Assembly (NCBI RefSeq): GCF_964355755.1
Contig: NC_092670.1
Coordinates: forward strand, 2,098,201 to 2,162,200
DNA length: 64,000 nucleotides
Direction: 5' to 3'
From: Antedon mediterranea
Lineage: Eukaryota; Animalia; Echinodermata
Position numbers and translations under genes: made by a program. This document shows positions 1-64,000 of this stretch, one piece after another (position 1 is the first letter of the stretch; each line of letters starts with the position of its first letter). The notes beneath the pieces were generated by a model. It saw only the letters and a program-made list of their open reading frames with translations. It did not search any database and was not told the origin of the DNA.

Positions 1-443
1 CGTTTCAGGCAATTTTAAGCGTTTACAAAATTGCCATGAGTGCGCAGATTTTGCGCGCGCACTGCGCGTTAAATGTTATTGCGCACTCTTTTTGCCCGAT
101 TTCTGTTTTCTTGACTTACTTTTCAACTCGAAATTACGTTATACGAGCACGTCAAAAGTGACAGGCTACGCACGTGTAAATTAAAAAAATATAAATGTTT
201 TTAAACATTTCAACATTTTTAAACATGTTCAGTAATTTCGGTCAGTATAGTTCACTATGTCGGTCGGTCCGTCTGTCTGTCGGTCTGTCTGTCTGTCGGT
301 CTGTTTGTCTGTCGGTCCGGTATCACTATGCATTGTAGCACGCGACTTAATGGCTGTTGGCCTTGTTATTAGTTCAGTTCAGTTTTTAGTCGCGTGGAAG
401 CGACGCTATAGTTCACTATGTCGGTCGGTCGGTCTGTCTGTCG

Positions 444-474
<31 letters not shown>

Positions 475-2095
475 GGTCCGGTATCACTATGCGTTTTATC
501 GCTTTCTGACCTTATCTTGATATCAGTTTAATCTAGCTAGGTCAATTTTTCACAGTATATTCCTTATGGCCAGGAATCAATGTGGTTATGTTTTCACGGT
601 GCGCAATAAAAAATTACGCGGTCTACGCACGATTTAACGAAATCATGTTTGTAATCATATCTTCACAACCATGAATCACAATTAAATAAAATTTGGTACT
701 CATAAATTTCAGGGCATAAATCATCATATGGCAATACAATTACGTGCGTAGCGCATGTAACGCATGCGTACGCGCGTTTAAAATTTTCAAAATTTATTTT
801 CGATGAAATAAGAGTACGTTTCAGGCAATTTTAAGCGTGCGTTAAGAGTGCGCATATTTTTGCGCGCGTTAAATGTTATTGCGCACTGTTTTTGCCCGAT
901 TTCTGTTTTCTTGACTTACTTTTCAACTCGAAATCACGTTATACGAGCACGTCAAAAGTGACAGGCTACGCACGTGTAAATTAAAAAAATATAAATGTTT
1001 TTAAACATTTCCACATTTTTAAACATGTTCAGTAATTTCGGTCAGTATAGTTCACTATGTCGGTCGGTCGGTCTGTCTGTCGGTCTGTCGGTCTGTCCGT
1101 CGGTCCGGTATCACTATGCATTGTAGCACGCGACTTAATGGCTGTTGGCCTTGTTCTAAGGAGTTTTCGTTGAAATATGTGAAATACGAGGTTCCCCAGC
1201 ATAGCTTTATTTTTGAAATTTTAACTCGAAAACAAATGCATTATCACATTTTATTAGGGCTAAGTCATGTATTTTCTATTTTTAGTCGCGTGGAAGCGAC
1301 TCTATAGTTCACTATGTCGGTCGGTCGGTCTGTCTGTCGGTCTGTCTGTCGGTCTATCTGTCTGTCTGTCGGTCCGGTATCACTATGCGTTTTATCGCTT
1401 TCTGACCTTATCTTGATATCAGTTTAATCTAGCTAAGTCAATTTTTCACAGAATATTCCTTATGGCCAGGAATCGATGTGGTTATGTTTTCACGGTGCGC
1501 AATAAAAAATTACGTGGTCTACGCACGATTTAACGAAATCACGTTTGTAATCATATCTTAACAACCATGAATCACAATTAAATAAAAGTTGGTACTCATA
1601 AATTTCAGGGCATAAATCATCATATGGCAATACAATTACGTGCGTAGCGCATGTAACGCATGCGTACGCGCGCTTAAAATTTTCAAAATTTATTTTCGAT
1701 GAAATAAGAGTACGTTTCAGGCAATTTTAAGCGTTTACAAAATTGCCATGAGTGCGCAGATTTTGCGCGCGCACTGCGCGATAAATGTTATTGCGCACTC
1801 TTTTTGCCCAATTTCTGTTTTCTTGACTTACTTTTCAACTCGAAATTACGTTATACGAGCACGTCAAAAGTGACAGGCTACGCACGTGTAAATTAAAAAA
1901 ATATAAATGTTTTTAAACATTTCAACATTTTTAAACATGTTCAGTAATTTCGGTCAGTATAGTTCACTATGTCGGTCGGTCCGTCTGTCTGTCGGTCTGT
2001 CTGTCTGTCGGTCTGTCTGTCTGTCGGTCTGTTTGTCTGTCGGTCCGGTATCACTATGCATTGTAGCACGCGACTTAATGGCTGTTGGCCTTGTT
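1..2095 (+). mobile_element. Cluster of three non-autonomous Helentron/DINE-1-like (HINE) elements: <1-367, 383-1155, 1279-2095
   Basis: Complete copies start TTTTTAGTCGCGTG, carry (GTCY)n microsatellites and end CACGCGACT (inverted subterminal repeat) + short GGC-TGTTG-GCC stem + TTGTT. Copies are near-identical. The ORFs at 257, 1116 and 1907 are microsatellite/repeat artefacts. Confidence 0.75.
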
Positions 2096-2240
2096 ATTAG
2101 TTCAGTTCAGTTTTTTTTTATACAACAGCGAGTTATGGACTATAAATAAGCTATGGAACATGCTTTAGTCACTGGGCAATTTATTTTCATCACAATTTTT
2201 TTTTATTGATTTTGATTCATTTCTTTTATTTTCGATTCAG

Positions 2241-5200
2241 CTTTATTGGCATATTCACTATCAGACTCTTTACTTTATCGTTCCGATTATGACGTGGCTA
2301 GTGTGGATGGCATTTCACTAGAAGAATGTGCTGAACGCTGTAAATTTAAATCATCATTTGTTTGTCGATCTTTTGATTATTACAAAGACGGTTACATGCG
2401 TGTGGCTGATATCGACAAAGGTGCTACGTGTTTTTTAATTAATGCAAATAACGATATGGCTGCTGGTGGATCAAGACGAAATGATCAGGATGAATCTTTT
2501 GTTCATTATGAAAGAGGTAAGTTGACGTATATTTAATTTCATAATCAAATACGGAGGTTTTAAGATGTTGCCTTAACTTCTTCATTTGTGCGTGTGCCCT
2601 TTATTTATTTGGATTTGTTTAGTTAGTCTTATTTATAATATGCGCCCATATACAAGCTGAGATTCCATTGCGGAAGGGTATGGTTGTACAATCGTACTAG
2701 TCGTAGTCGTTCAAATTTGTTCAAATTTGTTGTGGCCGTTGTTTCAAATACATTTTGGAGAAAAAAAATTAAGATAACTTATCTCTTCATTTTGTCTTTC
2801 CAACATAATCAATCGCAGAAATCCATCTTTCTAACCAAAATGTTAACGCATCTTGGTATATTTGACAAGCCAAGTCTACCAAATATGCAGGGTAGCAGAA
2901 TTTGAAAAGAAAAATTGTGTATAGTTCTCACATTTGTAAGATGCTTACGTAATATTTTTGGAAAGTTTTCCCAATACTCGTCAAAATGTAAAATGAAAAT
3001 AAAAACAATAGTAAACAAGTGACCATTTTTAGGCTAAAACCATCTTACCTCATCCAGCAGTTGTCAAAATATTGTTTGTGCGTGCGCAATTACAATGTAT
3101 TATAGTATGCTATGCTACAGTATTTTCTCACTTGGTATCTTATCTTTTAGTTAAAATGCACATCTGCCAACAGATACAAAATATATATACCGTTTACATT
3201 TCAATTAGTGTATATTTTGCATTCAGTATATACTTTGCATTTCTGTACTCTATAGTCTCCCTCAATAAAGCATTATTACGGGGGAGGGGTTGTTCATTGC
3301 CAGATATATACTGAACATCAGAAATTTGCTTAAAACGAAACATCAATAATAATAATAATACTGTAATAATATACTGCCATTATGAAGCGCCTAATATTGT
3401 GAAACCTCAAGTGCTGTACATATTATTACCTCGGTTATTTTTGGATCAAGCGTACCCATAATGCAGCTGTAAAAGCGCAAAGTTGTGCCTTTGTACACCG
3501 TACCTGCGTGGAAATGCCTTGCGTATATAGGTTGCAAGCAATTTGAAATACTATACTCACGATCAATAGTTCAACACCCGACACATTGCACCACATTGCC
3601 CTTACATTAAATGATTGAAATATTTTTTTTACATTTTTGCTTAATTATTTTTGTATTGCTTTCCATTTTTCTTTTTGTATAAACGTTATCTCTTGTTTTT
3701 TTTACAGATTATTATGAAATTTCAAATGGTGCTGATTATAGAGGTTCAGTCAGTTTATCTTTTTACCAATATTAGGCCTAAGTCGAAATGCAGTCTAGAC
3801 CCTAGACTACACGATGACGCGTGTGTAATTTTTATAAAATGATGCGTGTTAGACAGTGTCTGTTTAAAAGATTGTTCTGATTATAGAGGGATGTCAGATA
3901 AGGCCTACGGTACTGAATATCAGGGATTATGCATTGTGCCTTACGAAACATTACATCAAATTATTGAAAGATTGTTTTACTTTAATTTGCCATAATTTTT
4001 TTTTGCCTTCCATGTTCTTTTTGTATAACATTTATTTTGTCTCTTGTTTTTTCAGAATGTTATTTAAGTTCAGATGGTGAAGATTATAGAGGTTTAGTTA
4101 GTACCACAAATACTGGAAAAACTTGCCAAAAATGGACATCACAATCGCCTAATGAACATTCAAGAACACCACAAAACTACCCAAATAGAGGTTTGGGAAA
4201 ACACAACTTCTGCCGTAACCCTGATGATTACGGTAACCCTTGGTGTTACACAACAACAGACAGATGGGACAACTGTGATGAAACAGTTGGACGATCATAT
4301 GAAAATTGTGGTAGGTTAAATCTGATTTAATATTTGTTTGTTTTCTACCAATTCACAATGATGTGGTGGAATTGTGTCTGATGGTTTAGATGCTTGCTAC
4401 CAATCCAGTCACAATTCCATACTTTTAGTGTCAGTCACATAAGCACCAACTCAGTCAGTAGTATCAGGTGTACAATTTGTTAAATTTGTTGATAACTCAT
4501 TGATTTATTTCAATTGTAAACAATCCGAAAAATTATTGACAAGTACATGTAGGCCACATACTGTCGTTTTGTTCTACTGAAGAAAACATTTTTTTTTTTC
4601 GATTTAGCTTTATCAGCATACAAAAAATTTCCAGACTTAAAGAGAAGCACAGGACACGGTTCTTCTTACAGTGGAAGTTCTAAAGAAATATATAACTTTT
4701 CACCAGAAGAATGTGCTAGATTATGTACTGATGAATCATCGTTCGTTTGTCGATATTTTCATTATATAAAAAAATGGAGTAAATGTACTCTCTACACTGA
4801 AAATGATGAACCAGAATTTACTGAAGATGATTTTTACGACTATTATGAAAGAAGTAGGTTGACAAATATTTACAGATATTGAATTCCATAATTAAAACGA
4901 CTACCAAAGGTACCAAAATGTGTTTTAAATAATGCCAGATTCTTTTTTGATACATTTGTAAACTATAAATCAGAACAGTGTTTTCTCATCTGATTATATT
5001 ATATATCCTCTATATATATTAAACATTAAAGCTCATTTTGGTGGAATACTACAAAACACTTTAAGGCCAATACTAAATAATTGTTTGTCGTAGTTCTCTA
5101 GCACGGTAAATGGAGTTATGGTGATGTAACATGGCTAGCATATTATGGACGTATAATGTTCTGCACCTAAATGAAAAAAAATATCTGATTTTTTTAGCAA

Positions 5201-8200
5201 GTTTCAATGTCATTGCTGAAACAATTCTCTTTCAAAAACATTTTATTTTTAAGGCATTCCTCTGAGCTAAGAGTAGAGTACTCTCAAAATACAGATATTA
5301 TATACAGGACAGATAACGTGACAATGTGGATTTTGATTTGAAATACACTTTTGATCAAGACACATTAATATGGGTGGAAAATTAAATAAAAATCTTCAAA
5401 ATAGTGCAGCAAAACTGATCATTAACAAGAAAGTGTGATTCGGCTACAGCTTTAGACCAATACATTAGTTTCTACACTAAAAAAATCTGGCATCACATCT
5501 GATCTTTCATACTATCACCCAATTTCGATTCTTAAATGTTCATCGACAGGCTTGAAACCCGGCTTGGAAGTATTCATCTAACCTATATAAACAAACAATA
5601 AATAGAATAATTAAACTATGAGCAAAATTATGTCGTCATATAAATATTCAGATTATTATCTGTATTTTTTTTAAATATGGCTTTATTAAAAATTTAATAC
5701 ATTAAAAAAAATATATAGTTTGTTTTTGAGACTGGAAATTGGAAATTAGATGTTAGTTTCAATTGGAGAAAGGTTGGGTTGTTGGCATGGAATGACCTAA
5801 CTGTGATTAAGATTCGGTATCGTTTCAATTAAATTTATTTTTTACAGGCCCATGTGACATTGATAATGGAGGGTGTGCGGACATTTGTACTCTTTCCAAT
5901 TTCCAAGTCAAATGCAGCTGTTCACCTCACTTTTCACTAGCGGAAGACGGACACTTATGTGTGGCAAAATCATGTAAAGATAATGGATATGAATGTAGCC
6001 AGCTTTGCAATGACGATGAGGGGGTGGCGAAGTGTGTTTGCACCGAAGGGTACACTCTGGCAAATGACCATCGAACTTGTGAAATTATCAGCGATGTCCA
6101 GCCAAAGTTAATCGTTGTTACAGATACAAACAATGTATCGGAATATCCAGGTTTCGACGGCGATTCTACTCAGAATACTGTAATAAACAACATGACTTTT
6201 GAGGGTGCTTCCAACATTGTCTTAATTGATTATGACATCAGACAGAATTATATGTATTTGTCAGACGTTTCACGTGAATCTATTTTTAGGTATGTTTATT
6301 GTTAGGATGTTATATGTAGGCCTATGTTTAATTTTAAGGTTCATTCAAGTCAATATCATTAATTCTCAATTTGTTATCAATCAGTTCAATTTAGATTCTG
6401 CGTTTAATGTACGATATTGTAGCAAAATTGTAGTTTTGAAATCTGCGACTAAACCTTACTTTCACCAAAACACAAAAATTAATTAGCAGATAAGCTTAGT
6501 TCCCTCCCATGACGCAACACAATTAAGGGCGTAAAGTAATCTGACCAATCGCTACGCAATGGATCATCCGAAAACTGTCAACTCACTTGCGTTGCGCGTA
6601 CGTACATGCGTTGCGTTCTAGAGCGTAACATGAGAACCAAGCTGAACAGCAACACTCATGGCACACGCCTTGCTACCATTAATCTGCTCACATGCAGATC
6701 ACCAGCGCTTTTACTCTTTCACCGCGAGAATCTCCAACACCACTGTTGTCTAAGCTAAGTGAAATTTCCCACCAAGGCCGGTTTTGTTTGACCTCTAGAG
6801 ATGATACCTCCAGTAGGCCATATGCAACCTACCGTATTTTCAACCTTCATTAATAGCGTTACCTTTTTCTTAGTTTTTTTATTAAACCAGTTTTTATTTT
6901 TACAGATTTTCACTTGACTTTAATGAAAACTCGGAGTCAGCAGTCATACTAACTAACACAAAAAGCCACAGTATTGCCATCGATTGGATACACAATAATA
7001 TGTACTACACGGATGTGGATAATGAAATCATCGGTGTGGTCGATCTTGATAGTTTGAACAAAGTTACCTTAATAGATGAAGGATTGTCTGAGCCCAGAGC
7101 GATCGTTGTACATCCAGGAATTGGGTAAATACATAATTGTATTCACCAAATTGATTGATAGTCGGTTATATGGTATAGTCATGAATTGAATACACTACAC
7201 TGTATTTTAAGCAACAGGATGAAATAACAAATTTATTAATGCGTTTCTGTAATTTGTAATGTTTTGTGAAAATAATGTCATTGAGTGTGTATGTATTGAA
7301 TGTACGTTCCTTGGTTATTTATTTAGTTTTTGGCAGAATCTGTTGAAAAATAGACTTGGCTCTTCCATTTGTTTTCTTCACGATTGACAGTGGGTGATCA
7401 AACGAATTACACCTGCACGATGCATGCCAGTATTAGCGTGTCGCTTAAATAATTAGAAACATAACATTTTATTCAAAATCTCTCTCTAGATACATGTTCT
7501 GGACAGACTGGGGAACTGGTAAAATAGAAAAGTCTGGACTTGATGGGTCGATTAGACAGACAATTGTCAGCAACCTGACCTGGCCAAACGCATTGACCAT
7601 CGACTTCCCTGCGTCCACTCTTTATTGGGTCGATGCTAATTTGTTTATACGAATTAGCGATTTCGAAGGTGGCAACGTACAGACAGTGTTTTCCTCTCAA
7701 GATTTCCTACAAAATCCATTCTCGATCACAGTCTTTGGAAATGTTTTGTACTGGACTGATTGGACACTGCAAAGTATTGTAATTGCAGATAAGTTAGATC
7801 CTTCTGCGACGGCTACACAATTCATTACAAATTTGAATAGTGTAATGGACTTGAAAATCGTTCACCCATTGCGTCAGCCAGGTAATCAATGATGTTATTA
7901 ATATTATTTATCTAGACTTAGGAAGATGGACAATTCATTAAATTTAATCTCATATTATACCGTTCTGAATTTTCACTTACGACAAAAAGTACTATAAGTA
8001 ACGACAAAAAGTTAAATTCATTCATACTTTAATTTACAACCATGATGTCCTGTGTATATGACATTACACTAATCCATCAATATACCAACAATGAAAGACT
8101 GTATTTTATATTGTATACATTACGTAATCATTAATTAAATTAATCATGCCTAAAGATTGGTTCCCACTATGCAGACGCAATGCCGTAAACTCAACGCAAG

Positions 8201-9242
8201 TAATTTGACCAATCACAAAAGACATTGGTCAACTCGCTCGGTTTATGCTTACGTCGTTGCGTTGCATCCTGGTGGGAACCAAGCTTAACGAAGAGTACCC
8301 AGCACCATCATATTATTCTGTGAAAGAATATCACCAGTAAAGATGTCGCAATTAGAGATTAGAGAGAACGGCTATTTCCTAGAAATGTGTTGTAAATTGT
8401 GAGTTAGTGGTAGAAAGGTTAGGGCAGTAATGAAACGTAAGCTATTATCAATAAGGGTTCGAAACTTAAGCTTGGTTCTCACTAGAGACGCAACGCATGA
8501 CGTAGACGCAACGCAAGCAAGTTGACCAATCACAAGAGATTGTTCGAACAATCCATCGATTGGTCAAATCACTTACGTTGCGTTACGTCCGTCTCTAGTG
8601 GGAACCAAGTTTTACTCGCTCTATGGTTATGATGGTAGAACAATATTAGTCTTCACTGATAAAGACTATAAACGTAGGTCTAGTGTACACAAAAGGATCT
8701 TGTGCACTTTAAATAACCTGTATCGAGACGAGAGAAGAAGAACTCATACATCATGTTTTACAAAAACAACTGTTTAGTTTTGTTGGTAAAAGTATCTCAC
8801 TCCTTTGCTCATTTAATAACTGTTATTTTTTTCCTCACTGTAACATACTTATACTACTTTAACTTAAAAATGAATATTTCTTTCAGAATTTGACAATGTA
8901 TGTCCTCCTGATAATACGTGTTACATGAATAGTTTATGTCTTCCGAGACCAAACATCTTATCGGTTGTTGATCGATTTATTTGCCAATGTAAGGATGACG
9001 GAGAATGTTCTACATGCCCCGATGGATCATTTGAATGTTCAAACAATAACTGTATCTCAAGCGATCTCATATGCAATGGCTTCCCTGATTGTGATGATGA
9101 GTCAGACGAAAGAAACTGCTCAGAAGAAAATTGTTCAGGATTCCTGTGTGGAAATAATAACTGCATCAAAACAATATGGGTGTGCGATGGAGATGATGAC
9201 TGTTTAGATGGTTCAGATGAGTCAGATGAGCAGTGTATGTAG
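2241..9242 (+). CDS. 3' part of a mosaic LRP-like extracellular protein: PAN-kringle-PAN-EGF-EGF-YWTD propeller-EGF-LDLa x2 (third LDLa frameshifted). Exons 2241-2516, 4056-4310, 4608-4853, 5848-6289, 6906-7124, 7490-7881, 8887-9242
   Basis: AG/GT-bounded, phase-compatible exons. PAN: EECAERC..CRSFDY and EECARLC..CRYFHY. Kringle: GEDYRG..CQKW..HNFCRNPD..PWCYT. EGF: NGGCADIC..CSC and CSQLC..CVCTEGYTL. Propeller: YLSD/YYTD/FWTD/YWVD/YWTD. LDLa: CNGFPDCDDESDE, CDGDDDCLDGSDE. The 5' exons lie outside the window. Confidence 0.9.
3630..3760 (+). pseudogene. Truncated duplicate of the kringle exon 5' end with its splice acceptor
   Basis: Upstream polypyrimidine tract resembles ~3990-4055; acceptor at 3706-3707 followed by YYEISNGADYRGSVS (compare CYLSSDGEDYRGLVS), after which similarity is lost and a stop follows. 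Confidence 0.55.
6493..6643. mobile_element. PIF/Harbinger-like MITE, degenerate copy
   Basis: AGCTTAGTTCCC...GAGAACCAAGCT ends; internal GACCAATC and GCGTTGCG motifs shared with the copies at 8154, 8469 and 9439. Confidence 0.6.
8154..8285. mobile_element. PIF/Harbinger-like MITE
   Basis: AGATTGGTTCCCAC...GTGGGAACCAAGCT, flanked by TAA on both sides. Confidence 0.7.
8469..8611. mobile_element. PIF/Harbinger-like MITE
   Basis: AGCTTGGTTCTCACTAGAGACG...CGTCTCTAGTGGGAACCAAGTT, TTA/TTA TSD. Confidence 0.75.
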
Positions 9243-9438
9243 GGGATGTCCAGGGAAATACGAGTGTCCTGATCATTCATGTATTGATTTAACGTTGCAA
9301 TGCGATGGTGATGACAATTGTAGGGGTGGTATTGACGAGTATGGTTGCTGAAGATGGACAATCATACGACAAAGACAGGTCTCTCTAATATTAAATAGAA
9401 CTGTCTTAAATTGGTTTATGTCACCATTCAACTCATAA

Positions 9439-9617
9439 AGCGTGGTTCCCACTAGCGACGGAACGCAAGGACGTAACGCAACACAAATGAATTGACCAAT
9501 CACAAGCGATGACTTATTCGCTTGTGATTGTTAACTGTCTATAACTTAGTTTGTCATTGGTTAAAACGCTTGCGTTGCGTTTACGTCCTTGCGTTACGTT
9601 CTAGTGGGAACCACGCT
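9439..9617. mobile_element. PIF/Harbinger-like MITE
   Basis: Perfect 17-bp TIR AGCGTGGTTCCCACTAG / CTAGTGGGAACCACGCT, TAA/TAA TSD, largely palindromic interior. Confidence 0.8.
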
Positions 9618-11230
9618 TAAACATTCATTATGTATACTGTTTAGTGGAGCTTTGACGACGCCACTTCCGGTCCTCAGACCTTGTAGTCTAACGTTCTTTT
9701 CTATTTCATTCATAGTTATCATAGCGTAGTAGCACATTATTTTGTTTTCTGTTCAAACTTATTAAAGAATCACCATGCATAATATGTATCAATAATTCTT
9801 TCTTATTTTAGTACTGTGAGAGTGACGGCATTATTGTGAAACAGTTTATTAGAAATTAATTTCAAATTTCAAAATGAAACACGAAGATGTATAGCAGTTT
9901 AGGAAAAACATTCGGATACGTAGCATATAGATGCGCGCTATTTTGAATGTAATGAACTATGATGTAAAAATACGACTTTTATAATTCATATCTACTATTC
10001 AACACCTTCCAGAACATTTTTTATTTATGAGTATCACTTTTCACTCTAAGCTTTAACAGATTAACATTTACTGTAAAGATGAAAATAAGTGACCCAAGTT
10101 ATTCAATTTTTAACGCGTAACTTTTTTACTTCACTGAAAGTTGGCCCTTGATATGAATTAAAGTTTTACTAAGTGTCTTTTAGTTTTTATTCTATGATCA
10201 ATAATTGAAATTCATAGAAATGAATGCAACTCAAATTGTGCCACTCTGACATCATTAAAAAATAGGAGGCACACAACTTCATGTGAATCTCCATATGTTG
10301 ACAAAGTTACGAAATGTTATGTTTACACATTTTAGAGATACACGTGACAAAAAATAACAGAAAGAAAAAAGGTCAAGTTTAATTGAATTGAATATCGAAA
10401 CGTGGTAGGCTTGACCTTTATCAAGATCGTCTAAAATGTATAAATGTAAACTACGATACTTAGTATTGTATATTCTGGAATAGCCGCTCCATAATCTCTT
10501 TGCTTTTCTTCCTTATATACACTTTTTATAATGTTAAATTATTATGTTTTATTTAACACATCATTGTCTTTTTTATATTTAATCTATGTACAAAATCATT
10601 AGATCCAACAAATTACCAAACTATTTACACTAATATAATTAAACATCGTATACTATGATATATACTATTAGTTAATACGACAAAGTAGTTTAGGATGTAG
10701 AAATAGGAAAATGTTTGTTTTTAAATTAAGATGTATTGTCCCCCTGAAAAATAATTTTTACATTTTTGTTGTTGTTGAACATGCCATTTTAATGTCACAT
10801 AATAGTTATCCACTTTGACAACAAATTTAGATCGACAAAAAAATTATATACCTGAAAAACCTGTAATTTAAAGCAAACAAAATGGCTGCCAGCCAACAGT
10901 GGATTTTTGGTTGAATTTAACCATTTATTTTGTCATTTAATAAGTAAAAACATTATTTTTTTCGGGTTTTTTTTCTACAGAAGTGATTAACTTTATTAAA
11001 ATTACAAAATATCATATTCAAAGTCTAATGGGACAATACATGTTTATGTCCTTCCGTTGCGTCATGAGAACCAAGAACAAATCACGATGGGCGTGACGAT
11101 GTTCTAAAATTTTAGGTACCCCCGTAACAGAGTGCACCCCCTATCGAATTACAACAGTAACGGGTTGCATGCTCCGCCTACTTTATGTTTATTCAACGAA
11201 TTTTATGCATCACTAACTCTCGCTTCTTTT

Positions 11231-12442
11231 CCGGGATGCGATTTTTTTTTTCGTACATAAGTTGGGGACCCCCTCATGAAACGTCACAAAATAAACATGA
11301 ATAATTCATCAGTTAAATTTTCTTGTTCCGTGTGCACCCAAGCGTATAGCAACAAGAAGTGATTACACAAGTGCGGTACGATTCTAGGCCTATCTCCGCT
11401 GTTGAAGAATAGCGGCGTTTTGTGTGGATTGTCGAAATAATCGGCCTTTAGTTTATGGTGTTTTTAATATAATTTATTACTAAAGAATTACGTGTTAAAA
11501 TTATAGTTTCTATTAATACTATTAGGCCTAATTATTAGTCTCTAAACCCATGTCTATTCTAGTAGTAGCTGTGTGGATGTGTGTGACGTGTGTGTGTGTT
11601 AGGTATGACCAAAGATAGTTACACTATCTTTGGTATGACACAATCCGAGTAATAAGTCAGCAAAATTAAACAATAAACATTACACAAAAATACATTTTTT
11701 ATTCTCGTGGGTCAAATCTTCCCATCTCATGTGTTCATATACGCGCATTTTTAAAGTTCCTTTGAGTACATTGCATATTGTTTGATAATTGATAGCAGAA
11801 TTAAAAAAATACAGTACAAAAATTATACACATTCTTTATTCTTGTGGGTCTAAGCTTTCTTTGGGCTATGTCCAAGAACGCTTGGGTGCACACGGAACAA
11901 CAACTGCGATACGATTCTTTCTACAATAATAGGCCTAGGATTCTAGGTCAATTCACGTGATTGCCTTCGCGCACTCTTCTTCACACACACGTCCACTATG
12001 CAAAATTTGTCGAGGCTAATCGACAGCTAGGCAAAACATTAAACTAAGTAGTAATTGGACATAGCCCAAAGACACAAGTCACACACACCCACACAGCTAC
12101 TACTACTAGAATATACAGGGGTTTAGAGACTAGTAATTAGGCCTAATAGTATCAATAGAAACTATAATTTTAACACGTAATTCTTTAGTAATAAACTATA
12201 TTAAAAACACCATAAACTAAAGGCTGATTATTTCGACAATCCACACAAAACTCCGCTATTCTATTATGAAATCAGCGGAGATAGGCCTAGAATCGTACCG
12301 CACTTGTGTAATCACTTCTTGTTGCTATACGCTTGGGTGCACACGGAACAAGAAAATTTAACTGATGAATTATTCATGTTTATTTTGTGACGTTTCATGA
12401 TGGGGTCCCCAACTTATGTACGAAAAAAAAAATCGCTTCCGG
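11231..12442. repeat. Long inverted repeat/foldback (arms ~11231-11587 and ~12078-12442)
   Basis: ~360-bp arms are high-identity reverse complements (e.g. GTGTGCACCCAAGCGTATAGCAACAAGAAG vs CTTCTTGTTGCTATACGCTTGGGTGCACAC); ~490-bp spacer with smaller hairpins. Confidence 0.85.
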
Positions 12443-13664
12443 GATACAGAATATTTTAGCTTAGTTAAAATTTTCAGTACCCCGTGACAAATTGCACCCC
12501 CTACTTGATGAAGGCGTAGTGTTTTCCAAAAGCTCTGCTAAATGTTCTGGCTGTTACTTTATCGTTTTGATTTACCTTTTTCTTTATTTTATTTTGTATC
12601 CATTGAGATCATGTCACTGAAACCCACAACAGTTCAGTAATTGTCTTTTTTTTGTCTTGTGTGGGTTCGTCCCACTTTTATTATAGTTCTCTGTTATAAA
12701 TATAATAATAATATATATATGCACATTTATATCTCTTATTCAGTTCAGTAATTGTCTTTGTATTGTACTCGATCCTTGGACTATATAGCCTATACATTTA
12801 TGATACAATGATTATTCACTATTATTTATTTATTAATAATTAATGAAGTCATGCCCTATACTACGGTTATACAGTATATGCCTACTGTTTATTTTTTATA
12901 TAAATCAATGACTTTGATTTGAATGTTAGTAGCACTGTTCTAAGCACCCTAGCGCTCTCCTAATTTTATCTATAATATATTATATGATTTGTGATGATAT
13001 GTTTAATCTGAAGTTGTTTTAGGCCCATATAACATTATTGTTTTTTTTTTTGTTTTTTTTATTTTACGAAGGAAATCGGACACACGCCAATTGAACAGGA
13101 ACCAGGCCCAAAACATTAAAGGCATCACACACGTTTAGAGAAATATAATAATATGGGGATACACAGCTATTTGGAGGCCCACCCGTGACACCATACACCT
13201 TGGAATAACTGTTAGTAGGCCTATTTAGGAGGATACGATAATAATTTTTCGGGCTAGATAGGTAGTCTACGTACCCAATGAAATCAACGGGTATTTTACT
13301 ATACAGAATATTCAAATTTACTATAATAAACCTACTATATTGTAGTTCTTGTATTAAAAGGTTAGGCCTATATCTTTACTTGTTTATTATAATGATAATA
13401 TTAATAATATTCCTAATTCGTCAGATAACAGACGGTGTAACTGATGGACCACAGAAAACTTCACACTTCACTTCAATGAATAATTTATTATAATTTTGTT
13501 GTTATGGATACAGAATCAAATGTACTGTCATTTCATTTGTTGCTATGGAAAGTTTGTCTAAAATAAAAGTTGAATTGAATTATTATTGTATATTTATTTA
13601 TTTTTTTTCGAACGTCTGATTCACTCCTAGTTAATAATACAATAAAAGAATAAATATATTTCGG

Positions 13665-16600
13665 ACTGTCAGAGGTACCCCGTGACAGATTGTACCCCCT
13701 ACAATATAACAGTTAATAACTATCTATTATAGGGGTGAAATATATTTCGGACTGCCTAGAATATGCACCCCCGTGAGAGATTGGACCCGCTATACTAACA
13801 GTTAATTACTATAGGGGTGCAATATATTACGTACTGTCTAGAATATTAGGTACCCCCGTGACAGATTGCACCCCCTATAATAACAGTTAATTTACTATCT
13901 ATTTTAGGGGATACAATATATTACGGACTGTCTAGATTATTAGGTACCCTCGTGACAGATTGCACCCCCTATAATATAACAGTTAATAACTACATATTAC
14001 AGGGGGTGCAATATATTACGGACTGTCTAGAATATTAGGTACCCCCATAACAGATTGCACCCCTATAATATAACAGGATAATAACTTTATTATAAGGGGT
14101 GCAATATATTACGGACTATCTAGAATATTAGGTACCCTCGTGACAGATTGCACCCCCTATAATATAACAGTTAATAACTATATTATAGGGGGTGCAATAT
14201 ATTACGGACTGTCTAAAATATTAGGTACCCCCGTAACAGATTGCACCCCCTATAAAAACAGTTAATTTACTATGTATTATAGAGGGTGCAATATATTACG
14301 GGCTGTCTAAAATATTAGGTACCCCCGTGTCGTGACAGATTGCACCCCCTATAATAACAGTTACCATCTATATTATGGGATACAATATATTATGGACTGT
14401 CTAGAATATTAGGTACCCCCGTGACAGATTGCACCCCTATAATATAACAGTTAATAACTATATTATAGGGGTGCAATATATTACGGACTGTCTAGAATAT
14501 TAGGTACCCCCGTAACAGATTGCACCCCTATAATATAACAGTTAATAACTATATTATAGGGGTGCAATATATTACGGACTGTCTAAAATATTAGGTACCC
14601 CCGTAACAGATTGCACCCCCTATAATATAACAGGATAATAACTATATTATAGGGGGTGCAATAATTATATTACGGACTGTCTAGAATATTAGGTACCCCC
14701 GTAACAGATTGCACCCCCTATAATAACAGTTAATTTACTATGTATTATAGAGGGTGCAATATATTACGGGCTGTCTAAAATATTAGGTACCCCCGTAACA
14801 GATTGCACCCCCTATAATATAACAGGATAATAACTATATTATAGGGGGTGCAATAATTATATTACGGACTGTCTAGAATATTAGGTACCCCCGTAACAGA
14901 TTGCACCCCCTATAATAACAGTTAATTTACTATGTATTATAGAGGGTGCAATATATTACGGGCTGTCTAAAATATTAGGTACCCCCGTGACAGATTGCAC
15001 CCCCTATAATAACAGTTAATTACCATCTATATTATGGGATACAATATATTATGGACTGTCTAGAATATTAGGTACCCCCGTGACAGATTGCACCCCTATA
15101 ATATAACAGTTAATAACTATATTCTAGGGGTGCAATATATTACGGACTGTCTAGAATATTAGGTACCCTCGTGACAGATTGCACCCCCTATAATAACAGT
15201 TAATTTACTATTTATTATAGAGGGTGCATATTACGGACTATCTAGAATATTAGGTACCCTCGTGACAGATTGCATCCCCTATAATATAACAGTTAATAAC
15301 TACATTATAGGGGGTGCAATATATTACGGACTGTCTAAAATATTAGGTACCCCCGTAACAGATTGCACCCCCTATAATATAACAGGATAATAACTTTATT
15401 ATAGGGGGTGCAATACGGACTATCTAGAATATTAGGTACCCCCGTGACAGATTGCACCCCCTATAATATAACAGGATAATAACTATATTATAGGGGGTGC
15501 AATATATTACGTACTTTCTAAAATATTAGGTACCCCCGTAACAGATTGCACCCCCTATAATATAACAGGATAATAACTTTATTATAGGGGGTGCAATATA
15601 TTACGGACTATCTAAAATATTAGGTACCCCCGTAACAGATTGCACCCCTATAATATAACAGGATAATAACTATATTATAAGGGGTGCAATATATTACGGA
15701 CTGTCTAAAATATTAGGTACCCCCGTAACAGATTGCACCCCCTATAATATAACAGTTAATAACTATATATTATAGGGAATACAATATATTATGGACTGTC
15801 TAGAATATTAGGTACCCCCGTAACAGATTGCACCCCCTATAATATAACAGTTAATAACTATATATTATAGGGGGTGCAATATATTACGGACTGTCTAGAA
15901 TATTAGGTACCCCGTGACAGATTGCACCCCCTATATTATAACAGTTAATAACTATATATTATAGGGGGTGCAATATATTATGGACTGTCTAGAATATTAG
16001 GTACCCCCGTAACAGATTGCACCCCCTATAATAACAGTTACTTCCTAACTATTATAGGGGGTGCAATATATTATGGACTGTCTAGAATATTAGGTACCCC
16101 CGTAACAGATTGCACCCCCTATAATATAACAGTTAATAACTATATATTATAGGGAATACAATATATTATGGACTGTCTAGAATATTAGGAACCCTCGTGA
16201 CAGATTGCACCCCCTATAATATAGCAGTTAATAACTATATTTATAGGGGGTGCAATATATTACGGACTGTCTAAAATATTAGGTACCCCCGTAACAGATT
16301 GCACCCCCTATAATATAACAGTTAATAACTATATTATAGGGGGTGCAATATATTACGGACTGTCTAGAATATTAGGAACCCCCGTAACAGATTGCACCCC
16401 CTATAATATAACAGTTAATAACTATATTATAGGGGGTGCAATATATTACGGACTGTCTAAAATATTAGGTACCCTCGTGACAGATTGCACCCCCTATAAT
16501 AACAGTTAATTTACTATCTATTTTAGGGGATACAATATATTACGGACTGTCTAGATTATTAGGTACCCTCTTGACAGATTGCACCCCCTATAATATAACA

Positions 16601-19600
16601 GTTAATAACTACATATTATAGGGGGTGCAATATATTATGGACTGTCTAGAATATTAGGAACCCTCGTGACAGATTGCACCCCCTATAATATAGCAGTTAA
16701 TAACTATATTTATAGGGGGTGCAATATATTACGGACTGTCTAAAATATTAGGTACCCCCGTAACAGATTGCACCCCCTATAATATAACAGTTAATAACTA
16801 TATTATAGGGGGTGCAATATATTACGGACTGTCTAGAATATTAGGAACCCCCGTAACAGATTGCACCCCCTATAATATAACAGTTAATAACTATATTATA
16901 GGGGGTGCAATATATTACGGACTGTCTAAAATATTAGGTACCCTCGTGACAGATTGCACCCCCTATAATAACAGTTAATTTACTATCTATTTTAGGGGAT
17001 ACAATATATTACGGACTGTCTAGATTATTAGGTACCCTCGTGACAGATTGCACCCCCTATAATATAACAGTTAATAACTACATATTATAGGGGGTGCAAT
17101 ATATTACGGACTGTCTAAAATATTAGGTACCCCCGTAACAGATTGCACCCCCTATAATATAACAGTTAATAACTATATATAGGGGGTGCAATATATTATG
17201 GACTGTCTAGAATATTAGGTACCCCCGTAACAGATTGCACCCCCTATAATAACAGTTACTTCCTAACTATTATAGGGGGTGCAATATATTATGGACTGTC
17301 TGAGAATATTAGGTACCCCCGTAACAGATTGCACCCCCTATAATATAACAGTTAATAACTATATATTATAGGGGGTGCAATATATTACGGACTATCTAGA
17401 ATATTAGGAACCCTCGTAACAGATTGCACCCCCTATAATATAACAGTTAATAACTATATTATAGGGGGTGCAATATATTATGGACTGTCTAAAATATTAG
17501 GTACCCCCGTGACAGATTGCACCCCTATAATAACAGTTAATTACCATCTATATTATGGGATACAATATATTATGGACTGTCTAGAATATTAGGTACCCCC
17601 GTGACAGATTGCACCCCTATAATATAACAGTTAATAACTATATTATAGGGGTGCAATATATTACGGACTGTCTAAAATATTAGGTACCCCCGTGACAGAT
17701 TGCACCCCCTATAATATAACAGGATAATAACTATATTATAGGGGGTGCAATATATTACGGACTGTCTAAAATATTAGGTACCCCCGTAACAGATTGCACC
17801 CCCTATAATAACAGTTAATTTACTATTTATTATAGAGGGTGCAATATATTACGGACTGTCTAAAATATTAGGTACCCCCGTGACAGATTGCACCCCCTAT
17901 AATATAACAGGATAATAACTATATTATAGGGGGTGCAATATATTACGGACTGTCTAAAATATTAGGTACCCCCGTAACAGATTGCACCCCCTATAATAAC
18001 AGTTAATTTACTATTTATTATAGAGGGTGCAATATATTACGGACTATCTAGAATATTAGGTACCCTCGTGACAGATTGCATCCCCTATAATATAACAGTT
18101 AATAACTACATTATAGGGGGTGCAATATATTACGGACTGTCTAGAATATTAGGTACCCCCGTGACAGATTGCACCCCCTATAATATAACAGGATAATAAC
18201 TATATTATAGGGGGTGCAATATATTACGGACTGTCTAGAATATTAGGTACCCCCGTAACAGATTGCACCCCCTATAATAACAGTTAATTTACTATTTATT
18301 ATAGAGGGTGCAATATATTACGGACTGTCTAGAATATTAGGTACCCCCGTAACAGATTGCACCCCCTATAATAACAGTTAATTTACTATTTATTATAGAG
18401 GGTGCAATATATTACGGACTGTCTAGAATATTAGGTACCCCCGTGACAGATTGCACCCCCTATAATATAACAGGATAATAACTATATTATAGGGGGTGCA
18501 ATATATTACGGACTGTCTAGAATATTAGGTACCCTCGTGACAGATTGCACCCTTATAATAACAGTTAATTTACTATGTATTATAGAGGGTGCAATATATT
18601 ACGGGCTGTCTAAAATATTAGGTACCCCCGTGACAGATTGCACCCCCTATAATAACTGTTAATTACCATCTATTATAGGGGGTGCAATATATTATGGACT
18701 GTCTAAAATATTAGGTACCCCCGTAACAGATTGCACCCCCTATAATAACAGTTAATTACTAACTATTATAGGAGGTGCAGCAATATTGTAATGTACCGGT
18801 TTTTAATACAAATAAGTGAGAGAGAGAAAGAGAAGTTGAAAGCTGAATGTTTATTCTTTATTCTACATCTACTATATAATAACAATATCCGTAATGGGTA
18901 ACTTATCTGTCAAGGTGGAATGTTTAGTGGTCTCAGCAGAGGGTCTACTTTAGCCATTAGTGACCATAAGTAGCCAAGGGTTAACATAATATATATGGTA
19001 ACAGGTGAAGGAAGTATAAATAATTGGTAATATTAATCAAGTTCAATACATTACAAATATATTACGGACTGTCTAGAATATTAGGTACCCCCGTAACAGA
19101 TTGCACCCCCTATAATAACAGTTAATTACTATCTATTGTAGGGAGTGCAATATATTACGGGCTGTCTAAAATATTAGGTACCCCCTTGAAGGATTGCACC
19201 CTCTATAAAATCAGTTTATTTACTATCTATTATATTTATTTATTTATTTTATTAACAAAAACAGAAAAGTAAAATTAATTATATAAGACTAAAAATCTGA
19301 ATAAGAAAAATTTGAAATATAGAAAATAACTGATATGATAATGGGTGCAATATTACGGACTGCCTAGAATATTATGCACCTCCGTGACAGATTTGAACCC
19401 CTATAATATAACAGCTAATACCTATTTATTTTAGGGGATAGAATATATCATGGACTGTCTAGAATATTAGGTACCCCCGTGACAGATTGCACCCCTATAA
19501 TATAACAGTTAATTTACTATCTATTTTAGGGGATACAATACATTATGAACTGTCTATCTAGAATATTAGGTACCCCCGTGACAGATTGCACCCTTATAAT

Positions 19601-20160
19601 ATAACAGTTAATAACTATACATTATAGGGGGTGCAATATATTATGGACTGTCTAGAATAATAGGTACCCCGTGACAGATTGCACCCTTATAATATAACAG
19701 TTAATAACTATATATTATAGGGGGTGCAATATATTATGGACTGTCTAGAATAATAGGTACCCCGTGACAGATTGCACCATTATAATAAAACAGTTAATAA
19801 CTATATATTATAAGGGGTGCAATATATTACGGCCTGTCTAGAATATTAGGTACCCCCGTGACAGATTGCACCCCCTATAATATAACAGTTAATAACTATA
19901 TATTATAGGGGGTGCAATATATTATGGACTGTCTAGAATATTAGGTAACCCCGTGACAGATTGCACCCCCTATAATAACAGTTAATTTACTATCTATTTT
20001 AGGGGATACAATATATTACGGACTGTCTAGAATATTAGGTACCCCCGTGACAGATTGCACCCCCTATAATAACAGTTAATTTACTATCTATTTTAGGGGA
20101 TACAATATATTACGGACTGCCTAGAATGTTATGCACCCCTGTGACAGATTGCACTCTGTA
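13665..20160 (+). repeat. TIR-derived ~93-bp tandem satellite, roughly 65 units, each with a 20-bp-stem hairpin
   Basis: Unit GACTGTCTARAATATTAGGTACCCCCGTRACAGATTGCACCCCCTATAATATA-ACAGTTAATAAC-TATATTATAGGGGGTGCAATATATTACG (period 93 between 16261 and 16354). Interrupted at 18787-19055 and ~19210-19340. Confidence 0.95.
18787..19055 (-). mobile_element. Solo LTR (269 bp) inserted into the satellite
   Basis: TGTAATGTA...TACATTACA inverted termini; AATAT 5-bp TSD (18782-18786, 19056-19060); TATA-like run followed by AATAAA on the minus strand; the satellite unit resumes in register. Confidence 0.75.
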
Positions 20161-20173
20161 TAATTTATCATTA

Positions 20174-20275
20174 ACAAGGCCAACAGCCATAAGTCGCGTG
20201 CTAAAACGCATAGTGATACCAGACCGACCGACCGACCGACATAGTGAACTATAGAGTCGTCCACGCGACTAAAAA
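20174..20275 (-). mobile_element. ~100-bp internally deleted copy of the HINE family seen at 1-2095
   Basis: AACAAGGCCAACAGCCAT..AGTCGCGTGCTA..(GACC)n..CATAGTGAACTATAG..CACGCGACTAAAAA, the reverse complement of both HINE ends. Confidence 0.8.
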
Positions 20276-20567
20276 CTCATATTTGATGGTGTGTCTTGAA
20301 AATGAGGAAGCTAGTGACCACCCTAAAACATTACCACTTTCTATTTTATTTTGAAAGGCAGCAGCTCTAAAAAAAATGTAACTGTAAACCAAATTCACTG
20401 TGGTCCCTCCTGTCCAACAATGTTACTCAGGTAATTTATCATACAGACAAGAAATTACGTTTATCAAGTTTAACCGCCAAATCCCTTGATGGTCGATGAA
20501 TCATTTAGATAACTGGTATATAACGGATTAAAAGTCGGACGATTGTCACATTTTCCGACAATTCGAG

Positions 20568-23500
20568 ATGGAAGACTACGAACCTATTTTCAAGTATATC
20601 TTTAGTGGTGAGTATCCACCAGAATACACAAAAACGGCAAAAAACCTCTTGAGGAGAAAGGCCAAGCTTTTTGAAATAAAAGGTAACTTTTTTTTCTTAC
20701 GCTGTGATTAGCAAGGCGAACCAAATTGACAATAGACGTTATAAAACTTTAATTAATATCCAAAATAACAATTTGAATTTATATCACCCCCACCCCACCC
20801 CCTCTCTCTGTCGGGAATTGTATTCCAGGCTGTTATAATAGCATGGATCTATAAATGTTTTGTTTTGTTTTAATTTTCCACTAACGTATATTTAAAAAGT
20901 GTATATCCATGTAAAATACAAAAACTTTTTGTTGTTGGTACGTTGGCAGGTGACTACCTCTATCACAAAACCAAAGATGGTGGAACATCACGCTGCATTA
21001 AAGATCGTTCAGAAATCAAAGAAATCTTAAGGGAAGCTCATGATCTGCCGTCTGGTGGCCATCAGGGCCAAAACAAAACAGTTGCATTTGTTTGTAAACG
21101 ATTTTATTGGCCAGGGCAAACCATTGACATAAAAAATTGGGTAGGTATTTTAAAGTAAGGAAATATATAATATTATAAAATTATTACTATAGCTCTATCT
21201 AAAGATGTTTTTCTTTTTTTATGTATTGCCACTGTCCACAACTTTTTATAAATCAGATAAAGAAATGTGAGAAATGCCAGAAAAGTGAAAAAATTAAATC
21301 TGTGGCAAAACAAGTTCAACCTATTGAGGTACGTATAAATCTAAAGTATGATTTTTTTTAGAAACAGACCTACATTTGCATTTTGTAAGCCTACTAAAGT
21401 TGAACTTATGATTACATGACATTATTATTATAGGTTGTTTTGAAACTTTTGTAATATATTAATTTTCTTTAAGGTTACGGGTCCTTTTGAAATGATGGGT
21501 ATCGACTTGATGGGCCCATACAAAGTAGCAGGTGGTGGAAAAAAATACATCTTTACTGCCACTGATTATTTCACAAAATGGTGTGAAGCCATGATCATCC
21601 CAAACAAAACAAGCGAGCACGTTGCCAGATGTCTTGTAAAGGTGTATTACAGGCATGGTGCTGTTCAGACTGTTATTAGTGACAACGGTAGAGAATTTGT
21701 TAACGAGGTAATGCTTTTATCAGTTTATTAATTAACACCGATTTATATCCATAACGTTTTGTATTAAGAAATAAGATACGTCGTGATAAGATATATACAG
21801 TATTTCCAATTTTTTTCGTTAAAGTAAATTGATTTCTTTTAATTCGATACATTAAAAACAATTGTGAGTATTTCATTAAGTTTTATTTAAAATATATAAT
21901 TTTTAAATATTAATTTTGTTGTGTAAGGTAAACAAACGGTTGTATGGTATCCTGGGTATCGAACACAGGAAGACAACAGCCTATCACCCGCAGACAAACG
22001 GACTTGACGAGAGCACAAACAAAAAAATAAAACAGTAAGTAACAAAAAAAAACACACTTTAAACCAAAGAATTGTAATGCATAACTTAAAACTAAGATCT
22101 AGAAAACTAACACCTAACATATCGTAGTTTTCTAGAAAACTAAGATATGTTAGGTGTTAGTTTTCTAGATCCAATGATGGGTATCTAGAAAACTAAGAAC
22201 CAAGATATCTTAGTTTTCTAGATCTAGAAAACTACGATTTTTTAATGGGCGATTGTACCATTTTTAGTGAATTTATACAATACAATATTATGAAAAAATG
22301 GGTATTACTATCCTCCATTTATTTTCTTACAAATCAAGTTAAAATACAGTACTATTACTTTCTTATTTATTTATTCTTTTTGTTTTAGTAATTGGGCAGA
22401 TTAATTTCAAATTATTTAATATTAATTTATTTGTGATAGCGGTAATAAGTACATGTGCAAAATTGTACTGACTAAATCAGGTACCAAATAATAATTATAT
22501 GAGTGTGTGTGTTGTGAATGTAGACAGGACAGGAGTAAACTCAAACAAAAAGTAACAATTTTTCACATATTTCATCACCCTGTTTGTATAAATATAGATA
22601 AGTACAAGAAGCAAGCAAATTATTAAATGAATCACTGAATATTTATTACTAAGTAGTACTTTTAGCACTATTAGTAAAACCACTGGATAAAATAGTTATA
22701 ATTTATAATGTATACTATTTGTCTATCCAAACAGAAAATCTAAATTGTTGTTGTCTAATTAAAACAATTAAAAAGTCACTAAAAATACATTACCCTTGAC
22801 AAAAAAATCTTTTTTGTGAATTCTTTTCTGGATCTAAAAAACTAAGATATCTTTATTCTTAGTTTTCTTGATCTTAGTTTTCCAGACACCCATCATCGGA
22901 TCTAGAAAACTAAGACCTACGATATCTTAATTTTCTAGATCTAGCAAACTCAGATATCTTAGGTCTTAGTTTATAGATCTTAGTTTTCTAGACACCATTA
23001 AGATGTTTTCTACTCCAAGCCACAATGTTTTTTTTTTCTTTATTTTGTCTATTTCAGATGTTTGAGCAAATTAGTTAATGACAATCAAGACGATTGGGAG
23101 TCGTATCTAGATGCGGCCGTATTTGCGTTAAATACGAAAATCCAAACAACTACAAAGTATTCTCCATTTTTTTTACTGTATAACCGCGAACCAAAAATAC
23201 CTGCGGAATATACTGATGAGGACCTGGTTTGGGTAAGAAGGTCCTATTTTGATTTTAACACCAAACTTTTGCATTAGGCCTATTTACACATTTTTTTGAT
23301 TAGTGAATGTCATCTTTTTCCATTATGATAGCTATCAGACATACCAAAAACGTCAATGCCGACGGAACAAAACCAGGCAGCAATAAAAACGAAGGTAAAA
23401 ACTACAAAGGAGCAGGTTTTAAGGAACATTAAAAAAAAACAATCGGCACAAGTCAGGAAGAGTGTGAAGAAAACTGTTGGTACGCCGATAACAGCCGGCA

Positions 23501-26500
23501 TGAAAGTGCTCGTCCGCAATCAGAGAAAGCGGAACATAAAGGGCGAAAAACTTGGTCCTAATTTTACAGGACCCTTTAAAGTTTTAGATGTTAATGGCAA
23601 AGTCTTGACCGTTACAGATGAAAAGAGGGTTAGAGTCGTAAATGTCGACTATGCCAAAATTTTCACCGAAAGTAAGTTCACCAAAGCGATACGATTACCT
23701 TACCGTAGTTGGATAATTTCCAAAGCGAAATTTCGCATTACAAAGTGTTAATGATATTTTCCTAATTATTAATTTAAATTATTTTTATAATATCTCTCTG
23801 TGTTTTTATTGGAAAATATCACAGAGTTTGGAGAGAGCCATGTAAGTTGTGATTATTTTAAAATTACAACTAACTGTCAAGGTTGTTCATGTTAATTATA
23901 TAAATTTAGTTATTTTTTCAAATTAAAATTTTTTTTTTTATAAACTAGGTAACACAGAATCTCAAGAGCCAGGTAAGTTGTTAAATTTTAAATACAATAC
24001 AAAAGTCTTCATGTAATTATCTAGATTGAATTATATTATCGACAAATTATGTTTATAATATTTGCTTTAAAAAAAGTGGAACATCACAGAGTCTCAAAAG
24101 CCTGGTAAGTTGTTATTTAGAAAAAAAACCAATTCAAAACATTGTTCATGGTAATTATATAAATGTAATTATGTTTGTAATATTTTTTTTTTTTTATTAG
24201 ATAACACCACAGAGCCTCAAGAGCCAGGTAAGTTGTAATATTTTATAAATATAATTGTCGATATTGTTCATGTTAATTATATAGATTTAATTATGTTATA
24301 AAATTGTGTTTATAATTTTTTTTTTATTAGATAACATCACAGAGCCTCAAGAGCCAGGTAAGTTGCAATATTTTATAAATATAATTGTCGATATTGTTTA
24401 TGTTAATTATATAGATTTAATTATGTTATTGAATTATACTTATAATATTTGCTTTTTTAAAATTAGATAACATCACAGAGTCTCAAGATACAGGTAAGTT
24501 GTAATATTTTATAAATATAATTGTCGATGTTGTTCGTGTTAATTACATAGATTTAATTATGTTATTAAATTATGCTAATATTTGCTTTTTTAAATTAGAT
24601 AACATCACAGAGCCTCAAGAGCCTGGTAAGTTGTAATATTTTATAAATATAATTGACGATATTGTTCATGTTAATTATATAGATTTAATTATGTTATAAA
24701 ATTGTGTTTATAATTTTTTTTTAATTAGATAACATCACAGAGCCTCAAGAGCCAGGTAAGTTGCAATATTTTATAAATATAATTGTCGATATTGTTCATG
24801 TTAATTATATAGATTTAATTATGTTATTGAATTATGCTTATAATATTTGCTTTTTTAAAAATTAGATAACATCACAGAGTCTCAAGATACAGGTAAGTTG
24901 TAATATTTTATAAATATAATTGTCGATGTTGTTTGTGTTAATTACATAGATTTAATTATGTTATTGAATTATGCTAATATTTGCTTTTTTAAATTAGATA
25001 ACATCACAGAGTCTCAAGAGCCTGGTAAGTTGTAATATTTATAAATATAATTGACGATATTGTTCATGTTAATTATATAGATTTAATTATGTTATAAAAT
25101 TGTGTTTATAATTTTTTTTTTTATTAGATAACATCACAGAGCCTCAAGAGCCAGGTAAGTTGCAATATTTTATAAATATAATTGTCGATATTGTTCATGT
25201 TAATTACATAGATTTAATTATGTTATTGAATTATGCTAATATTTGCTTTTTTAAACTAGATAACATCACAGAGCCTCAAGAGCCAGGTAAGTTGGAATAT
25301 ATTATAAATATAATTGTCGATATTGTTCATGTTAATTACAGTACATAGATTTAATTATGTTATTGAATTATGCTAATATTTGTTTTTTTTATTAGATAAC
25401 ATCACAGAGCCTCAAGAGCCAGGTAAGTTGTAATATTTTATAAATATAATTGTTGATATTGTTCATGTTAATTATATAGATTTAATTATGTTATTGAATT
25501 ATGCTAATATTTGCTTTTTTAAATTAGATAACATCACAGAGTCTCAAGAGCCTGGTAAGTTGTAATATTTTATAAATATAATTGTCGATATTGTTCATGT
25601 TAATTACATAGATTTAATCATGTTATTAAATTATGCTAATATTTGCTTTTTTAAATTAGATAACATCACAGAGCCTCAAGAGCCTGGTAAGTTGTAATAT
25701 TTATAAATATAATTGACGATATTGTTCATGTTAATTATATAGATTTAATTACGTTATAAAATTGTGTTTATAATTTTTTTTTTATTAGATAACATCACAG
25801 AGCCTCAAGAGCCAGGTAAGTTGCAATATTTTATAAATATAATTGTCGATATTGTTCATGTTAATTACATAGATTTAATTATGTTATTGAATTATGCTAA
25901 TATTTGCTTTTTTAAATTAGATAACATCACAGAGCCTCAAGAGCCAGGTAAGTTGTAATATTTTATAAATATAATTGTCGATATTGTTCATGTTAATTAT
26001 ATAGATTTAATTATGTTATTGAATTATGCTAATATTTGCTTTTTTAAATTAGATAACATCACAGAGTCTCAAGAGCCTGGTAAGTTGTAATATTTATAAA
26101 TATAATTGACGATATTGTTCATGTTAATTATATAGATTTAATTATGTTATAAAATTGTGTTTATAATTTTTTTTTTTATTAGATAACATCACAGAGCCTC
26201 AAGAGCCAGGTAAGTTGCAATATTTTATAAATATAATTTTCGATATTGTTCATGTTAATTACATAGATTTAATTATGTTATTGAATTATGCTAATATTTG
26301 CTTTTTTAAATTAGATAACATCACAGAGCCTCAAGAGCCAGGTAAGTTGTAATATTTTATAAATATAATTGTCGATATTGTTCATGTTAATTATATAGAT
26401 TTAATTATGTTATTGAATTATGCTAATATTTGCTTTTTTAAATTAGATAACATCACAGAGTCTCAAGAGCCTGGTAAGTTGTAATATTTTATAAATATAA

Positions 26501-27718
26501 TTGTCGATATTGTTCATGTTAATTACATAGATTTAATTATGTTATTAAATTATGCTAATATTTGCTTTTTTAAATTAGATAACATCACAGAGCCTCAAGA
26601 GCCTGGTAAGTTGTAATATTTTATAAATATAATTGACGATATTGTTCATGTTAATTATATAGATTTAATTATGTTATAAGATTGTGTTTATAATTTTTTT
26701 TTTTATTAGATAACATCACAGAGCCTCAAGAGCCAGGTAAGTTGTAATATTTATAAATATAATTGTCGATATTGTTCATGTTAATTACATAGATTTAATT
26801 ATGTTATTGAATTATGCTAATATTTGCTTTTTTAAATTAGATAACATCACAGAGTCTCAAGATCCAGGTAAGTTGTAATATTTTATAAATATAATTGTCG
26901 ATATTGTTCATGTTAATTATATAGGCCTATAGATTTAATTATGTTATTAAATTGTTTTTATAAAATTTTGTTTTTATTTTTTTTATTAGATAACATCACA
27001 GAGTCTCAAGAGCCAGGTAAGTTGGAATATTTTATAAATATAATTTTCGATATTGATCATGTTAATTATATAGATTTAATTATGTTATTGAATTATGCTA
27101 ATATTTGCTTTTTTAAATTAGATAACATCACAGAGTCTCAAGATCCAGGTAAGTTGTAATATTTTATAAATATAATTGTCGATATTGTTCATGTTAATTA
27201 CATAGATTTAATTATGTTATTGAATTATGCTAATATTTGCTTTTTCAAATTAGATAACATCACGGACTCTCAAGAGCCTGGTAAGTTGTAATATTTTATA
27301 AATATAATTGTCGATATTGTTCATGTTAATTACATAGATTTAATTATGTTATTGAATTATGCTAATATTTGCTTTTTTTTTAATTAGATAACATCACAGA
27401 GCCTCAAGAGCCAGGTAAGTTGTTAAATAGAAACAAATACGATTCAACACATTCTTTATGTTAATTATATAAATTTTAATTTATCAAATTATGTTTATAT
27501 TATTTTATAAGTATGTAATATTTTTTTTTAATTAGATAACATCACAGAGTCCCAAGAGACAGGTAGGTTGTCAAAGTTTATAAAGCAATGTTCATGTTAT
27601 ATTAATTTTGATTAATTTATCACATTCTTTTTATATATTTGGTGATTTCATCAATTCTCAAGAACCAGGAAAATTGTAATATTTTAACAACATTGTTCAT
27701 AATATTTTATCTATTTAT

Positions 27719-27767
<49 letters not shown>

Positions 27768-30700
27768 AATTAGATAACAACAAAGATTCTCAAGAGCCTG
27801 GTAAGTTGTTATTATTTTATATATTAAAGCATTGTTTTTATGTTTGATTAAATTATTTTATCAATAATGTATATTTGGTTTCATTTTTTCTTGTATCAGA
27901 TGATTTTACAGAGTCTCAAGAACCAGGTATTTTAAAAATTCTTATATTCAACAATGTTCTTCATGTTAGTTTAGGCCTATAGATATAGACTACTGTAGGT
28001 CATAATTAATTTGTTAATTTAATTTAAATATTTTGATTCAGCATTATAGATGCTTGTGTGTTTTGGCTTTCCCTGCCTTTTATTTATTTTGTATTTGGTA
28101 GTATTATGAATAAAACAGAAATAAACTTACAAGAAAAAGATATATATCCATTGATATAATTGTAAAAATCAATGGACCTTTCCTAGCTAGAATGTTACAA
28201 TAGGTGCAGCATATATAACACTTACATTATTTTCCTTTCTCTTTAGTTGAAGATGAAGATTTTTTTAATCTACGTAAGTACATAATTGAAAATAATAAAA
28301 GAACTGATATATACTGATTTGCTCCTAAAAATGCCCCTGTTGTTGATCCATTGTAGCAATAGTTTTAGTATAATTAAATAAAAAACAATTTTATTCCAGC
28401 TGAACTAGATATATCATGGACAAAGCAAGAGAGTTGTGAGTATATAAATCTTTTTGTACATAAAAATAAATTATATGTTATAATAAAAGTATAGTCTGAA
28501 TAATATTTTTTATTAAGTCAGCCGGTCAGCAGATTAGACCTACTAATTCTGCACTCACTGTAGCAAACAATGAAAAACAAAGTAATGGGACTTGAATTAC
28601 AGTAACAAAGTTATTAAAAGATGATTTTAAAGCTTGCAGAAAATATTATGATCCAAATTCAACATTTTTTTACAGTTAAAATAGGTGCAGATTGGAGAAC
28701 CAAGCAAAACATTGATCTGAATATTAAACAAGAAGGTATGTATAAATTGTGTATTGTTATGTTTTTTTATTTATTGAACAATAACCTAATTTGTATGCAG
28801 CAATACAACAAACAATTATTTCAAACTCCTTTTATACAGTGATAAGTGATGAAGATGAGCAGAAAGATGATGATGAAGATGAGCAGAAAGATAATGATGA
28901 TGAGAAGAAAGGTAATACTAATAGGAATTAAAAGTTTTTATTCAAACAGAACTGTGCTTAGTTATGATATACAGTATTACATACTAATGTTACACAATGC
29001 TACAGTATATTTAAATGTTGTTCTTTAAATAGCTCAAGAAATTGGTAGATATTATGATAATGAAACGGCAGAGAATGGTAAGTCTAATATAGTACAATTT
29101 AATAATTATCAAATCAGTAGGCCTAATATAAATTTTTAAAATTGTATAAAAATGAAATGGTAGTTTTGTACATTTTTACAATAATATTATAATCATATTG
29201 TTACACTATATACTACTGTACGGTTTCCCCTTTCTTTTAAAAATGGGATTTAGGTTAATAAGATATGTCATTTTTTCATTTTTTGTGATTGATTGAGTGA
29301 TCGATAACTGGTAATCAAAATTATAAATCTCTCTTTAAGATGAAAATTTAAAAGTGACTACAATATAAACATGATTACAGTTCTAATTGCTTTTAAAATG
29401 AAAAAAAATTTTGTTTAAAGCTCTTACCACCGCATGGAAACAGAAAAATCATAGGTGTTTGCTAAGTAAAGTTGGAGATTTTAAAATATACAACAATGAT
29501 ATAAAAACTATTGAGAGTTGGCTCTCTGATCAGGTAAGCCTAATATGTTTGTAATCTAAGTTAAATGAAGTTATTTAAAGTCTGTCAATACCTTTTGTGT
29601 TTTGTTGTATTTTATGTATGTTTTGATCTCTTTTATTTAATGTAAGCATGTTTAGGTCCACCCTTTATAAATAATATTGTTTAATTGTTTTGTAATACTA
29701 AGTTCTGTATGTTTATTTGAACAACAGAAAGAATTGAATTACATTATTATTTATTGGGCTGTGTAATATCATTACTCTTTTAAATTGCAGGTCATAGATG
29801 TGTACATAGAAATGTTAATGCATAGGAATAAGGTTGGTACTGTATTCCATTGTCAAAATATAGTTAAATAACAATTTATAATGACCTCATAATTGTACAG
29901 TGAAACAGGACTGGTGAATTAGTATTTACACAAAATTGAATATAAATGTAACATACCACTATCTTCAACAGTAAAAGATAACTGTAATGTGCTTTCAAAT
30001 GTTAAGCATATATTTTCTATTGTGTCATACAGGAACAGAGAACACACCGAATTGATGCAGTGATTATGACAGAAATTCTGAAAGGAAAGTGTCAAGAAAA
30101 CTATCTGAGAAGGGTAAGGATTTCGAACAACCAGCAATGTAGGTTTTACATGTTGAAAAGTTTACTGTCCATGTGGCAGCACAACATCTCTTATATCAAC
30201 ACGAAGTCACTGATAGTGTCCCTATAACATGATGAATTAAATAAAAGCACACTGAGTAATCAATATTCCTGAATATTTATTTGAACATTTATATTGAATG
30301 ACATCAGTCACACAGATTCAAATTGATTCACATGCCTTTATGTCACATGAGATACAAACTGACTAGATATCCACAAATGTTTTCACACTATGTATTATTA
30401 TAAATATGTTTATTTCATTAGGTTGACTTGTCGCAATTTGACATCATAATAGGCGCACTGATTGAGAATCGTCACTGGACACTTGTGGTATATATTCTTT
30501 ATGTAAAAAATATAAACTATAACTTTAGGGACATGTTTTTTCCACAATTTACTACATTATCATATACTTTATTTTAAGAAGTGATATGGAAATTTTCTTC
30601 ATATTTCTTTAAAATACATATTGCCAGTTATTATTCACTTAAAAAGCATTACAAATATATAACATGTAAAGTAAATTGTGATTAACTATTATTGGCAAAT

Positions 30701-33700
30701 GACATAGTGTCCGACAAGTCATCCATAATAAGTAATAACTAATAAAGCTCTTGAAATTGTTCTAAAGAAATAATATCATTATAATATCAATTGATAAATA
30801 ACATATTTAATTCCAGGTTGGATACCCACAGCAAAGACTACTGATATACCTAAACTCGTTAGGAGAACTTCAAGAACAAGTTGAGACCATCAAGATGAAC
30901 TGGAAGTAAGAAAACAAATATTAACGAAAATGAGCTCACAAATACAGTACATAAATCAACCATTGCATGCTACTAATATGATTCATTGTTTATTTATTAT
31001 TAGCAAATTTCTACAGATGAGATTCAACAAGGGAATTGTGGGAAGTGAGCAAGAAAGTTGGGATGTATCTACATCTGTTCATTCCAAACAACAAGACAGT
31101 TCGTCATGTGGTGTGTTTGTACTAAAGGTAAATATGAACAATTACAGTACATACATTCGTTATCAAAACAAATCAACTTTTTCTAATTATATGCCATGTA
31201 TGTAACATAGTTTTATGCTGAAGTGCTCTAAACGTTGTTTGGCATTTCTCAACAAAATCAATTAACAGCGCAAATTTTTATTCTAAGTTTGCACAGGCTT
31301 CATTAGAAAATCAAAGTCTGATTTTTAAAACAGACAAGAAATCAATACAGCATTACAGAAAACAAATTGGTGTAGAAATGTTAATGGCTTCAGGTATGAT
31401 TTTTTACAGATATTGTACACTGATAGTACTTTTAATTATAGTCAATAAGTGAACTATAGGTTTTATTGAATTCTAACAATGGTATTTTTCTTTAAAGGTT
31501 TGAATTGCTAATAAACACTAGTAAAGTTAGGTTTGCAGTATGCTATGTGTTTTTCGTGTGCACCACAAACCTAACTTTACTAATTCTAACAATGTTTCAA
31601 ACAATTCAGCCTATAGTTTATGACTTACTCCATACTGTAATTAAGCACTTAGCAACTCAAAGATATACAGAGAGCAACAGAGGGCTTGTTATTTGTTATT
31701 TTGCTTCATATTTAAAATAGTAGTATTTTTTATCAACTACATATCAATTTTTCTGAAATTCAATAATTCAATGTTCTGTGAGTATATATTCAGGATTATA
31801 ACTTGAAAATTGTGGATGCTATCGTGCAAACAAACAAACAATAAATAAATTGCAGACAAAATACAGCATGCCTTGGTTGCATAAGTTTTGCTGCCTGATG
31901 AAAATTATAAGGATATAAAAACTCTAAACCTTCAAGTCAGACAATTTCAAGAAAATATCAATTTACATCCAATATGAAGTAGATAAATTTTAAATATTGG
32001 GATTTTTCTAATGAAATGTTGATATAACTGTAGCATCAAGTAATTATAAATTTGTATTCTTGTTGGACAGAAAACCTAGATTCCTATTGCAGAATCTGTG
32101 GATATGAAGATCTGCCGACTAGTTTAGATAACAATGATACTCAAACAGTGCAATGGGTAGGTACAACAATATAGATGAACTACAAAATAATCCAGGGTCT
32201 AGTATACTTTATCCGCACAGCAAATGCCACATGCACGCCATGCATTAGAATATTGCTCACAGAAAAAGATTATGCCACTATGCCCTAAAGAAAATGTATG
32301 CCATCTACTTTGTGTCATATAGTATATATAGTATACATAGAATACTGTATACATGCTGTAGCATGTAGCATGCCTTTTATTAACATTTTTAACATGATGA
32401 CTTTGTCAAAATAAAAACCAAAGAACGTAATTTTGGAAGAAAAGTATCTGAGCAACAAGATTATTAACCAAAAATGGATACACAGGTGCATGACTTTTTA
32501 AATGTGATAAACAATGAAGCATAAGATAAAAATCTAGAAATTTTTCGTTCAACTAGCCATATGATTCATATCTACAATTCAGTATCACATTGATTATTCA
32601 TAGCAGCTATATAACAGATTAAAATTTACTGTAAAGAAAAAAATAAATGACCCATATTATTATTATTTGAATTTGTTGACATGATGTTGTCATCAAAATT
32701 AAAATGTTTGTAAATCAGGCTTAAGATATTTAATTGAGCAAACAACTATTAAATTCTTGAGGGAAATTGTACGAATAAGCGAGATGCGCAATATTAATTG
32801 TTTCACGAATCATGTAAAAAGTTCATCAGAACTTAATTCAACAGAAAGTGTTAAAAAAAAAATAACTGTTAGTGTTTAATCTATGATCAATTTTTAAAAT
32901 TCATGAAATTTTAAATCATGTTGCACAATTCTGACATTAAAAATAGGAGGTACACAACTTCATATAAATAAATGTCTATATGTTGACAAAGTTACGCAAT
33001 ATTGTTTGAACATTTTATAGCTACGTGACCATAAAGAAAGAATAATAAATAACAAGGAGTTATATATAAGTGCTAAAACAATTTTTCATAATTACCAACA
33101 ATCTATACTTCAATTAAATCCCTGGATTAATAGAAGGAACTAGGGTTTGCTAGGCAAATATTAAATATTGATAAGATCATTTTGTTTTGTGAATTATAAA
33201 TTTGCAGTTGGATATGCAATTATATAATAAACCTGTAGGCCTAACTATTTTTATTCATTTTTTGCAGATTGCTTGTGAGGAATGTAAACCAGATAAGTGG
33301 TTTCACATAGAATGCACAGAAATCTGTCCATCATTTAGTATGAATCAAAAATATAAATGCAAAAGCTGCACGCCTCTAAAAAAAACAACACAGCAAAAAC
33401 CAGATAAATCAGAGCCATTTGAACTTGTTTATTTATCAAACAGGATACGAAAATGCAAGGGATGTGGCAAGGAGTTTATAAAGCCAATTATCTCTCCATA
33501 TAACACTGTCATAAGACACAAAGAGCGAACCCCTTACTTTAACAAAGCAACGGGTCAAATGGCACTGTCAAAATTGGCAAATGTATACTTCCATCCCAGT
33601 ACAAAGTGTGTGAGACTTTGTCATCCTGGTTTCAAGCCAATTCACTTGATAAAGGCCAAGGAAACCATGTTAACGAATGTCCAAAAGACATTTCTTCAAA

Positions 33701-33723
33701 TGAAAGGTTTTAATTTAAGTTAA
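20568..33723 (+). CDS. Ginger1 transposase polyprotein (~1150 aa, ~50 exons): integrase + GPY/F + acidic micro-exon linker + Ulp1/C48 protease + PHD + PARP-like zinc finger
   Basis: Integrase exons 20568-20682, 20950-21140, 21257-21328, 21474-21707, 21928-22034, 23058-23232, 23332-23671 (GEYPPEY; AHD..GGHQG..CEKCQ; GIDLMGP; ISDNGREF; YHPQTNGLDE = D35E; GPF). Phase-1 micro-exons 23949-29077. Ulp1 exons 29421-29533, 29791-29832, 30033-30113, 30422-30487, 30817-30905, 31004-31127, 31288-31393 (WLSDQVID, HWTLV, YLNSL, QQDSSSCG). PHD exons 32071-32156 and 33268-33723 (CRIC..W-IACEEC..WFHIEC..CKSC). All junctions GT-AG and in frame by manual splicing. Confidence 0.85.
22075..23000. mobile_element. 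MITE-like insertion in integrase intron 5 with ends built from CTAGAAAACTAAG motifs
   Basis: Both ~170-bp ends consist of (CTAGAAAACTAAGA / TCTTAGTTTTCTAG) repeats and are imperfect inverted copies (ATGATGGGTATCT vs AGACACCCATCAT). Confidence 0.6.
24201..27414 (+). repeat. ~131-bp tandem array; each unit is a 27-nt micro-exon plus a ~104-nt intron (25 core copies, more diverged copies from 23949 to 27926)
   Basis: Every unit reads TAG|ATAACATCACAGAG(C/T)CTCAAGA(G/T)CC(A/T)G|GTAAGT or a close variant; encodes DNITE(P/S)Q(E/D)(P/T) in phase 1. Confidence 0.92.
32188..33129. repeat. Dispersed repeat in the last Ginger intron, possibly HINE/MITE-like
   Basis: Inverted ends TAATCCAGGG / CCCTGGATTA; segment ~32880-33050 is similar to ~10190-10370 (AAAATAGGAGG.ACACAACTTCAT..ATATGTTGACAAAGTTACG). 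Confidence 0.45.
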
Positions 33724-34629
33724 ATCAAGTTACTATTTTTTGACATTTGGATAGTAAATCACACTTTTAGGTCGAAAATATAAATTGGTAGCACCAATTT
33801 ATTCTATTACTATTTATCCTGTTTTATATATCTTTTAACAAAAGTATTGAAACACATTTTTTAAAGAACCTTTAGGTTGAAAATATGAATTGGTAGCACC
33901 AATTTATTTTAATATTTAACCTGTTTTATATATCTTTTAACAAAATTTAAAATATTATAATAGTATTTTATTGGTTACTCTCCTTTAAAATGTAGGAATT
34001 ATTAATTTATAATATATTGTGCTATGCGACATACCTATATTAAAAAAGTTACATACAGGTATTACACACATTTTTGTTATTGTATGTATCTATACAAATG
34101 GGGTATCAATATGAGGGAGTAATGGATCATAGCCTTATGCTGTACTGGGTGGGTTTTCATTTAACATTTGAAAACTGCCACGACGGACGGGCAGGGGAGG
34201 TTGGTGACGGGGGGAGGGGGGGTTGGTACCCACTCTGCGGCAAGTATCTCTGCTTACAATCATGCTCTCGCACCTTTAAGTAGTGCAATTATTTTGTTCT
34301 CATTCCAGTTTCTACTTACAGTATTTGTGATAGCTATACAGTAATTTTACAAGATTACAATTATTTTACCACACAATTTTCTTTGCACTTTTGTTTTACA
34401 CCATAGCAATGTTGATCTTTTTTAAAATTAAGTATACACTAAAATACAAAAGTGGAAATGTATGTTGAACTGAACGTATTTATTTTAAATCTTCTGATGT
34501 AGTATATTCAATTTTAATTCATGATCAGTTTCCTTTCTGACTTTCCATGGAAAAAATGTGTGAAACTTTTGCACTTTCTCCACCGTCCATATTGTTGTTG
34601 TAATCTTTCTTTTAATTGTATAATATGTC

Positions 34630-35280
34630 TGAATGCGGCCAAAAATGATATTGCTTACAATGCTAAGAAATCATCTTGTATGATAATCTGTCCTAAATCA
34701 CAGAGGATTCAATTGAAACCTATTATTACCATTAATGACAAAAGCTTAGAATATGTTGACTCAACCATATATCTTGGTCATGTTATCGATATAAAGCGGC
34801 AATACAGATCTTTGTGTATCTGAGCAAACTCCTTGGTCAGAAAATTTAGTATGTGTTCTATCAATGTAAAATGTGTTTTATTTAGAACATATTGTGTAAA
34901 TATGTATTGCGCTACATTATGGTGCAACTATAATCAAGGTACCTTGCGATCTCTCCAGGTATGCTACAATAATGGTTTAAGAATGTTGCTACAAAGGCCT
35001 CGACATTGCAGTGTCAGCCTTATGTTTACGGAATGTAGAATTCCTTCTTTTTATGAATTGCCAAGAAATCAATATATGGCCTGATGGGTAGACTAAATGC
35101 AAGCGAAAATATTTTAGTCTCAACGATTATAAGCAACGTCTTAGTTAAGTCGAAGATGCCCTCTAGGTGGATTACAGTAGTAGTAGTAATTAGTCTTGTT
35201 TATTTTATTTCATTTATATGTAATTTTCACTTTCTATGGACCAGAGATTCCGAAATAAAAGAATGAATGAATGAATGAAT
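34630..35280 (+). mobile_element. 5'-truncated, degraded non-LTR retrotransposon 3' end (RTE-X-like) nested in Ginger
   Basis: RT C-terminal motifs YNAKKSSCM..YLGH..DIKRQYRSL..ANSLVRKFSMCS..VKCVLFRTYC..LW with a stop and frameshifts; ends AATAAAA(GAAT)n. Clade assignment is tentative. Confidence 0.75.
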
Positions 35281-36802
35281 AACCCCAGTGTTGTTAATTT
35301 GTCCAAAGTACAGTACGCCTTTTTACATCAATTTAATTTTAACATTTTTCACAATTGTGTCGTTTTGTTCAAGTGCTTTTGGAGTGCCCTCAATTTTAAA
35401 TAAGGTTTCAATTTTATACCATAAAACCTTACCAGGCAATACTTTTGCATCATTTGTCATTATTTTCGTGTTTTTACGAGGTCAAATGTCAAAATTGAAA
35501 TGGTCTCAAATTTGAAATTGTTAAAAGTTGCAAATTTTTGATACAATTTGCCATACCAAGTTTTATGATTTCTAACCAAATTTGAAGTATTTTAGGTCTA
35601 AGAAGCCTACCAATAGTGGAACTCTCCCAATAGAACATGATTTTTAATAAAGGCTCCGTCAAATCCATTATACACAATTGTGTATCACATTTCAATCTGT
35701 AGTAGAATGACATGATCTACAATTTACCAAGTATTTTGATAATACAATTTTCACTGTATTCACTTATACAGTAGGACTATTCTGAATGAATGAATGCGCT
35801 GCTTGCACAGCATTTATTGTCAAATATATAAAATATTTAAAATAAGTTTTTAAATGACGCCCTACAAAGAACAGATCGCACAACACAAAAGTTTGACGTT
35901 TAAATAGAGGTGCCAAATTTTTTCATAGCTAGTACTAGTAGTAGGGGATATTTATTAGATTTATACTGTATTTCCTGTTACCACATTACACCTAAAAAAT
36001 AAACGCCTAGGCCCTAGGCCTAGTTAGGTCTCTACTGAGTAGGCTAGTAACTACTATAAGTACTATCTCTACCACCATCTACTAGGAATAAGCCTAGGCC
36101 CTAGGCCTATAGTAGTAGTATTACTTTACCTAATAAGGCTAGTAGTAGAGTAGACAATAATTAATAAACTTTCTTTTAGGCCTATATTCTATATAAGTAG
36201 TAGGCCCAGTAGTAGAATGCTTACTACACGGGAATCCCTTACTACTTGGGTAGTAGGCCTGGCCCTACGGGATACGGCCCCTACTCACCACCACCATCCG
36301 ACCCCATTTATTTTTACCTTTTCACAGTCTCAGTCAGGCCTAGCTAGGCCTAGCTAGGCCTATGACTTGTATTGTAGACCTATGCTAGGCCTAGTGTATG
36401 TCTTTAATAATAGTAGTATACTTTATTACGGAGTGGGAAATATATCCTTCCTCTAGGCTAATTAAAAAAGAATAATTAATAAATAACTAGGCCTAGGCCC
36501 TAGACCTAGGCCGGCCATCTAGGCCTAGGCCTACTACCTATAGGCCTAGTATCCCGTACGACACACGACGTACAGTACACACTTCTTCTTTTTTAACACA
36601 CGCGATCCATATCATCATCATCAGAGGGGATGCTAAAAAATATGGGCGGTTCGCAAATGCAAATTAGACTGTGACGTCATTTGTAATTCGATAGGGGGTG
36701 CACTCTGTTATGGGGGTACCTAAAATTTTAGAACAACGACGTTGTGGTGGTTGTAGTCGGATCTTCATAGAACCAGGGAAGAGTTTCTTCCCTGGTACTG
36801 TA

Positions 36803-37974
36803 GAACGGTAGTAAAGTTTTCGGAAAACTATAGAGGGCGTCATTGTACTAAAATAAACGCAGTCAAGCATTTAGTACCAAGAGCAGACAATTTCGGTTAC
36901 TTAGCACGGAGTCACCATTGATTATTTGGTTGTTAGAAAATTGATGTTTTTTTGTCCATACATTTTAGAAACAAGTTAACTACTACCTGTACTATTAGAA
37001 ATCGGAAAAAAGAATATTATATGTTGCAGTTTGAACAAAAATAATAAGATATTTGAAAAACGTGGACAATCCTAAATGATATTACGAACATCAAATTGGG
37101 TACTGAGACTTTCTCTTATAATGATAAGAATGCTGATGTAACTCCTTTTTTTTTAATATCGGAGAAAAACTAAATAATAAATTTAGGCATGAAGGTCAAA
37201 ATGATCAAAACACTCACAGAACTTTCTTAAAATGAAATTTTACCTCTTCAAGTGTTTTTTAAACCTGCTACTGAGCATGAAATTAACCACTATATTAAAA
37301 AAAAAAAAAAATACTGCTCTTGGCCATGATGGTATAAAGTCCTCAACTTATAAAATCTGCTTCTCTGTTTATTTTAAAACCTTTAGTGCCTATTATCAAT
37401 ACCTCATGATCATCGGGTTCTGTCCCAACTGATATAAAAATTGTTATCCCGGTAATTGAATACAGTCTGGAACCGCTTACCAAACTACCGTACATTGTAT
37501 TTCTTACTTAATTATATAAAACGTAACGAACCATTTATTATCAGATAAAACTGAAGTGAAAACGCCTGTGTCTGCTGTGTGGTAACATACAGCAGATAGT
37601 ACCGTGTACTTAGCACACACACTGGATTAGTACATTTTTGGAAATACAGTTTCCCTTTATATGTGAAGCTTGCTTGCTTGCAAGGACGTAAGCACAACGC
37701 AGTCGAGTTGACCAATGACGAATAATTTCGCTTTTGGTCAAATTACCTTGCGTTGCGCTTATGCCCTTGCGAGAACCAAGGACCCCACTAAGGACCAATC
37801 AATTAATATAATAAGCGCGTAATGTTGTGGTAGAGGATCTTTGAACGGTAGTAAAGTTTTCTGAAACTATAGAGGGCGTCATTGTACTAAAATAAACGCA
37901 GTCAAGCATTTAGTACCAAGAGCAGACAATTTCAGTTACTTAGCACGGAGTCACCATTGATTATTTGGTTGTTA
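36803..37974 (+). repeat. Direct duplication of ~132 bp (36803-36935 and 37843-37974)
   Basis: GAACGGTAGTAAAGTTTT...GGAGTCACCATTGATTATTTGGTTGTTA occurs twice with only a few differences. Confidence 0.9.
37030..37490 (+). mobile_element. Degraded CR1/L2-like LINE fragment (pre-RT linker)
   Basis: Frameshifted remnants KTWTILNDI, FLKPATEHEI..KKNTALGHDGI, KPLVPIINTS, TNYR. Confidence 0.55.
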
Positions 37975-38053
37975 AGCCTTTCAGAAAATAACTCGGCCTA
38001 AAACTCACATGTTTTTACTTTTGTCCAGTACTTTTATTTAACATTTCTAAACG

Positions 38054-41000
38054 ATGACTTTCTTCAGCAAGACTTCAACGTTGCTTTTGACGTGTTTTAT
38101 AGGATTTTTAGCTCTTCTTTTCAACTGTATTGCCATGTCTACGAATTATTGGACTTCAACAAATTTTCAAGGATCCGCTGAAATATACTACACGAGTAAT
38201 AATTATTCTGATGTTTTTACAAGGCCTCTAATAAAAAACCGAGGACTCTGGAAATATTGTGAATTCGTTTATATTGCGCCCGTGCCCGTACCAACAAATG
38301 CTAGCTTAGTAGGGCAGCAGACTACACGAATTCCAGACCAACAAGGGCCAGACCCGGCGGTCTCCCCTGAGCCTGGTATGTCTTTGAATTATAATAAAGG
38401 TGGTGGTGGTAGTGGAAACATTTCTTCAAATATTTTGGCCACTTCAAGTGGTGGTACGGGGGATGAAAGTAAGATTTGTTGTCGTTAAAACTGTGCCTAC
38501 GAGTCAGTTTTATCTGAAAAGTTTTAAGTCAAAATTATTATTGTATTTATTACACAAAACAAAATAGTTGCCACGGGAGGTGCTACCAGTACAAAATGTT
38601 AATCTTTCACTTATTTTATTGTCAATATAAACTTTTACCTAAAACTGACAGAAGCACAGTAAATTATGAATGGTGGTATTGTGAATTTTGTGGATTTAGT
38701 GAATGCTTGGTGGTGTATTACATGTTACGCCGTGGTTAGGAATCCGGCACCGGAACTCAACTGCCCACCGTTAGGGAATCCGACACGCACGGCGTACATG
38801 TTAAGTACTGCAGTATAGTATAATAATGTTGTTGTGATGTATGCTTAGTTTTATAGATTATATTAATTTATTATATTTGATTGTAATTGTTTTGTCTGTA
38901 TGATCCATAGCATCCTCTATTGTATGAGTGTCAATTCTGTGTGTCAAAACTCTGACAATAATGCCATAATTATATACAGAAACGTATATAAAAATATGAA
39001 CAAATCGGGAAATATTTGAGAATGAGAAAAAGCCACTCAAACTGAGATTTAAGCTCAGAACATTTTCTATACTTGGTGGTTTGGAGTTTCAATGATGCCT
39101 GTCAAATTATATTATTATAACAAGCAGAAGATTCCAGATTTTTTTCCTCTCTCCCCCCTTCCTCTTCCTCCTTTTTTTTTTACCCATTTTAACCTTTTAA
39201 CTTTAAAATGGGAATCTGTGTTATAATAATAATATAGATTTATATAGCAACATACCACAAGAGCCCCCACAAGAGTGCTCAAAGTGCCTTAACAAAAAAA
39301 TGAAATTCAATATACAATATCTCATTGTCTTTGGTAAATATTTTTGAAATATTTTAATTAGGTAATTTTATATTTTGTACTTGTAATATATGCCTCACAT
39401 AGTTTGCGTTATCAGGAAGCAATGTAACAAAAATCAATAATTATTTCTACGCCTTTTACCTTGAAATTGCCAGAAGTCTTTCTTTCTTCCGTAATTAACA
39501 ATTCAATATTGATAACTTCGACAAAGGCCCTTCAGGGTTGTTTTAATGTATAGGTTAAATGATCTGTATTGTAATTGTAAAAATTATAGATTTGTAATAC
39601 TGTGTCAATGTCTCAAGAAGAATACAATATTGAGTTGCTGCAAAGGCCAATATGGCATTTGAATACTTCTTATGAGTGTGGAAAATATTGACAAATAATT
39701 AAGACAAGTTCCTGCCATCATATTTTATTATTATCTAATAAATAAATAGATCTAATGATACTAATAGTGTATACTGAAAACTTTTAAAATAAAGATAAAT
39801 GGTGGTGGTTTGTATTCCTGGATTTCATTTAATGAAAAACATTTTATTATTGTCTACAAAATATGGTTGCACTTCGAGGTATAAATGGAAACTATAAATG
39901 GAAACTAACTATAAAATCTTGGTTTTTATCTAGGTAGGTAAGTATTCAAGCACCGTACTGACTTTGAGTATGGACCCACCCTGGATAAAACATCCCACTT
40001 TTGAAAGGTGTGGGCTTTTATTTGATTCGGGAAGCATGAATTTCATGACAATTTTAACTTTTTATAATTTCTTTTTTAGCGTATGAAGTATGTAAAAAGT
40101 ATAACACAACTGTATACATTCCTGATGTCATTCCTGCACAGTGCCAGTCATATTATAACACATTGTTTCGTAAGTACTGGTGTTTAGTAATTCAGTTCAA
40201 ACTTAAGTGTATAAGGCCACCATTGTGCCTATACATGTGTCTGAAGCAAATGTGATGTTACGCAAAATGATATCTATCACTTTGTGATGTATGTAATGTA
40301 ACAAAAACTTTATATCAACTAGTATAACACTTGAATCATCTACTGTTTAATGTTGATTGCAAGCCAGTTGTCAGCCTAGTTGAAACGATCTGTAATACAC
40401 AAAGATCATACCCTAGGGTGCAACGGCAATTAAAATCACCTAGCGGCAAATCAATCCATTCACCAGCTTGAGATATCGTTGACTCGCGTCGTTCACCCTA
40501 GGCTTTCAATTACGCGTGTGTGTGTGTGTACAAACACGGCATGTGTTTGGTAATTGGATCCATGGACTGATTCCTTCGTGTGGAAGTACTCAGTTGGGAA
40601 TGATAACATAAGATCAGCTGAGCTTTACTCTTACGCTTGAACGCACAAGTTATCTTTTACGCTTGAATGCACAAATCATCTTTTGAAATGAAGTTGATAG
40701 TTATTGATCATTGATATCGTCATCATTTTCGTCGTGGTGAGAAGATGGCATGATTCGACGGAAGTAGATAACGAACGGTGGCTGATGGACATTGAATTTG
40801 TGCACAGTCAATAAAATCATTATCAGTCTTCTTATTAAACATTTATTATTATCAAAAAAAGAAAACTGCTAAGGGTGTACTGTTAATGATGAAAAAAGAA
40901 TTGTTGCACAATAGTAACAAGGAATTTATTGCGAGAAAAAGTGTCTCTGTATAGTGACTTAATCTACAATAGAGTTGTACAAATGGATCTTTTACTTTAA

Positions 41001-44000
41001 AAGTAAATACAGTACATTGGCAATAATAAGAAATCAAATCTACAAACAGAACAATGATAATGATTTAGATACAAAAAAGCAAAACGCTGAATAAAAAAAT
41101 TTGTCAAAACCATGCTTTTGTAAAAAATAAACTAAAAAAGTACTATTCCTTCATCATCAAAATAAAATTTATATAAAGTATATCCCTATATTTATACCTC
41201 TCAGATCAGATAAAATATTTGTAAAATTTCAATTTTTTTTCGCAAAAAATTCTAGTTTAAACATCATTTTTGGCTTCATTAACTGCTTGACTGTAAATTG
41301 CCATATTTACAAGTTGTGTGAGAAATTCCCCCGGAAGCTAGCAATTATCCATCATTATTCTGTCACATTGCAGACAAATTCTGTTTCTAAACGTGAATGA
41401 TTTATATATTCATTCAATATTAATACACTACATGTGTTTTTTATATGCTCTTTCGTGATGATTTTCTTGGTTCATCATATCGTTTTAAACTGTCCAATTA
41501 TATCCTCTTTTGTTTTCACCTCGTTTCCTACTGAACTTTAATTTATCATTATTGTTTCTATAAAGAACTACATTCCAATTTTCTTTTTAAAATTACGCAA
41601 ATCAACATACCAATTATACTAAGTTTGATATCATAAAAAAAAAATTAAGTGGTGTGTTTGTTCCAAGAAAAGGGAACAATCTCTATTCAAAACATTAGGT
41701 TATCAAAGGAATCTGAAAAGGTCGTCCGGTCTTACCAACCGTACTTGTGTCCATGATTTAATGTGTGAAAAAGAAAATTCTCACTTTTTTTCAAAAGTTC
41801 ATAATTGTCTGTTCTCTCCTTCACTTTTTAAATGTACTATTGTTATATATTTTGTTGTCATTATGCCATTTCAAGAATGGAGACCTTACTAAATCCACTC
41901 TATTACACACATGCCCCTATGAATGGCTCTGTGGGATAGCCATTTAGATGTTTCTTCACGAGGACACATCACCAGCTATACCATCATCATAAACATTATA
42001 ATATCTGTATGCTGTTACTAATTATACTACTGAAATGCACATCATGAAATATACCATTATATACTACATTGAAATCATATGATACCATAGCAGACAATTA
42101 CAGAAACACAGTATGGGACCACTGGCACTGAAGACAGCTGATGTAAGAAAGCTCAGTTGTTTATCTAGTTGATTAGCACATCATTATTCTGCTGTTCTGA
42201 AGTAAAGATGATAACGCTAACAAAAATCAGTCTTTTTTCCAAAAATTAAAACCTAGTTAAGATAAAAATTAAAATATAATTAAGATAAAAATTAAAATAT
42301 TATTAGGATAAAAATTGAAATATAATTAGGATAAAAATTAAAATATTATTATTTATACAAAATAATAGTATAAGTAAATTAATCAACTTAATACGATATA
42401 CTATAGTTTCTTGACCTGTTTTATTACGTCAAGAAACAAATTATTAATTTCATGTTTGGACTGAATTTTTTTTGTATGAAAGGCAATTACAATAAAAAAA
42501 CTATTGTGATGTACCAACATGACAATGATAGTTTTAGTTGGTTGCTGTTTACACACCTTGGATCAACAGAAGAACAATTTTTCTTTAAACTGAATTTGAT
42601 CATTTTAAAAAGACAAAAGTTTAATATACAGCTTCAAAATTTGTTGAGAGGTGATGTGAAAATTGACAATTTCTTATTTGGCCTCATTAAACAGGCTATT
42701 ATGTTGATTAATTGATTGATAATTTTTATTTTCATTATATTAATTATAAGAAAAAGAAATGTTGATTTTATGCAGAGTTATAACAATTGGTTAAGCAGCA
42801 AGAGCTCTTTTAAAATCTTACTGTTTTTCAGTATCAATAATCACAATCTAATAAGAATAGAATAGGAATAGAATAGGAATAGAATATGCTTTCATTAATA
42901 TCTAATATAGACGACTGGCAATATGTTGGATTAACACGTTTGTTTGCTATCGATTGATTTATTTTCTCCAGGGAGTTGTTTAGATGTTGAGGTCAAACAA
43001 TCGTGGTAATAATGCGATTCCAAAATTGTGTGTTAATTTCGCGGATCGTGTCTATTGATTTAAATTGTATAGTAATTTCTCGATAGTAGGCCTATATTGT
43101 ATGCAATCAAAAGCCCTGGGCTTACCCATCATTCATGGTTGGTTTAAAAGTCTTGTTTTCTACCTGCATTTTGAATAGTAAAAATAAATTGGATGCCATA
43201 AAATCCTTCAATAAAATCAGGTTTTGTGAGTTGTTTGGGCGTTCAATTTTGCGATATTATTGACTGGTCCTCTTTCTTCAGTCTAATATGTATTGAATTC
43301 TTTAATATTTACTGTTATCATCCAAAATATCCAGTTTAGGGTCTACATTATGCAATAAGGTTGGAACCATAAATTATTAATGCTTTGTTTTTTACAGTCC
43401 TAATTCTAAAATACTCTTTGAAATTTGCGAATTCCAATCTTTTTAATATGTAATAAAATGTTCAAATCATAATACTCGGTAATCACAAGTTTATTACAAT
43501 AATCAAAACCAGAATAGAATTCGCTGAGCTTTTTTCCGTGAAGCAATGCATGGATTTAACATTGTATCAAATGCCCTAACGTTGTCACGTCAGTCACTAT
43601 AAATAGTGATTAATGCCATTCTATGCTACTATGCATATTTAGCCAATGGAATCAATGTCTGATATAGACAGTTTGTATCAAGCTAAAAGCAAAATCATGT
43701 TATCACTACATTATATACCTTTTTCTCAATTTGGAAAGTTATAAAAAATAGTTGTTTTCCCCCATTTTAAAAGAACTTCCAATAAGAGTTACCAGCAGCC
43801 TGAATCATTAATTAAATCCGGATTTTTAAAGCAAAGGCTGTCTCCCAATCATCGTCTCTTGTCTTCATGACACCTCACCTCACGTCTCTTTTCTTTTATC
43901 TTTCACATTTCACACACTTCAACTTTCCTCTTCTCTCTTTAATTCTTATACAGATTTATATAATAATATAACATATAATAATAATGATAAATGAAAACAT

Positions 44001-47000
44001 ATATGGCACCGGTATCCCCCACCCATGTGGAGCTCATGGCGCTTTGTGCATTAACAACATGCGAGAACATCAACGAATAGCGACGTCTTTAGTTTGGTCT
44101 TGAAACTGTTTAGACTAGTGGAGCATTTAACTATTGCTGGTAATATGTCATACTCCTCCTTACACCCACATTTGGCCTCCTTTCCCATTTATCCTCACAC
44201 TCACATCATATCATTTATTTCGCCAATATACCGAACAGTACAAAAAAAACAATACAAAAGTAAGGCAATGAGGCCGGATAACCTAAAAGTTATAAATAAA
44301 AATAACCGTCGAGAGGCTCTCCACATCGAAATACTTACATAAAATGAATAATACATGGATTCTATTAAAATTGAGATAAAACTATAAAATTCAGCAATGG
44401 GTTTTTATAAAAAAATTTTAATTTAAAAAGATAGAATTAAGAAAATATCTTTAAAATATACATATGTTCAGATTAAAACAGATTATTAAAATATTTCTTA
44501 AGGCTATGCTTAAAACAGTTTATATTAATTAAAAGTTGGTCGCAGAGATCCACAGGCACACTCATCTTCTGTCCCTAATTCATCCATACAGATATCACCT
44601 ATCCTCCTCACTATCTCATTTTCTCCTACCTTCCCACAATTTATATTTCTTCTTCCCTTTGAAAATAAGATTTATTATTGAGAGTGATTTTTTTAAAGAA
44701 TATATTCTCATTATACTACTATATCATTAGCCTTGAAGTTGATTCTCCATAATAACTGAATTTCTTTCCAATAATCTTTATTTGATGCAATTGCATCTTG
44801 AAATGAGCTTTGTCAGGAAATTAGCATATTGTTCAAATCAAAGATAATTTAAAAATACAATTCCTACAGAAGATTGCCAGTTAGTAGCAGGATTATGTGC
44901 TGATTATTTTCACTAAAGAAATATTATATATTGAATAAATTATGCAAATTAGCAACCTGACCCCAATATGATTTCAGACATTTATAAGCGATGCTTTTAT
45001 TTGAATTAGATGTTTTCCTTTTTACTATATTGTCACTGTTCATTTATCAATCATTATTTCATTGTTCAAGTGTGTTTCGATGTCTACTATTTTTCTGCGA
45101 AATATAGGCATCTCTAGTATGAGTTTTCTGAATAATTTATAAATTATTATATCAAAATATTTTATAAATCATTTGTAAGTTTATATTGAGTTGTAGTGAT
45201 CTGATTGATATGATTTTGTGTGAAAATAAAACTACTCTCAGACTCTGTTTTTCAAGCTCTATTCCAACAATGATGTATCTTTGTTGCGTACACTCCAAAT
45301 ATATTTTCCTTATTCTTGGCATGTCTATGAAAAAATTGAAAATGTCAACAGCAACTGGAAAATTTGTGAAAAACCTACTTTATCTACTAATCTTGACTCA
45401 GTGAAGCGTATTTTGAATTTTGTTTGAATTGAATAAAAGTAATACAATAAAATACTGCAATTGTTCATGTTTTATAAAGGTTTAGTGGACTTTGAATTCT
45501 GCTATTTATATTTTAAACAAATTCATTGTGTTTCAAAAACACAATGCATTTGTTTAAAATATATCTGGTTGTAGAAAACTTGTTTTGGTACAGTGACTTC
45601 CACCAACAACTCTAAATCCCAAGGTCAGATATGTTTACTAGTTAGTAAAATATATAACTCAACATTGACAACATGATTGACTTCATATTTATCTTCAATA
45701 AACTCTGCTTTATGAACTATTTATTTCAAAGAGCTACTTTATAAACACCGTATGATATTTTCAAAGGCTTAATTTGACATTAATGACATTATTTAATTCT
45801 ACTTTATTTTGATAGGTTTGTCGTCGTTTGGGCGTTTGATTGTCCTGATACATAACATATGTTTACATTGGAAACATTCATTCTTGAAGAGAACAAATAG
45901 AGTAGTATTCACGTTGGCCTTCCTTATTTTCAGAATTGTTATTTGAATTGAATTCATTTTTATCAAAAATAGATGTTCTCTTTCGAATGTATATTGTATT
46001 ATTGATTTTTTCTAGCAAAAAATGCTTATTTTTAAAGTAATTTAATTGTCAGTTTTATCAGCTAATACACTAGTAGCTTGCATATAGCTTGTGCCATATG
46101 TTTCTTTAGTTCTATCTATATTCCTTTGTGTACCTATAACCAATAGCATTTCAAGGTACGACATTCTACACAGCAGCTTTTGTTTTTTAAATCTGAATTT
46201 TAACATCTATTTATAAATGTTAAGGCATCATGGTAAATAGGCTTCACTGTGAAATTAAATTACACGTTGTAGAACCATACATCCAAGTGAATGACTTGAA
46301 ACACTTTTTCTCCCTTGTTCAAAATGAATATTTATAAGTTACTATTTTATAATAATTTAGACCCATGATTTTTTTTTAACCACATGAAACATTTGGAAAA
46401 TTATATTATTTTTTGATACAACTAAACTAAATACATATGAAGATCTGCATTGTTTTACATTTTCCAAATGCAATCTTTCTATTTATGAAACAAATAGTCA
46501 TTGAAGATTCACAATAGTCAAAATTGTGTTCATATACTGTATATTAGGTTATTAGAGAGAATTAAAAAAACTTTTTATCTACTTTACTTCTGGCCTAGAT
46601 TTGTCAAATGTTGATTTAGAAGGTATACAGTAGGTACTTACGTTAACAAGTAATTTCGTATTAATGTAATACGAGTAAGAATTCAAATTAAGTCCTAATT
46701 TAGAACATAAAAGTTTCCAAGAAGATCATTGAAATAATACCTCACAGACAGCATAATCACAGAATGGAACATTGATGCTAATAATGATATCGCCATTTAA
46801 TTTCTCTTTTGTTAAGGAAATTATTATCGACACACAAAAATGTCTTTCTGATAATTATTAAGGGAAAATTATCAGCTTATATACGGCCATACTGCGTTGA
46901 AACACCGGTTCTCGTCAGATCACCGAAGTTAAGCAACGTTGGGCCCGGTTGCGTTCTGGATGGGAGACCGTCTAGAAATCGTGGCGGGTGCTGTATATAC

Positions 47001-50000
47001 TGGAGAGTGATGGTGTAATGGTAATATCGAACTAGCATGTGATAGGCATGGGTTCGAGGTTATCTGTACCATACTAATTGCATCCTTAGGCAAGATGCTT
47101 TACTCTCATTGCCTAATCTGGTAGGCACTGCACTGCTGGCTGCCGTGGGTCCGTGGAGGGCCTAATCCGAATTTCCTCACTGAGGACAAAATATTAATAT
47201 ACAAAATACAAAACTGCGTATTTGATAAGTAGAGAATTATTCTGTAATTATAAGTTATAACGTGTATACATTTCATTTCTTGAATAATGTATGTTTCAAT
47301 ACAACGTAGCATAACAACAGGTTTCTATCAAGAAAATGTAAACTCATAAATTTGTCTACTTTGGATAAGAATAAATTATCGTTTCTAATACTGGATTTCT
47401 GAAACATTTTGTAACACAGAAACATGCGTTGTAAATCTTCTAATTGCAGTATTATTACCAGAATTTTGAATTACTATGCTAAAATCCTTGCCACATGCTG
47501 GCATGACCTGTTTGTATTGTTCAGGCCTTAAAAAAACTGAATTAAAAGCAAGTCATATCAGCTGCTGTTCAGTAACAGAAACCATGCATTTTATATTTGG
47601 AAAGCTCTCTACGTGTTTACGTAATGAAATTTACTATAGAAATAAAGTAAAACCAAAGTATTAACTGTTTAGGCATGGAGGTATACTGTTTGAAATGGTT
47701 GTTTTTTCCATATGAACATATTTTGAAATACTGTAAACAGCATTTGGTTAAAACTAAATACGAAGATACCATTTTTTTTATTATGTTGGGGAAAAAAATG
47801 GGACATGTCTGCCCACTGTAATCATCCTCTTTCTCAATGGGACATATGTCTGCCCACTGTAATCATCCTCTTTCTCAATGGGACATATGTCTGCCCACTG
47901 TAATCATCCTCTTTCTCAATGGGACATATGTCTGCCCACTGTAATCATCCTCTTTCTCAATGGGACATATGTCTGCCCACTGTAATCATCCTCTTTCTCA
48001 ATGGGACATATGTCTGCCCACTGTAATCATCCTCTTTCTCAATGGGACATATGTCTGCCCACTGTAATCATCCTCTTTCTCAATTGGACATATGTCTGCC
48101 CACTGTAATCATCCTCTTTCTCAATGGGACATATGTCTGCCCACTGTAATCATCCTCTTTCTCAATGGGACATATGTCTGCCCACTGTAATCATCCTCTT
48201 TCTCAATGGGACATATGTCTGCCCACTGTAATCATCCTCTTTCTCAATGGGACATATGTCTGCTCACTGTAATCATCCTCTTTCTCAATGGGACATATGT
48301 CTGCCCACTGTAATCATCCTCTTTCTCAATGGGACATATGTCTGCCCACTGTAATCATCCTCTTTCTCAATGGGACATATGTCTGCCCACTGTAATCATC
48401 CTCTTTCTCAATGGGACATATGTCTGCTCACTGTAATCATCCTCTTTCTCAATGGGACATATGTCTGCCCACTGTAATCATCCTCTTTCTCAATGGGACA
48501 TATGTCTGCCCACTGTAATCATCCTCTTTCTCAATGGGACATATGTCTGCCCACTGTAATCATCCTCTTTCTCAATGGGACATATGTCTGCCCACTGTAA
48601 TCATCCTCTTTCTCAATGGGACATATGTCTGCCCACTGTAATCATCCTCTTTCTCAATGGGACATATGTCTGCCCACTGTAATCATCCTCTTTCTCAATG
48701 GGACATATGTCTGCTCACTGTAATCATCCTCTTTCTCAATGGGACATATGTCTGCCCACTGTAATCATCCTCTTTCTCAATGGGACATATGTCTGCCCAC
48801 TGTAATCATCCTCTTTCTCAATGGGACATATGTCTGCCCACTGTAATCATCCTCTTTCTCAATGGGACATATGTCTGCTCACTGTAATCATCCTCTTTCT
48901 CAATGGGACATATGTCTGCCCACTGTAATCATCCTCTTTCTCAATGGGACATATGTCTGCCCACTGTAATCATCCTCTTTCTCAATGGGACATATGTCTG
49001 CCCACTGTAATCATCCTCTTTCTCAATGGGACATATGTCTGCCCACTGTAATCATCCTCTTTCTCAATGGGACATATGTCTGCCCACTGTAATCATCCTC
49101 TTTCTCAATGGGACATATGTCTGCCCACTGTAATCATCCTCTTTCTCAATGGGACATATGTCTGCCCACTGTAATCATCCTTTTTCTCATACAACTTGGA
49201 ATCTCTACTACTGTATGATTTTATTTAATCTTTCTTTATTCTGAAATAGACTTTCAATACAATGTACTGATTTCCAAAGTGGTTCAGTTCTTAACTACAT
49301 AAATGTAAACAAAATACAGTATATAAATGGACAAAAGAAAATATAAAATTAAACCTAAAATTGTCAAAAATCAAATTAACACAATTAAAGTAAGCACATT
49401 TAAAGGTAGAAACAAAAATAATTGAGATTTTTAAACAAGATAAAAGAAATTTTAATCATTGAGCATTAATTAGATTTAGTTTTTAATTAAAATTAAAGTT
49501 TTGAAATTTGTGATTTGAAGGTTGATACTGTCATATCATAAAGATCATTTTTTATTTTGTTAGGTAGAAAGTTCATAATTTTGTAGATGTGCTTGAGCAA
49601 ACAACAGTAGGCTATATACATCTTTAGCCATCTGTTTTCTAATAATTAAATAATTAGGTAAAGTAAATACTCAAATAACACATCAGCCTGAACAAGTGTT
49701 AATTACGTTAATCAAACATGAATTATGAGGTCATGCCTCCTTGTATCACGCACAACATGATGTCACATAGATCGTTATGCAATCAAATATCTTGAGGTTA
49801 TGCGCATTAAAATTAAATCTGATGTTTGAGACCAGCTGATAGATCAACTTGATGTATACCTACTACAAGGGCCTGTTTCTGCTGCATATGCCGAATAAAT
49901 ACTCCTAAAAACCATTTTAATTCAGTCGCTGATCATTTATAAAATGATGATGTCAATTTGTTCAAGCGGTCAGAAAAGTCTCTAGTTGTGTAATCTATTC

Positions 50001-53000
50001 TACATCCAAAAATAATTATTTAGTTTTTGCCTCTTACTATACTATACGTTGTCTTTATCCAGGCCATAGTTTGAGAGACAATGCAGTAAAAAAAAATGTC
50101 ATTGCATATTAAGTAAATATTATGATTAACCCATCGAAACTTCCTTTCCAAGAAATTAAGCATTCATGCTTCAAAAGTAGATTTTACTTGAAAGTTATTG
50201 CGATCATGATGTGTACATTATTGCTTCAATATATTTGTAGAGTGTTGTATAAACATGCGTCTCGTTTAAAGAAGACAAGTTAATTAAATGATTCACATCG
50301 TTCGTTACATACATAAATTGAGTTTGGGATAAAAACATTTTTAGTTGACATGTTATCTGTTCTAGCGGGCAATGCATTATTTAAAGAGTTTTTTTTTTTC
50401 CTTTTTGTATTTTTAAATTTATTTTCTTAATTTGACAATTTTCTCTAATCTTTTAACAATGTACATTGTATGAGTAGCGAAAAAATAGCCCAGATCAAGT
50501 GTTGAGTGAGCAAAGATAATAAACATTGGAAACAATTAAAAATATACTTGGATAAAATCAAACAAGGGTGATCTCCATAAATAAAGAGACAGAACACATA
50601 ATGGGAACACTTCGATCTATTTGATCATTTTCAGATTCTTTGAGAATACTCAATAAATAAAGTTGAAAATTAGAATAAATAAAGGAATATTGAAGAAAAT
50701 GAGTTGTTAATGGCATACTGTAGCTACAGATCTCACAGACAAACTGACACAATATTATGTGCTATCATGTAAATTACATACTTATTTTAATCACCTTTTC
50801 ATTATATCTTTCTTAGGTCGATATACAACTTGTTTGAATAATAAATTACATTATTTGAAGGTTTTGTTATAATTATAATAATGGAAAAGTGCTAAGTGGA
50901 TAAAGCACCACTGTTAGCAATCATGAAATAGTACACATGAGTTGTCATCGTTTAATTCTAACTATTACTACTTACTTCTACTACTTGAAGAATAATTGTA
51001 CTTTGTCAACTCACACATTCATCATACATTCAAATACGTATGATGTGTTACGAATATATGAACTCTCCTTTATTGTCCTGTTATAGTTGATATAATATTA
51101 TATTTAAAAATTTGAGTTAACGTTAGTATTTATTCATATAATATGAAATAAGTTGAGGATATCTATTTGAGTGCAGAATCTGTTTGGGCTTTAGCCTATT
51201 CTCATTCCTGGTTATTTTTTACATTGATGACCGAATAAATATTATTATTATTATTATTATTATTCAGGGCTCAAAATTTACCCTAGCAAACTACTAATTG
51301 TTTACCTTAGTATTTCTTACTATAGTAAAGTAAAGAGACTTCAAGTAGATATCATACTGAACAATAAGTTATACTTTTATCAAAAAATACAACTCCAAAA
51401 TAATAGCTAGTTTAGCAAGCAACTACGTATTGTTTTTTAGTTGTAATTTTTGAAAATGTAGAACTTATTTTTCAGTCTAGCAAAGTTACTTATTTTGCCA
51501 ATTTCTGTAAATGAATTAATTGCTAGTTGGGTTCTCATTTTGGTAGATATCATACAACTAATTGTTGCCTTTTTATATATGATATTAAAGTTTCTATCAA
51601 CAACATAAAGTTAATAACTTTTTCCATATGGAAACGTGCAAATGTTTTAGCAGTAGATAATCTCCAAATGTTATTGCAATTATTCTCGCACTTAATGACA
51701 AAATAAATGACACGCAAGTTGATGCTCCAAATGTTTGTGAATCATTATAAATAATGTTTCATTTTAAATGAAACATTATTGCAATGTGTTGATAGTCACA
51801 TTTGAACGGTTTTGAAGAGATAGTTAAAAACATATTTTTTATATAAACGCAACTAAATTAGTAATCGAGAATCAAATATTTGACTAATTATTGACAGTTT
51901 GTCGAGTGTGTGGCTCTCCTACACATCAAATGCTGTCAAGAATATCTCAACAATCAAAACCTTTCATAGATAGCAAGTTCAATAGGATAAAATATGATTT
52001 TGTGAAAGTTTAGATATGAGAAAATCTGGTAGAGAGAACAGTAACCACAATTCGGATTCAGACGAGGATAAAGATATATAAATATTGGGTGGTATGATCG
52101 GATCCAAGCAACTATTGAGAATCTTCAAAAATATTTTTTTATTTATATGCACAATATGGTCTAATATAAAAATATATCATGTAGACAATACTAATATGGT
52201 CACTCCCTATTTTTCCAACTTCTGTGATCATGTTGAAAATAATTGATTATTTGTGTTTCTTCACAGAATTGGAAAAAATGTCTGGGATTTGTCTATGTAT
52301 TGCCATTGGTCTTCAGTTCTTTGGCGTCCTCAGCAGTTTCCAAGCGACATACACAATGTCAGTCACACTCTTTACAGACTGTGGTATAATGTTTCTTTTT
52401 GGAGGTAAGCTCCGTTCTGTTCTGCCTGGTTAGGTTTGGGGTACTTAGGGCTATTAACTTCAGGGTGGATGTGCCCTTTTATTTCACCACTGATCAGTCA
52501 CTATTGATGTACTACGTTGTGGCAACTTGGAGAGGCCCTAATACTCTCTAAAAAAAAACATCAAAAACATCACTCCAGATGTAAACCGCCAAGATCTAAC
52601 CACCCTCATGTAAAACGCCTGACGTGTATACTTGGAAACCAAACAAGAAATATAGTGGAAAGTCATTCAACATTTTTATCTTTATTTTCCAGTCATTAAA
52701 ATAGTGGAACATTTCATATATCATTTGTATATAATATCATATTTTCATATCATAATTTTGTTTCTTTTTTTCAGCTGTTGCAGTCCTGTTATCTACAAGT
52801 CTCTTCATAGTCACAATAACATATGAGTACAACGAACAACCGCGTCAATACGTCGTGTTCCCGCAGGATTACAGCGTCATGTATCACTACTCGTTTTTTC
52901 TAGCCTGGAGTTCGTTTATCCTGACATCAACAGCTGGAACGTTTTACCTCTTAATTGCACGAGCCTTCAAAATGGAGACACTTCACGAAGTCCCGGTGGA

Positions 53001-53058
53001 TAAAACGGTTCGACGAGACTCTACGTCTGTTAACTCACGGAATAAAACAAAAGCTTGA
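38054..53058 (+). CDS. Claudin/PMP22/EMP-superfamily four-TM protein, 277 aa. Exons 38054-38375, 40080-40169, 52267-52404, 52775-53058
   Basis: TM1 followed by STNYW..GLWKYC..C signature; three further hydrophobic helices; YHYSFFLAW before TM4. All introns are phase-1 GT-AG; total 834 nt in frame. Confidence 0.88.
46879..47166 (+). mobile_element. 5S rRNA + tRNA chimeric SINE (Deu-SINE-like), internally deleted
   Basis: 5S-like TACGGCCATACTGCGTTGAAACACCGGTTCTCGTCAGATCACCGAAGTTAAGCAAC..GGATGGGAGACC..GTGCTGTA; then tRNA-like TGGTGTAATGG..GGGTTCGAG; then CCTTAGGCAAG core. No oligo-T terminator after the 5S part. Confidence 0.8.
47797..49189. repeat. 41-bp minisatellite, ~34 near-identical copies
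   Basis: Unit AATGGGACATATGTCTGCCCACTGTAATCATCCTCTTTCTC; rare C>T variant (GCTCAC). Confidence 0.97.
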
Positions 53059-54114
53059 GTAGGATACTAAGTAAGAAGTTGCTGCGCCCTCAGTTTGAGG
53101 CTGTTCTTTCACGAAAAAGCTGCAAACAAAAACAACAAAATTTAAATAGGAATGTGGTATTTTTAAATATTTCAACTAACGATTTTAATTAAAATACATG
53201 TACATACATTAAACCTTAATACTATTTCTATTTGAAAAAAAAAACCTTTAGACCTAATACAAAGATATATAGCCAGAGTGGTTGTTTCAAGTGATATTAG
53301 AGATCACTGGGAAAGCTTCTATTCAAGATATTTTGTTGTTGTGTATTTTTAAAATATCAAATGTGTTCTTGTTTGCCACTAGAACATAAAGTGCAATATA
53401 GAAAATAACTTAAACATTTATTACACAGCATTTGTGTATGGTTAAACAATGTAAATTGATAAAAGTGTAATTTGGAGTTTTGGATAAACATAGAAATAGC
53501 ACATTTTTTTGGGGGTTCACTGTTTACGAACTGTCTTCACTTATCTTCGCGCTTTTATTTCCGAAGAGTGTGCGATTTAAAAAAATTTTAGTTTTTTAAG
53601 CATACTTGACGAGTTTTCTTTGATTGCAGTATTATCAGTGTTGTAGCGAATGATTATGTTTTGTTTAAATAACAAATTTAATTCCCCTTTAACCCTCGAT
53701 ACAAAAATCTACGGATAAAATATGTAATACAAGTCAAAGCTACTTTAGTATGAATTAAACATATTTTATATGAATATTCCAGTTTAAATTTGATTTTATG
53801 ATGATCATTTTGAATATAATAATGAAACTAAATTTCATAACAGATAACGAGAAAGAAATAAATAGCATTAATATAAAACATCTGAAATTATTAAAGATAT
53901 CAATTTATGAATATCTAATTATACATGTACGAGTATATTATACATGATAAATAATTTATCAGACCTAATTTTTTTATGCCTTTAATACCTTTGTTATACC
54001 GTACATAATTTGTACAAACTCTATTATACCGCTCAGCGATATACTGAAAAGTATGAAAATTGATTAATTTTTAAACTTATAAAATGAAGAAATATCGTCG
54101 AAATGAGAGAAAAA

Positions 54115-54192
54115 AGCCTCACCCAACAAGATTTGAACTCTGAATCTTCTTATTGATATGCACTTGCCCTCTTACCATTAGACCACTAGGCT
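54115..54192 (-). mobile_element. tRNA-derived SINE head or tRNA pseudogene
   Basis: Minus strand AGCCT-AGTGGTCTAATGGTAAG..GAGTTCAAATC..AGGCT: A and B boxes present, anticodon arm degenerate. Confidence 0.5.
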
Positions 54193-56415
54193 TTAATGGT
54201 ATAATTGGTTTATATATATATATATATATAAATTATTATACTAAAATTGTGTTTAATTTTTATAAAAATAACATAAATTTGTTGGTGTAGAGGGATGTTT
54301 GTCTATTGCACACCTTGCATAAATGAGGGGTCTAAATACGCCTGTATCTAATACACAACCTTATACTGTAGGTGTCAGATTCTTTTACTAGAAAAAATGC
54401 ACTGCATATTTTTCTACACACATTTTCATAGTAATTTCTGGTTGTTATATCAATATTTTGCCATTTATAGTGATGCAAATAGTTTACTTAATTAACCCAT
54501 CCAATATATTAACATATTTAGCTTACATTTATAAAAACTAATGTTTATTAACATAACATAATTTAAGTGCAATTTAATATAGTATTATATTTTGTATTAT
54601 ATGACATCATATGTCCATATTTGGTGTATAAAAATTACAATGTGTATATTCATTAGGATTCAGTGACTAAGTTTATATATGTAGGTCTTGTTCAATCATA
54701 ATTTCCGATCCATAAAAGGCAAGTTTTGACTTTCCTGCAATTTGGAGAAAAGATGTCATTTAGGACAAATTTTTCATTTTTAAAATTTATTAGAATGACT
54801 AATTAAGATCGAATTATTATTATTATTTTTTTTGCTAAAGTCTTTTTTATGAGACGGAGAATCTGTCTGCCATTCTGATATGACCTTACTGTATCTCTGT
54901 AAAGGGGCTTTGACTTTAAAATAGCCTGGGACATCAAGACTAGAATAAAGAATAATTGCATGCCCGTTAAGTAGCTTAGTATGCGTTGCTGTTCACTTGC
55001 TTTACAGCATTTAAACTACACAAACCATGCATTACATTTATCACTGGATGATGTACTGTAATATTTAACATTAATTTCTTGGTATCTTTATTTAGAACAA
55101 CATCTCTAGTAATGGAAATTCGTGTTTGTAATTGTTTGAAAATTGTATTGTCATTCTCGAAAGAAGTACATTTGGTTTGCTTCCCTGATGAAATTGACGA
55201 TCAATATCTTTGACTTACCGCCAGCCCCGAGACGTTCATCTATAACTGTGTACTTAATATTTGATCAATCATGTGATATTGATTTTCCGGTGTACTCGTT
55301 TGGTGTTAGATACCTCGTACATTGATTAAATGTCCAAGATCGTCCTTTGTCATATCAAAAAGCCCTTATTTAAATTCAAGTGTTGCTATATTAATGAAGT
55401 AATTTCTCTCCTTTCTACATAGTAATATTTGAGATAGAATTGAATCCTATCACAAGAAAGTAAACATACAAACTAGGACATCCTATAAACCTAATTTAAA
55501 TATTATTTGTAAAAAAAATTATATATCTAGGCCTATATTATATTATATTTGAGTGAATTAATACCTCTTCTTTCTGTATTTCATAAACTTTATATACTGT
55601 AATATTATAAATAAACGTTAAAATTTAAAATGTATTACAAAGACCAGAAAGCAGGATTATTTAGAGAGTGCTAATATATTATTAATATTCTTTCAAAAAT
55701 AGATATTTAAAAAAAAAGTTCTTAACTTCATTTTACCTGTCTGACCCTGGATATGGGGTCATTCAGCTAATTTAAACTAATTGTTAAAATGTACTGCATA
55801 ATCTCATAATTGGAATATTTTCATTCATTTTTTTATATGCAAGATCAAAGCCAAACAAATTTGACTCTTCGTGTTCTGGGCTTACAATAGGCTGTTAGAA
55901 AATACAGGACAAATAATATATGGTCAACTCTATCACAATCGAACACTATTGGGCTGGCCCAAAATGTCAGTGATTTTGAGAATACATTTTTAATATTAGA
56001 CCTAGAACAGAATTTAGAACCTTTGTGTTGCGTATACTGTAACACACCATCTATATACCAGTGAAGGCAAACACTAGATTTAATGACTTGAATGTCTCAC
56101 TGAAGTGCAATTAATTAATACAACCACTCAAATACTGTATCTATATAATTGCTTTTGACAATGTTAATGTAGGCCTATATGCAATTAACTGATGTATCCA
56201 GATTTTTGGTCAAATTTGTTGTCCAATTTAAAAACAACCCAAATTGAGATAATTAAGTGACCTTTATTAGGATATATTAAAGCCTGACACTCAAAGCTCT
56301 AACAATGGTTTTCTACTGTTGTTTTTGGATGTAAAGGCATCAACTAATTGCATTTAAGGTCGTTGTAGCTAACCAATCAATCCGTCATGCTCTGGGCAAC
56401 CTGACTGTATCTTAA

Positions 56416-57041
56416 AGACCCCTTCCCTGCAATTTTGGACGTTTTTTGGAAAATAATACATATATATCACTTTAAAAACATTAAACCATGTCATTCCTTG
56501 TCTTAAATGTACGTTTTATGGTAAATTATGATAAAAAGTGAGAAACAATGCACTACCTAAGTAGCTCGCGGCGATCGACCTCTCGTGGACGGTCTTAGGC
56601 CTAGCCTGGCTAGGCTTAGTTTTGTAGGCCTAGCTGGTAAACATCGGTAACGTGCGAACATCGTACGCTAGCTATATACCTAGCCTGACGTTGTATAGTT
56701 GCTGCATTAATTGTCTTTCTATTTTTGCCAGACTCCGTTGATACAAATTGGGGAAAACCCGGTATTTTCGCTGAAAAATTAGGAGTCTTCCATTTATTTT
56801 GGCCTCACGATCGATCGAAAAGTGGGCGAATTACAGGTGAAAAACAAAAATATCAATCCGCGCGCAATGCATTTTGGGATTTATAGCGGGCCGCTATAAT
56901 TATTAAAATCGACTTATTTTTCACATTTTTAACCGTTTAAAGACAAAAAAAGTTATCGCAATAGGACCATATAGTATTATTTTTACATTAAATATAGTTT
57001 GTGATCTTAAATTAGATCTAAAAAACGTAGGGAATGGGGCT
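56416..57041. mobile_element. Non-autonomous DNA transposon with TTAA TSD (Kolobok-like)
   Basis: TTAA|AGACCCCTTCCCT...AGGGAATGGGGCT|TTAA imperfect TIRs; CpG-rich interior unlike the flanks. Confidence 0.6.
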
Positions 57042-57639
57042 TTAACACCACCAATGAGTGGCTAGATATCGGACTTAATAGTATAACTCCAACCTGTTTA
57101 ACAGCCACAGCTATTTAGCTATCATAATATACATTAATTAACAGAAACAGTAATCAGTATTTTGGTAATAAATATTTTACATTATTTCAGTCTTAGCAAT
57201 TTACATAACAAACAACATTAAGAAACTAAACAACATTAAGAAACTAAACAACATTAAGAAACTAAACAACATTAAAATAAAACATTACTAAAGATGTATT
57301 ATTTAGATTAGGATGGAATATGGAGCTTATATCTAGACTGCCCCCAAGCTGTATGTATTTGGCTCAATACCTAATTATATAGTGAAATTGTGTTATTTAT
57401 TTAAATATACCATATTTAAACATTTTATTTGAAACATGTTTATTTTGAGAAAAAAAAGTACAAAGTTGACTTTGTCGTCGTTTAGTACAATTTATTTGCT
57501 TCCTTAATCGTCTCTCCATTCTCCACTTTTTTTGGTCATCTCTAAAATTTTATTTTCCAAGATTTTATAGTATGTTACTTGTTTTGACAGGACCCATTCC
57601 TCCCTTCTTCTAACATCATCAGTGACCTTAGAATAGGAA

Positions 57640-57894
57640 TATCTTTCATCTTCATTTGCATCTGACTTCGAGTAACTCGCCAATTACAGGATGGATAAAC
57701 TATTTAATTTAATCATTTATCATCCTTGTAAAGTCTCATTTGAGGCTTAGGGAGTGGAGTTGAAAGAGTTGTGAGTTACAACTCTGGCACTAGGTCAGGA
57801 TGTTGTGAGTTACAACTCTGGCACTAGGTCAGGATTGAACCCCGGACCTTGGGGTTGGAAGGCAAGCATGCTAACCACCAAGCTGCAGCTCCAC
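57640..57894 (-). mobile_element. tRNA-derived SINE with an internal ~34-bp tandem duplication
   Basis: Minus strand AGCTTGGTGGTTAGCATGCTTGCCTTCCAA..GGGTTCAATCC (A/B boxes); GTTGTGAGTTACAACTCTGGCACTAGGTCAGGAT is present twice. Confidence 0.6.
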
Positions 57895-58953
57895 TACAAT
57901 TATGGAATATGTGCCCATTCTGTACTTACTGTAATATCCATTAATTATTAAGGCCACAAACCTTATAATATTATTTTAAAACTTTTAAAGATTTTTTGTA
58001 AACTCTAAAATTAACAATTCTATGCACAAAACTTTGTAATTAAATATATACAGACTTAGATTTTCTTTGTAAATAATATACTCAATATTTTTCTCATGTT
58101 TTTTAATAATGTTGTTTTCAATAATGAATGTATATACTTAATGTATAACCTATTTAATTTTTTGTATATACAAATGAATATAGTGTATATAATATGCGTG
58201 TTACAGTTTTGAATATACTGTGACTCTAACTTTTTAACATAGTTTAAAATCAAATATATGGTGTATGTTTAGTTGGTTGTTGTGGGAGTTTACGATTGTT
58301 GGACAAAATGATCACACTTGGTCAGAAAAATAAAAAAAAATTTTCATCATATTAGACACAAGCAAAAAAAAGTTTTTTTTTCATTATCAAAAAAATATAT
58401 AAATTACCATAATTGTGTGTAACATTAACAACCATAATGGTATCAGTATAAAATATAGATAAATTTAATTATGAGAAAGTTAAAAAAAATTTACAAATTA
58501 CCATTGAGGAATAAATATAAACGATTTATTAATATACATAATAGTATTAAAATACAACTAACACAACATTAACTATTGAAAACTTGCAAATCCGCACAAT
58601 AAAAAAAATAATTTGAACTTGAACAATTTTCTCTAAAAAAGTATGTGTCAATAATGTTGGTGATTATTATTTTACTTGCTGCGCCACAATACATCTTTGT
58701 TTGTATCGCATTATGATCGGTAGTTGCGCTGTCTGATAAAAAAATAACTATGTGAAAATATCACGCATGAGATCGACACGGTTATTTCACCTCAATAAGT
58801 CTGTCATTTCATGAAACTTGAATTGACAACCAATGATCATTATATATAATATGCAAATATTATTCTGTAATCCGATAGCTTCTAGTCAAATCAAATCTGA
58901 ATGAGAATGTATATTTTTCTTTCTGTACTTCAAAATATTGAAGTCTATTTAAT

Positions 58954-59078
58954 CAGGTGCGGATTCAGCATTATAGATTAGGGGGCTAAATAAATGATCC
59001 GTCGGGTTGCAGAAAAATAAAAATAGTCATTATTTTATTTTAAAAAGCCTGTTTAGCCTTCGCCTAAACCCGCGCCTG
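58954..59078. mobile_element. Short MITE (CAGG...CCTG); second copy at 61754-61895
   Basis: CAGGTGCGG...CCGCGCCTG termini; shared core AAATGATCCGTCGGGTTGCAGA..TAGTCATTATTTTATTTTAAAAAG. Confidence 0.65.
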
Positions 59079-59082
59079 TTAA

Positions 59083-59437
59083 TGTTGGTTAACTGGAAAC
59101 CAGTTGGTTAACTGAACACCAATTGGTTAACTGGATTACAGTTAGTTAACTGGAAACCAGTAGGTTAATGAACATCAGTTGGTTAATTGGACTACAGTTG
59201 GTTAACTAAATGACAATTGGTTAACTGGAAACCAGTTGGTTAACTAAACACCAATTGGTTAACTGGATTACAGTTAGTTAACTGGAAACCAGTAGGTTAA
59301 TGAACACCAATTGGTTAACTGGACTACAGTTGGTTAACTAAATGACAATTGGTTAACTGGAAACCAGTTGGTTAACTAAACACCAATTGGTTAACTGGAC
59401 TACAGTTGGTTTACTGGATTACCTGTTGGTTAAATGG
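59083..59437. repeat. ~19-20-bp minisatellite with palindromic GTTAAC core
   Basis: CAGTTGGTTAACTG variants repeated about 18 times, with a higher-order block. Confidence 0.85.
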
Positions 59438-61753
59438 AATTTTGTATGCTATATTTTTAATGTTTTTTAAAATGTATTTATTAATAACGTAATAATTCAA
59501 AGATGATATTTCTTGATTCAGATTTGTTTTCTTTTTGTCAAAATTCAACAAATTATTTGCAGGTCTTATCAGCTAATGCAAAAGAGGATTTTGAAAAAAT
59601 AAATATTTGCTATATAGGTATAACTTCCTTTTTTTTTTATCCAATTCGAGAAAATAAATAAGTACAAATATTGATAGTACTTTCTTGTACGGTTTTGATC
59701 AAACGAAAAAGAAAGTTAAGTATAGATTATTTATTGAGATCCAAGTAAAATTTAAAAAATATATATATTTGCTTGTTTTTATGCATAATGTTAAAATTGT
59801 ACAGCAAGTAGTTCTGCTTTAAAATATCTTTTAATAAAAAAATGAAATTTTAACATTGTTTCTTGTGGTTTTAACTTTTTATAAATTGCCTTTTAATGAA
59901 ATTTGTTCACAAGATACGGTTAAGCTTTCATTGTATTTGGCAGGTTGTCTTTAAATGTTCAATACAAACAATAAATAAGAATGATGATGCTAATTATGTA
60001 AAATCCTTGACAACATCATTCAGACTCCTTATCTTTATAAAAATAGCTGATGACTCCTCAGCTTGCTATGATTCACCATAAAGGTGATCCACCTCGCATG
60101 ATCGCTCATCATCACTCAATTACCATGGCAACACACTGTCTCCCTAGGATATTTAAACCTATGTTATTGATCGCTTCTTGTTGAGTCGTCTCGCTGCTTT
60201 TGGCATTTGTGCCTGCTCAGTGAAGCGTAACATGACGTGCATATGTACTTCTGATATTAGACTCGGTCAGGTGAGGCGACTATAAATCGCATTTTGAATG
60301 GCAAATGTAAATGATAAAATTCACAATTTATACTAGCATAATTTCAAAACATGCTTGTAAAATATTGACTCGTCCACACATGACATTTTATGTTTTTTTA
60401 TAACAAATGATTTTTAAATTTTAAATCGAAAAGAGATACAGTCAAGGCAAAAGGCACATTAAATGCAGAAATAAACCAAAAGGAAAGGAAATCTATAAGT
60501 TTCCCTGAGTAAAAATTTGCTCTGTTGAAATGTTTTTGGACTTTTTTGGATACAGATCTTTTATTGTCATACAAACCAAGATAGTACAGTATGAAATTTG
60601 TATAAAGTATAAAACATTTCCCAAATCCCTATTCATGAAAAACTGAAAACAATTCTCCTGGTTGCCTCTCACTGCATCCCTCCCCCTCTCTCCCCTTCTG
60701 CCACCTCTCCCCCTCTCCCCTTCTGCCACCTCTCACCCTTCCCCTCATGCCATTCTCTCCCCGCCCCTCTTTCGCCCCCATCTTCCCTAAAAGCATTACA
60801 GTACACACAGTGGCTGTCATATTCCATTTTGGATATGTCCAACAAATGGTGGACTTGCATATAAATCTGTGAGTAAGTATATAAATGGTTACTACAAAGA
60901 ATGGCTGAGTCAAATGGCTGATCGGTTAATGCAGGGCACCGTTTACCGTACCTAACAAATGTTGACATGGGTTTGAGGCCGACTCGCTCTTATTTCTAGT
61001 GGTGGAACATGTTTTCTCTGACTATAAACTCTAGGTCTAACAAAAAATGATATAAAATGTCTATATATTTCAAAGATGGCAATGGTTATGGGGTTATACA
61101 CTGGCTCAAACTGGGCTTAAATCTGAATCAGTATATAAATGGTACATTATGTATTGTCAATGGATATTTTAGCTGATAACTCATGGCATTTTTCTTATAA
61201 TGAAGAAATGACACTTAGTTTAAAAACGATTATCCGTATACACTGAATGAAATTGAGCCAATATAGAATGACAGCCTACAGGAATGAATTTCAATTCTAT
61301 AGCTATCGCCCGTGGCAATCATACATTTTAATCTTACAAATAATATGGGTTTGCATACATTGCTATGGTAACGTTCTTGATACCCAACAACAGATATTTT
61401 ATAATTTATTATTTTAAATAGATATTATAATTCTTATACATTGATAAGATAATTTATTCTTTATTATTATGAAGTCATTAAAATCATATATGTATACAAT
61501 ATTAACATTATGTTTTAATTATTTGTTTAATTTTTATTTATTTTTTTTCAGCATGTCAAATTCAAGTTTCAATAGGCAGTTTACATTTTTTTTCTTTTCC
61601 AAAAAAAAAACATAACTACAGTTTAGTACAACTACAAGATTAGCAAATTTGTGAAAAAAAATATATAAAATATGATTTGAATTATTATCTTAAAAAAAGA
61701 ATTAATTTTGTGTTGCCTTTTGGCAGACAACTACAATAGGGTATTAATTTGAT

Positions 61754-61895
61754 CAGGGGCGGATCCAGAATTATAAATATTTATAAATGATAAAAATGAT
61801 CCGTCGGGTTGCAGATAAATAAAAACTAGTCATTATTTTATTTTAAAAAGACATGGGTCTAAAGCCCGTTTCGCTCCCACCTACATCTGCTCCTG
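61754..61895. mobile_element. Short MITE, same family as 58954-59078
   Basis: CAGGGGCGGAT...ATCTGCTCCTG termini and the shared core. Confidence 0.65.
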
Positions 61896-62364
61896 ACAAA
61901 TTGATATCTGAATGATTTTATGCAAGAATTTAAGTTCAGGAGATTCTATCTTGTATTCTTTTCTATTGACTTCGTTGTGTGTTTCTTTGTATTCCATATT
62001 TGTTATGTAATGTATGCATTGGTAATAATATAAATACAACTCATAATGTAGTTGTCGGTTATTGACCATATTGAGGGCAGGATTACAATTATACTGTTGT
62101 TGACAAAAGATACATGAATTCTACTCTTTCTACCTTTCTTTGTGTCTCTTATTTCTTTTGTACCCCTTGGTGTCATACTGTTTATATTTTACACATTTTA
62201 TCATAGTTTATTAATGTTTATTAATGTTTATATGCGACAAGCAAGACAATTTTCAAGGCCAGCGTGCTTGACGGAATAATATAATTGAATATCTTCACAA
62301 ACTGGGACATGTGTAGCCCTCAGAACCTAAACTATGCTTTATATATATATATTGAGAGAAGGTT

Positions 62365-62471
62365 GATCCCGCAGACCAGCTGAATTTGCAGACCAGCTGA
62401 ACCCACAGACCAGCTGAACTCGCAGACCAGCTGAACCCGCAGACTAGCTGATCCTGCAGACCAGCTGAACC
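62365..62471. repeat. 17-bp minisatellite, ~6 copies
   Basis: (GCAGACCAGCTGAACCC)n. Confidence 0.8.
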
Positions 62472-62500
62472 TTAGTTTTTGGTATTTATTTTAGTTTTAG

Positions 62501-62873
62501 ATTAGGCCCTCCACGGACCCAATGCAGCGCCTACCAGATCAGTACACCGGGAGACAGTACCCTACTCTTTGCGAAAAGTGTACAAAGTTCTTTAATGTGC
62601 ACTATGTACATAGGACCAACAGCTTTATGTCCTATCCGAAAGATGAGACAATGAGAGTAAAACATCTTGCCTAAGGACACAGTTAATATGATACAGATAG
62701 GCTTGGACCCATGCCTATCACATGCTAGTCCGATATTATCATTACACCACCACTCTCCAGTATATACAGCACCCTCCACGACATTCTCCCATCCAGAATG
62801 CAACCAGGCCCAACATTGCTTAACTTTGGTGATTTGATGAGAAACAGTGTTTTAATGCTGTCTATGGTTGTAG
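62501..62873 (-). mobile_element. 5S rRNA + tRNA chimeric SINE, longer copy with a Deu/Nin-like core
   Basis: Reverse complement shows the same 5S, tRNA and CCTTAGGCAAG parts and the same 3' GGGTCCGTGGAGGGCCTAAT as 46879-47166, plus CGGATAGGACATAAAGCTGTTGGTCC..GCACATTAAAGAAC..AAAGAGTAGGG. Confidence 0.8.
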
Positions 62874-63880
62874 TTTTCTAGATTATTTTTGTAGACACAC
62901 TATTTTAGCAAATGAAGTTTATATTGCAAATGTATTTATAAATGTCAAATAGTTTGCAAGTACAGTACCTTTAATTTCATAGTTTTTATACTTTTAACTA
63001 AAATAAATCATAAGCAACTGTTTACTATTTATACAAATAAAATTACAGTATTTAGAAACAATAAATAGAAACATACACATTTGGCATAAGTGCACACTTA
63101 AAGTGTTCATTACAAAAGATTACATGCCGATTTATATACAATACCGTGCCATAACAAATGACGTTCATTTCAGACTGCATCTTGATGCCTGTACATCATA
63201 CCAATACAAATGCTATATGATTTGCACACAAGACAACCTTTGCCTTCATGTTGTTATTTCATTATTTTATAGTTTTAAAGATGTTAAGTTTAAGATGTTA
63301 GTATGGGACGTGCAATTTGTCAACACCAAAAACTGGCATCATACAATAGACATGCATTAAATCATGGAAATTAGTAATTAATCTAAAAGATAACTTTAAA
63401 GTTTAAAATATTAAAGATGTATTATCCCTCAAAAACATGAAAAATGAAGACTAATAAAATCGGACTTTAATAGGTTAAGTTATTCAAAACGAAAAAAAAA
63501 AAATTATTTTTGGTCGGTAAATTTTTTTTCCAATAAAAGTTTTTGGTCAAAGTGAATAACTACCTGTACAGTATTATGTGACAATGACATTGAAATGGCA
63601 TATTTCAAAAATTAATTCTTATTTGGACTAATCATTCCCACTCGTACATAGGCCAACTTTAAATTAATCATTCTTATACTACTAAATCTAGATTTCAGGA
63701 CAAGTCAAATTAATTGGTAAATGCAACTGCTATACTTGCCAATTAAATAAATGGCAGAAAGTGCAAGATGCTCACCTTCATTCTGAAGGGTAGTTGGTTC
63801 TAATCATGTTTAGTCAAAGTGATTGTTTTATCTCTATAATATTTTATTTACAATTAAATTGATATTACTATGTATCTTCT

Positions 63881-64000
63881 TTATGACTCTTCCATTGGAC
63901 TTTGCGATTGTGACTCCGTCATTTTAGATATCATGTCTGTAACGTCTGTGTGGCCCATATCGTTAGCCAAGTCCAGCGGGGTTATTCCACCCATACTAGC
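63881..64000 (-). CDS. Terminal exon (partial) of an ankyrin-repeat protein
   Basis: Minus strand reads ASMGGITPLDLANDMGHTDVTDMISKMTESQSQSPMEES*; G-x-TPL-x-LA-x3-GH-x-DV matches the ankyrin consensus. Too short for the ORF track. Confidence 0.7.
   Translation of the reverse strand, partial: ASMGGITPLDLANDMGHTDVTDMISKMTESQSQSPMEES

Follow-up and report, generated by a model that had tools for sequence, protein, structure and literature searches.

Among described elements, the locus analysed here most resembles the Ginger1 DNA transposons, including Ginger1-9_HM (Bao, Kapitonov and Jurka 2010, PMC2836005). According to the available part of that source, these encode a stand-alone Gypsy-type integrase with a YPYY-like motif, an H2C2 zinc finger, a DDE core and a GPY/F motif, followed by C-terminal Ulp1 and PHD domains, and they have introns, TGT...ACA ends, terminal inverted repeats (TIRs) of about 40-270 bp and 4-bp target-site duplications (TSDs), which were CCGG or CCGT/ACGG at 99% of the Hydra sites; a micro-exon array is not described there. 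Tandem repeats of an exon plus intron are already known from SmPoMuc of Schistosoma mansoni, for which the available part of PMC2576457 reports a homogenised tandem unit of a 27-bp exon and flanking intron in up to about 20 copies, and transcripts that differ in repeat number. Schistosome MEGs and VAL-6 contain runs of tiny symmetric exons whose skipping preserves the frame; the products of the MEGs evolve fast (high dN/dS) and are either secreted or anchored in the membrane (PMC4350168, available part). Our literature searches found no exon-plus-intron repeat in a transposase.

The window, i.e. the whole stretch of 64,000 nucleotides of Antedon mediterranea DNA analysed here, holds a tandem repeat whose unit is, as in SmPoMuc, one symmetric micro-exon plus intron, and the predicted exons are tiny and skippable in frame as in the MEGs and VAL-6. 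SmPoMuc is, according to the same partial source (PMC2576457), a secreted host mucin gene family with a unit of about 1 kb containing microsatellites, for which splicing was shown and no centre-to-edge gradient is reported, whereas splicing of the Antedon units is predicted and such a gradient is present. In contrast to the MEGs (PMC4350168, available part), the array would encode a linker of a nuclear enzyme, and neither a signal peptide nor diversifying selection was seen. An MEG should have a signal peptide and encode, chiefly through micro-exons, a protein that is secreted or sits in the membrane; here, the N-terminus is an integrase and the micro-exons supply 360 of 1158 aa.

The host element and its transposase gene

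The array lies in an intact Ginger1-like DNA transposon of 25.6 kb (11100-36735), with the following features:

11096-11099, no strand: left TSD, ACGA, the same four bases at both element ends
11100-11154, plus strand: left TIR, 55 bp, beginning TGTTC, inverted pair with 36681-36735 with 1 mismatch
13673-20154, plus strand: 94-bp satellite within the element, about 68 copies by TRF, the unit including an approximate copy of the inner TIR
20568-20682, 20950-21140, 21257-21328, 21474-21707, 21928-22034, 23058-23232 and 23332-23671, plus strand: seven integrase exons with YPYY-like, H2C2, DD35E and GPY/F motifs
29421-29533, 29791-29832, 30033-30113, 30422-30487, 30817-30905, 31004-31127 and 31288-31393, plus strand: seven Ulp1-domain exons
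32071-32156 and 33268-33723, plus strand: PHD finger exons, followed by an additional C-terminal part rich in Cys/His; stop codon at 33723
36681-36735, minus strand: right TIR, ending ACA, pairing with the left TIR
36736-36739, no strand: right TSD, ACGA, matching the left one

The length of the TIRs falls inside the Ginger1 range and the TSD has the Ginger1 length of 4 bp. Compared with the available Ginger1 description (PMC2836005), the element departs in its 5' end (TGTTC instead of TGTNR, with TGT retained and C as fifth base), its TSD sequence (ACGA, one base off ACGG, at a single insertion site), its size (25.6 kb versus 2.6-7 kb), the number of introns (50 predicted versus 0-4), the length of the protein (1158 aa versus about 500-800 aa) and the extra C-terminal Cys/His domain. 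In the 94-bp satellite, the TIR bases 11113-11146 are matched 47 times when up to 6 mismatches are allowed. Several nested repeats have inserted into the element.

The 16 domain exons together with 35 micro-exons, all phase 1-1 and multiples of 3 (3n), form an unbroken frame of 1158 aa in the order integrase, linker, Ulp1 and PHD; if all micro-exons are skipped, 798 aa remain. The YPYY-like motif was located by eye at aa 16-42, ahead of the zinc finger, and BLAST alignments to relatives begin at aa 1-10. Pfam recognised Integrase_H2C2 (PF17921, 1e-14) and rve (PF00665, 3e-13) in the integrase exons, with D137, D196 and E232 as DD35E; the GPF at aa 378 aligns with relatives, the SH3_Tf2-1 match (E 8e-4) being below the cut-off. 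The Ulp1 part, placed C-terminally like the Ulp1 or OTU domain of Ginger1, reaches a phmmer E of 1e-32 to PF02902-bearing relatives. Its putative triad columns are H868, N885 and C937; the His is found in 19/20 relatives and the Cys in 20/20, and the Asn that appears to replace Asp recurs in 3/20. A Pfam search with single Ulp1 exons, word-based homolog searches with single exons and, for the catalytic-Cys exon, a comparison with PDB sequences gave no match. For the PHD finger, look-alikes in the Atlas scored below 0.9 and serve as a lead only; the last exon, folded from its own sequence, reached a pLDDT of 38, too low for use.

Proteins from fish and sponge with rve and Ulp1 (and partly PHD) domains, such as XP_025763981.1, XP_072562184.1, XP_049328588.1 and XP_065899898.1, which are annotated as 'uncharacterized' or 'gypsy retrotransposon integrase-like protein 1', share the domain order and intron positions, a tandem-repeat linker at the same place and a unit number that varies among copies. 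The last domain of the Antedon element had no match in the 38 relatives examined. RefSeq exon-skipping events in fish map exactly to predicted exon boundaries in 3/3 cases: both ends of integrase exon 3 coincide with a skipped exon of a fish relative, as do the Ulp1 exon boundaries with fish skipped exons. No reverse transcriptase (RT) was found within the 1158-aa frame, and a quick tree of 56 rows, in which RT labels were set by a crude pattern and the Repbase Ginger1, Gin-1 and Gin-2 references were left out, clustered the transposase with six RT-less integrases (SH-aLRT 96). An LTR retrotransposon is ruled out by the TIRs, the introns and the absence of RT. A metagenome scan yielded 78 loci, none of them with an Ulp1/PHD match or an intron-rich Ginger element.

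Sequencing depth in the runs X1 and X6 was far above the 27770-29587 level over the Ulp1-PHD part; depth alone proves nothing, and the contrast may reflect other copies with other linkers. Contigs of X1, whose RNA origin is guessed, cross introns without spliced joints and bear neither way on splicing.

Layout and splice signals of the array

The initial annotation had placed about 35 tiny GT-AG exons, all phase 1-1 and 3n, inside a transposase gene between the GPF exon 23332-23671, which ends in phase 1, and the first Ulp1 exon at 29421, which begins in phase 1. All 35 segments were recovered there with AG...GT ends and an open frame, and the array does lie between the GPY/F and Ulp1 exons. 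The 25 core copies of 27 nt at a period of about 131 bp agree with TRF (23883-27423, period 132, 26.8 copies, 87% matches). The list of diverged copies (23949, 27536, 27774 and 27900) was correct but had missed three degenerate units:

23813-23841, plus strand: degenerate unit, donor retained, normal acceptor gone, 2-nt insertion
23949-23972, plus strand: edge micro-exon of 24 nt, in-frame 3-nt deletion relative to the consensus
24077-24104, plus strand: degenerate unit, donor retained, acceptor poor, 28 nt if used
24201-27414, plus strand: core array, 25 exons of 27 nt encoding DNITE[P/S]Q[E/D][P/T], introns of 102-122 nt; first exon at 24201, last at 27388
27536-27562, 27774-27800 and 27900-27926, plus strand: diverged right-edge units, splice sites retained
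27642-27668, plus strand: diverged right-edge unit, both splice sites gone
28247-28273, 28400-28435, 28522-28581, 28676-28735, 28840-28911 and 29033-29077, plus strand: six unique mini-exons (27, 36, 60, 60, 72 and 45 nt) encoding 100 acidic aa

Exact ends are uncertain for 28247, 28400-28435 and 28840, with 28253, 28439 and 28801 as alternatives. The core exons have a GC content of 46% versus 16% for the core introns, and the core units comprise 8 exon haplotypes and 3 intron types. Two alternating intron variants in a roughly 3-unit pattern had been proposed; there are three variants (ACBACBABBBBABBABBBABABBB), and the 3-unit pattern is clear at the left end only. This intron order and the unit identities by lag (0.911 at lag 3, 0.910 at lag 8 and 0.871 at lag 1) rule out a clean 3-unit higher-order repeat.

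Joined together, the micro-exons contain no stop in the imposed frame, whereas the two alternative frames have 6 and 63. An exon-chain search that ignored the frame, for which the window's other splice sites served as training set and the penalty was 10, made 37 calls, of which 34 were 3n and 32 matched the 35 micro-exons of the model exactly, versus one call on the minus strand. Length 3n alone was dropped as evidence because 6/11 control calls were 3n, and '3n and open' was used instead: in the unique region, this applied to 6/11 candidates versus 15/157 in control DNA (p=0.0006) and, at stricter thresholds, to 5/6 versus 2/39, the counts being of overlapping and thus not independent calls. 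Core donors score 9.9-12.2 and core acceptors 3.9-12.8, compared to 5.5-13.2 and 1.5-12.6 for the training sites. A branch-like CTAAT motif lies at -20 to -23 upstream of 15 of the 35 micro-exons, among which the array copies are not independent; CTAAY occurs within -14 to -45 upstream of 3/15 ordinary exons.

With all micro-exons, the predicted linker comprises 360 aa with a net charge of -103, in agreement with the earlier proposal of an acidic linker of up to about 360 aa. That any subset can be skipped in frame follows arithmetically from 35 segments of phase 1-1 and length 3n. From GPF to the start motif of Ulp1, only 37 aa would remain if all were skipped, and skipping every micro-exon would therefore leave no linker.

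Linkers of relatives and history of the repeat

Among the 38 relatives examined, both flanking domains could be located in 26, and all 26, which are mostly fish found with a fish query, not all independent and based on automatic gene models, have a linker of 52-378 aa at the same position, none being near zero. In 18/26, the linker consists of tandem repeats with periods of 5-22 aa, seven of them of 8-9 aa (repeat score at least 0.94 in called repeats versus at most 0.71 in shuffles). These linkers are rich in P/S/T/A and mostly neutral rather than acidic, unlike the strongly acidic Antedon linker, and are known from proteins, not exons; low complexity is their only common feature. The expectation that the unit number varies among genomic copies was borne out in the relatives, where 5/8 pairs of copies differ by whole units; in a sponge family, copies differ by one 22-aa unit (202 versus 224). 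Judged from these sequences, a repetitive, length-variable linker is the norm at this position, which strengthens the coding reading of the array and makes the linker itself ordinary. The relatives provide the best independent support for that reading.

The micro-exons had also been expected to be better conserved than their introns, and equal conservation had been named in advance as refuting the proposal. In the core, conservation is indeed equal: nucleotide diversity is 0.062 in exons and 0.062 in introns, variable columns amount to 7/27 and 25/103, respectively, and the comparison with the intron interior gives a Fisher p of 0.58. Five of the seven variable exon sites alter the amino acid, and several intron indels fall in homopolymer runs. 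The equal diversity fits a recent homogenisation without strong selection. The expectation held for the edge units: at the right edge, splice-competent exons retain 21-24/27 bases versus a median of 15-17, near chance, for intron windows, and the unit in which both splice sites are lost is down to 17/27. However, a normal splice site is missing from 3/7 diverged edge units, of which two still match at 17-24/27 bases, so that the edge conservation extends beyond usable exons.

Competing readings and meaning

On balance, we consider it probable that the linker is encoded by the 35 frame-symmetric micro-exons, that the 25 core copies arose by tandem duplication of a 27-nt exon plus intron and that the array is nearly neutral. 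The ancestral linker would already have been divided into short phase 1-1 exons, and the 100 aa of the six unique ones lie inside the range of the relatives. A duplication with both ends in the introns around a 3n exon would preserve the frame, so that the unit could be expanded cost-free by unequal crossing-over. The short introns (about 105 nt) and strong donors would favour intron definition; most units would consequently enter the mRNA, and occasional skipping would be harmless. In the product, a disordered and acidic stretch of up to 360 aa would connect the DNA-cutting integrase to the Ulp1-PHD module, and the length of this tolerant linker would shift mainly at the DNA level, nearly neutrally and without regulation.

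The strongest competitor, although rather unlikely, is that the core array is a young intronic satellite derived from a once-used exon and mostly skipped, the linker coming from the six unique exons and perhaps a few edge units. Exons of 27 nt are often poorly recognised, core exons and introns are equally diverse, and the six unique exons alone give 137 aa from GPF to Ulp1 versus 134 in a fish relative. In addition, the 94-bp satellite of the same element yields 62 exon-like calls on its minus strand, 49 of them 3n, which shows that a tandem array can imitate micro-exons by chance. This satellite was rejected as a second micro-exon array, since 13/62 calls break the frame, its donors are weak (mean 7.2) and flanking coding exons are missing, and on the same three points it differs from the core array. 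There, AG, GTAAGT, the length of 27 nt and the open frame are retained in 25/25 units and the donors equal or exceed most real donors of the gene; coding tandem repeats at this position in 18/26 relatives likewise speak against skipping.

Less probable again is the reading in line with the initial proposal of a linker tuned by splicing, in which the array is under selection and regulated skipping sets the linker length and the number of S/T-Q phosphorylation sites and thereby tunes the transposase by tissue or stage. Every unit is skippable in frame, acceptor strength varies with intron type (3.9-12.8), and the repeat holds 14 of the 17 S/T-Q motifs of the protein; the commonest exon polymorphism (P/S, 15:10) turns such a motif on or off. 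Ahead of the acidic exon lies IKQE, a SUMO-type consensus. Against regulation, 0/14 RefSeq isoform pairs of relatives, in which the exon structure of the linker is not visible, differ by a repeat unit, the core bears no sign of selection, and the linkers of relatives share neither sequence nor charge. More speculative still is a splicing rheostat, in which the number of included micro-exons would determine how far the SUMO-protease/PHD module reaches and how many DNA-damage-kinase (S/T-Q) sites the protein has. The 17-nt and 28-nt degenerate units would form a two-part switch (one by itself truncates the protein, the two together restore the frame), and host or element could switch transposition between germline and soma.

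We regard it as very unlikely that the array inactivates or attenuates this copy, with the long AT-rich run causing mis-splicing, premature polyadenylation or inclusion of a degenerate unit that shifts the frame, and little full transposase being made. Use of the 17-nt or the 28-nt degenerate unit alone leads to a stop at codon 689 or 429, ATTAAA occurs five times in the array and several nested repeats have accumulated in the element; but the acceptors of these two units score low (3.1 and 0.6), both units together restore the frame, AATAAA is absent from the array, and reading frame, DD35E and TIR/TSD are intact. It is hardly credible that misassembly inflated the unit count of a shorter array: near-identical units are difficult to assemble, but their differences are structured (8 haplotypes of the exon and 3 types of intron, plus diverged edges) and a separate contig, from a run that is possibly the window's own source, matches 27770-29648 with 0 differences.

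For annotators, the locus cautions that a satellite internal to a transposon may be coding, the 94-bp satellite illustrating the equally easy reverse error. Provided that the units are spliced, the mobile element combines about 50 introns with an exon-plus-intron satellite inside its transposase, a case for which our literature searches returned no precedent. Exon gain by tandem duplication would then be visible in mid-process: the centre is homogenised, the edges decay, and unique mini-exons of greater age adjoin. How the spliceosome copes with 27-nt exons could be studied on 25 near-identical ones that come with three acceptor strengths. The unusual part would be that the linker is built from putative micro-exons and not the repetitive linker as such: a repeat-prone linker common to fish and sponge relatives suggests that the element family keeps a long free tether from integrase to Ulp1.

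A Ginger1-like transposon with an intron-rich gene

The micro-exon array lies within a DNA transposon, the features of which are (window coordinates):

11100-36735: DNA transposon with TIRs and TSD (25,636 bp)
11230-12444: nested 1.2-kb long-inverted-repeat element
13673-20154: satellite of 6.5 kb with a 94-bp unit, inside the element
20172-20277: nested short GTCT/GACC-microsatellite element, with a second occurrence at 299-2096
20568-23671, plus strand: integrase exons (n = 7)
22131-22939: nested inverted repeat in intron 5
23949-29077, plus strand: micro-exons (n = 35)
29421-33723, plus strand: exons of Ulp1, PHD and the last Cys/His-rich part (n = 9)
32612-33042: nested dispersed repeat, common to 10054-10362
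34518-35260: nested decayed 3' end with a GAAT tail, which we take to be LINE-like

The element has TGT...ACA ends and TIRs of 55 bp with one mismatch between them, and is flanked on both sides by the 4-bp duplication ACGA. Genes of the host, an AT-rich animal, lie on either side; judged by eye, the left one (2241-9242) presumably encodes a PAN/kringle/EGF/YWTD/LDL-A mosaic protein and the right one (38051-53058) a claudin/PMP22-like membrane protein. The span of the latter includes 34 perfect tandem copies of a 41-bp unit (47797-49189). The unit of the 94-bp satellite includes a sequence close to the inner TIR (47 matches with at most six mismatches), and the satellite could have originated from the terminus of the element itself and serve as an array of binding sites for the transposase; a further TIR-like copy is located near 12460-12502. 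Compared with the Ginger1 description in the available portion of PMC2836005, every testable protein feature is present, but the TGTNR end and the listed TSD sequences are missed by one base each, and we therefore call the element Ginger1-like rather than a strict member. The published elements described there measure 2.6-7 kb and have 0-4 introns.

Joined by coordinates, the exons encode 1158 aa with zero stops, or 798 aa with every micro-exon skipped. Integrase_H2C2 and rve were found by Pfam in single exons, with a DD35E catalytic spacing, and the Ulp1 part aligns to PF02902-carrying fish proteins with an E of ~1e-32. The His and Cys of the Ulp1 triad are kept, and Asn stands at the Asp position, as in 3 of 20 relatives. 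The PHD finger is followed by a Cys/His-rich domain of ~110 aa (within 33268-33723; CxxC ... H-x4-C), for which we found no match in 38 relatives or in Pfam. The predicted gene model is INDEPENDENTLY supported by isoform differences in fish relatives: three RefSeq isoform pairs with clean internal deletions map to aa 103-126, 810-850 and 851-872, and all three deletions coincide exactly with exon boundaries of the window. Two isoforms of a sponge relative differ by 2 aa where the Ulp1 region begins, at the site of the window's intron before 29421. An intron-rich structure is thus characteristic of the lineage.

Sequence properties of the micro-exon array

All 35 segments claimed by the initial annotation are present as described; in three extra units absent from it, one normal splice site or both are gone. 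The array extends from 23883 to 27423 with a period of 132, and the GC content is 46% in core exons versus 16% in the introns around them. Of the three frames, the one set by the upstream exon is the only open one (0 stops versus 6 and 63 in the others; 0 versus 6 and 25 for the six unique exons). A frame-blind exon search, for which 21 donors and 23 acceptors of the window's other exons served as the training set, exactly recovered 32, 30 and 29 of the 35 micro-exons at three penalties; 34/37, 31/34 and 30/31 of the calls were multiples of three, with at most one call on the minus strand. Among the 11 candidates of the unique region, 6 were both 3n and open, compared with 15 of 157 in control DNA (37 kb; p=0.0006); at stricter thresholds the counts were 5 of 6 and 2 of 39. 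These p-values are optimistic, as candidates overlap. Three of the six unique exons have alternative ends, and copy 23949 lacks 3 nt of the consensus, which leaves the frame intact. As the minus strand of the 94-bp satellite yields 62 exon-like calls, 49 of them 3n, repeated splice-like signals alone prove nothing.

The expectation that exons are more conserved than introns held at the edges of the array but not in its core. Among the 24 complete core units, pi is 0.062 for each, with 7/27 exon versus 25/103 intron columns variable (p=0.58 against intron interior), and the amino acid is altered at five of the seven variable exon sites, about the neutral expectation. Edge exons 27536, 27774 and 27900 keep 21-24 of 27 bases versus intron-window medians of 15-17, with edge intron windows near shuffled levels; the unit in which both splice sites are gone keeps 17/27, and the acceptor-less 24078 unit still 22-24. 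The proposed 3-unit higher-order pattern is weak, being visible at the start (ACBACBA) and irregular afterwards.

Linkers in related proteins

A HMMER search with the integrase-core exon returned 150 proteins. In a quick tree with 56 rows, the window sequence clusters with six integrases that lack an RT (SH-aLRT 96). With one of these six as query, 166 proteins were found (best 120 of 166 listed). We examined 38 relatives, namely the first 29 listed, five others from the same list and four from earlier searches; 12 were dropped as one anchor was missing, and the remaining 26 are mostly fish proteins from automatic gene models and partly non-independent. A linker of 52-378 aa separates the GPY/F domain from Ulp1 in all 26 (58-378 aa, median 159, in the 23 with a close N-terminal anchor). 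It contains tandem repeats in 18 of the 26; their periods range from 5 to 22 aa and measure 8-9 aa in seven cases. Thus the 9-aa repeat of the window occupies exactly the same position as coding repeats in its relatives.

The anchor distance would be 37 aa with all micro-exons skipped, 137 aa with the six unique ones only and 397 aa with all included, compared to 134 aa in a fish relative, so that total skipping would leave no linker. Together with the repeat linkers, this is the strongest argument for coding micro-exons. It is also compatible with use of the six unique exons only; that the core array is mostly skipped, we consider rather unlikely.

The fish integrase+Ulp1+PHD proteins (P0169-P0191) seem to form a Ginger1-like lineage that is widespread and expressed. 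In RefSeq/GenBank, they are often misnamed (proteoglycan 4-like, FLO11-like, rickA-like, SENP-like) owing to the repeats in their linkers. Distant integrase-type elements at three metagenome loci (L049:731-1085, L051:1192-1445, L064:671-1062) carry intronless coding tandem repeats of 7-8 aa units directly after the DDE core.

Origin and possible role of the array

Based on the element ends, the open frame, the splice signals, an array that is homogeneous in its centre and diverged at its edges, and the variable repetitive linker in relatives, we lean towards amplification of a symmetric exon+intron unit within the linker, with predicted splicing. A 27-nt exon would have been duplicated together with its intron and the unit then amplified through unequal crossing-over, harmlessly because both breakpoints are intronic and the exon is 3n. 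Introns of ~105 nt should permit intron-defined splicing. The product would be a disordered acidic tether (computed net charge -103, pI 4.05) joining two basic parts, the integrase (pI 9.6) and Ulp1-PHD (pI 9.1).

Tuning of linker length by regulated splicing seems doubtful. Leads in its favour are 14 of 17 S/T-Q motifs lying in the repeat and an IKQE motif ahead of the acidic exon, both of which we assume to be regulatory, and degenerate units of 17 and 28 nt that would each truncate the protein when used alone and together restore the frame. Among relatives, 5 of 8 pairs of genomic copies have unequal repeat numbers, as do copies in a sponge family (202 versus 224 aa); 0 of 14 isoform pairs do. 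Over 33347-33414, in the last exon, contigs of sequencing runs X2 and X5 lack four bases at 33383 and carry linked substitutions, and those of X6 have 3- and 1-base deletions near 33383. There are thus further copies or haplotypes, some of them frame-shifted. Contigs of organism B, a related organism, are ~98-99% alike to the window across introns of the Ulp1 region, and those of the sole run guessed to be RNA behave as DNA. Two other readings rank lower still: that the array attenuates this transposon copy is very improbable, and a unit number produced by misassembly is scarcely credible.

Tandem exon+intron units, likewise with a 27-bp exon, are already known from SmPoMuc (PMC2576457, the available part of which also mentions spider silk genes), as are symmetric micro-exons from MEGs (PMC4350168, in part). 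An array of this type is absent from the accessible parts of PMC6839031, PMC6431247, PMC12863088 and PMC3424704, and the titles and abstract openings listed by our literature searches describe none in a transposase, although subscription papers, Marin 2010, Repbase or supplements could hold one.

Amplification of the exon+intron unit thus remains our preferred reading of a gene structure that is both real and unusual, and whose transposon is intact: the array is probably a near-neutral expansion, predicted to be spliced, within a repeat-prone linker.
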